From a virus (taxonomy: Duplodnaviria; Caudoviricetes), in the IMG/VR virus record IMGVR_UViG_3300004369_000015, positions 1 through 62,151 of that record: a DNA stretch of 62,151 nucleotides; one strand, given 5' to 3'. Positions 1 through 62,151 of this stretch are shown in pieces (the stretch's first letter is position 1; every line of letters starts with the position of its first letter). Both the position numbers and the translations under genes were made by a program. Under the pieces are notes generated by a model. That model was given only the letters and a program-made list of their open reading frames with translations. It was not told the origin of the DNA and made no database searches.

Positions 1-75
1 AACAAATGGGAGTTGCAGTTGCTTGTAGATGCAATCGTTCAGAAAGCGGATGCCCTTGGGTTTACCGTGAACATA
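1..75. repeat. Terminal overlap identical to 62077-62151 (circular contig)
   Basis: The first and last 75 nt are identical and an ORF reads through the join. Confidence 0.95.
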
Positions 76-99
76 ACCTTTAACACCAAAGAGAAATGA
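75..99 (+). repeat. Cassette-junction repeat AACCTTTAACACCAAAGAGAAATGA (copy 4)
   Basis: Identical to 61461-61485; encodes TFNTKEK-stop overlapping the next ATG. Confidence 0.9.
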
Positions 100-230
100 C
101 ACAATTAGAATGGGAAGCAAAGCGAATGGGAAAGTTCACGGCTTCCGAGATACACAAGTTAATGGGTACACCAAGGAAGAAAGGTGAAACCCTCTCAGAG
201 ACCGCCAAATCGTTTGTCATTGAAGTTGGA
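96..230 (+). pseudogene. 5' fragment of a YqaJ/lambda-exonuclease-like gene, truncated at the island boundary
   Basis: EWEAKRMGKFTASEIHKLMG resembles the YqaJ N-terminus; after FVIEVG the frame runs into a terminator and antisense sequence. Confidence 0.7.
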
Positions 231-259
231 AGGGAGTGTCCTCAAAGACACTCCCTTTT
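231..259. terminator. Hairpin built on the 16-bp palindrome; probable terminator between the convergent arms
   Basis: AGGGAGTGTC-CTCAAA-GACACTCCCT followed by a T-run. Confidence 0.75.
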
Positions 260-265
260 CCTTTA

Positions 266-3200
266 TTATTTTTTCTTCTTCAGAAGTTTGGGGTCGATAG
301 CCATACTCTCTACCTCTCCTTTCTTACTCTCCTTTTCAGGTTCAGGTGACATACCACTTGCGGGTCTATAAGATTTAGATATACCAAGTATGTCGTAGAT
401 TGCTGCCTCTTGAAACTCATCGTCTCCGAATCCAAGGTTGTACAACCCAATGAATGGGTCTAACTGTGCTCCCATTGCAGCCTCAAGTATTGGTCGTGTC
501 GTACCCCACAATACCCCATCTTTCTCTACCTGTTTCTTTACCTTGTATCCTACCGATGAGAATGGGTTCACTATAGAAGAGACAAACTTCTTTTTCTTTT
601 TATACTCATCCCCGCTAATACCCGCTATAACTCTACCGCCAAGGTCGTACTCTTCAGCAACTACACCAAGCATTGGCAACTGATATAGTAGGTTCATACC
701 AATCATTGCTTCAGCAATTTTACCCATAGCATCCTCCCTGTCGTCATCATCTCCTAATAGTTTTCCTATGTTAGAAGTAGCAACGAACAGTGCGTTAGCG
801 ATAGCAAGGTTTAGATAGAACTCTCTGATATCTTTTGAGCGAGGAACCTTTCCTTCTGAAATATCCCTACCCATATTGGTAGCAGATGACATCACTTTGT
901 TTATCTGTAGGAACACTGTGCTTCCAAACATTGTGAATGTTCTAACGAGGTAGTTCTTACTCATCTGAAGAGGAGTCTTCTCTGTTCCACGTCTTGACTG
1001 CTGAGTAGCATTGTAGTTATTGAATGCTTCTGCTGCCTCCTGTGGATTCATTCCGTTCTTGATGTTCCTGTTGTAGTTAATCATATACCCCATAACACCG
1101 AGCACGTCTCCGATAACCGTGGGCGCAGCACCCGCCTGTTGAAGTGCACGTCTTGCACGTGCCACTTTAGTATGGCTCTTACTCAGTGGCTTAAATGCTT
1201 TACCTCCTGATTCCAATCCATACACGTCACCCTCAATACCCTGCCTGATACGCATACGAAGTGTTGGTGACATCTCCATCGCCTTATTGATAGCACCGTC
1301 TTTGCCAATCAAATCCTTAGCCATTGACCCATACGTTGCAGCCATATCAACCATAAACATAACAGGGTCGATTGCTTTCTTCACAACGTTAGGAACTTTA
1401 GAGTCCTTAGGGAAGTAACTATAATCAGCATATGCGTTAACAAATGATGTCGCCTGTTTAGCAATCTGAATGACCTTGAATGCCAAAGCAAAACCCGTGA
1501 ACAGTTGTTGGAACTTAGACATCACCTTATTGTCCTGACCCATAGAAGTCCCGGCATTTGGATTGATATCCATATTGACCGTCTGCATCATAGACTTATG
1601 GATACCCAACTCACTAAGTAGTAGGTTCACTGCAGGGATTTTAAAGAATGCATTAATATCCTTCGTGGCCTCAGCATAAGCAACATACTTATCCATTGAC
1701 TGCAGGTGGTTTTCTAACACACCCGAGAAGTCAAAGTCAGATATACTAATATCCTTTTTGGTATCGGTTCTTTCCTTGAATGCAGGTGATACCTCAGCGT
1801 TAAAGATTCCATTGAAGTCGCCCTCCTTTAGGAGTTCGTTGTTATCCTGTGGGCTGATAGTTGATGTTGGGAAATAGTTCTGTACGTAACCAAGGTTCAC
1901 ATCATTGACGCTTGAGTATACAGAGTTTACTTGTTCGTAGTATTCGTTACTCAAGAACTCTACGACCCCATCAACAAATGATACCACCTCAGGCCCGAGG
2001 TTAGTTTTGATTTCCTCTAAGACCTCATCTGAAACCCCTTGGTTGCGCAACTTGTCACGCTGAAAATCATTCTGACTCAGAGCGTATATACGCATCTGTT
2101 GGTCTTTACTTACCTGAGCGTTAAAGGTTGCACCCGTCTTGGTGTTCTTTAATTTAAGAGACATCAATGGGTTACCATCCGAGTAGATGGTATTCATAAC
2201 CTGCTTATACCCCTTGTCAAACCCTGCAGCCCTTGCGATTGAATCTATAGCCTCAATAGTTCTGAATCTATTTTCGTTATAGATATCATTGGCACGGTTC
2301 AGTCTTCTATATACATTGTCCGTAAACGCAGTCTTGCTTCTTGATACTCTATCTACAAGGTTGGTAAGCGTACCAAGGTGTCTCAACATATTCTTAGACG
2401 TAGCGATAACCTGTGAAGCACTGCTATACTTGAAGTTCTTTAACCACTCCTTTATAGCCTGTGGATACTTCCTGTCTCTGAATAGTTTTCTTATTTCGTT
2501 CTTTCTCTCTGAGACTTGGTCGGTGTTTAACAACTCACCCATTTCATCGAACAACTCAGGATTTGTCTCTGCAATCTGAGCAGTCACCTCATCCTCAACC
2601 ATCTTATTACGAGCAGCACGTGCTGCTCTTCTTGACTTCAGGTTGTTTATGGATTCTCTCCTTGTGTCTTTGATGACACTGAACAATTCGTTGGTCTCTT
2701 CCAAAGACATATTCTGAAGGTCGGCAAACGTATCAAACGCCAACGCCAAGTTCATAAGAGCAGTCTCTTTAGATGTCAACTTCTCCCCTCTTGCTTGTTT
2801 AGCGAATGCCTCATCAACCTCAGGTCTTGCAATCTCTTCTGCGATTTTAGCAAGAGCATCTACATCATCCTTGATAATCGCATTGAGTACCTGCTTAGCA
2901 TTAGAGAAGAACGACTGACCCGCAGCGTCCAATCCTGCAGACCTACGTTTACCTGATTGAGTCATAGCAGGTTTTGCTTTCTTGTTTACGAGTTCAGCAA
3001 TCTTCTTTACGACAGACTTCTTCATCGTTGCTCTCTGCTGCTCGATAACATTCATCACATTCTCCATCTGTGCCTCAAGGTCTTCTACAGTTTTTACTTT
3101 ACTTACCGCAGAAATCAATGCATTGATTTTCCCTTGAGTATACTCATTAGATTTAGGGAGGCTTCTTCTGATGAAGTTCTTTAACTGCAACTGAGCATCT

Positions 3201-6200
3201 GCTAAGTTGTTTTCCGCAACCCTTCTCTGTCTTAGGTTATTCCTAATGGCAGCCATCTCTCTGCTGACACTTGTGTTTGCTCTGATACCCAACTGTCTAT
3301 CAAACGCATTCAGTAGTTCCATTTGAACTTGGTCTGTCTGCTCTTGGAATGTTGGGTGAGCCTTCATAAGTTCAACTGCCTTGGCACGGATATCAGAGAA
3401 TGTCTTGGTTCTTGTTGTTCCCCTTCCACCACGTGGGCCTTCGGTAGAGAACCTATCCAACTTCTCTTTTACGTCCTTATACATTTGAAGCGCAGACTGT
3501 ACTCCACCTGCTACACGTTCAAATTCTTTTGGCATTGTAGTAAGCAGGTCAACCTTAACCTCTAATACAGAATCAATATCAGCCTTCTTGTATCCACGAT
3601 TTTTTAGCACCTGTCTTATAGATGCATCTGAGAATCCCTTACTCCGTGCAGCAGATACCACTGCCCCTACAGTAGGGGATGATGATGTCATAAGTTGTAG
3701 TTGGTTATCAAGGTTTCTAACCTCAGCCCCAACAAACAACTCGTTCTCTGACATAAGGTCTACAACAACGCCATTAAGGAACTCATCAAGTGACAGGTTC
3801 TGAATCTGCTCGGCAGACATATTAGAGATACCTGTTAGTTTCTTTACGAACTCAAACAGTTCGTTCAACCAATTCTTGAAATTCTTTTTCTGTGCTGCAG
3901 TGGCGAATGATTCACCCTTATCTCCAATGGCAGTTGCCAATGCTTCCTCAAGGATGTAGTTACGGATGTCCTCTTCGGTAGCACCCGCCTTCTCCATCTC
4001 TTTAATAACCCTTTTATAGTCTGTACTGTTCTCTACATCGGTAACATAGTCAGTACCCTCCACCAAAGCCAACCCCTTCTTATATGTTTCAGGGGACATC
4101 TCTTTGGCAACGTTCATCCAAATGTGTCCGAACTCGTGAACGGGTGTATTAAAGTTTTCTAACCCGGGGTTGAGGTACAACTTACCATCAACCACTGCAC
4201 CGTAAACCTTTTGGCTTTTAGTAACCAACTGACGAGCATTAAGGTTTTCCATTAAAGCATCGAACTCCTCCTGTGTAGCCACAACGTCAACACTTGGGAA
4301 TGCTTTTGTCAGTCTATTTAAAAACTGTTGATACTGAGTAGGTGTAGGAGGAGTAACTTTCTTGGCTACAGATGCACTACGTTGAGCCGTATACATTTCG
4401 TCAGAACGAATCTCTGCTGAACTCTGTTTTCTCATCCCACCCTTGCCATCTTTCTTTTTAAGCAAACCCGCATACTTAGCATTCATTGTGTTCAGTGCTT
4501 TCTTAGATACGTTCCACATAGGAACTGTATCTTCCATCATAGCGACTGCTCTACCTCTAATGTATACAGGATAGTTCTCGTGTGTTCTAATTCCCTCTGC
4601 TTCCTGTTGGTCTCGAGTCATAATGGCCTTGTCAATATCAGCCTCTGACTTAATCAAGTTGCCGTCAGCGTCTGTGATTTCAAGAACCATAGTCATAGCA
4701 CCCATAGGTAGGTCACGTGTAAACTGCTCTGAAACAGAAGACCTTACCGACTGCTGAGTTATACCATTGTCCTGAAGGGTCATCCCTAACTGAGTAGTAG
4801 CCTTGACGTTTGCAGAAGGAAGAACGGCCTGAGTAATCTTTGCTCGTTGGGCTACGTTCAGTGATTTAAAAATATCAATGAATGATTGTAGGTCTGTTGT
4901 TTGACCAATGGCGTTATGGATAATTTTTGTATCCTTGTCTCCGAACTTTCTACCCAAGATGTAATCCTTCATCTGATTGTATACATCCTGTTGGTTGTCA
5001 AGTTTGTTTAGTTTGTCTGTAAACTCTATTGGTGTGGCAATATTAGAGTCTACTGAAGACGGAGCCATATTGTATACCACACTATAGTCTCCCTTTGTAA
5101 AGCCTCTGATAATTCGCTGCGCAGCCTCAACATCCATAGATGCCCAAGCAACCTTACCAAAGGTATCGTCCATTAGTGGGAAGAATGGGCCACCCATTCT
5201 CTTGCTATCTACCTTCAGTTGGTCAGCCATAACATAGTTAACGACCTTACCAACTAAGTCTTTTACTGACATCTTTGGAACCTTGTTTGCCAACTCAGTA
5301 TTCTCTGTTACTGTGATTGGAATGGTTTCCATAGTAGGCTCTGATACAACCTCAGTCTCCTCCACAATATCGGGCTGAACTTCCTCCATCAACTTACGTG
5401 ATGACTCAGCGAGTTTTTGCTTACGTGCTGATGTTTCAGAGTCTGTATTTAGTTGGAACATCTCAGGGTTTGGTGATTCTCTATTAGCCTCACCGAGCAT
5501 ATTCTCAAGGTCTTGTACCTCGTCATCTAAGAACTGCTGCTCATCGGGTGTCCTTGAAGACACTTCACCCAATCCCTCTATGTCAAGGACTATACCCCCT
5601 TCTTCTTCCGTCCCTTGCTCAGGCGTGACGGTAGTCGTTTCGGTAGTGATTGTGGATTCGGTGTCTCCTTGTCCCACTTCTCGCAGTTCCACCGGCTGCG
5701 GTTGTCTTGTGCTTGTGCGTAACACGCCCGTCTCTGTGCTTGGCTCTTGAATGGCATCTTCTTCTTGTTCTGTTGGTAATGTGCCAACGGGTGCTTGTCT
5801 CTTTGGTGCTTTCTTTAGGCTTTGAATTCCTACTAACTCAATGTTGACACGCTCACCCTCAGGCAATAGTTGTTTTGTTTCCGATATCTTGGCAATCTCT
5901 TCATTGATTGCAGCAATTTTACTTTTGAATACCTCTCTTCTATTCTGAGTAGAGGTCAATTCTTCTCTTGCGTTTAACAGTTCTACTAAGCGAGACTCCA
6001 CATCGGTGTTCTCATTTCTGCTAAGTAGCGATGGACTAACGCCCATAAGGTCTCTCGCCTCACGTCTAAGTCCTACGTTCTTTTGGATGCGTTGGTTTTC
6101 CTCAGGAGTAATCTTCCCAAGTCTTTCCATATTGTTTGCCCAAGAACTAATCTTCTCGTCTGATGCTATCTCGTTTACGATACCATCCGCAGTAGAGAAC

Positions 6201-8596
6201 TCTGCTGCAAGTTTCTCGTAGTTTACGTTTCTAATATCACGCATCATATTAACTGCAGCGTTTGGAGCGTTGTTACCCAATCCACCAATTGCCTCAGCAA
6301 ATATTTCTTTCGCATCAATCTCCTGACCCGCAACTACCTGCGCCATATATTCACCAAATGCTTCAGCAGCAGGGTCAAACACAACACGTTCTCCAACCGT
6401 AGCAGCAGCCTTTGCAGTTTTTGATGCAATGCTTCCTACCTTAAATACTCTACCTGCAAGTCCACCTGACACATAGTCTACGACTGCGATAGGGATACCA
6501 CGCTTCAACCCAATCTCTTTACCCTCGGCCCACACCTGCTCATCCTGCAGGGCAGCAGCCAAACTCAACGGGTCATCGGGGTTGTATCCTTGGTTGTCTA
6601 CCGCATCTAATACTGCGTTGGTGTATTCCAATGCTAAAGACGTGGCAGCAAAACCTGTTCTCATACCATAACTCAATCCTGCTAATGCTCCACCGGGAAC
6701 GGTTACCTCAGCGAAGGGGCCACCCGCTAACCCCGCCACCGCACCTGCTCCTGCTCCCGTAGCAGCCGAACCTGAGATTAACTTATATCCATATGGAAGC
6801 ATTTGGCTAAGCGACTCAGCAACAAAGGCAGTTGACAATTCGAATGGGTCATCAAGGAATACATCAAACGCCTCAGAGAATCCTCTTGCTGATGCGTATC
6901 TATATTGCGCTCTACCCTGCTCGTCTGTACGAGCCTCTTGCATATACTGTATAATCTTTAATGCAACCTCTTGAACCTCGGCATCATCACCAACATCTTT
7001 TAGACCAAGTGCCAATGCTAAGATTTGTTCAGCCCCCTTACCTCTCGCCAATCCTGAAGACCAACTCTGAGAAACTGCATCCCAATTTTCTATGAATTCA
7101 CCACGCAGGTTCTTGTCAAACTTCTCAGTGAAGAATGTATTTGCCATCTCGTAGTTGGATGCAGCGTATTGCTTCATAGCATCCAAGTCCCTTTTGTTTT
7201 GTAAGTAAAGACTAACAAGACTTTTCTGCTCAGTAGTTGTGGGGACGTATTGGCTTAGTTCTTCAAGGGTAATCCCCAACTTCTCATTAACATCTTTTGC
7301 TAAAATTTCTTCTGCTTTTTTGGCTGCTGAGTTAGCCTGTACTGCTTGTGCTGATTTCTGCTGAAACTCCTTGTCCAAAAACAAATCGAAGTCTTCACGT
7401 GCAGTAGCGATATCATCATCCGATATCTTAGAGTATAACTCGTTGTACTCCTCTTCCCTTCTTGCCAATATATCATCGGAGTCATTTCTTCTTCTTCCGT
7501 TGACATACAGGTGGGCGTATTTCTTTTGGTCTTTTTCAGATAGGTCTTTCAGATATAGCATAGACCTGTTGTTCAAGAAGTCTATCTCATCTCTTGTTTC
7601 AGCAAATGCATCTATATCCCTCTTAGCCTGTGCATAGTCTAAGCCACGGTCTTTATAGAATGCGAAACCAACTGCATCGATGTTGTTTATATTCTTCCAA
7701 CTACCCTCTGCAAATGCATTAGCCTTATCGGGGCTATCAAACTCAAATATCTCACCACGTAGAAACGCTTCGTTGTACGCATCCATACCTGACAACTCCA
7801 TCCAATCTTGAGGGTCGCTTGTGTAGTTTGCTCCTTTAGGGAACAGGGTTGGGAATACAACATTCTTCCCGTCAATGATTGCCGATGTTAGTTTAACCGT
7901 TGATACAGAACCGTCAGGGTTCATTACGGGTTTATCTCTTAGCCCTCTCACCTGAAGAGCATACTCTGCCTCGCTTACCTCTTGTGGATTAGCAGTTTTT
8001 AGTGGTGCTTGTTTCTTGCCTCGCTTCTTTTCTTCGGCTTGAACTGCTGCCAATGCAGCAGCATCCTCATTAATATTTTGGCTTGTTGTACGTGCATCAG
8101 CAAAACTTTGACGTAAGGCTTGGTCTACCATCCCCTGCTCGGGATACATACCAAGGCTATTCATAGGGTTTCTATACCCTAACTCACGTGTGTCTTGACC
8201 TATTACCTGTCTGTGGCTGCCATCAGGACTCCACAGTATCTCCCCCGGCTTTGGAGTATAGAACTCAAACTCAGGCTGCTCAGTAGTTGATTGCTCCGAA
8301 GAACCATCTGCCGATGGTAATTCCGTACCATCTTTTTTTTTTACAACAGGCTCTTGCTGAACAGGCTCTTGCTGAACAGGCTCTTGCTGAGTAGCATTAG
8401 CATCACCAAAAAATTCGGGGAACTTTGGATTTATAATACTGTAGTCATAGTTATATTGTTCGGCAGTTGTGACATAGTCTTTCAACAACTGAACGTCATA
8501 TCCTGACAACTCAGGGAACTTGCTCATTACTACTCCCCAATTATAGTTGTGGGCCTGAGCAGTTGCAATTAGGTCTTTTAAAATCTGTTCGTCCAT
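266..8596 (-). CDS. Giant (2776 aa) internal virion/ejection polyvalent protein with zincin metallopeptidase domain
   Basis: HEFGH motif (nt 4124-4138) with downstream EEALA; hydrophobic G/A-rich segments; last gene of the structural operon. Confidence 0.7.
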   Translation of the reverse strand: MDEQILKDLIATAQAHNYNWGVVMSKFPELSGYDVQLLKDYVTTAEQYNYDYSIINPKFPEFFGDANATQQEPVQQEPVQQEPVVKKKDGTELPSADGSSEQSTTEQPEFEFYTPKPGEILWSPDGSHRQVIGQDTRELGYRNPMNSLGMYPEQGMVDQALRQSFADARTTSQNINEDAAALAAVQAEEKKRGKKQAPLKTANPQEVSEAEYALQVRGLRDKPVMNPDGSVSTVKLTSAIIDGKNVVFPTLFPKGANYTSDPQDWMELSGMDAYNEAFLRGEIFEFDSPDKANAFAEGSWKNINNIDAVGFAFYKDRGLDYAQAKRDIDAFAETRDEIDFLNNRSMLYLKDLSEKDQKKYAHLYVNGRRRNDSDDILARREEEYNELYSKISDDDIATAREDFDLFLDKEFQQKSAQAVQANSAAKKAEEILAKDVNEKLGITLEELSQYVPTTTEQKSLVSLYLQNKRDLDAMKQYAASNYEMANTFFTEKFDKNLRGEFIENWDAVSQSWSSGLARGKGAEQILALALGLKDVGDDAEVQEVALKIIQYMQEARTDEQGRAQYRYASARGFSEAFDVFLDDPFELSTAFVAESLSQMLPYGYKLISGSAATGAGAGAVAGLAGGPFAEVTVPGGALAGLSYGMRTGFAATSLALEYTNAVLDAVDNQGYNPDDPLSLAAALQDEQVWAEGKEIGLKRGIPIAVVDYVSGGLAGRVFKVGSIASKTAKAAATVGERVVFDPAAEAFGEYMAQVVAGQEIDAKEIFAEAIGGLGNNAPNAAVNMMRDIRNVNYEKLAAEFSTADGIVNEIASDEKISSWANNMERLGKITPEENQRIQKNVGLRREARDLMGVSPSLLSRNENTDVESRLVELLNAREELTSTQNRREVFKSKIAAINEEIAKISETKQLLPEGERVNIELVGIQSLKKAPKRQAPVGTLPTEQEEDAIQEPSTETGVLRTSTRQPQPVELREVGQGDTESTITTETTTVTPEQGTEEEGGIVLDIEGLGEVSSRTPDEQQFLDDEVQDLENMLGEANRESPNPEMFQLNTDSETSARKQKLAESSRKLMEEVQPDIVEETEVVSEPTMETIPITVTENTELANKVPKMSVKDLVGKVVNYVMADQLKVDSKRMGGPFFPLMDDTFGKVAWASMDVEAAQRIIRGFTKGDYSVVYNMAPSSVDSNIATPIEFTDKLNKLDNQQDVYNQMKDYILGRKFGDKDTKIIHNAIGQTTDLQSFIDIFKSLNVAQRAKITQAVLPSANVKATTQLGMTLQDNGITQQSVRSSVSEQFTRDLPMGAMTMVLEITDADGNLIKSEADIDKAIMTRDQQEAEGIRTHENYPVYIRGRAVAMMEDTVPMWNVSKKALNTMNAKYAGLLKKKDGKGGMRKQSSAEIRSDEMYTAQRSASVAKKVTPPTPTQYQQFLNRLTKAFPSVDVVATQEEFDALMENLNARQLVTKSQKVYGAVVDGKLYLNPGLENFNTPVHEFGHIWMNVAKEMSPETYKKGLALVEGTDYVTDVENSTDYKRVIKEMEKAGATEEDIRNYILEEALATAIGDKGESFATAAQKKNFKNWLNELFEFVKKLTGISNMSAEQIQNLSLDEFLNGVVVDLMSENELFVGAEVRNLDNQLQLMTSSSPTVGAVVSAARSKGFSDASIRQVLKNRGYKKADIDSVLEVKVDLLTTMPKEFERVAGGVQSALQMYKDVKEKLDRFSTEGPRGGRGTTRTKTFSDIRAKAVELMKAHPTFQEQTDQVQMELLNAFDRQLGIRANTSVSREMAAIRNNLRQRRVAENNLADAQLQLKNFIRRSLPKSNEYTQGKINALISAVSKVKTVEDLEAQMENVMNVIEQQRATMKKSVVKKIAELVNKKAKPAMTQSGKRRSAGLDAAGQSFFSNAKQVLNAIIKDDVDALAKIAEEIARPEVDEAFAKQARGEKLTSKETALMNLALAFDTFADLQNMSLEETNELFSVIKDTRRESINNLKSRRAARAARNKMVEDEVTAQIAETNPELFDEMGELLNTDQVSERKNEIRKLFRDRKYPQAIKEWLKNFKYSSASQVIATSKNMLRHLGTLTNLVDRVSRSKTAFTDNVYRRLNRANDIYNENRFRTIEAIDSIARAAGFDKGYKQVMNTIYSDGNPLMSLKLKNTKTGATFNAQVSKDQQMRIYALSQNDFQRDKLRNQGVSDEVLEEIKTNLGPEVVSFVDGVVEFLSNEYYEQVNSVYSSVNDVNLGYVQNYFPTSTISPQDNNELLKEGDFNGIFNAEVSPAFKERTDTKKDISISDFDFSGVLENHLQSMDKYVAYAEATKDINAFFKIPAVNLLLSELGIHKSMMQTVNMDINPNAGTSMGQDNKVMSKFQQLFTGFALAFKVIQIAKQATSFVNAYADYSYFPKDSKVPNVVKKAIDPVMFMVDMAATYGSMAKDLIGKDGAINKAMEMSPTLRMRIRQGIEGDVYGLESGGKAFKPLSKSHTKVARARRALQQAGAAPTVIGDVLGVMGYMINYNRNIKNGMNPQEAAEAFNNYNATQQSRRGTEKTPLQMSKNYLVRTFTMFGSTVFLQINKVMSSATNMGRDISEGKVPRSKDIREFYLNLAIANALFVATSNIGKLLGDDDDREDAMGKIAEAMIGMNLLYQLPMLGVVAEEYDLGGRVIAGISGDEYKKKKKFVSSIVNPFSSVGYKVKKQVEKDGVLWGTTRPILEAAMGAQLDPFIGLYNLGFGDDEFQEAAIYDILGISKSYRPASGMSPEPEKESKKGEVESMAIDPKLLKKKK
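2664..2679. repeat. 16-bp palindrome GTGTC-TTTGAT-GACAC (intragenic)
   Basis: Read directly; one spacer base deviates from consensus. Confidence 0.8.
5548..5563. repeat. 16-bp palindrome GTGTC-CTTGAA-GACAC (intragenic)
   Basis: Read directly. Confidence 0.9.
5590..5757 (-). CDS. Overprinted small basic protein (55 aa, MPFKSQAQRRACYA...WDKETP) in an alternative frame of the giant gene
   Basis: ATG with A-rich leader; resembles the MPFKSxAQRR small phage proteins I recall; lies in an acidic linker of the host frame. Confidence 0.65.
   Translation of the reverse strand: MPFKSQAQRRACYAQAQDNRSRWNCEKWDKETPNPQSLPKRLPSRLSKGRKKKGV
8346..8390. repeat. 3 x 15-bp tandem repeat encoding QQEPV
   Basis: ACAGGCTCTTGCTGA three times. 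Confidence 0.9.
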
Positions 8597-8604
8597 ATTA
8601 TAAA

Positions 8605-10500
8605 TTATCGTGAAGTGCCACCCGGCCCTCCGGCATCACCCTTTGTAATGTTTGTTTTTGTTCTACCCGCAGTTAGTTTTGGCTTGTCTGCGTGAGTGTC
8701 AAGCAATTTTTTTAGTGTAGAAACATATGATTGGAATGGAGTATCATCATCCACATTGAATACATATTCATTACCTCCAATTACAATCTTAACTTCATCT
8801 GTACCAAAAGCACCTTGCGTATCTATCGAATCAGGCTTAATACCATAGTTGTTCAATAGGTTCTGTAGATTCTTTTCTGTTTGGTCTTCGTTGTCTTTGA
8901 CAAACAAGTTTGTAGACAACGTTCTGTCTTCTCGCAAAATTCTTGAGAACGCTTCGTTTGCAGTTTCTTCTTTCTTAACCTCTCCAACTGAACTTGCGGT
9001 AGATGCAGCGTTGAACTCTTTATCTTGAAGGCCGAGGTCGTTCCACTTCTTAGACATATCTCTTGGCAGGTCTTCGCCAACAAAGAATATACCTGCTGCT
9101 CCAACACTCCAATCTGACTGTGCCTTTATATTCCCTCCATCATCTTTAAATGGTGCATTTTCAGTCCTTCCATCTGCGTACTTGACAGTTACACCATTAG
9201 CATCACGCTTCAATGATACAATCTGATTTGCAGGTTGGTATCCCGATGTAGCCCTTCTAAGCCAATCTGATGCCTCAGCCACCTCAGAGTCGTTACCATA
9301 CCACAACTTAGCAACAAGCCCAAGTTTGTTTTTATCCTCCTTTTCCTTGTCACCTCTCGCAACCTGCCACTGTGCAGGTGGGTTAGGATTACGGTATTCA
9401 TTGAATGACTGCTTGTCTTGAGTAACGTCCATCTTGTTACGGATAGACATCTTCATAAACGCACGTACCTGCTTCTCTTGTTCAGCAGCATTCGGGTTTA
9501 CCTTAGGGTCGAATACAGGAAGGTTGTCATCGCCTAACAGAATTAAGTTTGGGTCTGATTTTGCTTTCTCTACATCATAAGTAAATGTATACTCAGCACC
9601 TTCAGCAGTTGTGTTTACAAAGTTTGTAAGAACAGAACTCATATTGTATGGATTAGACATCTGTCCTGTAATCCAATCGTCCTCTGCTCTGAAGTAGTAG
9701 TTCATTGTCTCGGCCTCTTGTTCTGAAAGGCCAAGTGCCATAAGTTCTTCCTTGGTATGCAACTTTGCAAATGGGTTCATCCAAGAATCAATCTCTGCGT
9801 TCTTTGTTCTTGTTCCGTCTACCACCTTGGCAGCCGTCTTCCAAACGCCTGTCTCTGATGCCCACTTAGCAGTCGCTCCCTCTAAGTCATAGTTGTCGTA
9901 GTATCCTGCAATCTGCCCACGAAGAGCACCAACATCCACCAAGTCATTTGGGTTTGAGGATAATACCATCTCCCCCGTCTCAGGGTCTTTAACTCTATAC
10001 GCAGCATTGACCTTCCCGTTCTCGGGATTGATGACCAACCCTGCCTTTGAGAAGTTTGCAAATCCCTCAACGTTTGACATCATCCAAGCCTCAAGGTCTT
10101 GAGCCTTACCGTCCTTTACACGCTGCATCTTTTCAGCGTATACGTCTTGGTATTCCTGCATTAAACTGAATGCTGCATCAGTACCGTCAGTTAGGTTCTG
10201 ACGCATAATTGCGTAATCCTTTGGACTAAGAGAACCACTCTTCAGTAGTCTCTCCTGCATAAGCATCTGCTCTTGGGCATCTGCGCTAAATTGAATAGCA
10301 GCCTCGTTGAGCGTTTTGTTTTCGCCACGAACCCCCTCACTTAAAACCCTCTGATAGTTTCGTGTTGCCTCATCAATGGCAGCCTTCTTCTCTTCACGAA
10401 CACGTGACTCTTCTTTGAGGACTGCATTTATATTAGACCCTACCTCGGCCCAATTGACCTGTAGCGATGGTTCTCTTTCCTGATATCCGTAACCTGCCAT
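8605..10500 (-). CDS. Putative internal virion protein (631 aa)
   Basis: Long helical ORF in the ejection-protein block. Confidence 0.55.
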   Translation of the reverse strand: MAGYGYQEREPSLQVNWAEVGSNINAVLKEESRVREEKKAAIDEATRNYQRVLSEGVRGENKTLNEAAIQFSADAQEQMLMQERLLKSGSLSPKDYAIMRQNLTDGTDAAFSLMQEYQDVYAEKMQRVKDGKAQDLEAWMMSNVEGFANFSKAGLVINPENGKVNAAYRVKDPETGEMVLSSNPNDLVDVGALRGQIAGYYDNYDLEGATAKWASETGVWKTAAKVVDGTRTKNAEIDSWMNPFAKLHTKEELMALGLSEQEAETMNYYFRAEDDWITGQMSNPYNMSSVLTNFVNTTAEGAEYTFTYDVEKAKSDPNLILLGDDNLPVFDPKVNPNAAEQEKQVRAFMKMSIRNKMDVTQDKQSFNEYRNPNPPAQWQVARGDKEKEDKNKLGLVAKLWYGNDSEVAEASDWLRRATSGYQPANQIVSLKRDANGVTVKYADGRTENAPFKDDGGNIKAQSDWSVGAAGIFFVGEDLPRDMSKKWNDLGLQDKEFNAASTASSVGEVKKEETANEAFSRILREDRTLSTNLFVKDNEDQTEKNLQNLLNNYGIKPDSIDTQGAFGTDEVKIVIGGNEYVFNVDDDTPFQSYVSTLKKLLDTHADKPKLTAGRTKTNITKGDAGGPGGTSR

Positions 10501-10510
10501 TGCTTATTAT

Positions 10511-11431
10511 TTACCTGTATAGATAGTTAAATGCATCTTCAACCGAACCATACGCTCTTTGTCCACGGGTTTGTAGACCTAAGTCATTTCTGAATCCACG
10601 TACCCAATCAGCATTTTGTTGAGCAAAGAAGTCTTGGCGTTGGACTGCAGACATATCCGAAAGTCCTGTAATATCTACACCTTTGTACATTTGTTTTCCT
10701 GCAGTACCTACCTGAGGCTGATATCCTACCATACCCTTAGTACCTACTGCTGCTTTGTAGTCTGCACTTGCTGCTACATTCTCTACCCCCTCAAGACCAC
10801 TGATGGATTTCTGAAGGTCTACACCTTCACGACCCGCAATGTTTGCAATCTTATTACCCTGTCTTGCTGCTGCACTTGTTTGATACAAGGGAACGAACGC
10901 TGCTGCTTGACCAATGGTATTGACAACACCCTGCATTCCCTGCTGCATATTCTGAGCAGCCATATTCTCCCTATTACGGGCTTCCATTTCGTACCCTGCT
11001 GCCGTCTCCAATGCTTTACCTGCTGAGATGTCACGCATCCTTGCGCTCTCCTCAGCCTTTGAAGCCTCGAGATTATACATATCAGTAGCCATATCTGCAC
11101 GTACCTGAGACTGACCCTGCTGCTGACCCACTAAGATTCTACCTGCCATTTCAGCAGCACCTCTTTCGCCTTCTCTTGCAGCCTCAGTAAGTTGAGCACC
11201 CTGTGCCAACATAGCCTCTCTCTGTAGTTCGTATGGTTCTTTTTGAATCGCCAAGGCATCCATATAGTTGACCTCCATTAGTCGGTCAAACTTGGCCTGT
11301 TCTTCTTCTGATTTTTGTTCAGCAGCACGGGCCTTCTTTTTCTCTGCTGATGCCTGAGCGAAAGACATAGCCGTAGAACCCGCAGTCGCTGCCAATCCTA
11401 CACCTGCTGCTATAGTTGTAAATGCTGCCAT
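10511..11431 (-). CDS. Putative DNA-ejection/pilot protein (306 aa)
   Basis: G/A-rich hydrophobic N-terminus and Q/A-rich coiled coil; follows the GNAT gene. Confidence 0.55.
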   Translation of the reverse strand: MAAFTTIAAGVGLAATAGSTAMSFAQASAEKKKARAAEQKSEEEQAKFDRLMEVNYMDALAIQKEPYELQREAMLAQGAQLTEAAREGERGAAEMAGRILVGQQQGQSQVRADMATDMYNLEASKAEESARMRDISAGKALETAAGYEMEARNRENMAAQNMQQGMQGVVNTIGQAAAFVPLYQTSAAARQGNKIANIAGREGVDLQKSISGLEGVENVAASADYKAAVGTKGMVGYQPQVGTAGKQMYKGVDITGLSDMSAVQRQDFFAQQNADWVRGFRNDLGLQTRGQRAYGSVEDAFNYLYR

Positions 11432-11432
11432 A

Positions 11433-11849
11433 TTATAACTTCTTTATCATCTCGTGAGCGTATGAATCACCCTTCTCATATCCTAACTCCATATATGTAT
11501 TAATAAGTAAAGGATGTTTGATTAATGCGTAACTCCATTCTGCCCCGATGTTTCTACAAACATTAGTTAATTGCTCAACCAAAAAAACAATTGCCTGTTT
11601 TCTGTGTGGCTTTTTCCTATATTCTTTATTTGATACAACCCAATCAACCCACGCAACACTTGAATTGGTTTTATATATAAACCCTGCACAAACAGGTGTG
11701 TCCCCGTCATAAACGATGTAGCCCCCTGTCCCATCCTGTGGTAGGAACTCACGCTTAGGTGGAGACCAACCCCAATCATTCCACCACTTCAACAAAATGG
11801 CTTCATAATCCTCGTGATTCAATGGTCTTATATCAAATAACATTTGCAT
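11433..11849 (-). CDS. GNAT-fold acetyltransferase-like protein
   Basis: IRPL...GYIVYDGDTPVCAG...YMELGY pattern; position matches podovirus gp13-like genes. Confidence 0.6.
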   Translation of the reverse strand: MQMLFDIRPLNHEDYEAILLKWWNDWGWSPPKREFLPQDGTGGYIVYDGDTPVCAGFIYKTNSSVAWVDWVVSNKEYRKKPHRKQAIVFLVEQLTNVCRNIGAEWSYALIKHPLLINTYMELGYEKGDSYAHEMIKKL

Positions 11850-11850
11850 A

Positions 11851-11858
11851 CAAAGATA
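11851..11858 (-). promoter_or_regulatory. Bacteroidota -7 promoter element TATCTTTG
   Basis: TAnnTTTG directly upstream of the ejection-protein block. Confidence 0.6.
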
Positions 11859-11866
11859 ATATTTTT

Positions 11867-12664
11867 TTAGGGATAACTTTTCATCACGTCAGCCTCGACT
11901 GCGAACAACTCAATCTGAGAACTATTTGAGTTATTAATCGCAAACACACAGTAGTGTCCCAATACTCCGTGAGATTCGGCAACCGCATTCTTAATATACA
12001 AAAAGTAAGCGTCTTGAATAGGGATTGGAATTGAACCCGGGATAGAAGTATCAACCTCGATTCTATTGATACCATTTCTCAGGTCAACTGTCACACTAAC
12101 AATCTGTCCCGCAAGTTGAGGAGATGTGTATGGTGGCAATGCGAAGTATACCATATCACCGACAGACATAATCCCCTTCTCGATGGTAACACTTGTCGCA
12201 AAGTTTATCTGATATCCTACAGGTATTGCAACAACAGATGCGCTACGTCCAATACCATTCAAAGAACGGAGAGGATACTCGTCAACACCTGCGGGTACAT
12301 CACCCGAGTTACGAACGAATGCAAAAAACACCTGCTCTTTCTTCTCGAACCAAGGCGCATTGATGAATCCTGAGTCCTGAATATCGGAGTACATAATAGC
12401 ATTCCAAGCGTCAGTCCCCTGTAGACTCAACGTCTTCCACAACTTGTTGTCGAGTGGCCCGTCATTGAACACACTCGTCAGTGTGGTTGAATACTGAACG
12501 CCATAGAAGTTGTTTCTAATGTTGTTCACGTTGTGCCTATATAGGTTACCTCCCTTGAATGTATAGAAATAGTTATTCATTCCTATCATCCAATCAGGAT
12601 AGAAAGAGTAAAAAGATGGCCATCCTCTTACGTCTTCGCTAAATGTTAATGTGTAATTACTCAT
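11867..12664 (-). CDS. Tail nozzle/stabilisation protein, C-terminal part encoded as a separate gene
   Basis: TLTFSE..GWPSFYSF.P...YTFKGG.LY.H...NNFYGVQ motif. Confidence 0.6.
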   Translation of the reverse strand: MSNYTLTFSEDVRGWPSFYSFYPDWMIGMNNYFYTFKGGNLYRHNVNNIRNNFYGVQYSTTLTSVFNDGPLDNKLWKTLSLQGTDAWNAIMYSDIQDSGFINAPWFEKKEQVFFAFVRNSGDVPAGVDEYPLRSLNGIGRSASVVAIPVGYQINFATSVTIEKGIMSVGDMVYFALPPYTSPQLAGQIVSVTVDLRNGINRIEVDTSIPGSIPIPIQDAYFLYIKNAVAESHGVLGHYCVFAINNSNSSQIELFAVEADVMKSYP

Positions 12665-12682
12665 ACAATATCTATAGTTTTT

Positions 12683-12698
12683 GTGTCTTTAAAGACAC
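12683..12698. repeat. Perfect 16-bp palindrome GTGTC-TTTAAA-GACAC (intergenic)
   Basis: Read directly; 1 bp past the stop codon at 12700. Confidence 0.9.
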
Positions 12699-12699
12699 T

Positions 12700-13608
12700 T
12701 TATGGTAGCGCACAAGTTCCCATCGCAATAATGACTCCATTAGCATCTACCTGATACCATCCTCCTGTGTATCTGTAGTAACCTGCACTTAGTACAAACT
12801 GTCCATTGGCATCACTAAATACCCAATCATACAATCCTATGTTCCCCGCAGTTCCATTTACAGGTGCATTATAGTATGTGGTATCCAATGGGTGACCACA
12901 AGCCTCACTCGTTGCAGGTTGAGGGTTTGCGTTTGATGTGTAGCCCGTCAACAATGCGGGGCAACTAACACCTATCGCAAATACAGTGCCTGAACAAGGC
13001 CCAACAAATTCGAACTGCACCAACGATGGAGTCGCACTAATCTTTGGTATAACCATAACACAGTTTCCGGGAGAACTACCAAGCGATACGTCACCCGCAT
13101 TCACAGTAATGCTTTGAGTATTCCCTGTTGCAACAAAAGCACCACCTGTATATTCGTACTCATTCAAGTTGTACGTACTTCCACTTATACCACAATCAGC
13201 CCCCGAGTTACCAACGTATGTAAAGTTTGAGGAATTTGTGCTGCCGTGGTATCCGTCTACAGGAGAACTAAGTTTGTTGTATACCGCCCCGTTATAAGTT
13301 GCTCTAATACCATCAGGCACAGAGGCAGGGTCAAACGTAACTATCATTGCTCCTACATCAGAAGCAGTACCTCCTGCATCAAGGTCTAACAGATATACAC
13401 CTTGAGAACCCGATGCACTTATAGTTCCACCGCAGGGTTCTGCGCAAGTAGGACAGGTTTGTTGTGGTAGTAACACACAATTCAATAACTGCCTTACAAT
13501 GGTTCCGTCCGAATAAAATCCATCAGGGGCGCAGTTGGTCATCGCGGCATCCGTAAACACTGCGTTTGAATTTGATAATGTTGTTCCGTCTATATAATAT
13601 GTAGCCAT
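12700..13608 (-). CDS. Cys-rich beta-structured virion/tail accessory protein (302 aa)
   Basis: Composition and position in the tail block. Confidence 0.55.
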   Translation of the reverse strand: MATYYIDGTTLSNSNAVFTDAAMTNCAPDGFYSDGTIVRQLLNCVLLPQQTCPTCAEPCGGTISASGSQGVYLLDLDAGGTASDVGAMIVTFDPASVPDGIRATYNGAVYNKLSSPVDGYHGSTNSSNFTYVGNSGADCGISGSTYNLNEYEYTGGAFVATGNTQSITVNAGDVSLGSSPGNCVMVIPKISATPSLVQFEFVGPCSGTVFAIGVSCPALLTGYTSNANPQPATSEACGHPLDTTYYNAPVNGTAGNIGLYDWVFSDANGQFVLSAGYYRYTGGWYQVDANGVIIAMGTCALP

Positions 13609-13619
13609 CTATTTAATTT

Positions 13620-16600
13620 TTATGGGATTCCACAACTTGATAATTGACCACCTATACTTGCATTAGCAGCACCCGTGTGTTGGAATGATGCAGTTGCAGT
13701 TCCTTCAGTACCCGTCAACTCTATCTGAGGCGTAATCTGACCGTCAGCCAATAGCGTGAACGTAACATCATAGTACACAACCTCAGACGTTGCAGTAGCA
13801 GTGAATGTTTGATTCACATCAAAATCGCTCAAACTTGCGTGGACTGTTGAGGTAGAAGGTGCAATACTCAACAATGATGTATACGAGTTACCTATAGTTA
13901 GGTTATCGAGGGTTGCTTGGAATCTTATTGTTCCACCGTTTGTGCTATCCCAAGTTCCTACTCTACAAACAGGATATGCTCCCATCAATACGCTTAGTGT
14001 CGGGGTGTCACCACCGCCACCGCCACCGCCTGTGCATCCGCAACAAGCAGTAGTCAAGTCAGCACCATAGCATAGGTCGGTAGTTGTTGCCTCTCTCAAA
14101 TCCCAAATCATATACAGGTAATCTCCTGTAGATGGCATTGTGAAGTCTGCTGAGTATTTAGTGGGGGCAGTTCCTGAATAGTAAATTGGAGTCGCCACAC
14201 TTGCGGAAGTCAACAGGGTAATTACATCAGCCTGATTGTTTTCGTACAAGGTGTTAGACCTCATATACATAAACTTGTTAGCCAAAGGATTGAACTCGAA
14301 GTCATCGAAGTTAATCTTATTGGTAGACATAGTTACAGTAGAACCGTTTGATGGGCCATTTGGTGCACCTTCGTATGTACTTGTAGTAGAGTATCGAGAT
14401 ACAATTGGAGTAACCGAACTTCCTTGGAACGATACCAACGAAGACTGAGTTGGGCTTATATAAGTTCCGTCATTATATCCGTACTCACTATGGATGTATT
14501 GACCTGCCTCATTGTTAGAGGTGACTACAAACTGAACAATTTGAATTACCCCAACTTCAGGACATCCAACTATAACCTCAATAACAGAAGAACCTGTAGC
14601 CGTAACTGTTATGTCTGCAGTAGTAACTTGACTTGAATCCTTAGAGAATGTGAATGACCCGCTTGAGGACACATTCCCTGATGAGTAGTTACCGCTATTG
14701 TAGAGAGCATTAATATTGAAAGTCCCCGATGTAGAAATAACGTTGTATGTAACCGTAACATCCCCAACCGTCTGACCAAAATCAATACAATATGTCCTTG
14801 GCTGAGAAACACTAACGTTTAAGTTTGTGATGGTATTACAACCAATACAATCTTCAGGCAATGGTATCTCTTGGTCGTTGCTTGTTAGTACGTACTCATT
14901 CATATATGGGTCGTAGCCTCCAAGTTTCTGAGTATAGAAGTCTGTGTTGAACAGGTCTCTAAACCAAGTCTTCATCCCTGTATCAGAGATTACATTTAGT
15001 TGTTCGCTTTGTCCCGAGTTACCCTTGAGTTGAATAACTACACCACGCTTCGCATCAGTAAAGAACTTGTCAGCACCCCACTGAGCAAAACTTTCAGGGT
15101 GGTGTGAGATACCAAACTCCTCAACACGAGCAACCTGCGTACCCAACACTTGAGGAACCGCCATAAGACTGCTACCTGCACCTGCGTCAGACAAGATGTT
15201 TTTTCCTGTAAGTACGTATGAGATTTTATCCTCCTGCAATACCAAGATATCACTCTCTCTTCCAACCATTTTAAATATAGGGCCGAAAGATTGCTCTAAG
15301 TTCTTATAGTTAAGAAGTCCAAGGTTGAACTCGTTTAACTTATTTACGTTCGACTCCTCATTGTAGATACCACTGTAGGTGATGTCTGCAAATCTTAATG
15401 TCTCTCTATAATCTAACTCAGACGTTGAGGTTGCTCTGTTACCCAACACCAACTCCTTACCAATCATAGAGTCCTGAACCTTGTAACTTTCTACACCATT
15501 ACCAAATGAGTAGCAGTTAAAGAAATCAGTATTGATGATTGCAGGGGTATTGGTGGCAAAGTCTTGGTTCTGAACATTACCGCTATGCTGACCTGCAGCG
15601 TCAATGGCAAATGACTCAGAAGACTCATACCATAAATCAGGCTCAGCATCTTGAGGGTCGCTTTCGAACACCACAATGTTTGCAGCACGAATGACCTCGA
15701 TATTTACCTCTGACTTGGATTTTTTCTTTTTACCTGCGTACCCAATAGTTCCTGAGAACACAAGTTTCAGTTCATTGTTTGATGGGTTTCTATAGAATCT
15801 AAAGAAACACTTAACCAAATCACACCCCGCATAATCTGTAGGTGCAAGTGTGCTATCGTATTGCGCTTCAGGGATTGTCGCACCACAATCAGCAGTTCTT
15901 ATTGCAGAACTTCCATTCAATAGAGACTGAACATTATCTCCGTCCCACCAATCCTTAAAGTTTGCGTAGTCCTGAGAAACAGTAAGCGTCTCTTCGTATT
16001 TATATCTACGTGCTTCTACACCACTTGTCGAACAAGATTTACCGATACGCTCGTTCTTGAAGTATAGTTTCACTCTTGAACCTGCAGGTAGGTCATAGTC
16101 TATAAATTGACCTGCGTTATTTGGGTCTTCTCTGTTAACCCTGTAACTAACGTTAGGACAAGACCCACCTGTTGCTTCTTTAGTTTTCTTACCATACGAA
16201 ACCACAGGCAAGTCGCCTACCTCAGTGCTGAAGTTGTTGGCACGAATCTTCATATACGTACCCGCAGGAATTGGTATCTCTGTGCCTGATGAATCAGTGG
16301 GTAGTGGGTCTAAGAAGTTCCGCATTTGGGCTTCCTTCTCTAACACAGTTGTTGTAACGCAAGTGCCTAATGGCCCATTTGGGTCTGCCTTTACGTACAA
16401 CTCATCCCCCTCTTCAATCTTTCTACTATTCTGACCCTCAAGAAGAAAGTAGTCGCAACCCGAAACAGTGTCTCTAAAGAATAGGTTACTATAGATTACA
16501 TCATAATCTTTCTTATCAGGCTTGATGGCAAACTTATATCTTGTAGCCCAACTTGGAGCACGTTGCGTAGTCGGAATGTTTACCTGAATTCTATTCTGAG

Positions 16601-18428
16601 TATCTGATAAAGAACAAGGAACGTGCTCTGTATTATCTCTACTAACCAATGCAGTAGAGGAACGATTAAACTCGTCCATATAAACAATAGCAACCTCATA
16701 GTCTCTATTACTCTTCAAACTCCTTGGGTTCCCTATCTCGGCAAATGATGCTTCTGAATAAGTAATCTCGTAGTATTCGTAAACACTCTGAGTAATGTTT
16801 ACCCCTGTTGGGTCGTCTACATATCTTATTGCGGGGATTTGAAAACCAATCTCATCAGATGCAGGGCTTGTTACAATTCGAATAGGCTCACCTACGTTAA
16901 TGATACCACTCTCATACTTCTCTAAACTATCGAGTGTCTGTTGAGCAGCACAGTTAAATATGTCCGTAAACGTAGTACCGCTACAAGAGTTTGCAACAGT
17001 TTGAATGTTTGTTACAGTACCAACCTTATCGATAAAGTCTGCACTCGTAGCAAGGTCAAACACACTATTAAATGACTGAGGCAGTATATACGTGAACTCA
17101 ATCTCTGTCTCGGCAGTTTCTTGTGTTGGGAACGGAGGAGTACCTGAGAATGTACTATGCTCGTAACGAATAATCAAACTAATAATAGCACCTGATACTA
17201 AATCAAAGTCCTGCAGGTCTACACTTACAACAGAAGATGCAATTGTTTGGTTACCATTTACTGCGTAGTTACCACTACTCAATGCAGTAGTGACATCAGA
17301 ATCCCCAATGTCAGTAGATATCAATGATGTGGTATAGTCAAACCTAACGGGGTTCCTGTTTAAGTCTACAAGGTCTCTCCCTTCAACGTAGTTCCCGTAC
17401 ATCAATCGGTTACCCATCATAGTCTGAGCCTGTGATAATAGAGGTACGTTGTCGTACATTCTAAGAATCTCAGAATCAGGCAGTATGGTAAACACCTTGT
17501 TATTCGTAAAGGTGTACGTGTAATCAGTATTGTCAGAAAGACCCAACTCATCCTTATCAAGTTTCTCAATAACCTTGATGGTAGGAGAGTTCATATCCTT
17601 GAACAACAAGTCTACTCCCGTTACAAGTGGGCCTCCTGAGTTGTATGTGATAACACAAGAGTTGGATGTGTTCAGCATCCCTTGGTTCAATGCAGTCTCA
17701 GTGCTATAATTAAAAACGCCCGGCAAGAATGCGGGTAGGCTGAACTGAGAAGTCGCAGAGTAATCGTTGTCTTGGTATCTATATCTGTACGCAAAGCAAA
17801 TGAATCTATCCTCCAAGTAGTTGTCTTGACTTGCAGTAATAAGAGACTGCACAGATGGTGAGGTTACGGGTGGCTTCTTAATTACAAGAAGAGACTCCGC
17901 ACTTGTTTGGTCTACACCTCCTGATGGGTATGGATAGTTGCGTGTTACGTTTATGAATCGTGGCTGATTGTAGTTGTCAGTCCAAAAGAGCAAATTCTCT
18001 TTTTTGTTTACCCCTGTAATAACATAATCTTGAGAGAAGTTCAGTGTAGTATTTGAACCCCCGCCATCATTAATTGTAATTACGTGGTACGTAAGTGACT
18101 GTGTTTTAGTATCATATGATACTATCAAATCTATCTTGCCTGTAGGTGAACTTGAAAACGATGGGTCGTGTACAAACCAATAGATAGTTTCTTCTGCACC
18201 ATCTTCAAATGCACCGATAGCCTTTGCATCATTAGTTAATAAACTACCTTGAAATTGTAGGGTTGTAAGTTTGGTGTTCCCCTTGGAGTTCTCAATAACT
18301 CCCATTTCATCCTTTTCCGTAGAACCCATACGGATGTTAAGCGCATCGATGTACTCCCCGTTTGGAACGAGTCGCTCATCGACCTCTTTATTCATCCGGC
18401 CTGTTACAAAGTTTCTTGATAGATTCAT
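13620..18428 (-). CDS. Tail nozzle/stabilisation protein (tail tubular B-like), N-terminal part with C-terminal extension
   Basis: GRMNKEVDERLVPNGEYIDALN, FAYRYRY, GNRLMYGNY, GGYDPYMNEY motifs. Confidence 0.7.
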   Translation of the reverse strand: MNLSRNFVTGRMNKEVDERLVPNGEYIDALNIRMGSTEKDEMGVIENSKGNTKLTTLQFQGSLLTNDAKAIGAFEDGAEETIYWFVHDPSFSSSPTGKIDLIVSYDTKTQSLTYHVITINDGGGSNTTLNFSQDYVITGVNKKENLLFWTDNYNQPRFINVTRNYPYPSGGVDQTSAESLLVIKKPPVTSPSVQSLITASQDNYLEDRFICFAYRYRYQDNDYSATSQFSLPAFLPGVFNYSTETALNQGMLNTSNSCVITYNSGGPLVTGVDLLFKDMNSPTIKVIEKLDKDELGLSDNTDYTYTFTNNKVFTILPDSEILRMYDNVPLLSQAQTMMGNRLMYGNYVEGRDLVDLNRNPVRFDYTTSLISTDIGDSDVTTALSSGNYAVNGNQTIASSVVSVDLQDFDLVSGAIISLIIRYEHSTFSGTPPFPTQETAETEIEFTYILPQSFNSVFDLATSADFIDKVGTVTNIQTVANSCSGTTFTDIFNCAAQQTLDSLEKYESGIINVGEPIRIVTSPASDEIGFQIPAIRYVDDPTGVNITQSVYEYYEITYSEASFAEIGNPRSLKSNRDYEVAIVYMDEFNRSSTALVSRDNTEHVPCSLSDTQNRIQVNIPTTQRAPSWATRYKFAIKPDKKDYDVIYSNLFFRDTVSGCDYFLLEGQNSRKIEEGDELYVKADPNGPLGTCVTTTVLEKEAQMRNFLDPLPTDSSGTEIPIPAGTYMKIRANNFSTEVGDLPVVSYGKKTKEATGGSCPNVSYRVNREDPNNAGQFIDYDLPAGSRVKLYFKNERIGKSCSTSGVEARRYKYEETLTVSQDYANFKDWWDGDNVQSLLNGSSAIRTADCGATIPEAQYDSTLAPTDYAGCDLVKCFFRFYRNPSNNELKLVFSGTIGYAGKKKKSKSEVNIEVIRAANIVVFESDPQDAEPDLWYESSESFAIDAAGQHSGNVQNQDFATNTPAIINTDFFNCYSFGNGVESYKVQDSMIGKELVLGNRATSTSELDYRETLRFADITYSGIYNEESNVNKLNEFNLGLLNYKNLEQSFGPIFKMVGRESDILVLQEDKISYVLTGKNILSDAGAGSSLMAVPQVLGTQVARVEEFGISHHPESFAQWGADKFFTDAKRGVVIQLKGNSGQSEQLNVISDTGMKTWFRDLFNTDFYTQKLGGYDPYMNEYVLTSNDQEIPLPEDCIGCNTITNLNVSVSQPRTYCIDFGQTVGDVTVTYNVISTSGTFNINALYNSGNYSSGNVSSSGSFTFSKDSSQVTTADITVTATGSSVIEVIVGCPEVGVIQIVQFVVTSNNEAGQYIHSEYGYNDGTYISPTQSSLVSFQGSSVTPIVSRYSTTSTYEGAPNGPSNGSTVTMSTNKINFDDFEFNPLANKFMYMRSNTLYENNQADVITLLTSASVATPIYYSGTAPTKYSADFTMPSTGDYLYMIWDLREATTTDLCYGADLTTACCGCTGGGGGGGDTPTLSVLMGAYPVCRVGTWDSTNGGTIRFQATLDNLTIGNSYTSLLSIAPSTSTVHASLSDFDVNQTFTATATSEVVYYDVTFTLLADGQITPQIELTGTEGTATASFQHTGAANASIGGQLSSCGIP

Positions 18429-18429
18429 A

Positions 18430-19353
18430 TTACTTTAGCCACTTATCTCCACCTCTCATATTCATTAGCAATCTTCCGGGATGAATATTACTCATCCTGA
18501 TTTTTGCATTTCTGAGAAGTGCCAATCTACGCTTTCTCGCTCTTGCAACTATATACTCTTGAACATTTAGTTTTGAGTTTAGTATTGCATACTCGATAGC
18601 AGCATAGATATAATCTTCAAATAGTTTGTTTACCGATACCTTGGAGTCGTCTCCGTTTTCCATACCATCAGATACGTACTCAAGAATACACAACTGATTC
18701 ATCATTCCTGAACTGAAGTTGATGACACCCGTCTTCTTGTCAATCACAAAAGTAGGGTTGGCATTAGCGGTCTCAGTGTTCAGGCCAAAACGTGAACCGT
18801 AGTTGAAATCAAAATACCAATCCCCATCGAGGTAGTATCCCTCCATACCGTTGTAGGCACTGTGTTGGTTTAGGTATATACTCTTCTTCTGTCCTGTAAT
18901 CCTATCGTAATCGATATCAGAAAACTGTGGCTTTAGAATATTTCCGTCAAGGTCAAACAAGATTCTACCTGTATTATCCTGCAAGTACGCCTTAGATGTA
19001 TTGGTTTGAATGTTCTCGGAAAGCGGGAACAATAGACCATCTTTGTACATTGATATACGAACCCAATTCACAAAATCAGATGGGAGGATATATCTCAGTT
19101 GGTCATCAACGCTAAGTTCCAATACCTTAATTTCCTTGAAGGCATCATAGTTTAGTTCTTGAATTGCTCTCTTTGCGTGGAACAATACCTTGAATCTCTC
19201 TTCGTTATTTACAAGGCTATGGTTTCCTGCATACATCAACATAAAGTTGTTGACGATGTCATACAGAGAAACGTACTGATAAGACCCCCAATTTGCATCT
19301 TCGGGTGTGTTACCATTATTCTCGTAGTATTGATATTGTGATATATATGCCAT
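18430..19353 (-). CDS. Head-tail adaptor/ring protein (tail tubular A-like)
   Basis: Size, position and LPSDFVNWVR motif. Confidence 0.6.
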   Translation of the reverse strand: MAYISQYQYYENNGNTPEDANWGSYQYVSLYDIVNNFMLMYAGNHSLVNNEERFKVLFHAKRAIQELNYDAFKEIKVLELSVDDQLRYILPSDFVNWVRISMYKDGLLFPLSENIQTNTSKAYLQDNTGRILFDLDGNILKPQFSDIDYDRITGQKKSIYLNQHSAYNGMEGYYLDGDWYFDFNYGSRFGLNTETANANPTFVIDKKTGVINFSSGMMNQLCILEYVSDGMENGDDSKVSVNKLFEDYIYAAIEYAILNSKLNVQEYIVARARKRRLALLRNAKIRMSNIHPGRLLMNMRGGDKWLK

Positions 19354-20309
19354 TATAATTGCTCTTGACTATTTTCGTTTTCTTCTGCGTTACCAAACTG
19401 ATACACGTCAGCCTCACGAATATTCACACCTGCGTACTGAAGAATCTTTAGAATCAAAGTAACCTCATCTTCGAGGGGCACTTCAAAGTCTTGGTAGTCA
19501 GGTTGTGATTGGTCGAAGGATGGCTCACCATTAACCAACTGAATGTAAGTCCACTTAGGGTCTTTAGGGTATCTGAAGTATTGAGTGTTTACACGGCCCA
19601 CAGAAGTAATGTCCTTAGGGAATGCAGCCAACAATAATTCTTCTTGCGTGTATGCGGGGAACGTTAAGGTTGGAGAGGTTAGGATAGAGTTATTCAGCAT
19701 AGTAATCTTGCTATGCGTAACCTTCTCTGCCTCCTCGAGTTTAGAATCCTCTTTATAGATTGCATAATCCAATCCCAATGCGTTCCAATAATTACCCGTA
19801 GTAGTTAGTTCAGTTGCACTGTTTACTACAAGTACCTCAACATACTGTACACCACCATTCTCTACGGCTACAATGTCACCAACTTGTACTAAATCTGTGA
19901 TAAAGTCTGCAGTGCTATCAATCAAACGGTTGGCACCACCAACCGTTCCGTCTGTACTTCCTTCTGTGATGAGGTCTTGGTATACCAATACCTTGTTCAA
20001 CAGGTAGTAATCATCTCCTGTTGTGGTTTGCGATGGTAAGTAATACTTGTTCTTAGTACCACGAACTAATCCGTTGGTAACAGAAAACACTTCAATCGCC
20101 TCTTCAATTCCTTTGCGTATATCTGCAATCCCCGTGCCTGAGGCCCGTTGGTTCTCTTTATTTATCTGATAGTTGTACTGATAAAAATAACTTTGGAATA
20201 CATCTAATTGTGCTTGTTTAGCAAATAGATTAAAGTCCGATGGAGATAAGTATCCGTAGTTGTTTTTATTTAGCACAGACAGAACTGTATTTCTTACTGT
20301 GTTTATCAT
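19353..20309 (-). CDS. Head-tail adaptor/ring protein
   Basis: LNKNNYGYLSPSDFNLFAKQAQ and YFRYPKDPKW motifs; position. Confidence 0.6.
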   Translation of the reverse strand: MINTVRNTVLSVLNKNNYGYLSPSDFNLFAKQAQLDVFQSYFYQYNYQINKENQRASGTGIADIRKGIEEAIEVFSVTNGLVRGTKNKYYLPSQTTTGDDYYLLNKVLVYQDLITEGSTDGTVGGANRLIDSTADFITDLVQVGDIVAVENGGVQYVEVLVVNSATELTTTGNYWNALGLDYAIYKEDSKLEEAEKVTHSKITMLNNSILTSPTLTFPAYTQEELLLAAFPKDITSVGRVNTQYFRYPKDPKWTYIQLVNGEPSFDQSQPDYQDFEVPLEDEVTLILKILQYAGVNIREADVYQFGNAEENENSQEQL

Positions 20310-20323
20310 CGTAAACTTTTTTA

Positions 20324-20331
20324 CAAAGATA
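20324..20331 (-). promoter_or_regulatory. -7 promoter element TATCTTTG
   Basis: TAnnTTTG upstream of 20309. Confidence 0.6.
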
Positions 20332-20334
20332 AAG

Positions 20335-20368
20335 AAAAAAAAAGAGGGTCTCCGAAAAGACCCCTTTT
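20335..20368 (-). terminator. Rho-independent terminator
   Basis: GGGTCT/AGACCC stem followed by a long T-run on the minus strand. Confidence 0.75.
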
Positions 20369-20390
20369 GGTAAGTAGTAGAATAATAGCG

Positions 20391-21140
20391 TTATTCTTCG
20401 AGTAATGTCTCAAGCATCTTCAAAGACTCGATGCCCTCATCCGACTGTAGGTATGAAGAAACAATGTACATTGGCTCTTCCCCATATGGTACAGTAAGCA
20501 TTCTTGTCTTGTTGCTTGGTGTATTAAACCACACCTCTTTTTTATTCTTTCTAAACGATAGCAATCCATTATCAAAGAATTTCTGTACAGTTCCCTGCAA
20601 CTTTAATGATGGGTCACTCAAAACATTTAGGAAGTGACGTGGGTCTTTTTTAGCAAAAATCAAAACGTCTCTCTTCAACTCTGCAGTAGTGGCCTTGGAC
20701 ATATCACGTCCAAACAACACACGGCATACAGTCTCCAATTGGTCAACGCTAAGTTGACGTGCTTCAATCATTGCGTCCAACTCATAGTTGATGTTTTCAA
20801 CTTCCGCACTTGCATCTCTCTCGTTATCTACCTCTTCAAATTTTTTACCATTTAATGGATGGTAGTACAGGAATTGTTGCAATACGGGATTGTTCTTGGG
20901 TACGTGTAAGAATCCGTCTTCAAAAATGACAGGCTCTAAAATAGCGTTGCCATCCTGCTCATCCACAAAGGGGGAGCGTTGGTTTCTTGCGTAACGAAGT
21001 TCTCTGTTTACTCCTTGGTCTTCATCGAAATACATCAATGGGAATCTACGGGAGTTCTTAACGGGCAGCATAAAAGAAAGTGGTGCTGCATCTCTTGTGA
21101 GTTTGTAGACCTTGTCTACGGGTGTTATTGTCTTTTTCAT
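20391..21140 (-). CDS. Conserved hypothetical protein downstream of the capsid gene
   Basis: 249-aa ORF with good start context. Confidence 0.7.
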   Translation of the reverse strand: MKKTITPVDKVYKLTRDAAPLSFMLPVKNSRRFPLMYFDEDQGVNRELRYARNQRSPFVDEQDGNAILEPVIFEDGFLHVPKNNPVLQQFLYYHPLNGKKFEEVDNERDASAEVENINYELDAMIEARQLSVDQLETVCRVLFGRDMSKATTAELKRDVLIFAKKDPRHFLNVLSDPSLKLQGTVQKFFDNGLLSFRKNKKEVWFNTPSNKTRMLTVPYGEEPMYIVSSYLQSDEGIESLKMLETLLEE

Positions 21141-21160
21141 TTTGATATGATTTGAATTTT

Positions 21161-21194
21161 AAAAAAGGGAGAGTGTCTTCAAAGACACTCCCCC
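21161..21194 (-). terminator. Capsid-gene terminator containing the 16-bp palindrome (21173-21188)
   Basis: GGGAGAGTGTC-TTCAAA-GACACTCCCC with a T-run on the minus strand. Confidence 0.75.
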
Positions 21195-21208
21195 AATTAA
21201 GATACCTC

Positions 21209-22657
21209 TTATTCAGCGAACAAGAAGAAGTTGTTAGCACCTAAAGTACATACGGCTCTCTCTGACAAGAAGTGTACTTCCATAGCGTCAAGGTCGCTAT
21301 TCATAGCACCACCTGCAGAACCTGTAATCCAAGTCTTGTAACGTCTGTCTTCTGCTTCAGAAGCACGGTAACGAACGTGCAAGAAAGGACGCTTAGCGTT
21401 CTTACCAAGGATTTGGTCATAAACGGTAGTAGAACCCGCAGGAACCAACAAACCATTTACACGACCTGAACCTGCACCTGCAGGAAGACCACCACGCATA
21501 GTTGGGTCATTCAAGTATTTCCAATCAGACTTGTAGAAGTCATAACCTCTGCGGAAACCTGAGAATCCAAGGTTCAAAGCCATATCCTTATCGTTGTCGA
21601 ACAAACCGAAAGAAGCGAAGTTTGCAGCACCCGTAGAAGAGTAACCATTCAAACCTGCCAACATATCGTCAATGTCGAAAGAGAAGTCACGGTCAACGAA
21701 CAACACGTTCTCTTCGATAGCACCTTGCTTGTCAAGACGAGCGACAACAGTGTCGAACTCAGTCAAGGAAGCAGGGTTACCACCACCCCAAACGTTACCA
21801 CGGTTAGCAACAACGTAGAAGATACCTTCAGAACCTTTGTTACCACCATCAGCAAAAGCAGTTTGAGTAGCAGCACCTGAACCATTTTCAGCAGGAACTG
21901 CTTCAATCATTGCAGTCTCCAAGTAGTCATCGAAACGCAAACGAGTCTCGTGCTCACTCTTCAAATACCACAAGTAACCTGCAGCACCGTTCTCAGTAGT
22001 AACTTCAACCCATCCGATTTGAGCCATATCAGAACCGCTTACTGCGTACTTGTCCTTAATGATGATAGGGCTATTCTCGAAGATAAGGTCATCAGCCTCC
22101 AAAGAGCCATCCATACCAACAGTTCCTTTTTTGAATTCAGAACCATAGATGAAAATGGTACATACTGCAGAAGAAGCAAATGCTTGACCTGCTGCCTCGT
22201 AGTAAGCGATGTCGATAGTACCTGCTGCAACGTCTACATCAGTAACGATTGCTTTGTTAGAACCCGAACCTGCGTTATCAGAAATCATAACCGTCTGTCC
22301 TTTACGGATAGCGATACCTGACCCTGAAGAAGGAGTAGGTACAAGAACGTCATTGATAGTCACAGTTGCGGTGATGTCACCTGCAGCACCTGCGCTACCA
22401 CAATTTACGTATTTGGTGTGCAAACGACCTTGCTCTGCCCATTTGATAAGGTCAGAGTTAGAGGGCATTTCTGCACCTACCATACGTAAGAAAGAAGAAA
22501 TAGTGCGATTACCATAACGCTCAAACTCTTTCTCGTAAGTATCAGGAAGATACTGATTCAAGAAGTCGAAGTTAGAGATATAGTTAGTCGCCATTGGGAC
22601 TTGCTGAGCACTTGGCTGCAATGCAAATCCGGGAGTTGGTTTAACTGAACCTGCCAT
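21209..22657 (-). CDS. Major capsid protein
   Basis: 482 aa, follows portal and scaffold, strong codon bias, own terminator. Confidence 0.8.
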   Translation of the reverse strand: MAGSVKPTPGFALQPSAQQVPMATNYISNFDFLNQYLPDTYEKEFERYGNRTISSFLRMVGAEMPSNSDLIKWAEQGRLHTKYVNCGSAGAAGDITATVTINDVLVPTPSSGSGIAIRKGQTVMISDNAGSGSNKAIVTDVDVAAGTIDIAYYEAAGQAFASSAVCTIFIYGSEFKKGTVGMDGSLEADDLIFENSPIIIKDKYAVSGSDMAQIGWVEVTTENGAAGYLWYLKSEHETRLRFDDYLETAMIEAVPAENGSGAATQTAFADGGNKGSEGIFYVVANRGNVWGGGNPASLTEFDTVVARLDKQGAIEENVLFVDRDFSFDIDDMLAGLNGYSSTGAANFASFGLFDNDKDMALNLGFSGFRRGYDFYKSDWKYLNDPTMRGGLPAGAGSGRVNGLLVPAGSTTVYDQILGKNAKRPFLHVRYRASEAEDRRYKTWITGSAGGAMNSDLDAMEVHFLSERAVCTLGANNFFLFAE

Positions 22658-22688
22658 TTTTTTGTCTTTTTAAACTTTTGAACTTTTT

Positions 22689-23798
22689 TTATTTTCTACT
22701 TTTTATTCTGAGACCACGACCTGAGTCGTCATTTACAGAACGAATCTTCATTCCTCCCGTAGAAGTAACCTCGGGTGCTTTGCGTACATCCATATCAATG
22801 TTCTTGGTTTTACGCATTACATCATCAGTCGCCTCTGCTTTGCCCTGCTCGTAGAAAAACTTGGCAAACTTTTCGGGATTCATTGCGATGGCTAAAGACC
22901 TGTGGTAACCTACTGCATCCTTCATAAGACCATCATCATCCAAGAACTTTTTAATAAAGTTCTGAGGTGTTGACTGAATCTTCTTCAGTTCAGTAGAATC
23001 GCCCGGAGAAAAAGTAACCTTCTTGTCTTCGCCTAACGTGAACTCAAAACCTTTGAACTCACTACTAAAGACCTCGTCAGTTTTTTGCATAAACCAATCA
23101 GTTTTACGCTTTGCTTCTTCTTCGTAGGTTGTAGCCTGTTGCATATATTCTCTATAGTCATCGAGTGCTTTCTGTTCATCGGCAGAGATAGAACTCCCTC
23201 TCGACTCGAGGGGAACTCTGTACTTCTCTTTCTCTGATTCGAAATACTCTTTGGCTTTAGCGATAGCCTTTTTATAGCGCAACTTTGCTTTCTTGACATC
23301 TGACTCATCGTCCAACTCCTCGTCCCACGAGTAGTCTTCCATCATCATATTGATGTCGTCATCATCAAGACCTTTCTCAGTTGCTCTCAAATACTCACGC
23401 AACAATGCTTCGGGCTTCTCTTCGTCAAAGTTTTTATTCAACTTAACAAAGTCATCAAACCCACGGCCTGTTTCTTTTTTGTATTTGAGGTAAGCAGACA
23501 CATCTTCGGGAAGTGGTTCTGACTCTTGACGAGCCTGAAACAAATCATCCACGGATGTAATCTCCTTGTTATACTTGTTTTTAATAAATGAAAGAACGTC
23601 TTCCTCGCTCATCGGTTGAGGTTGTGAATCCTCTTCGACTTGCTCGTCAACCTTTGGGTTTACTTCTTGTTTAGTTTCGTCAACCTTTGGGTTTACTTCT
23701 TCGTTGTTGTGTTGTGCTTCGTGCTTGTCAAGAAGTTCCTGCTCAACTTGTTGAACACTCTTCTCCTCAACTCCTACTTCTCTAACTTTGATTTCCAT
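22689..23798 (-). CDS. Capsid scaffolding protein
   Basis: Very acidic and helical; between portal and capsid. Confidence 0.7.
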   Translation of the reverse strand: MEIKVREVGVEEKSVQQVEQELLDKHEAQHNNEEVNPKVDETKQEVNPKVDEQVEEDSQPQPMSEEDVLSFIKNKYNKEITSVDDLFQARQESEPLPEDVSAYLKYKKETGRGFDDFVKLNKNFDEEKPEALLREYLRATEKGLDDDDINMMMEDYSWDEELDDESDVKKAKLRYKKAIAKAKEYFESEKEKYRVPLESRGSSISADEQKALDDYREYMQQATTYEEEAKRKTDWFMQKTDEVFSSEFKGFEFTLGEDKKVTFSPGDSTELKKIQSTPQNFIKKFLDDDGLMKDAVGYHRSLAIAMNPEKFAKFFYEQGKAEATDDVMRKTKNIDMDVRKAPEVTSTGGMKIRSVNDDSGRGLRIKSRK

Positions 23799-23814
23799 AA
23801 GATTATAGTTTTTG

Positions 23815-23822
23815 CAAATTTA
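23815..23822 (-). promoter_or_regulatory. -7 promoter element TAAATTTG
   Basis: TAnnTTTG upstream of scaffold/capsid. Confidence 0.6.
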
Positions 23823-23854
23823 ATATAAATAATTTATTGGTTTTTTAGACGTGA

Positions 23855-26290
23855 TTAACGTGGGGAGAACTCGGCCAAGTCGAACCCATCCAAACTATCT
23901 TCGTTAGATTCGAAGGTCATTGGTGGCAAGTTGTTCTTGCGTTGGTTAATCAACTTAGATTGCTCGGTGTTTTGTTGGCTTATCCTTTTCTCCTTTGCAA
24001 CTTCACGTGCGCTTTCTCTTTTTGATAGGGCCTGACCATTCATCCTTGCAATCTCCATAGTGTAGTTGAACTCTTCAGCCATCAACTGCGATTTCAATTG
24101 CGCTTCACCCTTCATCTTCTCTAACTCTAACTGAATCTCAGCCTGTTTGATTTGCATCTTAGCCTGAGTTTCTGCCTGAAGTTTCTGCATAGCAGCCTGA
24201 GCAGCCATCTGCTGAGATTGCATCTGAGCCTGTTGTTGCTGCATCTGCATCTCCATCTGAACCTTCTGCTCTCTTTCCTGCTTGGCTTTACGCTTGACCT
24301 TTAGTAACTGATTAGCAAGTTTGATATTCTTAATCTCTCTGATATCAATCGCATCCTCAAGGTTAATGTCTTGCTTAGACAATGCCATCTGAATGTTGGC
24401 TTCGAGTTGAGCCTTCTGCTCTTCATCAGGTGATACCTCAATGAAGATACCGAAGTCATAGATATATAAGTCAGATATCTCGTGAAGAATGCTGACGTTA
24501 TACTTTCCAATCTTGTTTGCGAAGTCATCTTTAAAGTCTGCGTACTCGAGAATGTCAGCAACTCTATAAGACAATCCTTCTGATATGGTCTTGAACATAT
24601 GCAAACTTCCGTCAAGGATATGTCTCGTTGCGGTGTTTGAATTAAGGGCAGCCAACTTCTGAATACCAACTAATGAGTTAGGGTCAGGGGTACTACCATC
24701 ACGTGCCTCATTAAGCCCCGTTACTGAACGAATCATATCAAGGTAGTGGTTGTAGTTACCAATAAGCATCTGCGTCTTCGCTGCACCTGAGTTAGAGTTT
24801 AACTGAGTAATAGGAACTCGTGCGTTGTTGAACTCACCATCCTGAGTATAAGACCTACCAATAACAGAACCTGTTTGGAAGTATAAACGCAATGCGTCCT
24901 CAGGATTATATGCGGAACCCGTACCAAGGTCAACCTCGTTTAATCCATCTGCATCGATGAATACACCATCAGGCACAACACGTGAAATAACCTGCTGCAA
25001 CTTTAGGTGTGTAATTTGAATGAGGTCAGCGAAAGGAATCATACGTCTAACCAAAGACTCGATTACTCCCTTGTACATTCTTGGTGCTACCGCTACGTAG
25101 TTAGGGATAGCGTGTTGAGATGCCGACTTTGGTCTAACCATATTCTTAGCCATCTCCCACTTGAGTACATAGTTTGTACCCATTACCATAATACCATCGT
25201 ACCATACATCAATGGTCTTCTCGACTTTTTCGAAGTGGCCCTCCTCCATCATTTCTGTTGGTGGGTTGAACTCGTCATCCTTCTCAATCATCTTCATACC
25301 ACCACCTTCTGCCATCTTCTTCTTGTATACAAACTTCTTTGTACTCTTGTAGTTGTAGTATAGCAGGGTTACAGTATCACGATAGAATATATCGTTATCA
25401 TAGAACTGAGCAACGTTGAAGTAGTCATACCAACTCTGAGACATCTTGGAGATTTCTTCCATCTGCTCGTTAGTAATAGTTGGGTCAATCTTCTTTAACT
25501 CAGTAATGGGCACGGTCTTAACCTCACCCCAATAAAAACAATCCTTGAAGTAGGGGTCTTCTGTATAACTATATACAACGTTCGCAGGGTCTACATAAGA
25601 AACTTTGACACCCGCACCTTTTAAGAATTCGTGCTTCCCTACTGCTATCCCCAATACAGTAAGGTCATAATCATACCGCTTACGCAGTTCAACATACTTG
25701 TTCTCTTCAAGGATTGTATTAATTGCTTCCTCCTCTGCAATCTCAATTGCAGGTTTATAGTTGAGTTGCATATACAACGTCAACTCCTCATCGTTCTGAG
25801 GGAGGTCGTTAGGCTCCATAATAAATGGATTAGCCCCTGTCTTTTGCTGAACTTTTTGTAGAATTGGCTTAGCGACCATTTGGCCCTCAACCATATCTTG
25901 ATACTTGCTTCTCTTTGCTTGAGACATTGCGTCTTGCGCATATGCCTTTACCTTGAAAAGTCTGTCAGACATTCCGTTAACAACGATATCCACAAACTTT
26001 GGAAGGATGGGTACAGGAGTCCAATCTAAGTTAAGATATGACAAGTCCCCATCAATGGCTAATTCGTTTTTGTATTTGCCAATAGGCTGCTCACCTCGAG
26101 CATATAGTCTCAGTCTATGGAAGTTTCTCCATTGGTCGTAGAACCGACACTGATTTCCGTCTTTTTTAAACCACTCATACTGAATGGCTTGGCCAACCTG
26201 AAGACCAAATTCTTCAGACGCTTTCTCTTTATCTGAAACAAATTGACTTGGGAAACCTGTCGATGTTATGCTTACCTTAACATCTTTCAT
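23855..26290 (-). CDS. Portal protein
   Basis: 811 aa directly after terminase; Q/M-rich C-terminal coiled coil. Confidence 0.8.
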   Translation of the reverse strand: MKDVKVSITSTGFPSQFVSDKEKASEEFGLQVGQAIQYEWFKKDGNQCRFYDQWRNFHRLRLYARGEQPIGKYKNELAIDGDLSYLNLDWTPVPILPKFVDIVVNGMSDRLFKVKAYAQDAMSQAKRSKYQDMVEGQMVAKPILQKVQQKTGANPFIMEPNDLPQNDEELTLYMQLNYKPAIEIAEEEAINTILEENKYVELRKRYDYDLTVLGIAVGKHEFLKGAGVKVSYVDPANVVYSYTEDPYFKDCFYWGEVKTVPITELKKIDPTITNEQMEEISKMSQSWYDYFNVAQFYDNDIFYRDTVTLLYYNYKSTKKFVYKKKMAEGGGMKMIEKDDEFNPPTEMMEEGHFEKVEKTIDVWYDGIMVMGTNYVLKWEMAKNMVRPKSASQHAIPNYVAVAPRMYKGVIESLVRRMIPFADLIQITHLKLQQVISRVVPDGVFIDADGLNEVDLGTGSAYNPEDALRLYFQTGSVIGRSYTQDGEFNNARVPITQLNSNSGAAKTQMLIGNYNHYLDMIRSVTGLNEARDGSTPDPNSLVGIQKLAALNSNTATRHILDGSLHMFKTISEGLSYRVADILEYADFKDDFANKIGKYNVSILHEISDLYIYDFGIFIEVSPDEEQKAQLEANIQMALSKQDINLEDAIDIREIKNIKLANQLLKVKRKAKQEREQKVQMEMQMQQQQAQMQSQQMAAQAAMQKLQAETQAKMQIKQAEIQLELEKMKGEAQLKSQLMAEEFNYTMEIARMNGQALSKRESAREVAKEKRISQQNTEQSKLINQRKNNLPPMTFESNEDSLDGFDLAEFSPR

Positions 26291-28539
26291 CTAATAATTT
26301 CGCTAATTGTTCCTCTGTTATTATACCTTGCAAAGTTAATGTTTATTTTTGACTGTTTTTTTTCAGGCTGATAGAGGTGCTTCTGACAAGCCATAATCGC
26401 CAAGCCCGAACTAATCGATGCGTCAAACTTAGTTCTGTTGGTAATATCAAACTTTGCCCAATCCTCTAATGTTCTCGTAAAAGGCATTGACCCCATCTCA
26501 TCTGCGTCTCGATAGGTGGCATCTAAATCCATACCAACGTACTTCTCAATATAAGATTCAATTGCTGAGGCGTGTGCTTGTTTCACATCCTCACTTGAGT
26601 TCGGAATACCTCCGAGTTCACGCTCAGTTTTTGACAACTTAGTGTAATGTTTGTCAGGTCTATTCATACAGAATCCCCTGTAACCTCTATTCTTAAAATG
26701 GTATAACAATCTCGGCTTGTTGTTCTCAATCAAGATTGGCATACCGTAGAATACACAGGCCATAAGAACCTCTTCGTAGAATATCTCAGCAGTCTGTGGT
26801 CTCGCAATATACTCTAAGAAAAACTCGTTACTTGGAGCGTCATCCATATTGAACATAGTCAGTCCGTGAAGTGCTCCATTAGAACCACCACCCCCGACTA
26901 CACCCGAGATGTCATAGGAGTCACAACCGAACGCACCAATGTGGTCATTGGCGGGGTACTTGAATCCACTCTTCAGTAACACCCTGTTCTGCAGTGCGGG
27001 GCCGGGAGTCCACGATACTAAGAACCTCCCTCTCTTGTCGGGACTAAAGATTACTTTAGTATCCTTGATGCCATCTTTCCAATAGAATGAACCACGAGTT
27101 AAGTGATGCTCTTGTATAAGTGTGTCGTTGTAATCTATCTGCTGATATATCTTAGTTAGGTTGAAAATAGATGCCTTGCTCTCATCACGGAATGCGTGTG
27201 ACTCAGTTCGTGGGAACTGACGATAGTATTCGTTCAGTGCATCTGCATCGCTCTTTAGTGACGCAACTTCAGCCTCCCAATAATCAATAGCCCCCTGATG
27301 GATATATCCACCATCAACACCCAATATGGGCTTATCGGTGGTTTTTCGCATCACGGGGTGACCATATCTATCAATGAATCCCTCCATATTCCATTCCATC
27401 GGAACGAATAGCGCATACATACCACTCTTAGTCTGACCGTTCGCATTGCGCTTAGTGACATCTGAATCATAGTATAGACCCTTGAAGTTATCTCCACCTT
27501 TATCAAGTGCGTTCGATGTAGAACCCATCATACACTTGCCAATAATCTTGCTACCCAAACGTAGACAAGTCTTTGTTACACGCCAATTGTTTAGGATGTT
27601 GTTAGGCTTAATCCATTTTCCGCTTTCATCGTGTACGAGTAGTAGTAATTTTTCACCATCATAAGAGTTATCGTCAGTATTCTTCCAATCGATTGTGGTA
27701 TCCAAGCCTTCAATCTGCTCTTCATCCACATCGAACATATTCTTTTTTGTAATCTTGGATGCAGGTACACGATAGGCCAACTCTGTCTTTGGCCTATCCA
27801 TACCATCCATAATGGGCCTGAAGAAGAACGGGAGTCTACTATTGATTGGCACAACCTTATCAGTAAACATCTTCTTAGCGTCACTACCTGTCTTAGACAG
27901 GATACCAACCCTCGCATCCTTTGCAAGAGTTGCGGTATGCACACACTCCGAAGAAGACATAAAAGAAAATCCTGAACGTCTAATCTTCAGGTACACCATT
28001 CCAAACGAACGGGTGTCTGCTTTACAGGCTTCCCAAAAAAGAAACAGGATTCTATTTGCCTCACGGTAGTCAGGGTATCCAACGTCAATACTTGTCCACT
28101 GAAGGTACATATAATGCGACCCCGTGATGTACGTGGGCACTCCATTATTCATAAACCAACAACCATCTTCACGGTAGTCAAACTCCTTCTCAATGTAATC
28201 TACCCACCTGTTCTTAAACTCGGTAGGCTTCTCGTTCCATTGGAAGATTGACTGAATGCGTGACAACTCAGTAGGGAGTTCACGTCTTTCCCAATATTGT
28301 TCTTCTGCTTTTTTGTGTCTTTGAAGACACTCTTTAGGTGCGATTGGTAATCCAATCTTTAGATTTTGAATCTCAATAACATCACCTAATGTTCCATCCT
28401 TAGATATTACTACAAGGTCATAGTCAGGGTTATACCCATACTTCCAACTCTTTGCTTTGTTCTTGTTGGTAAGTACAGATTTCTGTACGTAATCAGGTAC
28501 AACTCTGTGTAGTTCTTTATTTTGACCTTCTTTCAGCAA
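26287..28539 (-). CDS. terL: Terminase large subunit
   Basis: KIRRSGFS Walker A, LLVHDESGK Walker B, GSTSN motif III, GCDSYD and IENN nuclease motifs; start codon uncertain. Confidence 0.9.
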   Translation of the reverse strand: MLKEGQNKELHRVVPDYVQKSVLTNKNKAKSWKYGYNPDYDLVVISKDGTLGDVIEIQNLKIGLPIAPKECLQRHKKAEEQYWERRELPTELSRIQSIFQWNEKPTEFKNRWVDYIEKEFDYREDGCWFMNNGVPTYITGSHYMYLQWTSIDVGYPDYREANRILFLFWEACKADTRSFGMVYLKIRRSGFSFMSSSECVHTATLAKDARVGILSKTGSDAKKMFTDKVVPINSRLPFFFRPIMDGMDRPKTELAYRVPASKITKKNMFDVDEEQIEGLDTTIDWKNTDDNSYDGEKLLLLVHDESGKWIKPNNILNNWRVTKTCLRLGSKIIGKCMMGSTSNALDKGGDNFKGLYYDSDVTKRNANGQTKSGMYALFVPMEWNMEGFIDRYGHPVMRKTTDKPILGVDGGYIHQGAIDYWEAEVASLKSDADALNEYYRQFPRTESHAFRDESKASIFNLTKIYQQIDYNDTLIQEHHLTRGSFYWKDGIKDTKVIFSPDKRGRFLVSWTPGPALQNRVLLKSGFKYPANDHIGAFGCDSYDISGVVGGGGSNGALHGLTMFNMDDAPSNEFFLEYIARPQTAEIFYEEVLMACVFYGMPILIENNKPRLLYHFKNRGYRGFCMNRPDKHYTKLSKTERELGGIPNSSEDVKQAHASAIESYIEKYVGMDLDATYRDADEMGSMPFTRTLEDWAKFDITNRTKFDASISSGLAIMACQKHLYQPEKKQSKININFARYNNRGTISEIIR
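28315..28330. repeat. 16-bp palindrome GTGTC-TTTGAA-GACAC (inside terL)
   Basis: Read directly. Confidence 0.9.
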
Positions 28540-28804
28540 AACCTTGTTTCGTATCTACTTTAGTATTAGACCCACGTTCCATCATTTCTATTGCCTCACG
28601 CTCTGCTTCAATGCGATTTAATATTTCAAACGCATCAAAGATTGCCAACTTCTTTGTGGCTGCTGCGTTCTTTAATCTATCTGCAGACAAATCATCCCCG
28701 GGGTCGTGCTTGATGATTTGCTCCTTAGCAACCTTTATAAGTTGTTCAACTGCTCGGTGTCCCGCTTCGATTATTTTTAATTTTACTTCTTTAGTTGAAC
28801 TCAT
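28517..28804 (-). CDS. Putative terminase small subunit
   Basis: Helical 95-aa ORF overlapping the terL start. Confidence 0.5.
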   Translation of the reverse strand: MSSTKEVKLKIIEAGHRAVEQLIKVAKEQIIKHDPGDDLSADRLKNAAATKKLAIFDAFEILNRIEAEREAIEMMERGSNTKVDTKQGFAERRSK

Positions 28805-29277
28805 CCTTTAAATTTTAAAAACATAACTTGAACTAATCTTGAACCTTCTCCATACCCAAAGTTCTCCTTTATGTTCCTTGAGTGCCTTACGTCAGAATCA
28901 AACATAAACACGCTATTGTAACGTGCCTTGTGAATTAATATAGGCTCATCGTTATCGTCATACAACGTTGTTCCATAACCCTCAGGGTATTCTTTATTCA
29001 AATACAATATAAGGGTTTTATGCCCGTGCATCTCATCACTATGGATGAAGTTTGGTTCTTCCTGATTCAGTGGAGACTTCCTCACGAAGTTCATCTCAAC
29101 AGAATACTGAGGGAACGTGGAGGTTACTATTGAACTAAGCCTATCTGTAGACCTTGGTTGTATACCCTTAAATACCGTGTCATCTCCATCAGGTACGTCC
29201 ATAAAAAATCCATCGAGAATCTCTTTCACGTATTCATCAGGGTCACTTAAAACATCGTGCCAAAGAAAGTTCATCAT
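28801..29277 (-). CDS. 2OG-Fe(II) oxygenase
   Basis: HxD (IHSD), LYLN, GT.LY, distal H (RHSR) and R (RLVQV). Confidence 0.75.
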   Translation of the reverse strand: MMNFLWHDVLSDPDEYVKEILDGFFMDVPDGDDTVFKGIQPRSTDRLSSIVTSTFPQYSVEMNFVRKSPLNQEEPNFIHSDEMHGHKTLILYLNKEYPEGYGTTLYDDNDEPILIHKARYNSVFMFDSDVRHSRNIKENFGYGEGSRLVQVMFLKFKG

Positions 29278-29837
29278 AGCGTCATTGTTATTTGGTGGTC
29301 AAATACCCTGTACAACCTATCTCCGTCCACGTTAAACTCATATTCACTGTCAGGGGTAAAGGCAACCTTGTCACCTGATTTAACGCCCTTAGAAAGCAAG
29401 TATCCGTTTGGATACACCATCTGCCCCATAAGAGGCTCGTTGCTAAATGGCTTGTATATATATGAGTCTTCTACGGGAATTGGTCTCACGAAGCAATACC
29501 TATCGTGTGCGTTCCACTGTGTACCATTATGGTACATATAAAATTGGTCAGCCTCTATAAAGAACAGGTCATCACGGAAGAAACTTTTACCGCTTCTTCT
29601 GCGACCCTTCATATCGTTATAGAACTTGAATACGTTGTGGTGTACAAGTAGTGTGTCGCCCTTTTTTATTGGGCCATCATAACCTAACGGGAGTTCGTGC
29701 ACTATCGCTTTTCGATTCGCGAATCGAAAATCTTCCTCTGATGTACTTACGATTACCTCTTGCCCGTCCCAATCAACGGTGTTGTCGTATCGCTTCCCGC
29801 CTTTATGACTCACTATGAAGTAGAATGGAGACCTCAT
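29274..29837 (-). CDS. GroES-like co-chaperonin, apparently two-domain
   Basis: Two IKKGD/VKSGD GroES-type motifs. Confidence 0.55.
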   Translation of the reverse strand: MRSPFYFIVSHKGGKRYDNTVDWDGQEVIVSTSEEDFRFANRKAIVHELPLGYDGPIKKGDTLLVHHNVFKFYNDMKGRRRSGKSFFRDDLFFIEADQFYMYHNGTQWNAHDRYCFVRPIPVEDSYIYKPFSNEPLMGQMVYPNGYLLSKGVKSGDKVAFTPDSEYEFNVDGDRLYRVFDHQITMTL

Positions 29838-29877
29838 TTATTGTTTTTTGAACGATAACCAATGTGGTTTTGAACGA

Positions 29878-30060
29878 TTATGAGCCACAACCCTCGCACT
29901 CAAAGTACGAGTCCATTGGTTTCACTCCGTTTAATTTCATTTGAATATTATGGATTCTGTCGGCAAGTGCCATCTGCTCTCCGAAATCACTTGTCTCGGA
30001 TTTTTGCTGCATAAGTTCTTCGACCTCTTTTTTGAGGTTAATCATATCTTGTTCAGTCAT
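29878..30060 (-). CDS. Small protein with C-terminal CxxCGS
   Basis: ORF track, with the start moved to MTEQD. Confidence 0.6.
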   Translation of the reverse strand: MTEQDMINLKKEVEELMQQKSETSDFGEQMALADRIHNIQMKLNGVKPMDSYFECEGCGS

Positions 30061-30061
30061 A

Positions 30062-30286
30062 TTAAAAGTTGATATTATATTCAATTGATACGGGCATTGT
30101 GTGAGTAAATTCCTTCCACAATACTACCTCATCATTTGACTCAATCCAAATCTTAATAGATTCCTTTTCAGAATCATACCTAATCAAGTGAATCTTATGT
30201 GTTCCATTAAGAATCTCTTGCCCTACTATATAATGCATTGCGCCCGACTTGTAGTCAGGCCCAATGGAGATTTTTCTTATGTCCAT
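30062..30286 (-). CDS. Conserved hypothetical protein
   Basis: MDIRKISIGPDYK...MHYIVGQ; tightly packed in the operon. Confidence 0.7.
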   Translation of the reverse strand: MDIRKISIGPDYKSGAMHYIVGQEILNGTHKIHLIRYDSEKESIKIWIESNDEVVLWKEFTHTMPVSIEYNINF

Positions 30287-30298
30287 TTTATTATATTA

Positions 30299-31456
30299 TT
30301 ACGCCAACTTCCAAACCTGAACGTGTGCGGTTGGGACTGTTGACCAAGTTCCTCCTCCTACAACGTGGCTATACAAACCTCCATCATTGATTCCATTTGA
30401 GTCTCTCATAATCTCAAATGTCAATTCAAATGGCAGACTACCAACGTTAACAGGAATGCTTAAGTCATATGGCTGCACCTCATTGGGCTTATCTAACTCT
30501 ACCACTCTTGTGATACCCGCTTGTGTGCCATTAACTAATGCTCTATATAAGATTATAGCAACTCCACCCGAAGCACCTTGTCTCTCCATATTACCAAACC
30601 CATTTACAATGTAAGAGCCTGTTTGGTTAAATTCGATAACACCCGAACCGTCAATCATAACGGGGTCTGTTCCTGTGCCCTGTGCTGCACCAAACTCAAC
30701 CTGCATAGGAATAAGTTGACCTGATGGCAGTTGGCTTGTTGCAGTAGATGTTGCATCAAGAACCATCGTCAAAGAAGGAACGGTTACAACAGGAGCGTCA
30801 ATCCATTTTACGTCAGCCCCCGTAGAGGAAAGGATTTGACCTGCAGTTCCTACTGATGAGTAGTGGTCTTCTAATGGGCCATCAAGTCTCGTAACTCCAA
30901 CAACAGTCAAATCGTGTGATACTAATGCATCATTGTTTACTGTAAGGTTGTTGGTCTGCGCTACAGTTGAAACAACTGCTCCATTAAGGGTAATATCCTG
31001 CGTTGCGCTATTGCCCGTGTCAAGAACTGACTGAAGGTCTGCAGGGAAGGGGGGTGGGGTCTGCCACTGAACACCTGCAGTAGTGGTGTATAGGATTTGA
31101 CCTGTAGTTCCGGGCGACCCCGAGTTATCATAGACTGCGCCTTGGGCGACAATACCTTCTTCGAATACGCAGTCGCTCTTTGCAGTTACGTCTCCTGTAA
31201 AAAGGGTTGCACCATCAACAAGCAAATCGCTACCGACTGTCATATAGTCGGTAACGATAGTGCCTGTTAGTGCAATGTTTTGGGTTGCGACATTTCCACT
31301 ATCCAATACTTCCTGCAACGTAGGCGTAGGAACGAGACCTATAATATCGCCAAGCAAATAGTTCTTGGTGATTTGTTGATTCTCTGCATCCGTTCCGATT
31401 ACCTTATCATCTAACGTTGGCAGTGCGTCTATTGCATATGTACTTATCTTCCCCAT
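30299..31456 (-). CDS. Tail fibre/spike-related structural protein
   Basis: Repeated LQxVLDxGN and GTxGQIL motifs; C1q-like C-terminus. Confidence 0.6.
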   Translation of the reverse strand: MGKISTYAIDALPTLDDKVIGTDAENQQITKNYLLGDIIGLVPTPTLQEVLDSGNVATQNIALTGTIVTDYMTVGSDLLVDGATLFTGDVTAKSDCVFEEGIVAQGAVYDNSGSPGTTGQILYTTTAGVQWQTPPPFPADLQSVLDTGNSATQDITLNGAVVSTVAQTNNLTVNNDALVSHDLTVVGVTRLDGPLEDHYSSVGTAGQILSSTGADVKWIDAPVVTVPSLTMVLDATSTATSQLPSGQLIPMQVEFGAAQGTGTDPVMIDGSGVIEFNQTGSYIVNGFGNMERQGASGGVAIILYRALVNGTQAGITRVVELDKPNEVQPYDLSIPVNVGSLPFELTFEIMRDSNGINDGGLYSHVVGGGTWSTVPTAHVQVWKLA

Positions 31457-31464
31457 TGTTTTTT

Positions 31465-31707
31465 TTACTCTTTGTCGACATCCTCAATGTCCCCTGTTTG
31501 GACATTGATACGGACATCTGTTCCGTATTTTTCTACGAGCATCTTCTCGTGCTCGGTGTAAGCGTCCCTTAGTTCATCAACTTTAGCCATCAAACTCTTC
31601 TGAGTAATCACGGTGTCACCAAGTTGAATCTTGAGTGAATTGAATTCGTTAACCATTGATTGGATTACTTCCAACTCTTCTTTGGTTAGTTTTTTGGATT
31701 TTGCCAT
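31465..31707 (-). CDS. Small coiled-coil protein (fibre chaperone-like)
   Basis: LxEKYG..INxxTG ending; position in the fibre block. Confidence 0.6.
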   Translation of the reverse strand: MAKSKKLTKEELEVIQSMVNEFNSLKIQLGDTVITQKSLMAKVDELRDAYTEHEKMLVEKYGTDVRINVQTGDIEDVDKE

Positions 31708-31734
31708 TGTAATTTATTTTAGATTATACTATTG

Positions 31735-31742
31735 CAAATATA
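31735..31742 (-). promoter_or_regulatory. -7 promoter element TATATTTG
   Basis: TAnnTTTG upstream of 31707. Confidence 0.55.
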
Positions 31743-31757
31743 CGATTTTTTAAAATA

Positions 31758-32237
31758 TTATTTACCACACGGGCCTTCTCCTGCCCAACCACCATCTTGC
31801 CAAATGTAGTAAAAAGCCATCCCCGGTTCTCTATAAACTCCATTGTCAGCAGGTTGAGTCCCTGCAGGGTCTGACCAAATAGGAACATTAAACCAATTAC
31901 CCTGAGATTGGTCATAAAAAATATCCATAGGTATACCACCAAAACAAATATCCTCTTCATTGGGCGAGAACTCAACAGTGAAGACAACAAGTCCACCACC
32001 GCCTCCTCCTGAAGAGAAGTCCTCGTCATATCCATAAAACTCAGACATTGCGTGAGGTGTTGCTCCATCAGGGAATAGTGGCCCCTGTGTGTTGATAGGC
32101 GGGTATGCCCCAACCCCTGCAGATAAATCGTTCAGGCTTATAGGAGTACCAACAAGGCCGGGAGAGTTGTAGTCATTATTAACCCTCTCATTGGCTATAG
32201 CCCAAAGTGATAATGTTCCTGAACCCGGTACTGCCAT
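31758..32237 (-). CDS. Tail fibre tip/adhesin-like protein
   Basis: MAVPGSGTLSL...MSEFYGY N-terminus, typical of genes following S74 fibres. Confidence 0.6.
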   Translation of the reverse strand: MAVPGSGTLSLWAIANERVNNDYNSPGLVGTPISLNDLSAGVGAYPPINTQGPLFPDGATPHAMSEFYGYDEDFSSGGGGGGLVVFTVEFSPNEEDICFGGIPMDIFYDQSQGNWFNVPIWSDPAGTQPADNGVYREPGMAFYYIWQDGGWAGEGPCGK

Positions 32238-35200
32238 TACTCTCCTAACTTAGCCTTCAGTTCCTTAACCTCGGCTGACAACTCCTTAACTGCCTCAATA
32301 AGAACACCTACGAGGTTGCCATAAGCAACACCCAAGTATTCTCCTTCTTCTGATACAACCTCAGGAATTACCTCGAGAACTTCTTGAGCAATCACACCTA
32401 CGCTCTTCTTACCATCCTTATCGTATGACACACCTCTCAATGCCTCTACCTTCTCGAGCGCATTATCAATGGTCTCAACGTTAGACTTCAATCGCATATC
32501 GGAATACGCAACAATGTCACCCGTTGCAGTGAACGTACCCGTCAATGAATTACCACTGCTCGAAAGGTTACCCAATCCTACTTGAGATGGGGTATGGCTA
32601 TGAGACAACGCTGCTGCTCCAATATCAGTAGCGGTCAGAGTTCTTGTGCCCATACTTGTAATCACACCATCGGTAACGTAGATATTATCGATGATAGTAG
32701 ACCCTGAAGTATCGATATCGGTATCCGTTCCGATAATAGTATTATACGTACCTGCGGGTTGATAGTTACCTGCGGGTTGATATAGCACATCTGCCTCGGG
32801 TTGAGTTAGATACTCAGCAGGGATAGATGTAAGATACTCAGAGTGAGTATGAGATGCGTAAGCATATCGTCCATCGATGTCGATAGAGTTGCCACCACTA
32901 ATAGCAATGACACCTGTACTACCGTTCCAAGAAAGTGTTTGACTATCTGTCTGTGAAGTAAGGTATCCCTGTTGCTGAACCCAAGTGCGAGTTGCAGCGA
33001 TGTCGCCACCGATATATACCAATCCTGTAATCTCAGACGCAAATTGGAAACTACCACTTGAGTTTACACCAAAGTATCCCTGTCTGTCTCCTTCAGAATC
33101 CAAGAACTGAATGTAGTTCCATCCTGCGTTCTTAACTCCTGCAGTACCACCAAGCCCTGTTTGCTTCAGGTTTAAGATTCCATCACTGCTGCTCTCAATA
33201 GTTACCGCATTGGTAAATGTAGTAAGAGTTCCTGTAGAAGAGGGGAGACCCGTGATGTACCCTGCGCCATTAGTGAGTTGGTTGTTGTTTGTGATATAGT
33301 TTGCATTGGTTGCTCCCGTATATCCCAAATCCGCAAGAGTGAGGGTTCTTGTCCCCATACTTGTAATAACACCATCTGTGACATATATGTTATCAATTAT
33401 GGTGGCTCCACTTGTATCAATATCAGTATCAGTACCAATAATAGTATTGTATGTACCTGCAGGTTGATAGTTGCCAATTGGCTGATACAGTGTATCTGCC
33501 TCGGGTTGTGTTAAATATTCTGCAGGAATAGATGTGAGATATCCCGCACTTGCGTGATTCCCCCATCCATATGCAGTATTCCAATTGCTTGAGTTGCCTC
33601 CTGATGCCCAAATAGTATTACTTACACGTAGGCCATCTGACTTTAGGGTCATCTCTTCGGTACTTGAAATCAACCATCTGTGGTATTCATTACCATTGTC
33701 AGAGGTTGCATACTCAAGTCTTGAGTTGGTATCACCATCGCTCGTGTTGTAGAACTTAATGTAAGCACCGTCTGTGTTTCTACTCCAAACAAGTCCCTCG
33801 GCATCATCACCCCAAGTGATATTGCCCGTCATAGTTCCACCTGAAAGTGGCAAATATGAGTGGGTGTGGTTGCTTGGTGCTTTACCATCAAGGGCCGTTT
33901 GCAGACCATCAACGTTGGCAATCGTATGATTGTGCGAATCATCTGCTACAGTTACGCTCAATGTAGCGTTGCCCATATTGGTGAAGGTAGCAGTACCTGA
34001 CGCATCTCCACTTAGAGTTAACGTCATATCGTGAGTGCTATCCAACTTGCCACCAATCTGACCTGCGATAGTCGTTGCAAAGTTGGGGTCATCTCCCAAC
34101 GCTGCAGCCAACTCGTTCAATGTGTTAAGCGTTGCAGGGGCAGTATCTACAACCGCAGCAACTGCTGAGGTTACGTAAGCCTCTGTAGCATATCCACTAA
34201 GTGCAGAACTTGTAATGTATCCCGCACCGTTGGTCAACTGATTGTTATTGGTGATATAGTTAGCATTCGTAGCACCTGTGTAACCAAGGTTAGCGAGGGT
34301 CAATGACCTTGTAGTATGCGCAGTGATTACACCATCAGTCATCGTAAGGCTGCTCACAATTGTAGCACCCGATGTACTGATATCTGTGTCAGTACCAATA
34401 ATGGTATTATAAGTACCCGCAGGTTGGTAATTGCCAATAGGTTGGTATAGAGTGTCAGCCTCGGGCTGAGTCAAATATTCTGCAGGTATAGAAGTCAAAT
34501 AACCACTCAACGCTGCTGATGTAATATACCCCGCACCATTTGTTAGTTGGTTATTGTTCGTAATGTAGTTTGCGTTAGTCGCACCCGTATAGCCTAAGTT
34601 AGCAAGAGTTAGAGTACGTGTACCCATACTCGTGATAACACCATCAGTTACATAGATATTGTCAATGATTTGAGCACCTGTTGTATCTATATCAGTGTCC
34701 GTACCAATTATTGTGTTATAGGTTCCTGCGGGTTGATAGTTGCCAACAGGTTGGTAACGAGCATCTCCTTCTGTTTCTGTAAGATATTCGGCAGGGATAG
34801 AGGTAAGATATCCTGAGTTGTTGGTAAACATAGAGATATTACCCGAAACGTTCTGAAGGACTCCCGTGTTAGAAAGCCTTAGTGTTCCGTTTGTATATAA
34901 AGCAGAATCCTCTAAGTCAAATTGAGTACCACCCCTAATAACCAACGGGTACTTGTCATATGCAGTACCCTGCCATTCCTTTACGTGGAATACGAATCTA
35001 TCGTTGTTTGTGGCATTGTCTCTTAATTGAAATACTAAGTCAATGCTATCTGATGCAGGTTGATATGCATACAAACGTGCACCATCATTGTTTAATGTCC
35101 AATCGAAACCTTTACCTGTGGTAGGGAATGTACCTGACAGGTCTTGGAAAATTAAGTCGGCATTGTTGCCAAGGGTTACATTACCATTGAATGTAACAGG

Positions 35201-35803
35201 AGTGCTCGTACTTGCTCCACGTCCCGTAACACTTGCGAGTGTATCTGTCTCTGTGTAGCCTGTAATATAACCTGCTCCGTTAGTGAGTTGGTTATTGTTT
35301 GTTATGTAGTTAGCGTTAGTTGCGCCTGTGTATCCTAAATCAGCGAGTGTTAGGGTTCGAGTACCCATAGATTGAATGACACCATCTGTTACGTTGATAT
35401 AATCAAAGATGGTAGCACCACTCGTGTTAATGTCCGTATCGGTACCAATGATGGTATTGTACGTCCCGGCTGCCTGTTTGGTAGCCAATAAGTTGTTGAC
35501 CTCGGTTTCGGTATAGTACCTACCATCCAAGTTCACGTTGTTACCATTACTAATGGTAAGAGTTCCCCCACTGAGACTCAAGGTCTGAGAGTCAGTCTGA
35601 GAAGTTAAAAAACTCTGTGCGTTTACCCACGCCTGTGTAGCGTAACCACTTAAAGCAGAAGACGTAATGTATCCTGCTCCGTTTGTTAGTTGATTAGTGT
35701 TTGTAGGAATGGTAGTGGAACTGAAGGCGTTAGCCCCCAATTCCACTCCATTTACCGCTACAACACCGTCAACACTGATATCATCTTTAAATCGTATTGA
35801 CAT
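32237..35803 (-). CDS. Long tail fibre with internal repeats and C-terminal peptidase S74 chaperone
   Basis: SDMRLKSNV...GVIAQEV; TLNELAAALGDDPNFATT; HxH motifs; five large repeats. Confidence 0.85.
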   Translation of the reverse strand: MSIRFKDDISVDGVVAVNGVELGANAFSSTTIPTNTNQLTNGAGYITSSALSGYATQAWVNAQSFLTSQTDSQTLSLSGGTLTISNGNNVNLDGRYYTETEVNNLLATKQAAGTYNTIIGTDTDINTSGATIFDYINVTDGVIQSMGTRTLTLADLGYTGATNANYITNNNQLTNGAGYITGYTETDTLASVTGRGASTSTPVTFNGNVTLGNNADLIFQDLSGTFPTTGKGFDWTLNNDGARLYAYQPASDSIDLVFQLRDNATNNDRFVFHVKEWQGTAYDKYPLVIRGGTQFDLEDSALYTNGTLRLSNTGVLQNVSGNISMFTNNSGYLTSIPAEYLTETEGDARYQPVGNYQPAGTYNTIIGTDTDIDTTGAQIIDNIYVTDGVITSMGTRTLTLANLGYTGATNANYITNNNQLTNGAGYITSAALSGYLTSIPAEYLTQPEADTLYQPIGNYQPAGTYNTIIGTDTDISTSGATIVSSLTMTDGVITAHTTRSLTLANLGYTGATNANYITNNNQLTNGAGYITSSALSGYATEAYVTSAVAAVVDTAPATLNTLNELAAALGDDPNFATTIAGQIGGKLDSTHDMTLTLSGDASGTATFTNMGNATLSVTVADDSHNHTIANVDGLQTALDGKAPSNHTHSYLPLSGGTMTGNITWGDDAEGLVWSRNTDGAYIKFYNTSDGDTNSRLEYATSDNGNEYHRWLISSTEEMTLKSDGLRVSNTIWASGGNSSNWNTAYGWGNHASAGYLTSIPAEYLTQPEADTLYQPIGNYQPAGTYNTIIGTDTDIDTSGATIIDNIYVTDGVITSMGTRTLTLADLGYTGATNANYITNNNQLTNGAGYITGLPSSTGTLTTFTNAVTIESSSDGILNLKQTGLGGTAGVKNAGWNYIQFLDSEGDRQGYFGVNSSGSFQFASEITGLVYIGGDIAATRTWVQQQGYLTSQTDSQTLSWNGSTGVIAISGGNSIDIDGRYAYASHTHSEYLTSIPAEYLTQPEADVLYQPAGNYQPAGTYNTIIGTDTDIDTSGSTIIDNIYVTDGVITSMGTRTLTATDIGAAALSHSHTPSQVGLGNLSSSGNSLTGTFTATGDIVAYSDMRLKSNVETIDNALEKVEALRGVSYDKDGKKSVGVIAQEVLEVIPEVVSEEGEYLGVAYGNLVGVLIEAVKELSAEVKELKAKLGE

Positions 35804-35816
35804 ATTATTTTATTTA

Positions 35817-38030
35817 TTATACCCCAATTGCCTTCACAAGGATTCTTGCTGCAGCAGGTGCGAGGGGAACTTTCGTTGTAACTGAAACGTCATTTGATGA
35901 AGTACGCTCAACAGTCAGCATCAACGTATCGAATGGAGCAATGTTAGAGTAAATCTGAACCATTACATCCTGAGTATTCAAGTTGTGGCTAATGACTAAC
36001 GTTGTGTTCACACCGTCACCAATGTTATCTACGAATTCAGTTGCACTTCTTTCAGCAGCACGAACCTCAGCAGCGAAGTTAGTTACCTGAGATGCAGCAA
36101 TCTGAATAGAAGTATTCGATGCAGCAGTAACCAAACCTTTGCCGTTCACAGTGAACGTTCCTACTGAAGAAGCAGTACCAAACGTACCAACGTTTGAGTT
36201 GACCGTATCAAGGGTCAAGTTCAATGCTACGTTACCTGTTCCATTGAAAGAAACGTTAGGAGCAGAACCATCACCTGTGATGCTGAAGTTACGAGAGGTT
36301 GCAAGAGCAGTTGCAGTATCTGCATTACCCGTTAAGGCACCCGTTACATCACCAATCAAGTCAGCATTAAGTACACCTGTAGTTAATCCTGTTACAGTTC
36401 CCGTAGGCTCAGTAGTTGTAGAACCAAGATACCAAACAGTCTTAACACCACTTGCAGAAGCATCGTAGAAGAAAGCAGGGTATGAGGTTGTTGCTGATAC
36501 TACACGCTTACCATAGAAACCGATGTCAAGTGTATTGCCCGTGTTGTCCTTGGCATACATAAACATACTGTCGGTAACCGCAACAATAGTAGAATCAAAC
36601 GTGGTAGTAGTCCCCGTTACGTTCAAGTTACCTGCGATAGTTACAGTGGTTCCATCGTCAGTAACCAAAGAGTTGGTCAACTGATTGTTGGTGTTGTCCC
36701 ACTTCATCATCGTGTTGGCACTCAACGCTGCATAGTTCTTCAATCTCAAAGAACCTGAAGACGTAATAGTACCACCTGTCAAACCACCATCAACAGGAGT
36801 AGCGATAGAAGTTACCGTACCTGTAGTAGATGTAAATGGCAAGTCAGCAACTGAGTAGTATTCAGCATTCTGAGCACTGTCTGAAACAAGGATGTTCCAA
36901 TCAGGCATAATCGGAGTACCTACCTTATTGGTGGCATCCAAGATTACGTTGTTAGCACCTGCGTAGTCTACGTCAAGAGTTACAGAATCACCAAGAGCAA
37001 CAGACACTGCGCTCACGTTCAGACCCAAACCACCTACAATGCTGATGCTGCTATTAGCAAGAGAAGAGTTAGGTACGTTTAAAAGACCGATAGCCAAAGA
37101 ACCTGAGGTAGTGATAGGGCCACCTGTTACGGTAACTCCACCTGCACCCGTAGCGTTTACGCTCGTTACAGTACCCGTGTTGCTTGTCCAACCTAAGTCG
37201 TTATTCATTCCTGACAAGGCGATGTTAGCCTTAGTCAATTTCTTCTGAGCACCTACAGTGTCAACTACAACGAAGTAGTCACCATCACCGTTAGTGGTTG
37301 ACGTAGTCAACTCGTTCAAGTCAACATCGATAGTGATGTTACCTGAGGTAGTGATAGGGTTAGTACCACTCAAGTCAATCAACGCACCTGCAGTAAGTTG
37401 AACGCTTGTTACAGTACCGCCTGAGTTTACAGGAGTAGCCCAAGTGTTGTCACCGCGCAAGAACTTAGTAGCATCAGGAGTACCCGTAGCAGAAAGTTCT
37501 GCGCTAATAGTACCTGAAGATGTGATAGTACCACCGGATACGTTTACATATGTACCGTTAGAAGTACCAACACTTGTTACTGTACCTTGATTGTTGCTGA
37601 AAGGCAAGTCAGATACAAGACCCTTCTTAACGTTGTTGTCACTCGCATCGTGGTATACGATGGTATCCAAAAGATTGATGTCAACACCCTCAAGGTTTGT
37701 AGCAGAATCAATGAAGTTGTTTGTACCTGTGTAGTCAAGAGCAACGTTGGTAGAGTTTACTTGGATACCTGTACCTGCGCCAACAGTCAGAGTAACAGTA
37801 CCTGAACTACCTCCACCTGTAAGACCGTTACCTGCGTTTACACCGGAGATATCTCCTGAACCGTCCAAGTTAATCCACGCTGACCCGTTGTAATACTTTA
37901 ACGAGTTCGTTGTCGTGTTGTAAATAATCTGCCCCGTAAATCCTGTGGGGTCTGTTGCAAGTTGCTGCAACGATGCATTGAGGAGTTGTCCTTCCTCAAG
38001 CGAGATGTTGTCTAAAAATTTAATAGCCAT
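35817..38030 (-). CDS. Tail fibre protein
   Basis: GTVTSV / GGxITxSG repeats; HNLNT C-terminal domain. Confidence 0.75.
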   Translation of the reverse strand: MAIKFLDNISLEEGQLLNASLQQLATDPTGFTGQIIYNTTTNSLKYYNGSAWINLDGSGDISGVNAGNGLTGGGSSGTVTLTVGAGTGIQVNSTNVALDYTGTNNFIDSATNLEGVDINLLDTIVYHDASDNNVKKGLVSDLPFSNNQGTVTSVGTSNGTYVNVSGGTITSSGTISAELSATGTPDATKFLRGDNTWATPVNSGGTVTSVQLTAGALIDLSGTNPITTSGNITIDVDLNELTTSTTNGDGDYFVVVDTVGAQKKLTKANIALSGMNNDLGWTSNTGTVTSVNATGAGGVTVTGGPITTSGSLAIGLLNVPNSSLANSSISIVGGLGLNVSAVSVALGDSVTLDVDYAGANNVILDATNKVGTPIMPDWNILVSDSAQNAEYYSVADLPFTSTTGTVTSIATPVDGGLTGGTITSSGSLRLKNYAALSANTMMKWDNTNNQLTNSLVTDDGTTVTIAGNLNVTGTTTTFDSTIVAVTDSMFMYAKDNTGNTLDIGFYGKRVVSATTSYPAFFYDASASGVKTVWYLGSTTTEPTGTVTGLTTGVLNADLIGDVTGALTGNADTATALATSRNFSITGDGSAPNVSFNGTGNVALNLTLDTVNSNVGTFGTASSVGTFTVNGKGLVTAASNTSIQIAASQVTNFAAEVRAAERSATEFVDNIGDGVNTTLVISHNLNTQDVMVQIYSNIAPFDTLMLTVERTSSNDVSVTTKVPLAPAAARILVKAIGV

Positions 38031-38053
38031 AACCTGTTTTTGTTTTTGTTTAC

Positions 38054-38788
38054 TTAGTTAAAAAATGCCTCACCTGAGAATGGGGCTTTGAATCTTAAAG
38101 TGCATTGGTTGAGTGAATTGTATTCGACTTCCCCATAAACGGTTGTACCTGCAGAATCAACCACAGTTACAGAGGCGTATTTATTTAAGTTATGGCTCAC
38201 TACCCATACGCTTGAGGGTACTGCCTGAGAGTAAACAAAGTTCTTGTCACTAACGGGCGTTGGGCCGATTGAAGTTAGTTGCAACAAGGAGATAAAATAA
38301 TCCTTGCCGTTGTTTAAGTTTCCATTGCTCGATACCCAAGTCAATCCAATATCATAGAAAGTTGGTTCGAGTGTATTTGCAACTGAGGAGTCCCAAAGGA
38401 ATATCCCCCAATTGTTTTTATTGTCTGTCTGTGTAATCAGTACGTATGCTCCCGTAAGTGGGTTGCTATAGTAATCCTTAATAGGAAGTGCTGAACCGTA
38501 TTCGTATTCGCTTAGTAAGAACCCTGAGATGGAAGCAAAAGAAGTATAAGGAAACGGCTGAGGTGAAGTGAACGAGATAGTACCGTTCTCTCTCAGGTCT
38601 CCTGTTTGCCAATCCTGATATCTGAATCGAAGACTGTCGCTCTGAATCTTGTTGGCAGAATTTAGAAACTCAGCAACCTTGTTAACCGTAAAGTTCTTGG
38701 TTGCGTTACCAAACTGAGCATCAGAACCAATCCACTTATCTCCTCCTGATATGGCCGTATCTATTGGATATGTGCTTATTCTTGCCAT
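38054..38788 (-). CDS. Tail fibre-associated structural protein
   Basis: N-terminus like that of 31456 (ISTY.ID...TKN); WVVSHNLNKY domain. Confidence 0.6.
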   Translation of the reverse strand: MARISTYPIDTAISGGDKWIGSDAQFGNATKNFTVNKVAEFLNSANKIQSDSLRFRYQDWQTGDLRENGTISFTSPQPFPYTSFASISGFLLSEYEYGSALPIKDYYSNPLTGAYVLITQTDNKNNWGIFLWDSSVANTLEPTFYDIGLTWVSSNGNLNNGKDYFISLLQLTSIGPTPVSDKNFVYSQAVPSSVWVVSHNLNKYASVTVVDSAGTTVYGEVEYNSLNQCTLRFKAPFSGEAFFN

Positions 38789-38814
38789 CTATTTATATAT
38801 ACCTTTTCAAAATA

Positions 38815-38822
38815 CAAAGGTA
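38815..38822 (-). promoter_or_regulatory. -7 promoter element TACCTTTG
   Basis: TAnnTTTG upstream of the fibre block. Confidence 0.55.
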
Positions 38823-38833
38823 CACATTTAAAT

Positions 38834-39301
38834 CTATAGGTTTTCCTTGACGGCACTCCCGTAGAAGTAGCCGAAGATTGATAACACCACGCCTTCACAT
38901 ATACCGATAAGGTGAATCCACACCTCTTTATTCTCCTCGGGAATGTCCAAATAAACGATAGCGTACACAATAAACACGAAAGCCCCAAGGCCAATAATGC
39001 CTGTGAGGTTAAACATAAAGTCGAACCGTCCTGTCTTGGCAATCTCTGTTTCCCTCTTACGTGCAGAGTCTCTATCTGCTACCTCAAGAGCATACAGTTC
39101 CTTTAGTTGTGAATGTGCTTGGTCTTTTTCCTCGGGGGTTAGGTTAGGGTTATCGTCAATCAGTCTTGCAACTGCCTTTAATAATCCCGCATCGGGAATG
39201 ATTTCTCCCGCAACAGTTAGAATCTCGGGGGCTTTGCCCACGAGAAATTTTCCAACCTTAGTTTCTTTAAACGTTTTCCTTGGTTTCTTCTCCTGTTCCA
39301 T
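38834..39301 (-). CDS. Holin-like membrane protein
   Basis: DRDSARKRE followed by two TM helices ending YFYGS; next to the endolysin. Confidence 0.6.
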   Translation of the reverse strand: MEQEKKPRKTFKETKVGKFLVGKAPEILTVAGEIIPDAGLLKAVARLIDDNPNLTPEEKDQAHSQLKELYALEVADRDSARKRETEIAKTGRFDFMFNLTGIIGLGAFVFIVYAIVYLDIPEENKEVWIHLIGICEGVVLSIFGYFYGSAVKENL

Positions 39302-39725
39302 TATAGTAATCGCTTATCCATTTGTATTCAGTGGTAGCATCAAAACTTGGACAGGCTTTATTTGCAAAGTCACGGTGACCGTAAACTACTGCATCGGAAT
39401 ACGTAGACTTGAGGTCTAACAATAGTTGCTCAAGCGCAACCTTCTGCTCGGGTGTTCTTGTGTCCTTGGCTTTGGTATACTCTTTATTCATACCGCCAAC
39501 GTAACATATTCCAATTGAGTTTTGATTCTGACCGATAGTGTGTGCTCCCGTTTTTTCAATTGGCCTACCCTCGTGTACACTTCCGTCCAAGTATACTACA
39601 TAGTGGTATCCAACATCACTCCACCCTCTGCCTTTAACGTGCCAATTTCTAATCTGCTCGACAGTGATATGCTGCCCCTCTCGGGTGGCTGCACAGTGTA
39701 CGATAAGTTTATTTATCTTTCTCAT
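39267..39725 (-). CDS. Endolysin, N-acetylmuramoyl-L-alanine amidase (T7 lysozyme-like)
   Basis: IVHCAAT, GWSDVGYHY, SIGICYVGG, GHRD..KACPSFD. Confidence 0.92.
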   Translation of the reverse strand: MRKINKLIVHCAATREGQHITVEQIRNWHVKGRGWSDVGYHYVVYLDGSVHEGRPIEKTGAHTIGQNQNSIGICYVGGMNKEYTKAKDTRTPEQKVALEQLLLDLKSTYSDAVVYGHRDFANKACPSFDATTEYKWISDYYNGTGEETKENV

Positions 39726-40033
39726 TTGTTTTTAAGCCTCTCATTCTCTTTCTCAAGGAACTCAACCTTGATGCGAAGTGCCGAAACCTCTTCAGTCAAT
39801 CTTAGAACCTGCATTCTCAGTTCGTCCTTCTCGTTAGAACTCTGAGCGAGTAACGATTCTAAGTTACGCACTCTGTTTTTTAAATCATCCCTGTATTGCA
39901 CACCGTCTGAATTTTCGTAATCTGACCTTCTGTTTTCTTGACGGGCTTTGACTCTCGTTTCCAAGAACTTCCAAATCCCCGCAGACCCCGCAACGGTGAC
40001 TATTGTTATGATTATCTGCGTTATATTATCCAT
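39722..40033 (-). CDS. N-terminal TM plus coiled-coil lysis accessory protein
   Basis: Hydrophobic N-terminus and heptad pattern. Confidence 0.55.
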   Translation of the reverse strand: MDNITQIIITIVTVAGSAGIWKFLETRVKARQENRRSDYENSDGVQYRDDLKNRVRNLESLLAQSSNEKDELRMQVLRLTEEVSALRIKVEFLEKENERLKNK

Positions 40034-40394
40034 TGCTTCTATGTACCTTTTCGTGTATCAATCTTCGCATACATCCAAATGCAGCAAACACTAATACAAA
40101 CCAACCATAATGTGTAGGTGTCGGCATACCGATACGTGTTAAATACATTACGGCACACAGTACATAAACGGCAAACGTGATAACTGACGCTTTCAGTCTA
40201 CAGTTTATATCATCCTTGCTTACACAATATAACTGATATATTCCACTTGCAAAGATAATTAATCTCTCTATATGTAATCCCCCCAACTCCGCACCTATAG
40301 CCACGTGTGTAACGAGTACATTAGTCAATGCCAATGTAATCTCAGTAGGCTGAGAATCGCTTCGTGACCATATGTTCAGGAGCCTTCGTAACAT
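40026..40394 (-). CDS. Multi-pass membrane protein
   Basis: 3-4 hydrophobic segments. Confidence 0.6.
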   Translation of the reverse strand: MLRRLLNIWSRSDSQPTEITLALTNVLVTHVAIGAELGGLHIERLIIFASGIYQLYCVSKDDINCRLKASVITFAVYVLCAVMYLTRIGMPTPTHYGWFVLVFAAFGCMRRLIHEKVHRSNG

Positions 40395-40549
40395 TACTTG
40401 TTATATGGGAAGGCCCTATTTAATGTGTCTTGCCTTTTCTTGCAGCCACACTCTTTACCTGTAGCCTTTGATACTGTTTCGACTACCTTTTTAATTCCTG
40501 TTGCTTTGGTGATTTTTTCAATCGTATCACCCAACCCTTTTGATTTCAT
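40394..40549 (-). CDS. Small basic protein (51 aa, MKSKGLGDTIEKITKATGIKK...CGCKKRQ)
   Basis: Translated by hand; stop/start overlaps on both sides. Confidence 0.75.
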   Translation of the reverse strand: MKSKGLGDTIEKITKATGIKKVVETVSKATGKECGCKKRQDTLNRAFPYNK

Positions 40550-40653
40550 TATATCTTGAATAATAGTTTACTGACAATAGAGTTCCACCACAATTGGAAT
40601 GCTTTCCACATTGCTTGAATCTTCAATCCTAATTTTTCTAAAAACTTACCCAT
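40549..40653 (-). CDS. 34-aa amphipathic peptide MGKFLEKLGLKIQAMWKAFQLWWNSIVSKLLFKI
   Basis: Translated by hand; fills the gap exactly. Confidence 0.6.
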   Translation of the reverse strand: MGKFLEKLGLKIQAMWKAFQLWWNSIVSKLLFKI

Positions 40654-40665
40654 TTGTTTTTTACT

Positions 40666-40956
40666 TTAATATTTTCCCTTACGAGACTTTGGGGAAGACT
40701 GAGTATCCTTGCCCGGCCCTCCCCAAAGATTTTTACAAGCCCAATAACGTGCGGTTAGTTTGCTTGTGGCTGACGAACAATTGTGCCTTGCCTTAAAAGA
40801 CTTACGTGCTGCGGGTGAATAGTTATGGCCATACCCCTTTGCGCCAAAGTGAATCAACTTCTCTTGGCCGTTAGCACACGCTTTTACCATCTTTTTCTTC
40901 CCCGGCCTATCTGATTTCATAGGACGGTTGCAAGACATATTTGCTTTGTTCGCCAT
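40666..40956 (-). CDS. Small basic protein (IHFG...RKSFKARHNC...ARYWA type)
   Basis: ORF track; familiar phage motif. Confidence 0.75.
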   Translation of the reverse strand: MANKANMSCNRPMKSDRPGKKKMVKACANGQEKLIHFGAKGYGHNYSPAARKSFKARHNCSSATSKLTARYWACKNLWGGPGKDTQSSPKSRKGKY

Positions 40957-41097
40957 TTATTTTTTCTTCTTAGTATGAGAAAGGTAAACACTTTTTTTAG
41001 TGTGCGTCTTACCCGTCATCAACCTACCCTTGGCATCCTTGTGCGTCTTGCCCTTGTACAGAGTGCCGTCTTTTTTAAAGTGTGGTACGCCTTTCAT
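40957..41097 (-). CDS. Small basic His/Lys-rich protein (46 aa, MKGVPHFKKDG...)
   Basis: Translated by hand; abuts both neighbours. Confidence 0.7.
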   Translation of the reverse strand: MKGVPHFKKDGTLYKGKTHKDAKGRLMTGKTHTKKSVYLSHTKKKK

Positions 41098-41438
41098 CTT
41101 TTTACTGAACTAACTCTTTTACCCATTCCTACTCTTGACTTCTCCGCTTTCTTCTTAGCCAACTGAGAAGAACTCATTTCGGATTTGGTTACGGGTGTCT
41201 TTGAAGACACTCTCTTTGATGGACGACAATATTCATTCTTACCACCTGAGCCACACGGTTTACCCGTGCGAGTGTCAACCCACTTCTCGTCACCCCATCT
41301 TTTCAGTGCGGTTCCCTTAGCGGATTTAGTAACCATCCCCTTAGACTTACGACACTTTGCTATAGCCTGTGACGCTCGAGCAGAAGGGAATACCTTATAC
41401 TGAGACTTGACTTTTGTATAACAAGCATCCTTAGCCAT
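41094..41438 (-). CDS. Basic protein (DACYTKVK...PSA.AS...KCRK...LKRW.EKW)
   Basis: ORF track; contains the palindrome at 41195-41210. Confidence 0.75.
   Translation of the reverse strand: MAKDACYTKVKSQYKVFPSARASQAIAKCRKSKGMVTKSAKGTALKRWGDEKWVDTRTGKPCGSGGKNEYCRPSKRVSSKTPVTKSEMSSSQLAKKKAEKSRVGMGKRVSSVKR
41195..41210. repeat. 16-bp palindrome GTGTC-TTTGAA-GACAC
   Basis: Read directly. Confidence 0.9.
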
Positions 41439-41450
41439 TTGTTTTTTACT

Positions 41451-41603
41451 TTAATATTTCCCCTTACCTCCAACAATAACTTTATTGCTACCGCCCACAT
41501 AGGCTTCCTTGGTTTTCTTTCTACCAACTTGAAGGTTCTTGTTCTTAGAATCAGACATTCTGTCAATGACTGAGTTCTTTAAGTTTGATGAATTCTTATC
41601 CAT
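41451..41603 (-). CDS. Small basic protein (50 aa, ends KGKY)
   Basis: Translated by hand. Confidence 0.6.
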   Translation of the reverse strand: MDKNSSNLKNSVIDRMSDSKNKNLQVGRKKTKEAYVGGSNKVIVGGKGKY

Positions 41604-41615
41604 AGTGTTTATAGT

Positions 41616-41756
41616 TTATCTTCCTTGACCTCTGTATTTCTTACAGTAGTTCTTTGATGCTTTATTCTGTGACATCTTGGTCTTAGCGTGGATGCCCTTG
41701 TTATTTACCTTGGGCTTTACAATACGCTGAACAACGCCTTGCTTTATCTTCGCCAT
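41616..41756 (-). CDS. Small basic protein (46 aa, ends YRGQGR)
   Basis: Translated by hand. Confidence 0.7.
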   Translation of the reverse strand: MAKIKQGVVQRIVKPKVNNKGIHAKTKMSQNKASKNYCKKYRGQGR

Positions 41757-42013
41757 TACATTTTCTTATATTTCATTCGGCTCACCTTGGTTGGGCTACC
41801 CAATGATTGTAATCCTGATGGTCTTCCGTATTGAGCACGTGCAGTTGTGCGAGTTGGAGCAGTCCATCTCTGAACGTCCTTAACTCTAAAGTTAGCAGAC
41901 AAAAAGTCTACATTGGTATTCTCAGTAGCCTTGCCCTTTTTGTAGGTGGTTTTGGTTTCGTCTCTCGAACCTTCAGCCCCACCTGCATTCATATCTTTTT
42001 TACCTCCTGCCAT
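41756..42013 (-). CDS. Small basic protein (85 aa)
   Basis: ORF track; first gene after the promoter. Confidence 0.65.
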   Translation of the reverse strand: MAGGKKDMNAGGAEGSRDETKTTYKKGKATENTNVDFLSANFRVKDVQRWTAPTRTTARAQYGRPSGLQSLGSPTKVSRMKYKKM

Positions 42014-42021
42014 TTTTATTG

Positions 42022-42043
42022 TATCTTTGTGAATACAAATTTA
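42022..42043. promoter_or_regulatory. Overlapping face-to-face -7 elements: TATCTTTG (+, 42022-42029) and TAAATTTG (-, 42036-42043)
   Basis: Two TAnnTTTG motifs in a short divergent intergenic gap. Confidence 0.6.
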
Positions 42044-42057
42044 ATGAATTTTATTTA

Positions 42058-42510
42058 ATGGTTTCGAAGTCGAGCATACCTGTCGACTATCTGAAATATT
42101 GGAGAGTCGTACGATACTACATCAAGGCCAAGTATAATATTGGTACTGCTGACCTTGATATGCTCCTGTTCCTCTACTCTGAAAAATACTTTAGCAAAGA
42201 CAAGTTCGATGAGTTCGATGAGTTAATCTCGTGGGATGTAAATCGATTTGACCGCCTACTTCGTGATGGATGGATTTCCGTTTTCAGAAAACGAAGTGGT
42301 CACAAAAAGGCTTTGTACGAAATGTCGTACAAAGGAAAACGGATGATACTGACTATGTATAAAAAACTAAACGGGGAAGAAATCCCCGTTAGCCCATCAG
42401 TCAATCCGATGTTTCAAAAGAATGTATCGTATAGCGATAAGGTATATCGAAATATGATATTAGAAATGAATGCCTTTATAAGACAACAACGACATCAGTC
42501 TCCCGAATAA
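42058..42510 (+). CDS. Winged-helix (MarR-like) DNA-binding protein
   Basis: DLDMLLFLY...FDRLLRDGWI...LYEMSYKGKRMI; oriented against its neighbours. Confidence 0.65.
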   Translation: MVSKSSIPVDYLKYWRVVRYYIKAKYNIGTADLDMLLFLYSEKYFSKDKFDEFDELISWDVNRFDRLLRDGWISVFRKRSGHKKALYEMSYKGKRMILTMYKKLNGEEIPVSPSVNPMFQKNVSYSDKVYRNMILEMNAFIRQQRHQSPE

Positions 42511-42733
42511 TCGTGTAAGCCTCTGAGCCGATTAGCATAGTGTATTCGGCTCGTGAGTCGTAATAGATGTCATCCTCTTTATTGATGACGGTCACATCAG
42601 TACCGACCTCAACGACCTTCCCTTTCTTGTAGCGTAGTTGGTTTGCATCCTCTGCGGATAGCAACAACCCTGACGAGGTTTCAATCTCTTCCTCGACCTT
42701 TTTTATTAGAATGTATTTCCCTATTGGTTTCAT
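42476..42733 (-). CDS. groES: Co-chaperonin GroES
   Basis: MKPIGKYILIK...TSSGLLL...GKVVEVG...IIRETDV. Confidence 0.9.
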   Translation of the reverse strand: MKPIGKYILIKKVEEEIETSSGLLLSAEDANQLRYKKGKVVEVGTDVTVINKEDDIYYDSRAEYTMLIGSEAYTIIRETDVVVVL

Positions 42734-42749
42734 ATCTTGGTTTTAAAGA

Positions 42750-42929
42750 TTAATCCTCGGTATGCCCATCATCGAATGGCTCGAGGTATTGGTGTACAAT
42801 CACCAAATCAACGAAACACTTATCATCGTTGCAGGAGTAGTTTGATACTATGCCTATGGCTTCACCGAATTCATCATAGTCTTGGTCTCCTCCCCATACC
42901 AAGTTTTTATTACAGTTAGGACACTTCAT
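42750..42929 (-). CDS. Small Zn-ribbon protein (59 aa, MKCPNCNKNLVWGGDQD...SCNDDKC)
   Basis: Translated by hand; lies between groEL and groES. Confidence 0.7.
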   Translation of the reverse strand: MKCPNCNKNLVWGGDQDYDEFGEAIGIVSNYSCNDDKCFVDLVIVHQYLEPFDDGHTED

Positions 42930-44511
42930 AACTACGGGCCATTGTAATGATTGCGTTGGTCGACAAGATGGTAACCGCTACAGACATCGCATTCTGTAGT
43001 GCACTGCGTGTAACCTTGAGTGGGTCGATGACACCCATATCGAACATATTATTGTACTCACCTGTCTTGGCGTTGTACCCATAGTTGTAGTCACTGTACT
43101 TCAACTTCTCGAAATGGGCGTTGTCAAGGTTAGCACCTGCATTGACTTGAATCTGTACCATAGCAGCACGAAGTGCTTGGTACATAATCTTGCCAACTAC
43201 ACTATGGTCATCCTCATAATTAAGTGACTCCTTAAACAATGCGAGGCCTCCCCCGGGAAGTATACCCTCTTCGAGTGCCGAGCGAACTGCGCACACCGCA
43301 TCATCGACACGGTCATAGAGTTCCTTCTGCTCGAGGTCTGTGTTACCACCAACGTAGATAACACCGATACCGCCTGTGAGGGAGGCAATTCTTGATAGAA
43401 TAAAATCTTTGTCTGCTTTCTTTATTGCGTTAGCGTGGGCCTTCTTGAGTTGAGCAACTCTCTCATCAACCCCCTCGTCTACTACGTCTGAGTCTTTGAT
43501 GATGACGGTGTTGTCTCTACCTACCACTACACGCTTGGCGAAGCCGAGGTCGTGGAATGAAATAAGGCTGAGGTCATCGCCTGTCTTTTCTGAGTAGTAT
43601 ACCGCACCTACTGAAAGTGCAATATCCTGCATTAATTCGTGCTGCTTGTAGCCGAACGAAGGTGGTGAGATTACACAGACCTTTAGGTCTCGTTTCAATT
43701 TGTTCGCTGCCAAGGTATTGATGACGTTGTTGGAACACGGTGCAATGATTAGGAGTTTGCAGTTCGTATTGATAATTGGTTTCAATACGTTCTCGATTTG
43801 CAGCAGGTTGGATATCTCTGCATCCGATACCAATATATGAGTGTCCTCAAAGACACACTCATCCTTCTCGTGGTTGTTGATGAACAGATGTGATTGGTAT
43901 CCTCGCTCCACCTTAATACCATTAGTGGTCTCGTAGTAGGTCTCTGCCGTTTGCGATTTGTCCACGGTAACAATACCATTAATACCAATAGACTTGTATA
44001 CACTCGCAATGATATTGCCGATGGTTGGGTCGTTGTTTGCGGAGATGGTAGCCACGTCCTTGAGCCTACCCTTTGTCACCTTGCGTGACTTGCGCTTGAG
44101 GCTCTCAATAACCTTCTCGGTCTCCTTGACTAACTCTCGCAAAACTTCCGTCTTATTCTCGTCTTTTTCTATAAGGGTCATCCCTGCTTTGACGATAGCC
44201 TCTGTAAGTACAATGGCCGTAGTAGTACCGTCACCTGCTGACGCAGCCGTTCTGTCTGCTGCCTCCTTCATCATCCGAACCGCAAGGTTCTCGACAGGGT
44301 CGATGAGGTCGACTGCTTTTGCAACCGTCACTCCATCCTTGGTTACCGTGATGCCGTGCGTGTGATGCTCCGACTCTATCAGTACCGTGTTTCCCATAGG
44401 GCCAAGCGTAGACTTAACTGCACTCGAAATCTGCTCAATGCCGTTGATTAACTTCTCTCTACCCTCTTGACCGAAATTTAAATTCTTTGGATTGTATCCG
44501 ATTTCACTCAT
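42916..44511 (-). CDS. groEL: Chaperonin GroEL
   Basis: STLGPMG, VTKDGVTVAK, AGDGTTTA, EEGILPGGG, GVIDP; start moved to MSEIG. Confidence 0.95.
   Translation of the reverse strand: MSEIGYNPKNLNFGQEGREKLINGIEQISSAVKSTLGPMGNTVLIESEHHTHGITVTKDGVTVAKAVDLIDPVENLAVRMMKEAADRTAASAGDGTTTAIVLTEAIVKAGMTLIEKDENKTEVLRELVKETEKVIESLKRKSRKVTKGRLKDVATISANNDPTIGNIIASVYKSIGINGIVTVDKSQTAETYYETTNGIKVERGYQSHLFINNHEKDECVFEDTHILVSDAEISNLLQIENVLKPIINTNCKLLIIAPCSNNVINTLAANKLKRDLKVCVISPPSFGYKQHELMQDIALSVGAVYYSEKTGDDLSLISFHDLGFAKRVVVGRDNTVIIKDSDVVDEGVDERVAQLKKAHANAIKKADKDFILSRIASLTGGIGVIYVGGNTDLEQKELYDRVDDAVCAVRSALEEGILPGGGLALFKESLNYEDDHSVVGKIMYQALRAAMVQIQVNAGANLDNAHFEKLKYSDYNYGYNAKTGEYNNMFDMGVIDPLKVTRSALQNAMSVAVTILSTNAIITMARSYEVS
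43841..43856. repeat. 16-bp palindrome GTGTC-CTCAAA-GACAC (inside groEL)
   Basis: Read directly. Confidence 0.9.
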
Positions 44512-44528
44512 AACTATTAGATTTTGTA

Positions 44529-44536
44529 CAAAGATA
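44529..44536 (-). promoter_or_regulatory. -7 promoter element TATCTTTG for groEL
   Basis: TAnnTTTG 17 nt upstream of the ATG. Confidence 0.6.
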
Positions 44537-44607
44537 CACAACTTTTTATATGTCTATGGGTATATTTCCGTATATTTGGTATGCATTTATATGCGAACGA
44601 GTATAAT

Positions 44608-44988
44608 ATGGAAGAGAAGGACTTGTTCTTATTTATGGTCTCCCTTATCCCTGACCTTGAAATGTCAGACTATCAGTTCTCAAAATACGACTGCTACTCA
44701 CGTATGTATAAGATGGATATCGAACTCAAGTGCAGACGCTCACACTATGATGACCTGATGATAGAGAAGATTAAATACGATGCACTAATGAAACGTGCAA
44801 AGAAGTTTGGCACTCGACCCGTATACGTCAACTCAACTCCGAAAGGTATATGGGCATTCTACTTGGATGAGTGCTTCATAGATTGGTGGAGTAAAGACTT
44901 ACCTAAGACTACCGACTTCGACATTAACGATAAGGTGCACAAGATAGTGGGCTACCTCAGTATTCACAAGGGCCGACAACTACAATGA
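44608..44988 (+). CDS. PD-(D/E)XK nuclease-like protein
   Basis: YD...IELKCR motif; start moved to MEEKD. Confidence 0.6.
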   Translation: MEEKDLFLFMVSLIPDLEMSDYQFSKYDCYSRMYKMDIELKCRRSHYDDLMIEKIKYDALMKRAKKFGTRPVYVNSTPKGIWAFYLDECFIDWWSKDLPKTTDFDINDKVHKIVGYLSIHKGRQLQ

Positions 44989-45073
44989 CGATTTACCGAA
45001 ATTTCATCCTCTATATAGTAGTAGTAGAAAAACGTTATATCCTATATTTGTCCTAAGAACTTTTGACTTTCAA

Positions 45074-45140
45074 ATCGACATTATCGACAGGGTCTTGATT
45101 ATCAATAAGTTAGAAATTATATATCGACATAAACCGACAT
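45074..45140. promoter_or_regulatory. Origin-like element 1: four YCGACA repeats around an IHF-consensus site (45100-45112)
   Basis: TATCAATAAGTTA matches WATCAANNNNTTR; similar to 55194-55262. Confidence 0.45.
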
Positions 45141-45161
45141 ATTATCAGCATAATAATAGCA

Positions 45162-45233
45162 GCCCCCATAGTTTAACGGATAAAACAGTTGCCTTCTAAG
45201 CAATCAATACAGGTTCGATTCCTGTTGGGGGTA
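45162..45233 (+). tRNA. tRNA-Arg(UCU)
   Basis: GCCCCCA/TGGGGGT acceptor, GTTGC-CTTCTAA-GCAAT anticodon arm, ACAGG-TTCGATT-CCTGT T arm; CCA not encoded. Confidence 0.92.
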
Positions 45234-45234
45234 C

Positions 45235-45265
45235 AAAAAAAAGGGGAGACAAAGTCCCCCCTCTT
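45235..45265. terminator. Terminator hairpin between convergent units
   Basis: A-run followed by GGGGAGAC-AAA-GTCCCCC. Confidence 0.65.
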
Positions 45266-45293
45266 CCAATCAACAAGTAAATCAGTGTGGGTA

Positions 45294-45443
45294 TTACATC
45301 CGATTTATTTTCTTAATAGCGTCAGCAGCAACCATAGCACTCGCATAGGCTGATACCTTGTTTGCCTTCTTCATAGCAGCCCTCATCTGACAGGCTTTCT
45401 GAATCCCGGTCATCCCCGGTTCTATTTGTTTTTTCATTTCCAT
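45294..45443 (-). CDS. Small hypothetical protein
   Basis: ORF track, using an internal ATG. Confidence 0.5.
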   Translation of the reverse strand: MEMKKQIEPGMTGIQKACQMRAAMKKANKVSAYASAMVAADAIKKINRM

Positions 45444-45592
45444 ATTTTTCCGTATTGAAAAGTAAATCCTATAAATCCTACATAAAGTTGCAACTCCCAA
45501 TAATCGTATTCTTCTTCACGTCCGTAGTATGACCATCCTAATGCGAAGCCTACCTTGAACCGATTGATTATCTGAAGAGAGAAACTTTTCAT
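45434..45592 (-). CDS. Small hydrophobic protein (52 aa)
   Basis: ATG directly after TATATTTG (45596-45603). Confidence 0.55.
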   Translation of the reverse strand: MKSFSLQIINRFKVGFALGWSYYGREEEYDYWELQLYVGFIGFTFQYGKIWK

Positions 45593-45649
45593 AAGCAAAT
45601 ATACGGAATTTTTTTGTGAGATATCCGTAGGTTTCAGGTTCCCACCGCA

Positions 45650-45870
45650 CCCACGTTCGGCCCCCCGCCACGGAAAGCGATTTTTTTTTCGAGGGGGGGT
45701 CATCGATTCTCGAGCGCACTGCGGATTTTTTGGCGATTTGCCACAGGCCCTATGACCCCTGCCTCATATCACTGCCACTATCACTGCCACTGCCCCCGTC
45801 CTGCCCCCGTCCTGCCCCACGTGGGGCACATATATAGCCCCCTGCCCCCTGCCCCGCCCCCCGCAGGGGA
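45650..45870. other. GC-rich, C-skewed non-coding region at the strand switch; candidate genome end, pac site or origin
   Basis: CCTGCCCC repeats, four long G-runs on the minus strand (45838-45862), perfect palindrome at 45813-45828. Confidence 0.5.
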
Positions 45871-45886
45871 GTGTCCCCAAGGACAC
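45871..45886. repeat. 16-bp palindrome GTGTC-CCCAAG-GACAC
   Basis: Read directly. Confidence 0.85.
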
Positions 45887-46003
45887 GCACAGAATTTTCA
45901 ACGGAAGACGTGCAGACATCTTCCTTAGCCCCTGCCCGACCTTTGACCGACCTAAACGAATTGCAGGGAACAGAATTTTTTTTATTTTTTTTTGCCACTA
46001 TGC

Positions 46004-46094
46004 TTGGATATTTAAGAATTAGACGTATATTGCACATACAAACGACAAGAAATACACAAAAAACAAACGTAACTAACTGAAAATCAATCACTTA
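46004..46094 (+). promoter_or_regulatory. First early promoter (TTG-N19-TATATTGC) with IHF-consensus site at 46082-46094
   Basis: Near-consensus Bacteroidota -33/-7; AATCAATCACTTA. Confidence 0.55.
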
Positions 46095-46113
46095 ACAATT
46101 AAATTTCTAAATT

Positions 46114-46773
46114 ATGAGCAATTTACTTCAAATCGAGCAGGACTTCTTAAACAACCCTGCAGTGCGTCAAGCCATCAACTTGACCGAAATCAATCGTGCG
46201 CAACGCAACGTACAGAATGCGCAAAAGCGCAAGTTCGAACACACTATGACCTTAGCAAGTTTGGTGACTAAGGCAGTGGAATGGTTTGACTCTGAAGAGG
46301 GCAAACGCATTTTTGCTGATGAGGGCATCGAATGGAGCAAGGCCGACTTTGGTCTCAAGGTCTTCGGATGGCAAAAGTCATTCTTCTACAAGGTCGTAAA
46401 GGCAGGAAACCTTGACCAACGTATCGTTGAGGCTTTCAATCGCAAATGCGATGAGGCAGGAGATGACGCACAACGTTCATTGGCAGGTCTGTTGAAATTC
46501 GCACAGAGCATCGACCTTGACTCACTCGAAATCGCTGAGGGCGCAACAGATGAGGAAATCGCACAGGCCGAGGCTGATGCTATCGAGAGCGCAGATGTTG
46601 AGACACGTGAAGAGCGTGTTCAAACAATCTTCACTATGACTTGGAAAAATCCTGCAGGACGTAGCGTGTCTGTCCGTATCGATGAGAATGGTCAAATCAT
46701 CACTCAAAACGTGGGCGCAGAAATCGCACAGGCAATGCAGTTCTTTATGTCTAAAATCGGAATGAGCAACTAA
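46114..46773 (+). CDS. First early protein (219 aa), possible HTH plus acidic segment
   Basis: Strong codon bias; WSKADFGLKVFGWQKSFFYKVVK looks HTH-like. Confidence 0.7.
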   Translation: MSNLLQIEQDFLNNPAVRQAINLTEINRAQRNVQNAQKRKFEHTMTLASLVTKAVEWFDSEEGKRIFADEGIEWSKADFGLKVFGWQKSFFYKVVKAGNLDQRIVEAFNRKCDEAGDDAQRSLAGLLKFAQSIDLDSLEIAEGATDEEIAQAEADAIESADVETREERVQTIFTMTWKNPAGRSVSVRIDENGQIITQNVGAEIAQAMQFFMSKIGMSN

Positions 46774-46800
46774 AAAGAAGACAAATTCTTTTAATCCACA

Positions 46801-46824
46801 GGGAGTGTCCTCAAAGACACTCCC
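46801..46824. repeat. Extended palindrome GGGAGTGTC-CTCAAA-GACACTCCC
   Basis: Identical to 232-255. Confidence 0.92.
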
Positions 46825-46839
46825 ACAAAAAACCAAAAA

Positions 46840-47781
46840 ATGACTACAGGAATCGAATACAAAAAAACAGGGCAGTACGGACGCAACATCGTGTTGGGAT
46901 ATCACCAAAGCCCTTCTCCCGAAATGCTTAACAAGGGAGCGAAAAACTCAGACGTGGCTAACTTCAAAAACGCTGAGCGCAAAAATCTTGTGCAGGATAT
47001 CACAGGAGACCACGAGTGCAAATTCACCATCGGAATGGAAGTCGAGAAAAGTCGTTTCAATCGTGGCGCAGTTACCGAATATCCTTTGTTCAAGGGCTTC
47101 GAGCGTGATTCATCTTGCGGATACGAGGCAATCACAAACGTGCTCCCATTGTTACCAAAGTCAACTTGGCGCAACAAGGTCTTCAATATGATGCACGAAG
47201 CAAAGCGCATCATCGAGGACTCTTATAGCCCATCAAGCCAACAATGCGGGGGGCACGTGACCTTGGCCGTTAAGGGGATGACAGGAGAAGAATTGCGTGA
47301 CGCAATGAAACCTTTCGCAGGAATCATTTACGCCCTGTTCCGCAAACGTTTGGACAACGGATACTGCAGAGAAAATATGTTCTTGAGTGCAGACCGAGAC
47401 CATCGCTCACGCTACCAAGTTTGCTTGGTAAAAGATGACCGCATCGAATGGCGTGTAGTGTCTCGCTTTCAATCTGTAAAACAGATGATGCGCAGATATG
47501 AATTGTTCTACGAATTGGTTGACCTTGCAGTGAACAATCCAAACGCAAAGTTCAGCACTGCCCTTTCTCGCGTACGTCCTGTGGTGATGTCAATGTACGG
47601 CCACGATGAGACCAAGGTGAACGTAATCTTTGAAATCGCTAAGGCAATGCAGAAGATGATTAACGAAGGCAGAATCAATCGTGATACCCTGCCTTTCGCT
47701 GACCCTCAAGGCAGGTACGCAAGATATGCAGACGAATATTACGATAGAGACCTGCAGACAAACGGACATCGCCAATGGTGA
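46840..47781 (+). CDS. Putative amidoligase (COOH-NH2 ligase, Amidoligase_2-like)
   Basis: FTIGMEVE, DSS...E, CGGHV, RY, IEWR motifs. Confidence 0.75.
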   Translation: MTTGIEYKKTGQYGRNIVLGYHQSPSPEMLNKGAKNSDVANFKNAERKNLVQDITGDHECKFTIGMEVEKSRFNRGAVTEYPLFKGFERDSSCGYEAITNVLPLLPKSTWRNKVFNMMHEAKRIIEDSYSPSSQQCGGHVTLAVKGMTGEELRDAMKPFAGIIYALFRKRLDNGYCRENMFLSADRDHRSRYQVCLVKDDRIEWRVVSRFQSVKQMMRRYELFYELVDLAVNNPNAKFSTALSRVRPVVMSMYGHDETKVNVIFEIAKAMQKMINEGRINRDTLPFADPQGRYARYADEYYDRDLQTNGHRQW

Positions 47782-47786
47782 TGTCT

Positions 47787-47802
47787 GTGTCCTCAAAGAC
47801 AC
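47787..47802. repeat. 16-bp palindrome GTGTC-CTCAAA-GACAC
   Basis: Read directly; 5 bp after the stop codon. Confidence 0.92.
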
Positions 47803-47866
47803 TACCAACCTCCTGTCAGAAACGGCAGGGGGATTTGGTGGTAGAAACCTTTTAATATTTTAAAAA

Positions 47867-48103
47867 ATGAAAAATCAAATCAACAAAACTCAAAACGTGA
47901 TTGCAGGAATTGCAATCGCAGGAATCGGAATCTGTGTAGTTCGCTTCTTGTATGCGCTAATCAACGACAGACATCTACACACCCTATCGGGAGTCATCAC
48001 CACAATCTTTGTGACCGCATTCGTTTGCTTTCTATTCGGATTAGTGGTGAAGATGTTTGCAGAGCACATCAAGGAACAGAAAAACAAACCAACCTTATTT
48101 TAA
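47867..48103 (+). CDS. Two-TM membrane protein
   Basis: Hydropathy pattern. Confidence 0.65.
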   Translation: MKNQINKTQNVIAGIAIAGIGICVVRFLYALINDRHLHTLSGVITTIFVTAFVCFLFGLVVKMFAEHIKEQKNKPTLF

Positions 48104-48104
48104 G

Positions 48105-48452
48105 ATGATGACTGCACACATTCAATTCGACACGCCTAATGGCCATCAATGGAAACTAACCAAAACGTTTCAAGATATGCGCCATTTAGACAACTTCATC
48201 AAGTACATATGCCGTACCAAGGGCTATATGCTTGACGAAGTATGGCACTTGTACGGATATCCTTTCAACGAGGGAGATACGTACTTCACTCTCGAGAAAG
48301 TCAACGATAAAATGCAGGTCGTTGAGTCCGTATGGGATGACGTGAGTGAGGAACTGCACAACCAAAACCCAAGCAGATTCTATGCATCTTCAAGACAGGA
48401 TGCGCAGAACTTCGCTAACGGAATAGAGAAAGGGCAGGTAGTCCTGCTATAA
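48105..48452 (+). CDS. Hypothetical protein
   Basis: ORF track, with the start at MMTAH. Confidence 0.6.
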   Translation: MMTAHIQFDTPNGHQWKLTKTFQDMRHLDNFIKYICRTKGYMLDEVWHLYGYPFNEGDTYFTLEKVNDKMQVVESVWDDVSEELHNQNPSRFYASSRQDAQNFANGIEKGQVVLL

Positions 48453-48465
48453 GTAAAACTCGGGG

Positions 48466-48481
48466 GTGTCCTCAAGGACAC
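48466..48481. repeat. 16-bp palindrome GTGTC-CTCAAG-GACAC
   Basis: Read directly; stem extended by flanking G/C. Confidence 0.92.
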
Positions 48482-48501
48482 TCCCATAATCAAATCAACA
48501 A

Positions 48502-48642
48502 ATGAAAAAAGTAATCTTAATCGTATTGGCATTGGCCACATTGCTTACGTCCTGCGGGAGCAGTAAGTACACAGGGAAATTCAAACACGCTTGTAGTCCT
48601 GCAAGAAAAAAGTATGTACACGGAGCGTTTCTACAATTCTAA
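48502..48642 (+). CDS. Small lipoprotein (46 aa)
   Basis: MKKVILIVLALATLLTS-C lipobox; translated by hand. Confidence 0.75.
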   Translation: MKKVILIVLALATLLTSCGSSKYTGKFKHACSPARKKYVHGAFLQF

Positions 48643-48654
48643 ATCAAATCAACA

Positions 48655-49224
48655 ATGGAAAATTTAATTGAACTAATGCGTGAAGACGCAAACAGAAATA
48701 AAGGCCATCGTTATTGGAATGGCGAGGGATTGCTTCAACGGAAATACGACCTGTATTGGAACGTGTTTGTTCCTGCATCAGGCGAGGCAAGTACACCATT
48801 CGGCAAGGCTCTTCGTGGCCTTGGCCGTTTGGCTCACGACTTTTGGAACAACGGATACGGCAACGCCTACGATATAATCCACACAACCTGCGAAGAGTGT
48901 GATGGATTCGGGCACTACACAAACGGAGACCTTAAGCAGGAAGAGTGCGAGTGGTGTGGTGGTGGTGGCGAACAAGAGGGAGAGGCAGAGTACAATAGAT
49001 TCTATTGGGAGATGGTATGCAACATCGGCGACTACCTTGGAGACCTTGGAGCGAGGTGGATGGACACTGAATCGGTACTGCAGGACTTCTTGAAATTCCT
49101 ACACGAGGGCGGGGCAAACAGAGCATATTGCCACGAGTGGAGTGGAGTGTTTGACGTGCTCATCACCAAGACAATCTTAAAGTTTGAAACAAGTTTAGAC
49201 CAACGTAAAATAAATGAACAATGA
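48655..49224 (+). CDS. Hypothetical protein with DnaJ-type CxxCxGxG zinc finger
   Basis: CEECDGFG and CEWCGGGG. Confidence 0.7.
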   Translation: MENLIELMREDANRNKGHRYWNGEGLLQRKYDLYWNVFVPASGEASTPFGKALRGLGRLAHDFWNNGYGNAYDIIHTTCEECDGFGHYTNGDLKQEECEWCGGGGEQEGEAEYNRFYWEMVCNIGDYLGDLGARWMDTESVLQDFLKFLHEGGANRAYCHEWSGVFDVLITKTILKFETSLDQRKINEQ

Positions 49225-49742
49225 AAAATCTAAATCGAATCATCATCGCAACCATCGGCACAATATGTTTTGCCCTTGGATTTACATCGTCACTGCTGAT
49301 GCAGGAGACAGAGAAACCAAAAGAAAAAGTGCAACCTATCTGCATTGACTCAGTGTCCTCAAAGACACACATCGATACGACTCCAAAGTTTGACGACTTG
49401 GTTCGTGCTATGATATGGGTGGAGAGTAGAGGCAACGACTCAGCCTACAACCACAGAGAAAATGCCGCAGGATGTTTGCAAATCAGACCCATCTGTGTAC
49501 GTGAAGTCAACCGAGTGTTGAGCAACAACGATGTCGACCTTGAGTACACACTCAGCGACAGGTGGGACAGAGAGAAGTCCATCGAGATGTTGGAAATCTT
49601 GGCCGAGCAAATCGACTACGATGAAGACGCAACCTTTATGGAATTTGCAGAACTCGTTGCACGTAAATGGAATGGTGGCCCCAATGGACACAAGATGCGA
49701 GGCACTCTTGGATATTGGAAGAAAGTCAAATCACATATGTAA
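49221..49742 (+). CDS. Membrane-anchored lysozyme-like/lytic transglycosylase
   Basis: N-terminal TM; VESRG, GCLQI, WNGGP; contains the palindrome at 49353-49368. Confidence 0.8.
   Translation: MKNLNRIIIATIGTICFALGFTSSLLMQETEKPKEKVQPICIDSVSSKTHIDTTPKFDDLVRAMIWVESRGNDSAYNHRENAAGCLQIRPICVREVNRVLSNNDVDLEYTLSDRWDREKSIEMLEILAEQIDYDEDATFMEFAELVARKWNGGPNGHKMRGTLGYWKKVKSHM
49353..49368. repeat. 16-bp palindrome GTGTC-CTCAAA-GACAC (intragenic)
   Basis: Read directly. Confidence 0.9.
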
Positions 49743-49749
49743 AATAAAC

Positions 49750-49780
49750 TTGCGTATGTCTAATTTATGTTTTATCTTTG
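49750..49780 (+). promoter_or_regulatory. Early promoter TTG-N20-TATCTTTG
   Basis: Bacteroidota consensus; near copy at 51319-51349. Confidence 0.75.
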
Positions 49781-49814
49781 TACAAATAATCAACAATTAA
49801 ATAACCCGAGGTCG

Positions 49815-49830
49815 GTGTCTTCAAAGACAC
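49815..49830. repeat. 16-bp palindrome GTGTC-TTCAAA-GACAC in a 5' leader
   Basis: Read directly; lies between promoter and ATG. Confidence 0.92.
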
Positions 49831-49851
49831 TCCTCACAAATCAAATCAACT

Positions 49852-50925
49852 ATGTGTGTTATCATCATCAAACAAAAAGACAATGTAATCTCACGTGAGG
49901 TTGCGAAGACATCATCACAAATCAATCCTCACGGATTGGGAATCGTGTGGCTCGATACATTCGAGGTCGAGTATCACAAATCATCAGAGTACAAGCGACT
50001 CTTAACTGAGCGTCCATTCATTGCTCACTTCCGATATGCAACTGTCGGTAAGATTGGCAGAGAGAACACTCATCCATTCGTATGCGGTAGCAACAAGAAT
50101 GAACTGCTAATGATGAACGGAACTATCAAGGGCCTTGGCAACGACAAGGTGTGCGATAGCAAAGCATTGGCAATTAAGATTGGCAACACTCCACGTCACA
50201 CTTGGAAGTCACAACTCGAGAAGTATGAGTGTCGTTTCGTTACTATCAACAAGCGTAATCGCACATTCCAAATCTACAATCGAGACCTGTACACCTATCG
50301 TGATGGCGTGTGGTATTCAAAAGCAAACGTACTGCAAGACAACGTGGTAGCAGTGTATGGTACGTTGAAGAAAGGGTTCACAAACTATTACCACTACCTA
50401 ACCGACTCAAAGTTTGTCGGCTCGGGTACTACAAAAGATAAGTATCCCCTCTTGGTTGAGGGGTTACCTTATCTCGTAGACAAGAAAGGTATCGGACACA
50501 ACGTGAACGTTGACGTGTTCAAGGTTGATGACGCAACACTGCGTGACTTGGATTTACTCGAGGGTCATCCAAAATGGTACGTGCGCAGACAGATACCAAT
50601 CAAGATGAAGAACGGAGTGACTATTCCTTGTTGGATTTACTTTAATCCTATGCAGATAACCTCAGCGTCAGTATTCCACAAGTCATACGAGCGTACATTT
50701 AAATTGACAGACAAGGACTACGATGACAACTTGTGGTCAAACGATTGGGCTGAAGATTGTGGATGTGCGCAGTACGAACTCTTCGATACGGACTTTGAAT
50801 ACACGACAGATAAATACTGCATCGATTGTTTCCACGACTTGGCGCACGATGGATTCCACAACTACAACTGCAGTGGGTGTGGTAAATGGTATAGCGAAAC
50901 TGAAGTAGAACAATTAAACGACTAA
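49852..50925 (+). CDS. Class II glutamine amidotransferase fused to gamma-glutamylcyclotransferase, with C-terminal Zn ribbon
   Basis: Cys2, NPHGLG, HFRYAT, NTHPF, NG, DS; then VYGTLKKG and LDLLEG; CxxC..CxxC. Confidence 0.85.
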   Translation: MCVIIIKQKDNVISREVAKTSSQINPHGLGIVWLDTFEVEYHKSSEYKRLLTERPFIAHFRYATVGKIGRENTHPFVCGSNKNELLMMNGTIKGLGNDKVCDSKALAIKIGNTPRHTWKSQLEKYECRFVTINKRNRTFQIYNRDLYTYRDGVWYSKANVLQDNVVAVYGTLKKGFTNYYHYLTDSKFVGSGTTKDKYPLLVEGLPYLVDKKGIGHNVNVDVFKVDDATLRDLDLLEGHPKWYVRRQIPIKMKNGVTIPCWIYFNPMQITSASVFHKSYERTFKLTDKDYDDNLWSNDWAEDCGCAQYELFDTDFEYTTDKYCIDCFHDLAHDGFHNYNCSGCGKWYSETEVEQLND

Positions 50926-50943
50926 TCCTGTGGTCGGGGGGTG

Positions 50944-50959
50944 GTGTCCTCAAGGACAC
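50944..50959. repeat. 16-bp palindrome GTGTC-CTCAAG-GACAC
   Basis: Read directly. Confidence 0.92.
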
Positions 50960-50998
50960 TGCTCCCTTTTTAAAAACAAAAAATTAAATCTAAAAACT

Positions 50999-51313
50999 AT
51001 GGCTATTATTTTAAACAAAGACAACTTCGTTTGGTTAGATGTAACCGAATCAATGAAGTACGGAAACAAGAAACGTGAGGAACTTTGGTTGGCTCACGAA
51101 CTCTATGTACTACACGATGACGATAGTGATTCGTTATTGGAAAGTCACGATGAGATTGACGAGGCACTCAGCCTTGGACTACGTATCGTAATCGAGGGAG
51201 GCTACCTTCCCACAACGTACACAACCAAACCAAAATGGTGGTGGGCATCACACAAGATTCTCAAGGATGGGTATTGGTACGTGCGGTGGGCAGATGTAAA
51301 ATTAAAATGCTAA
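50999..51313 (+). CDS. Hypothetical protein
   Basis: ORF track, with the start moved to MAIIL. Confidence 0.65.
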   Translation: MAIILNKDNFVWLDVTESMKYGNKKREELWLAHELYVLHDDDSDSLLESHDEIDEALSLGLRIVIEGGYLPTTYTTKPKWWWASHKILKDGYWYVRWADVKLKC

Positions 51314-51318
51314 TACAC

Positions 51319-51349
51319 TTGCATATGTCTAAATTATGTATTAAGTTTG
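51319..51349 (+). promoter_or_regulatory. Early promoter TTG-N20-TAAGTTTG
   Basis: Bacteroidota consensus. Confidence 0.7.
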
Positions 51350-51370
51350 TTTATAATTAATTCAAATCCT

Positions 51371-51613
51371 ATGGCAACATTAATCAAAGTCGATGGCTCT
51401 CGTGAAGAGGATGTCGACATCAGCACACTGAAGAAGCAGCAAAAACTTGTCGGTGGGTACATCGAGTACGTTAACCTACACAATGGTCAGATGCTGATTG
51501 TAAACGAAGAAGGTCTCTTGATGCACCTTGAGTACAACTATGAAGCATCTGAATTGTATGGACATCCCATTGTAGGCGATGTCGTTTTGTGTAACCTTAA
51601 TGAAGTAAACTAA
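51371..51613 (+). CDS. DUF3846-like protein
   Basis: QKLVGGYIE...IVNEEGL...N..AS...IVGDV. Confidence 0.75.
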   Translation: MATLIKVDGSREEDVDISTLKKQQKLVGGYIEYVNLHNGQMLIVNEEGLLMHLEYNYEASELYGHPIVGDVVLCNLNEVN

Positions 51614-51614
51614 A

Positions 51615-51983
51615 ATGAGAACGATGAAAGCACTCTTGCGTGATGAGATTATCAAGGAGAAATTGGCATCACCACACAATGTAAAGTACATCCAACGTCT
51701 GCAACAGATGATGGACTACGACCACTACACTATCAAAGATTTTGTAGACACAGGTTTGATTATGACACGTGAAGAATTTGAAAAACTCTACGCACAATCT
51801 CCAAACCTACACAAGAAATGCACCGAGGTATCTCGGTATGTTGGTGGCCACTACATCCAACTCCTAAACGATGGCAACTTTCTCCTGAACTATTCAGGCG
51901 TGGGCCGTGGCAAACGCTCAAAAAATTTGGAGGTCGTTGAAGGATATCTATGGAACTCAATCAATCCAAGCGATGACAAGTAA
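51615..51983 (+). CDS. Hypothetical protein
   Basis: ORF track. Confidence 0.6.
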   Translation: MRTMKALLRDEIIKEKLASPHNVKYIQRLQQMMDYDHYTIKDFVDTGLIMTREEFEKLYAQSPNLHKKCTEVSRYVGGHYIQLLNDGNFLLNYSGVGRGKRSKNLEVVEGYLWNSINPSDDK

Positions 51984-52281
51984 AGAAAAAATAAAACAAG
52001 TAACCGACAAGGTATGCGCAATGCTTCAAGAGAAGAACGATGCGTATGGAAACTCAGCACTCAAACCAATCAACATCTTTAGTAAGGGTGATGCATCTGA
52101 TTCTCTACGTGCACGTATCGATGACAAGTTATCTCGCATCAAGAACCGAGGCATCAACGATGAGACAGAGGACACCTTGTTTGATTTATGCGGGTACTTA
52201 GTCCTGCTAATCTTGGCCGAGGAGGATAAAAAAAAGAGTGACCCCAACTTTGAATGGGTTACAAGTGTAACACAATATTGA
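51973..52281 (+). CDS. DUF1599 / nucleotide-modification-associated all-alpha NTP pyrophosphatase-like protein
   Basis: KNDAYGNS...RIDDKLSRI...DTLFDLCGY. Confidence 0.75.
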   Translation: MTSKEKIKQVTDKVCAMLQEKNDAYGNSALKPINIFSKGDASDSLRARIDDKLSRIKNRGINDETEDTLFDLCGYLVLLILAEEDKKKSDPNFEWVTSVTQY

Positions 52282-52289
52282 AATTTATT

Positions 52290-52517
52290 ATGGGAAAATC
52301 AAAAGAACTATTCAATCAACAAAGGGAATCTGAGATTCAGAACGACCCTTTCCTTGATGACGACTACCAATACAATCAGTGGAAGAAATCAAGAGAGCGT
52401 GACGTTGTGTCCTCAAGGACACTCGATGCGACAGAAGTATTAACAGACCTATTCAAATCATTCGGTGAGATATTCACTCACCCACAATTTAGAGAAGACA
52501 ATGCAAGTAAAGAATAA
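52290..52517 (+). CDS. Hypothetical protein (MGKSKELF)
   Basis: ORF track; contains the palindrome at 52407-52422. Confidence 0.6.
   Translation: MGKSKELFNQQRESEIQNDPFLDDDYQYNQWKKSRERDVVSSRTLDATEVLTDLFKSFGEIFTHPQFREDNASKE
52407..52422. repeat. 16-bp palindrome GTGTC-CTCAAG-GACAC (intragenic)
   Basis: Read directly. Confidence 0.9.
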
Positions 52518-52809
52518 TGCCTTCAATCAATACGTAGAACAGGTGACTGAACTATTTAACATAGACAAGGACACCCTGTTTACCAAGAGCAAACGAAGAG
52601 ATATCGTTGACGCACGTCATATGTTATACTACCTGTGTGCTATCAGACCTATGCGTGTGGTTTACATCCAAGAGTATATGGCAGACAATGGATACCATAT
52701 CAACCACTCATCTATTATCCACGGGATATCACAGGTGAGAGGGAAGATAACCACAGACAAGGACTACGATAGAGCACTTAAACAAATTCAGAAATGCGTT
52801 TTAGTTTGA
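52501..52809 (+). CDS. DnaA C-terminal (domain IV)-like DNA-binding protein
   Basis: KSKRRDIVDARHMLYYL...NHSSIIHG. Confidence 0.75.
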   Translation: MQVKNNAFNQYVEQVTELFNIDKDTLFTKSKRRDIVDARHMLYYLCAIRPMRVVYIQEYMADNGYHINHSSIIHGISQVRGKITTDKDYDRALKQIQKCVLV

Positions 52810-53198
52810 TGGACGTATACCAACAAGCGGTTGATGATTCATTCGCAGTGAACTTAAAGGGTAGGGGTTACAACTCTTTCTCTTTATACGGAGTGAAGAT
52901 TGTAATGGACTACGAAACAAAAGAGGTAGCACTATACAATATGAATAGTGGCGGTCTATACTACGACAAACTATCCGAAGACGAGACGAATAATTTTTTA
53001 GAGAATGGTTGGAGATACGGAGTGTATGTTATATCTTTGTCTAACTATCGTACAAAACTCGACAGATTAGAATTAAAAATCAGGGACGAGGTTAACAATA
53101 GGAACAGAGTCAAAGAGGTACAAGCAATGCGTGACCTTCGAGACATCATACTTAGAAAGTATTCTGAAATCACAAACAAGTTAAATCAATTAAATTAA
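52794..53198 (+). CDS. Hypothetical protein
   Basis: ORF track. Confidence 0.6.
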   Translation: MRFSLMDVYQQAVDDSFAVNLKGRGYNSFSLYGVKIVMDYETKEVALYNMNSGGLYYDKLSEDETNNFLENGWRYGVYVISLSNYRTKLDRLELKIRDEVNNRNRVKEVQAMRDLRDIILRKYSEITNKLNQLN

Positions 53199-53203
53199 AT
53201 CAA

Positions 53204-53860
53204 ATGGCAAATCAAAAATCCGTATTTGAAACGTTGAGCGCAATCAACGTGAACGACAAAGTCGAAAAGAAAAACAACCTTACGTACCTGTCTTGGGCTT
53301 GGGCGTGGGGTGAAGTTAAGAAGAACTATCCTGATGCAACCTACGAGGTAATCAACGACCCTGCGTCAGGCACTCCTTACTTCTTTGACCAAGCACTTGG
53401 CTACTTGGTAATGACATCAGTAACTATCCAAGGTCAGACACTACCAATGTGGTTGCCTGTTATGGATGGTGCGAACAATGCAATGAAGCACGTTCCTTCT
53501 GAGATTGTAACTCGCTATGGCTCTAAGCCTGTGGCTGCTGCTACAATGTTCGATATCAACAAGACGTTGATGCGTTGTCTCACTAAGAACCTTGCGATGT
53601 TTGGTCTTGGTCACTACATCTATGCAGGTGATGACCTACCCGAGGTAGGCGAGGCAGTTCAGGTAACTCCCGCAAAGAAAACTCAACAAGAGGAAGCGTC
53701 ACTCAAGCCACTAAAGGTAGGCGATGAGAATTGGGGGCCGATTGAGAAGTGGGTTATCGAGAACAAAGAGATTGGCATCAAGCGTATCGTTGATACAATC
53801 GAGCGTAAGTACAAGGTGACTACTACGGTTAAGAACAAGATTCAAACTCTAATCAAGTAA
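53204..53860 (+). CDS. Sak3/DUF1071 Rad52-like single-strand annealing protein
   Basis: LTYLSWAWAW, MWLPVMD, INKTLMRCLTKNLAMFGLG. Confidence 0.85.
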   Translation: MANQKSVFETLSAINVNDKVEKKNNLTYLSWAWAWGEVKKNYPDATYEVINDPASGTPYFFDQALGYLVMTSVTIQGQTLPMWLPVMDGANNAMKHVPSEIVTRYGSKPVAAATMFDINKTLMRCLTKNLAMFGLGHYIYAGDDLPEVGEAVQVTPAKKTQQEEASLKPLKVGDENWGPIEKWVIENKEIGIKRIVDTIERKYKVTTTVKNKIQTLIK

Positions 53861-53863
53861 GTT

Positions 53864-54598
53864 ATGGAAGACGTAATCAAAATGCTCCAAGATGATGAGC
53901 ACTACTATGGTACGTTTGGTAATCAGTACCTAAGCAACTCAGACATCTCTGCACTCTTGAACAATCCAAAGATGTTCCGTGTGCCCGAGTCGGGTGACAA
54001 CCTTGCGTATGCAAAGGGACGTTACTTCCACCAACTAATCCTCGAGCCTGAGAAGGCAGAGCAAACTCAGTTCGTTGATGTATCAACTCGCACAACTAAA
54101 GCGTACAAGCAGTACATCGATGACAACGGGATTGACTTCTGCCTGTTGGAGAAAGAGGGAGAAGAGATTCGCCAACTCGTTACGGGTATGCTGAATAACT
54201 TTGACTTCCACGATAACATCAGAGCGACAGGTGTTCAGTACGAAGTACCATCTATCAAAGAGATTGAAGGTGTAATGTGGAAGGGTAAGGCCGACATCAT
54301 TCATCCTGAAATGATTATCGACCTGAAGACAACGGGTAACATCAATGACTTCAAGTGGTCTGCACGTAAGTACAACTACGATAGTCAGTGCTATATCTAC
54401 CAACAACTATTCGGTAAGCCATTAGTATTCTATGTGGTTGACAAGTCGACAGGTATGTTGGGTATGTTTAAACCCACTGAAGAATTTGTTCAGCGTGGAC
54501 ACGAGAAAGTAAAACGTGCCGTTGAGGTATACCATACTTTCTTTGGAGAAGCACCGACTAAAGATGTCAGGTCATACTACATAGATGAATCTCTTTAA
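53864..54598 (+). CDS. RecE/exonuclease VIII-like PD-(D/E)XK exonuclease
   Basis: LSNS, G..FH..ILEP, KGKAD, IDLKTT, Y..Q..IY. Confidence 0.85.
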   Translation: MEDVIKMLQDDEHYYGTFGNQYLSNSDISALLNNPKMFRVPESGDNLAYAKGRYFHQLILEPEKAEQTQFVDVSTRTTKAYKQYIDDNGIDFCLLEKEGEEIRQLVTGMLNNFDFHDNIRATGVQYEVPSIKEIEGVMWKGKADIIHPEMIIDLKTTGNINDFKWSARKYNYDSQCYIYQQLFGKPLVFYVVDKSTGMLGMFKPTEEFVQRGHEKVKRAVEVYHTFFGEAPTKDVRSYYIDESL

Positions 54599-54752
54599 GA
54601 AGTTTAAAAGGTCAGTGTCTTTGAGGACACAAAGTGAAAAGAATCGTGTGATGTGGTTGCCTGTTCCAATGAACTGCAAATCACGAGAGGATAAGATGAA
54701 TATAATCCTAAATACAATGGAAATATTGGAACACAAAATCAAAGTAAAATAA
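54585..54752 (+). CDS. Small hypothetical protein (55 aa)
   Basis: Translated by hand; fills the gap; contains the palindrome at 54615-54630. Confidence 0.55.
   Translation: MNLFKKFKRSVSLRTQSEKNRVMWLPVPMNCKSREDKMNIILNTMEILEHKIKVK
54615..54630. repeat. 16-bp palindrome GTGTC-TTTGAG-GACAC
   Basis: Read directly. Confidence 0.9.
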
Positions 54753-54753
54753 T

Positions 54754-55050
54754 ATGCAACAAGAAAAAATCTTCGCAGACGGCTTCTCTTTCAAGAGAAA
54801 TGAGAAAGCCCCACAGTTCGTAATCGGACGTATGAGTGTTAAGGTAGATGATGCCATCACCTTTTTAAAATCCAACGCAAGTAATGGTTGGGTTAACATC
54901 GATGTGAAACAAGCACAGGGTGGTAACTTCTATTGTGAATTGGATACTTGGAAACCAAATTCAAATGGTGGCCAACAGGCACAAGCACAATCTAAACCTG
55001 CACCTGCACCTGTGGCATCACAGGAAGAAGAAGATGAACTACCATTCTAA
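54754..55050 (+). CDS. Single-stranded DNA-binding protein-like
   Basis: Acidic EEEDELPF tail; next to Sak and the exonuclease. Confidence 0.7.
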   Translation: MQQEKIFADGFSFKRNEKAPQFVIGRMSVKVDDAITFLKSNASNGWVNIDVKQAQGGNFYCELDTWKPNSNGGQQAQAQSKPAPAPVASQEEEDELPF

Positions 55051-55070
55051 GTTCATCCTATTTAAGTACC

Positions 55071-55098
55071 AAGAGGGGGGATTTGTTCCCCCCTTTTT
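55071..55098 (+). terminator. Rho-independent terminator
   Basis: GGGGGA-TTTGT-TCCCCC followed by T6. Confidence 0.8.
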
Positions 55099-55134
55099 TG
55101 GCACTCAACTATGTTTATTGTCAACAAAATGTGT

Positions 55135-55262
55135 GTATATATACTTATTTATATTATATTTATATCCTTTTTCTCTATAATACATATAATAAAATTGACA
55201 TTATCGACACTACTACTGAAAATCAATGAGTTACAAAAATCAAATCAACATTAAATCAACAC
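55135..55262. promoter_or_regulatory. Origin-like element 2: AT-rich tract, GACA/TCAACA repeats, IHF-consensus site at 55221-55233
   Basis: Directly upstream of the primase-helicase; shares GACATTATCGACA with element 1. Confidence 0.5.
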
Positions 55263-55266
55263 AAGA

Positions 55267-57684
55267 ATGACATTCGATGTAACAATCTTCAAGAATATCA
55301 AGGAAACAGAGACACCATTCTACCGAGATGTAGATGTAATCCTTGAGAGAATAAAAAACGGAGCGTCAAAGGATACAATCAAGCGCATACGTACAGAGAA
55401 TAATAAAACCGAGCGCAACGAATTGAAGAAGCGGTTACCTGCCATCTGCTTTAGTGGTAGGTTCACAAAACGCACAGACCAATCGTTGATGGAGCATAGC
55501 GGTCTTATCTGTTTGGACTTCGATGGGTATACAAAGAAGAAGGAACTACTATCAGACAAGGACACGCTGACCAAGAACAAGTTTGTTTATTCAGTATTCA
55601 TCTCGCCATCAGGCAATGGCCTGAAGGTATTGGTTAAGATACCTGCTGACGCAGACAACCACGTCAACTACTTCAACTCTCTTGAGAAGCACTTTGATTC
55701 TCCGTACTTCGACAAGATGTGTAAGAACGTATCACGTGTGTGCTATGAATCATACGACCCACTCATCTACGTAAATAAGAACTCATCTGTATGGGATAAG
55801 ATTGATGAGCCTGAGTATGTGGAGGTGGATGCACATCGTGACCCGCCAACTATTCCTATCACAGATGAGAACAAGATTGTAGATATCCTTGTGAAGTGGT
55901 GGGTGAAGAAGTACCCAATGGTTGAGGGCCAACGCAACCACAATGTGTACGTACTTGCGATGGCATTCAATGAGTATGGTGTAAACAAATCCTTGGCAGG
56001 GTATGTGCTAAACCAATACGCCACACAGGACTTCACACTGCGTGAGATTCAAACCACAATAAATTCAGCCTACGCCCAACCACAGAAGTTTGGTACAAAG
56101 TATTACGAGGACGAAGACAAACTGAATCAAATCAAAACCAAACTAAAAAGAGGCGTATCAAAAAAAGAAGTACGTCACCAATTAGAAGAGTCGAACTTGG
56201 ATGGCGATACAATCGAAGCGGTACTTACTCGTATCGAGAAGGAGAACTCGACTCAAACATTTTGGGAGAAGAGCGAGAAGGGAGTAATCAAAATCGTTCA
56301 CATCTTATTCAAGCAGTTCCTTGAGGACAATGGATTCTATAAGTATTGTCCTGAGGGTAGTAAGAACTACGTGTTTGTTAAGGTCACTAACAATCTAATC
56401 GACCACACATCAGAGAAAGAAATCAAGGACTTCATCCTTAACCACCTGATTGAATTGGATGACCTCAGCATCTACAACTACTTTGCTGACAACGTGCGCT
56501 ACTTCCGTGAGGAATTTCTTACGCTACTATCTACCATAGATATCTACTTCATTGAAGATAACAAGGACACATCATACCTGTACTACCGTAACTGTGCAGT
56601 TAAGATATCTAACGATGAGATAGAACCAATCGACTACCTTGACCTTGGCGGTTACGTTTGGAAAGACCACGTCATCGATAGGAAGTTTACCATCTGTGAT
56701 GTGGATGATTGTATGTATCAGAAGTTTATCTCACGCATCTGCGGTGATGATGAGAACCGAGTGATGACTATGGAATCTACGATTGGCTTTATGATGCACG
56801 GATACAAGAACCTATCGTACTGCCCTGCAGTAATCCTAAACGATGAGGTAATCAGCGACAACCCTGAGGGTGGAACAGGTAAGGGATTGTTTATGAACGC
56901 CCTATCTCAGATGAAGAAACTCGTAGTGATTGATGGTAAGGCGTTTGCTTTTGAGAAGTCATTCCCATACCAACTTGTATCAGCAGACACGCAGATACTT
57001 TGCTTTGATGACGTGAAGAAACACTTTGACTTCGAGCGTCTATTCTCTGTAGTAACAGAGGGCCTGACGTTGGAGAAGAAGAACAAGGACGCTATCAAGA
57101 TACCATTCAGCAAGTCACCGAAGATTGCCATCACTACCAACTACGCTATCAAGGGAAGCGGTAACTCTTTCGCAAGACGTAAGTGGGAGATTGAATTGCA
57201 TCAGCACTACAATAAGAACTACACTCCTCTTGATGAATTTGGTAAGCACTTCTTTGCAGATTGGAACGATGAGGATTGGTGTCAGTTCGATAACTATATG
57301 GTGCAGTGTCTTCAAGGATACTTGAATACAGGATTGGTTAAGAGTAAGTTCGTCAACCTGAAGATTCGTCAACTCTCAGCCGAGACATCTCACGACTTCA
57401 TCGAATGGTGTGGTCTAACAGATGGCAACCAACGCAATGACAACTTAGACATTGGGCCTAAACTTATGAAGCAGGACTTGTACTACTCATTCATTGAGGA
57501 GTATCCTGACTACGGGCCAAAGGCTAAGATGACTATCAGTCGCACACGTTTCTATAAGTGGCTTGTATCATACGCACTATATGTAACAGGAGTACAACCC
57601 GAGGAGGGACGTGACCCTGCAGGAAGATGGATGCGTATCCGACATAAGCACGAACTCGAGACACAAAGCCAAATTAATCTATGA
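55267..57684 (+). CDS. Primase-helicase (BT4734/VirE-N-like, PriCT, P-loop helicase)
   Basis: LICLDFD, SPSGNGLK, GQRN, GGTGKG Walker A, CFDD Walker B, ITTN. Confidence 0.85.
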   Translation: MTFDVTIFKNIKETETPFYRDVDVILERIKNGASKDTIKRIRTENNKTERNELKKRLPAICFSGRFTKRTDQSLMEHSGLICLDFDGYTKKKELLSDKDTLTKNKFVYSVFISPSGNGLKVLVKIPADADNHVNYFNSLEKHFDSPYFDKMCKNVSRVCYESYDPLIYVNKNSSVWDKIDEPEYVEVDAHRDPPTIPITDENKIVDILVKWWVKKYPMVEGQRNHNVYVLAMAFNEYGVNKSLAGYVLNQYATQDFTLREIQTTINSAYAQPQKFGTKYYEDEDKLNQIKTKLKRGVSKKEVRHQLEESNLDGDTIEAVLTRIEKENSTQTFWEKSEKGVIKIVHILFKQFLEDNGFYKYCPEGSKNYVFVKVTNNLIDHTSEKEIKDFILNHLIELDDLSIYNYFADNVRYFREEFLTLLSTIDIYFIEDNKDTSYLYYRNCAVKISNDEIEPIDYLDLGGYVWKDHVIDRKFTICDVDDCMYQKFISRICGDDENRVMTMESTIGFMMHGYKNLSYCPAVILNDEVISDNPEGGTGKGLFMNALSQMKKLVVIDGKAFAFEKSFPYQLVSADTQILCFDDVKKHFDFERLFSVVTEGLTLEKKNKDAIKIPFSKSPKIAITTNYAIKGSGNSFARRKWEIELHQHYNKNYTPLDEFGKHFFADWNDEDWCQFDNYMVQCLQGYLNTGLVKSKFVNLKIRQLSAETSHDFIEWCGLTDGNQRNDNLDIGPKLMKQDLYYSFIEEYPDYGPKAKMTISRTRFYKWLVSYALYVTGVQPEEGRDPAGRWMRIRHKHELETQSQINL
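57306..57321. repeat. One-mismatch palindrome GTGTC-TTCAAG-GATAC
   Basis: Read directly. Confidence 0.7.
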
Positions 57685-57926
57685 TGTATAGCGAGAGAGA
57701 AGTGTTAGACATAGCAATGAGAAACTCATACGAGGTGCTTGTCAACGGAATCGATGAGGGTGACTTTGACCTTTCAGAGTTCATCTTCTTTGCACACAAC
57801 CCCGGCAGTCGGTTCAAGAAAAAAGAAATAGAGGGTATGTTAATTTACTTTACTGAAATAGAGGAGTACGAAAAATGTATCAAATTAAAAGAGAAGTTAG
57901 ACCTGAGGGAATATTCCCGAGGTTAG
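57681..57926 (+). CDS. Hypothetical protein with UVR-like EEYEKC motif
   Basis: ORF track. Confidence 0.6.
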   Translation: MMYSEREVLDIAMRNSYEVLVNGIDEGDFDLSEFIFFAHNPGSRFKKKEIEGMLIYFTEIEEYEKCIKLKEKLDLREYSRG

Positions 57927-59371
57927 CAGGACACTCCGATGAGGATATGTACAAGAAGGCCGTACTCCTCCACGGTGTGATGACCAAGAAGAAAGAAGTG
58001 TTCAGTGGTCGTGGCAAGAACAGAAAGAAATCATACGAGAACACGTATGATACAGACAAGGAGTCTATTCAGAAGGCAGAGAGAAGTGTAGAATATTACA
58101 AGTACAGAATGGAAAACAAACAGAGCAAAGTAAAACTAAGAGACTATCAAAAGGAGATAGTCGTGAAAGGTTCTGAGATTATTCTCAAGCACAACTTCGT
58201 TTACCTTGCGATGGAAGTTCGTACAGGTAAGACACTTACGAGTATGAGTATCGCACAACTCTGTAACAAAAAGAATGTACTATTTGTTACCAAGAAGAAG
58301 GCGATGTCAAGCATCAAGGATGACTACGAATTGCTTAACCCCGACTATGACATTACCATAATTAACTATGAGTCATTGCACAAGGTAGAGGATGTCGGGT
58401 CATTCGATATGCTGATACTTGATGAGGCCCACAGTATGGGTGCGTTCCCCAAACCAAGTGAACGAGCCAAGTCCGTGAGCCATATCATTAAGACTTATAG
58501 CCCATCGGTCATCCTGTTATCGGGAACCCCAACTCCTGAGTCGTACTCTCAGATGTACCATCAGGTGTATGGTGTACGTACAAATCCATTCAATCAGTAC
58601 GTAAACTTTTACAAGTTTGCTAAAGACTACGTGAATGTCAAGCAAAGGAAAATCAATTCGCTTTACGTGAACGACTACCACGATGGACATAAGCGTATAC
58701 TTGACGAGATGAAACCATATACCATTGCTTACTCGCAGAAGGAGGCAGGGTTCAAGGTGGAGACACGTGAGCACATACTTACTGTACCACTCGAGCCGTT
58801 GACACTTCAGATAATCAAGCAACTCAAGAGGCACTTGGTTGTCGAGGGTAAGGAGGAGGTAATCTTAGCAGACACTCCTGTTAAACTGATGATGAAACTA
58901 CACCAACTCTGCTCAGGCACAATCAAGTTTGAGTCAGGCAACTCTAAGGTATTGGACTTGAGCAAGGCTAAGTACATCAAGTATAAGTTTAAAGGGAAGA
59001 AGATTGGAATCTTCTACAAGTTTGTTGAGGAACTCAATGCACTGAAGGAGGTATTTGGTAAGGACAATATGACCACTGAACTGAGTGTCTTCAAGGACAC
59101 TGACTGTAAGGTTATAGCCTTACAAATCGTAAGTGGACGTGAGGGTATATCCTTACGAGAAGCGGAGGCGTTGGTGTACTATAACATAGACTTCTCTGCC
59201 ACAAGTTATTGGCAGTCAAGGGATAGGATGACAACCAAGGATAGGTTAGAGTCAGACATCTATTGGATATTCTCTGAAGGTGGTATTGAGCACGAGATTT
59301 ACAAGGCGGTCAGTAAGAAGAAGGACTACACTGTAAACCATTTCAAAAAGGATTTATTAAATTTGTTATAA
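57875..59371 (+). CDS. Superfamily 2 helicase
   Basis: LRDYQ, RTGKT, DEAH, LSGTP, GISL, QSRDR; start codon uncertain. Confidence 0.85.
   Translation: MYQIKREVRPEGIFPRLAGHSDEDMYKKAVLLHGVMTKKKEVFSGRGKNRKKSYENTYDTDKESIQKAERSVEYYKYRMENKQSKVKLRDYQKEIVVKGSEIILKHNFVYLAMEVRTGKTLTSMSIAQLCNKKNVLFVTKKKAMSSIKDDYELLNPDYDITIINYESLHKVEDVGSFDMLILDEAHSMGAFPKPSERAKSVSHIIKTYSPSVILLSGTPTPESYSQMYHQVYGVRTNPFNQYVNFYKFAKDYVNVKQRKINSLYVNDYHDGHKRILDEMKPYTIAYSQKEAGFKVETREHILTVPLEPLTLQIIKQLKRHLVVEGKEEVILADTPVKLMMKLHQLCSGTIKFESGNSKVLDLSKAKYIKYKFKGKKIGIFYKFVEELNALKEVFGKDNMTTELSVFKDTDCKVIALQIVSGREGISLREAEALVYYNIDFSATSYWQSRDRMTTKDRLESDIYWIFSEGGIEHEIYKAVSKKKDYTVNHFKKDLLNLL
59085..59100. repeat. 16-bp palindrome GTGTC-TTCAAG-GACAC (intragenic)
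   Basis: Read directly. Confidence 0.9.
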
Positions 59372-59673
59372 TGAAGAAGCATTTAAAACAGGCACAAAAA
59401 GATTACAAGGAAACGCCACCTTATGAGTTTTGGGTGGAAGGAGTTATATATAATTTTATCTACGGATTCCTTGGTGCTACTATGATTGTTGCGATAAAGA
59501 TTGGATTAGATATTGCAGTTCTCATTTCTTATTTACTCTACTACTTCTTTGTTGGGAAGGTAATTAACAGGCCGAAATATGTTACGTCATTAGGGAAGTT
59601 TATCGTGTTCCCTGTGCCCACATCTGTCGGTGCTTTTATCGGGTACAAGATTTCGTTATTGCTAATAGGGTGA
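59371..59673 (+). CDS. Three-TM membrane protein
   Basis: Hydropathy pattern. Confidence 0.6.
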   Translation: MKKHLKQAQKDYKETPPYEFWVEGVIYNFIYGFLGATMIVAIKIGLDIAVLISYLLYYFFVGKVINRPKYVTSLGKFIVFPVPTSVGAFIGYKISLLLIG

Positions 59674-59912
59674 CAGAGCAACAGATACAATCCAAGAGAA
59701 TCAAGCAACTTGAAAAGGAAGGATACTATGTAATCAAACTTGTCAAGACCAACAAGAATGGAATCCCTGATTTGATTGCTATTCCAAAAGACTCTAATGT
59801 ACTTTTTTGCGAGGTGAAAACACCAAGTGGTACGGTCTCAAAACTACAAGAGTTTAGATTAAAAGAATTAGAGGACTATGGATTTAGAACAGAAGTTTAT
59901 CGAGGAGAATAG
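59670..59912 (+). CDS. VRR-NUC nuclease / Holliday junction resolvase
   Basis: EQQIQ, GIPDL, EVKT, S.LQ. Confidence 0.85.
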   Translation: MTEQQIQSKRIKQLEKEGYYVIKLVKTNKNGIPDLIAIPKDSNVLFCEVKTPSGTVSKLQEFRLKELEDYGFRTEVYRGE

Positions 59913-60201
59913 ATTCGAGATTGGGGAGGAGTTCCTCTTAGATATCGAACACGTTCCCGTAAGAGACAGGCGAAAGATACTTAGGGCATTTGTATCTGTA
60001 CTGCAAGAACTCCCAATGATACAGGGATGGACGCAGTCTGTTGCGGGAGTAATCAAAAGAAACAACCCACTCTTTTACGAAATAGAATTTGTAAAAGATG
60101 AATCAAGTCCACCACTACTTCTTGGGTTTAAAGAGATAGGGAGTGATGAATACTTGGATATGGTTTTAGAAGACAATACAATTGAATATTATGAAATCTA
60201 A
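59878..60201 (+). CDS. Hypothetical protein
   Basis: ORF track. Confidence 0.6.
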   Translation: MDLEQKFIEENRFEIGEEFLLDIEHVPVRDRRKILRAFVSVLQELPMIQGWTQSVAGVIKRNNPLFYEIEFVKDESSPPLLLGFKEIGSDEYLDMVLEDNTIEYYEI

Positions 60202-60733
60202 TTTTTTACTTAAAACACCAACCGATGTGCGAGTTCTCATCAGGTTGATTAATGAAGTCTTGAACGTAGACATATTGGACAAGACACGTGAGCGTGAGCA
60301 CGTTAATGCACGTATTATCTTTTCATCTATATGCCGTGAGCGTGGGTATAGTCTGACAAAGATTGGTTCCTTTCTTGGTAAAGACCACTCATCAATCGTT
60401 CACTACTTGAAGAATGTTGATTGGTATTTAAAGACCGACAAGACATTCGCAAGTAACTATGGGTTAATCACTTCGAACTACTACGAGGGTTACGACCCCG
60501 TGTATGAGATGTCGTGCGATGAGATTAAAAAAGAATATATTGTTTTGAAAAATAAATTTAATTCGTTAAGTTTGGAATTAGAAGGTCTAAAAACTGACCA
60601 ACAAAAGTTCAAAGCACAGGAAGAAAGACTCTCACCGTTGTATAGAATGATAACAGAACGCACACTAAAAGGTTCAGAGAACTTTATAGAAAGGAGACTC
60701 AATCATTTCTTTAATGGTGTTTATGATGAATAA
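60191..60733 (+). CDS. Second DnaA domain IV-like DNA-binding protein, with coiled coil
   Basis: TREREHVNAR...SLTKIGSFLGKDHSSIVH. Confidence 0.75.
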   Translation: MKSNFLLKTPTDVRVLIRLINEVLNVDILDKTREREHVNARIIFSSICRERGYSLTKIGSFLGKDHSSIVHYLKNVDWYLKTDKTFASNYGLITSNYYEGYDPVYEMSCDEIKKEYIVLKNKFNSLSLELEGLKTDQQKFKAQEERLSPLYRMITERTLKGSENFIERRLNHFFNGVYDE

Positions 60734-60738
60734 ATAAA

Positions 60739-60930
60739 ATGACTAAGCCATCAGCGTTCGAGAATGAAAGATTGAATCACATCAACAACCTGATGGACAA
60801 TATCAACGACTCTACGTCTGATATATATGAGCACTTAGTTGATAGAGAGTTCGATAAACTTCTTGTCTGCTTGAATGATTTAATATCACAACTCGAGGAT
60901 ATAAAAAATTCACTACAAGATGAGCCATAA
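60739..60930 (+). CDS. Small hypothetical protein
   Basis: ORF track. Confidence 0.6.
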   Translation: MTKPSAFENERLNHINNLMDNINDSTSDIYEHLVDREFDKLLVCLNDLISQLEDIKNSLQDEP

Positions 60931-61327
60931 GAAGTGCACGAATTGTGGTGTAGAAAAACCTGAATCAGAATACTATCTTACAGGTAAATACACACAGGCA
61001 GTTAGGAATATACGAAGAGCAAAGTGCAAGAAATGTGTAAACGATGTCAAGGACAAAAGACGTTGGGATATACGTGATAAGGTTAGGGAACACAAGCGGG
61101 GGCTTAGTTGCGAAACCTGTGGCTATTCCAAGAAGACTCACCCTGAAACGTTTTCAGATAGGGCCTTGGAGTTCCACCACCCCAACGATGATAAGGACTT
61201 CAGTGTAGGTGACGCAATAACAAATGGAGTTTCATACGAGAAGATAATGTCTGAGATGAAGAAGTGTGTAGTCCTATGCTCTCGATGCCACGCAGAAGAA
61301 CACGACAAAAAAAATGGAAGAAAATAA
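60920..61327 (+). CDS. HNH endonuclease
   Basis: CxxC pairs, LEFHH, KCVVLCSRCH..H. Confidence 0.85.
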   Translation: MSHKKCTNCGVEKPESEYYLTGKYTQAVRNIRRAKCKKCVNDVKDKRRWDIRDKVREHKRGLSCETCGYSKKTHPETFSDRALEFHHPNDDKDFSVGDAITNGVSYEKIMSEMKKCVVLCSRCHAEEHDKKNGRK

Positions 61328-61409
61328 CAAACAAACCCTATTAGAGTTTATATTTGCTTTTCTGCTCAATGCAGGAATCTTATATATGTTGATTAAGATT
61401 TTCGGTTAA
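61314..61409 (+). CDS. 31-aa single-TM peptide
   Basis: Translated by hand; the stop codon lies in the island flanking repeat. Confidence 0.5.
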   Translation: MEENNKQTLLEFIFAFLLNAGILYMLIKIFG

Positions 61410-61410
61410 G

Positions 61411-61485
61411 TTGGATGGTTGGCACAATCAATGGGCTGACGCAAATGACTACTACAACGAAACCTTTAACACCAAAGAGAAATGA
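61411..61485 (+). pseudogene. 3' gene remnant LDGWHNQWADANDYYNETFNTKEK
   Basis: No ATG in frame (stop at 61390); YYNETF is an ending I recall from small flavobacterial phage proteins. Confidence 0.55.
61461..61485 (+). repeat. Cassette-junction repeat (copy 1)
   Basis: AACCTTTAACACCAAAGAGAAATGA. Confidence 0.9.
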
Positions 61486-61700
61486 AAAAGAAACTAAAAT
61501 CATTAGATGAACACAATTCAAATTCTTGGAGCAATTATTCTTCAATGTTTGAAAACTCACCAAAACCAAACGGAATTGCTTGCCCAAAGTGTGGTGAGGA
61601 ATTGATGGATAGTCAACCTATGGCGACATTAACATCCCATCCACCAAAGAAAGACATACATTGTCCTTCTTGTAATTATCGTGGATATAGAATTGCTTAA
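61482..61700 (+). CDS. Zn-ribbon protein (72 aa)
   Basis: CPKC...CPSC; ATG supplied by the repeat. Confidence 0.7.
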   Translation: MKKKLKSLDEHNSNSWSNYSSMFENSPKPNGIACPKCGEELMDSQPMATLTSHPPKKDIHCPSCNYRGYRIA

Positions 61701-61716
61701 CACCAAAGAGAAATGA
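61697..61716 (+). repeat. Cassette-junction repeat (copy 2)
   Basis: TTAACACCAAAGAGAAATGA. Confidence 0.9.
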
Positions 61717-61850
61717 AAAAGTTCAAATGGGGCAGAATTATGACATCAAACCAGATTGGATTGATGGTTGCTTGGGGAACAAGTGTTATACCAAACAGAA
61801 AGTGCATCTGTATTGAGGTTCCTTTTCTTATTATACAGATTTACCTTTAA
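61713..61850 (+). CDS. 45-aa hypothetical protein
   Basis: Translated by hand; start and stop both lie in repeats. Confidence 0.6.
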   Translation: MKKFKWGRIMTSNQIGLMVAWGTSVIPNRKCICIEVPFLIIQIYL

Positions 61851-61866
61851 TACCAAAGAGAAGTAA
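61843..61866 (+). repeat. Cassette-junction repeat (copy 3, variant)
   Basis: ACCTTTAATACCAAAGAGAAGTAA. Confidence 0.85.
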
Positions 61867-61872
61867 TAATAT

Positions 61873-62000
61873 AGTCAGGTGGCGGAATTGGATAGACGCT
61901 AAGAGTTGGATTTAGGTCGCTAACATTCCCGTTCGAGTCGGGCAAAGTGGGCCAACTAGGAGAAACTAAGACCATACAGGTTCGAATCCTGTCCTGACTA
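61873..62000 (+). ncRNA. 128-nt tRNA-like RNA with Leu-type D arm and an expanded region replacing the anticodon arm
   Basis: AGTCAGG/CCTGACT acceptor; TGGCGGAATTGGATAGACGC; ACAGG-TTCGAAT-CCTGT. Confidence 0.75.
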
Positions 62001-62016
62001 CTAAAACAAAATAGAA

Positions 62017-62151
62017 ATGAAAGTCTTTTTCCATAAAACAAAAAGCCTACCGACAGCAACAACTATTCAAGAAAAGAACAAATGGGAGTTGCAGTTGCTT
62101 GTAGATGCAATCGTTCAGAAAGCGGATGCCCTTGGGTTTACCGTGAACATA
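62017..62151 (+). CDS. 52-aa protein spanning the circular join (stop at 97-99), ending TFNTKEK
   Basis: Open frame MKVFFHK...GFTVNITFNTKEK across the overlap. Confidence 0.65.
   Translation, partial: MKVFFHKTKSLPTATTIQEKNKWELQLLVDAIVQKADALGFTVNI

Follow-up and report, generated by a model that had tools for sequence, protein, structure and literature searches.

The window analysed here, a stretch of 62,151 nucleotides, holds a circular phage genome of 62,076 bp: bases 1 to 75 are identical to bases 62077 to 62151, and because of this end overlap a repeat copy at position 75 is contiguous with the copies near the other end of the window. The closest cultured relatives are phages of Flavobacterium, Nonlabens, Polaribacter and Cellulophaga, and the host is probably of the Flavobacteriia type. 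The genome contains one array of a short element, AACC-TTTAACACCAAAGAGAAATGA, in which two copies are exact, two have diverged and a fifth is degenerate. The 21-nt core TTTAACACCAAAGAGAAATGA was found without mismatches at 79-99 and 61465-61485, and in diverged form at 61696-61716 (one mismatch) and 61846-61866 (three mismatches); all of these copies are on the plus strand, and 100 shuffled sequences gave no match. When the AACC is included, the 25-mer AACCTTTAACACCAAAGAGAAATGA starts at 75 and 61461 (both exact), at 61692 and 61842 (four mismatches each) and at 61996 (seven mismatches). Four copies had been described in a sequence-only reading of the window as delimiting the cargo, and they are real, but the degenerate copy at 61996 was overlooked.

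Overlapping the first copy (61461-61485, plus strand) lies a 24-codon remnant, LDGWHNQWADANDYYNETFNTKEK followed by the stop, of a 69-aa mini-gene that is a member of the commonest cassette family (61408-61485, plus strand). Its final seven codons and the TGA that ends it fall within the element, and the ATG of the same copy opens the next ORF. The frame ending at 61485, listed as one of the incoming ORFs in the sequence-only reading, is no more than this remnant: full-length 69-aa versions are present in the loci L042 (14320-14529) and L029 (2090-2299). Over 81-88 nt the remnant has 97-99% identity to L117, L042 and L008, and its identity to L029 is 94%. The first cassette is a 72-aa, zinc-ribbon-like ORF (61482-61700, plus strand), which ends at the TAA of the second copy. 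It contains two CxxC pairs, its zinc-ribbon matches in Pfam are weak and all lie under the curated cut-offs, it matches phrog_30869 (E 2.5e-7), and its nucleotide identity to locus L084 is 95%. The second copy (61692-61716, plus strand) has lost the AACC. It is followed by a 45-aa ORF (61713-61850, plus strand), which ends at the TAA of the third copy, has 88.6% nucleotide identity to L084, and for which no family was found in Pfam or PHROG. In L084 an additional 46-aa cassette lies between these two cassettes, and this one cassette is the difference between that locus and the window. The PHROG matches of both ORFs, and of the fragment at 96 described below, were graded uninformative.

The third copy (61842-61866, plus strand) is degenerate and has no ATG (AAGTAA), and it is followed by an RNA gene instead of an ORF. 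This third cassette is a tRNA-like RNA (61873-62000, plus strand) that has the acceptor, D and T arms as well as a central expansion, its anticodon region comprising 63 nt versus 18 nt in the Rfam model. It scored 31.2 bits with the Rfam tRNA model RF00005 versus a gathering score of 29, ARAGORN called no tRNA at 61873-62000, and its fold is no better than those of shuffled sequences; the relative MW202828.1 has a tRNA-like gene in syntenic position, in which the insert is 46 nt long. The degenerate copy (61996-62020, plus strand) gives the fourth cassette, a 52-aa ORF (62017-62151, plus strand), its ATG. This ORF crosses the circular junction to base 99 and has the C-terminus TFNTKEK, and the TGA that ends it belongs to the last copy (75-99, plus strand, exact), the ATG of which opens an N-terminal fragment of a YqaJ-type exonuclease (96-232, plus strand). 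Residues 13-44 of the latter ORF match an exonuclease PHROG (E 3e-5). Bases 75-224 (62151-62300 after circularisation) have 84% identity over 150 nt to L117 and L008, which in L117 corresponds to the 5' end of a gene for a 204-aa protein identified as Pfam YqaJ (E 2e-11); the homology to the full-length gene stops at about 224. The proposal of the sequence-only reading that the repeat stops incoming ORFs in two frames held true: the TAA terminates the ORFs ending at 61700 and 61850, and at both 61485 and 99 the TGA comes after TFNTKEK.

At either outer end the array cuts through a gene, i.e., these breakpoints lie away from the elements, and the block that extends over the circular junction from 61408 to roughly 225 has the appearance of an acquired array. 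Its right-hand limit, just downstream of the end of the exonuclease homology, is a 22-nt palindromic hairpin, GGAGTGTCCTCAAAGACACTCC (233-254), which is one of seven such sites in the genome and separates plus-strand from minus-strand gene blocks. A gene for an HNH endonuclease (60920-61327) is located about 130 nt upstream of the first copy. A phage recombination module (53204-54598, plus strand) consists of a Sak-type single-strand annealing protein (53204-53860; PF06378, E 9e-52), followed by a PD-(D/E)XK exonuclease (53864-54598; PF12684, E 3e-18), and it is a candidate for the machinery of short-homology exchange. Among five other whole carrier records Sak was found in one, and Pfam searches revealed ERF and RecT in none of them; therefore, a phage annealing protein is not a general requirement.

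The exact 21-mer was found in at least 119 IMG/VR stretches and seven MAG contigs, the former having about 99 different dataset prefixes among the matches listed (hand count). The repeat is thus not confined to this locus; such confinement had been named in the sequence-only reading as an argument against a shuffling joint. With family copies defined as having at most five mismatches to the 25-mer and counted among the carrier matches listed, 263 copies were obtained over the 127 sources listed (1.13 Mb), and six control 25-mers yielded 0 to 1. The carrier genomes range from 59 to 212 kb and have few genes in common, at 25-60% amino-acid identity. Each whole genome or record has one to four copies, all in one cluster, and the element does not act as a general signal for translation in these phages. 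The copies of a locus always share one strand and were never seen on both strands in any locus; the median spacing between neighbours is 218 bp (136 spacings). The arrays adjoin YqaJ in L117 and L008, and ERF in L029. In a collection of 50,697 phage records, a blastn search with the window array gave no match and a 35-nt query around the element gave two chance-level matches only, and thus no cultured carrier was found there. The element sequence and FNTKEK were not found in the text of about 8.4 million papers and preprints, and a literature search on repeats of Flavobacterium or Cellulophaga phages gave nothing relevant among the matches listed.

The anatomy seen in the window recurs in the family. 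An ATG in register is present in 253 of the 263 copies, so that the overlapping ATGA start that had been noted in the window is a general feature, the copy at 61842 being an exception. The longest upstream frame ends at the TGA of the element, i.e., in the FNTKEK frame, in 122 of the listed copies; in a further 59 copies it ends at the TAA and in three it uses the open third frame, while 67 copies have no upstream frame of at least 30 codons and 12 are other cases. Downstream, the ORFs that terminate within their locus have a median length of 62 aa (n=233), and 87% of them reach 30 codons, versus 40% for all same-strand ATGs. The 263 downstream units fall into 160 clusters. Representatives of ten cassette clusters had no Pfam match above the curated cut-offs, and seven of the ten had no informative PHROG match. 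Few parts of phage genomes change as fast, or are as poorly understood, as the early mini-genes, which are generally expected to include host-takeover and counter-defence functions.

In 142 non-redundant contexts the information content climbs and drops sharply at the two edges of the element. The core diverges by 4-8% versus 9-21% for the flanks, figures that are biased by the way in which the copies were found. Variants at positions 0-3 follow the upstream flank, with agreement in 42 of 81 informative pairs, while core variants follow neither flank. Copies without an upstream ORF are equally conserved, and positions 9 and 12 vary in all frames, which argues for selection on the nucleotides; accordingly, FNTKEK as a selected C-terminal peptide tag was rejected, as both positions vary in every frame class. 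The element is asymmetric and A-rich and contains neither a hairpin nor inverted repeats (RNA fold with flanks -0.5 kcal/mol, z -0.7). It has no Shine-Dalgarno sequence (no AGGAG), and other genes of the window likewise lack one. Pairing with the 3' tail of the 16S rRNA was no better than for shuffled sequences, and a model of rRNA pairing was discarded: the best duplex with the 16S rRNA of a Flavobacteriales MAG had -13.0 kcal/mol, which was equalled by 59% of 300 shuffles.

The exchange of cassettes was evident from the flanks. Among recurrent flanks, 35 of 38 downstream flanks were joined to at least two different upstream flanks, and 37 of 40 upstream flanks to at least two different downstream flanks. 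In pairwise comparisons, 133 pairs lose their homology at the 5' edge of the element and 127 at its 3' edge. The upstream neighbour was retained in 18 of 150 element pairs versus 491 of 1330 and 560 of 1752 control pairs, a contrast that is approximate because the control junctions include spurious ORFs and core genes. The order of cassettes is C11-C14 in L039 and C14-C11 in L118, with surrounding flanks that are 91-92% identical and with a C14 cassette that is 100% identical over 305 nt. A fixed gene order across carriers, the second argument that had been raised against shuffling, was therefore not observed. The window, L008 and L117 have their outer flanks in common, and their inner cassettes differ. 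Whole-cassette swaps and indels between carriers are thus clear. The block 61465-62003 was found nearly identical in runs of other studies without 60900-61437. The summed depth at the element bin was 6020 in run X4 and 15056 in run X18, and 27-48 for the cassettes; many different loose contig ends were seen on either side of the element, and, of 40 whole contigs, 15 have an end no more than 200 nt away from a copy (expected 2.2).

We regard it as reasonably probable that the element is a stop-leader-start junction that doubles as portable homology for cassette exchange, the mechanisms of translation and recombination being inferred. It would be a discrete gene junction of 21-25 nt that a large pool of mini-gene and tRNA cassettes has in common, in aquatic phages of Bacteroidota-type hosts. 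The arrays may be read as polycistronic early messages, in which each copy would end the incoming frame in two of three frames (TGA or TAA) and would then offer an unstructured, A-rich leader without Shine-Dalgarno sequence and an ATG that overlaps the TGA (ATGA). In this way the element may drive translation, and any cassette joined to it would be translatable at once because stop, leader and ATG are all supplied. About 40 of 290 homologous cassette starts have an unrelated leader, and therefore cassettes can also be expressed without it. As the same 21-nt core stands at every boundary in many divergent phages, it could serve as exchange substrate: if recombination by homology or template switching took place between two copies, whether these lay in one genome or in the genomes of two co-infecting phages, entire cassettes would be lost, gained, replaced or rearranged with the genes left intact, and a dedicated recombinase would be unnecessary. 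We infer that the exchange proceeds via short homology, in agreement with an element that forms no hairpin and with the negative result for a tyrosine recombinase in the six records described below. The assembled contigs showed no intermediate of recombination, no excised circle and no deletion variant within a population.

An extension of this reading, which we consider rather unlikely, is that the core does more than provide passive homology and is recognised by some conserved factor of host or phage, e.g., as a signal for ribosome recruitment or reinitiation on Bacteroidota ribosomes that do without Shine-Dalgarno pairing, or as the target of a cassette-capture activity, and that it supports a community-wide, recombinase-free "phage integron". 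If this were true, hundreds of unrelated aquatic phages with genomes of 59-212 kb would trade early mini-genes and tRNAs, functional immediately, through one standard plug. The exact 21-mer is a handle for cataloguing the mini-gene pool of aquatic Bacteroidota phages and for measuring gene flow among unrelated phages, and, if the leader should prove to be an efficient start in hosts that do not use Shine-Dalgarno sequences, it would be a useful expression tool for Flavobacteriia.

The resemblance to integrons that had been proposed from the window sequence holds as an analogy only: the cassettes are promoterless and contain single genes, have one orientation and a recurring site, and vary in content between carriers. 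However, integrons depend on IntI, a tyrosine recombinase, and on attC sites folding into imperfect hairpins, and neither an integrase nor a folded attC was detected here. A tyrosine recombinase (PF00589) was not found in any of six records, i.e., the window genome and five other carriers, in searches with positive controls, nor was one seen adjacent to the element, a serine recombinase was not found in the window, and the element is no hairpin-folding site. In addition, translation signals are not part of attC, whereas the element is itself the stop and start signal. The boundary sequences of module exchange in lambdoid phages are also short and conserved at gene borders, and they were proposed to guide homologous exchange. 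They differ in that they are weakly conserved and lie between functional modules of related temperate phages, and they do not comprise an exact 21-mer by which mini-genes are delimited in unrelated genomes of the lytic type.

By comparison with described systems, the element can be regarded as a new analogue of the PeSL elements of T4-type phages, i.e., cassettes in which short conserved regulatory sequences flank small ORFan genes in hyperplastic regions (Arbiol et al. 2010, PMC2839356; Comeau et al. 2014, PMC4122927). According to the passages of these articles on PeSL, they end with the downstream start codon and are homologous exchange points for insertion, deletion and replacement without an integrase, and their authors also draw the analogy to integrons. 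Similarly, the element flanks ORFans in variable regions, in which indels and replacements end in it. The same passages describe PeSL as conserved over about 100 bp, combining a Shine-Dalgarno sequence with a strong promoter of the sigma-70 type and a stem-loop terminator, in contrast to the 21-25 nt of the unstructured element. A sigma-70 consensus scan of 60700-62151 revealed one weak site, located outside the canonical copies, and fewer sites than in shuffles, the scan being of limited reach in a host type that probably uses other promoter signals; a terminator-like site was not found at any copy in the window. Thus, neither the early promoter nor the stem-loop of PeSL was detected. Further differences are that the element lies partly in the upstream coding frame and supplies its stop, that it is identical across phages with 25-60% protein identity, and that it occurs one to eight times in one cluster rather than in many regions. 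Mini-circles are experimentally documented for PeSL in these articles, while the element is known here only from assembled contigs. Modular shuffling guided by conserved regulatory joints has so far been described chiefly for T4-type phages, and the element would carry this idea over to a much different design and to another group of hosts.

A second parallel are the SAS of Cluster K mycobacteriophages, 13-bp repeats of the GGGATAGGAGCCC type, for which a role in translation was suspected (Pope et al. 2011, PMC3203893). As far as they are described there, SAS are also short and asymmetric, have one orientation, lie directly upstream of the ATG of non-structural genes of different families, and sometimes contain the upstream stop codon; the element shares with them the single orientation and the placement at starts of non-structural genes that belong to different families. 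The sequences differ, however: SAS have the Shine-Dalgarno core AGGAG, lie 3-7 bp before the start in the right half of the genomes (93 sites in six phages), are found in one phage cluster only, and in that description do not figure as a recombination joint. The element includes the ATG, has no Shine-Dalgarno sequence, is limited to a single small array in each genome and coincides with the breakpoints of mosaics.

In line with the reading that Pope et al. gave for SAS, the element might be an operator or 5'-leader for one trans-acting factor (a translational repressor or activator, an RNase or a small RNA) that would jointly control a small set of early mini-genes, and the shuffling a by-product of ordinary mosaicism at gene borders. 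The core is strongly conserved in its nucleotides whatever the upstream frame, core variants are inherited with neither flank, which is what deleterious changes of short life would lead one to expect, and the copies keep strictly to the strand of the genes and have their ATG in register; all of this would agree with such a factor. However, since the carriers share so few and such divergent genes, a shared phage factor is unlikely, a host factor being possible; no candidate factor was found, the copies per genome are few and in one cluster, and the breakpoints exactly at the edges and the excess of shuffling over control junctions would be left unexplained. We therefore consider this alternative unlikely.

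That the element is instead the target of a dedicated DNA enzyme, i.e., a homing-type endonuclease or an unrecognised site-specific recombinase that moves the cassettes, is very improbable. The HNH gene next to the window array and a gene for an endonuclease VII or HNH-like protein about 1 kb upstream of the L084 array point in this direction, and exact conservation over 21 nt would suit a protein recognition site. Yet a tblastn search with the HNH protein of the window detected no homologue in 126 loci at E <=1e-5, and MW202828.1 has an ORF (1-411) at the HNH position and an intergenic region (330-800) without a copy of the element. The recombinase searches and the lack of inverted repeats described above speak against it as well, and a nuclease would pay a price for cutting a site of which its own genome holds several copies.

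Little probability is also left for a third alternative, in which an RNA polymerase that is phage-specific or injected would use the element as its promoter, starting a few bases before the ATG, so that each mini-gene would be made from a near-leaderless early message. The promoters of single-subunit phage polymerases have a similar length, asymmetry and strand bias; moreover, the copies are clustered in a short region beside a gene for a 2776-aa protein of unassigned function, and some of the copies that are first in their array follow other conserved motifs or tRNA 3' ends, as would be the case if a message started there. But the upstream ORF ends inside the element in 181 of 263 copies, which fits read-through, polycistronic messages, and an identical promoter in such divergent phages would be unusual. 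A 149-nt contig from an RNA library also runs from upstream through the element into a cassette, a weak argument, since the contig may derive from DNA. Neither the 2776-aa nor the 1602-aa ORF has a polymerase match in Pfam or PHROG or a DFDxD motif, and a crAss-type virion RNA polymerase as reader of the element was rejected on both grounds. For phi14:2, the account in a preprint lists early transcripts without a common upstream motif (10.1101/2020.03.07.982082). In the RNA run X19, contigs over 61739-62130 and one contig spanning the element indicate presence in an RNA library only.

An artefact of short-read assemblers that mis-join at a 25-40-nt repeat is extremely improbable as the source of the shuffling: contigs often end at the element and Logan contigs break there, but it is shorter than the usual final assembly k-mers, 18 pairs from different loci share both flanks, the inner order 61467-62001 recurs with two differences in a 751-nt contig of another study, and chimeras would not create regularities such as the frame use (three upstream ORFs in the open frame) and the register.

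Short-read assemblies could mis-join at such a repeat; against this, some junctions recur across datasets, and the inner order of the window was found again in X4 and X18. The contig joints at the element have sides of 18-32 nt and are unreliable, and only the joint denoted "goes back 42" reaches 32 nt. This "goes back" joint, with AAG between its sides, is best read as another tRNA that adjoins the element.

The element, AACC followed by the 21-mer TTTAACACCAAAGAGAAATGA, forms an array in the window that crosses the ends of the record. The first 75 bases are identical to the last 75, and IMG/VR classes the record under direct terminal repeats with a CheckV completeness of 100; thus, the window is a circular phage genome of 62,076 bp, and the copy at position 75 continues the array that begins at 61461. 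Four copies of the 21-mer with at most three mismatches were found, all on the plus strand, versus none in 100 shuffles. This confirmed the four copies of the sequence-only reading, which had, however, missed a fifth. A scan with the 25-mer, i.e., with AACC included, revealed five plus-strand copies, two of them exact (starts 75 and 61461), two with four mismatches each (61692 and 61842), and one with seven mismatches (61996), which is the source of the ATG of a 52-aa ORF. Nothing comparable was found outside the array when the whole genome was scanned with the 25-mer. The cargo matched the first description: a 72-aa zinc-ribbon-like ORF containing two CxxC pairs, a 45-aa ORFan, a tRNA-like RNA (61873-62000, Rfam 31.2 bits, 63-nt central expansion), the 52-aa ORF, which spans the circular junction and has the C-terminus TFNTKEK directly before its stop, and, on the right side, only the 5'-terminal ~45 codons of a gene for a YqaJ-type exonuclease. 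The role of the element as supplier of start codons was seen, e.g., for the 52-aa ORF, but the ATG is lost from the copy preceding the RNA gene. The left end of the array cuts through a 69-aa gene at 61408, and at the right end the YqaJ gene is cut shortly ahead of a 22-nt hairpin, one of seven such sites in the genome. The array looks acquired.

A database search refuted that the element is confined to this locus. The exact 21-mer was found in at least 119 IMG/VR stretches, with ~99 different dataset prefixes among the matches listed (hand count), and in seven MAG contigs, four of which are binned as Flavobacteriaceae, Flavobacteriales or Saprospiraceae. Every carrier comes from a metagenomic assembly, and none is in culture. 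At the search sensitivity used the element was absent from 50,697 GenBank phage records, and no occurrence was found in the searchable literature. In the 127 sources examined (1.13 Mb), 263 copies with at most five mismatches to the 25-mer were detected, including 106 exact matches; for six control 25-mers the counts in the same sources were 0, 0, 0, 0, 0 and 1. At least two copies were present in 69 of the 127 sources, at a median spacing of 218 bp (interquartile range 171-287 bp, n = 136), and at no locus were copies found on both strands. Five whole carrier records (59-212 kb) contain one to four copies apiece, always in one cluster.

Both edges of the element are sharp. At the first A of AACC, the information content (142 non-redundant contexts) climbs above 1 bit from ~0.3 bit, and directly after the last A of ATGA it drops from 1.7 to 0.4 bit; values within the element are inflated because copies were found by their likeness to the consensus. 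Of the 263 copies, 253 have the ATG in register. Downstream ORFs that terminate within the locus have a median length of 62 aa (n = 233), and 87% of downstream ORFs have at least 30 codons, versus 40% for all same-strand ATGs. For each of the 263 copies the longest upstream frame was also determined. It ends at the TGA of ATGA in 122 cases (tails mostly ..TFNTKEK) and at TAA in 59, versus three cases in the remaining frame, in which the element has no stop; 67 copies have no upstream frame of at least 30 codons, and 12 are other cases. Thus, the claim that incoming ORFs are stopped in two frames held. Positions 9 and 12, the least conserved in the core, are variable in every frame class, and, therefore, the constraint is on nucleotides; the peptide (..FNTKEK) could be ruled out as the selected object. 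The element has no stable RNA fold (-0.5 kcal/mol), and no sigma-70-type promoter or terminator was found within it. Pairing with 16S rRNA was tested, without support.

Variants of AACC (positions 0-3) recur where the upstream flank is shared (agreement in 42 of 81 informative pairs), and variants at positions 9-24 travel with neither flank (5-9% agreement). Divergence is 4-8% in the core versus 9-21% in the coding flanks, a comparison to which ascertainment bias applies. Among 290 homologous cassette starts, 235 have the element at five or fewer mismatches, ~15 more have recognisable indel or decayed forms on a reading of the listing, and ~40 have unrelated leaders. About 10-45 nt before the first copy of an array, one or two CAAAGTGTAA(A/G)AT boxes recur (loci L011, L036, L044, L054, L063, L066, L069, L079, L109 and L110), while two (T/G)(A/G)GGCGCA boxes precede the first copy in other loci (L055, L059, L086, L098). 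These boxes are possible array promoters or operators.

The element is a discrete, oriented, in-register junction, and cassette content differs at that junction. When the 120-nt flanks of 228 copies were clustered, 35 of 38 recurrent downstream flanks had at least two different upstream partners, and 37 of 40 recurrent upstream flanks had at least two downstream partners. In pairs with the same downstream but different upstream flanks (133 pairs) the similarity stops at the 5' edge of the element, in the reverse case (127 pairs) at its 3' edge. Element-free ORF starts from the same loci served as control junctions, and pairs sharing the downstream flank were scored for a shared upstream flank. 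The upstream flank was also shared in 12% of pairs at element junctions (18/150) versus 37% for control ORFs of at least 80 aa (491/1330) and 32% for those of 40-120 aa (560/1752), a rough control because spurious ORFs are included. The 263 downstream units fall into 160 clusters. Their order is not fixed: locus L039 has cassette cluster C11 followed by C14, and locus L118 has C14 followed by C11, with flanks 91-92% identical and C14 100% identical over 305 nt. Locus L084 has an additional 46-aa cassette between two that are adjacent in the window, and the window, L008 and L117 have a common left remnant and right YqaJ gene around different inner cassettes. tRNA genes are also cassettes: in L006, L071 and L103, tRNA-Arg or Arg-Leu-Met clusters end directly at the element.

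The commonest cassette family (22 of 263 units) has ~70-80 aa, starts with MKTP.QEL and ends with ..W....YY(N/E)ETFNTKEK. Examples are L040 1000-1227 (minus strand), L042 14320-14529 and L029 1863-2299, in addition to 19 other units, and no Pfam or PHROG match was found. In L029 the family occurs as tandem paralogues, and the element may have arisen from a junction between such paralogues.

About fifteen sequencing runs, drawn from at least a dozen studies, contain roughly 41-44% of the words of window 60900-62151. The block 61465-62003 is near-identical in three of four runs examined (X3, X4, X18), and the HNH side (60900-61437) is without cover in X4, X18 and the RNA library X19. The summed depth of the element bin was 6020 (X4) and 15056 (X18), versus 27-48 for cassettes, and many different sequences continue from the element on either side. 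Both observations are in line with the contig ends, which lie within 200 nt of a copy in 15 of 40 whole IMG/VR contigs versus 2.2 expected.

Within a polycistronic early message, the element would give each cassette a stop, a leader and a start, and shuffling would occur by homology-dependent recombination or template switching between copies. The evidence for this route is circumstantial: the window encodes a Sak single-strand annealing protein adjoining a PD-(D/E)XK exonuclease, arrays adjoin YqaJ at two loci (L117, L008) and ERF at a third (L029), and a homologue of the PD-(D/E)XK exonuclease is present in the flanks of 43 of 126 loci examined. Against a general need for an annealing protein, Sak was found in just one of five other whole carriers, and ERF and RecT (Pfam) in none of them.

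The PeSLs of T4-type phages are closest in mode of working, i.e., conserved regulatory joints around ORFans with homologous exchange and no integrase. They are ~100-bp promoter-plus-stem-loop elements (PMC2839356, PMC4122927), and the element is therefore not a PeSL member. The start-associated sequences of Cluster K mycobacteriophages are similar in position and orientation, but are 13-bp motifs with a Shine-Dalgarno core over half a genome (PMC3203893). From the proposed likeness to integrons only the array logic remained, as the RNA fold of the element has no hairpin, no tyrosine recombinase was found in six of six records, and the window lacks a serine recombinase.

Genes on the minus strand of the window (266-44541) code for the portal, the large terminase, tail fibres and further proteins of the virion, and for a GroEL-like chaperonin at 42916-44541 (phrog_5725, E 1.6e-131). 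The plus-strand block from ~46 kb encodes, in addition to Sak and its neighbouring exonuclease, a primase/helicase, an SNF2-type helicase, a VRR-NUC nuclease, DnaA-like HTH proteins and an HNH endonuclease. By primase protein, the closest cultured relatives are phages of Flavobacterium, Nonlabens, Polaribacter, Cellulophaga, Maribacter and Tenacibaculum. The leaders at gene starts are A/T-rich and lack a Shine-Dalgarno sequence, and boxes resembling the TAnnTTTG consensus lie upstream of several minus-strand genes. The host is likely a member of the Bacteroidota, probably of the Flavobacteriia.

The nearest record is the phage MW202828.1, with 74% amino-acid identity of the primase. Its locus order parallels that of the window (136-aa ORF, short zinc-ribbon ORF, tRNA-like genes, giant minus-strand gene), and its intergenic stretch 330-800 contains no element copy. 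The odd tRNA-like genes occupy the same locus in both phages (523-630 and 637-697 in MW202828.1). The expansion replaces the anticodon arm in the window gene, as does one of 46 nt in the MW202828.1 gene, and the acceptor stems of these two differ by paired changes. The second MW202828.1 gene has 61 nt without any anticodon arm, and ARAGORN calls none of the three. The giant gene of the window is a 2776-aa ORF (266-8596, minus strand) without a Pfam or PHROG match or a DFDxD motif; the syntenic ORF in MW202828.1 has 3859 aa, and its sole annotation is a spurious-looking name.

A 357-aa ORF (49852-50925, plus strand) contains a region resembling gamma-glutamyl cyclotransferase (phrog_2520, E 5e-21) and is a possible auxiliary metabolic gene. 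The 22-nt palindromic hairpin GGAGTGTCYTCAAAGACACTCC is a second repeat family, with seven sites versus none expected (233-254, 21170-21191, 41192-41213, 43838-43859, 46802-46823, 48463-48484 and 49812-49833), and was intergenic at the sites inspected. On the plus strand it is often followed by a AAATCAAATCAA leader directly before the start codon (eight matches versus 1.0 expected), and the two may form the genome's own terminator-plus-leader unit.
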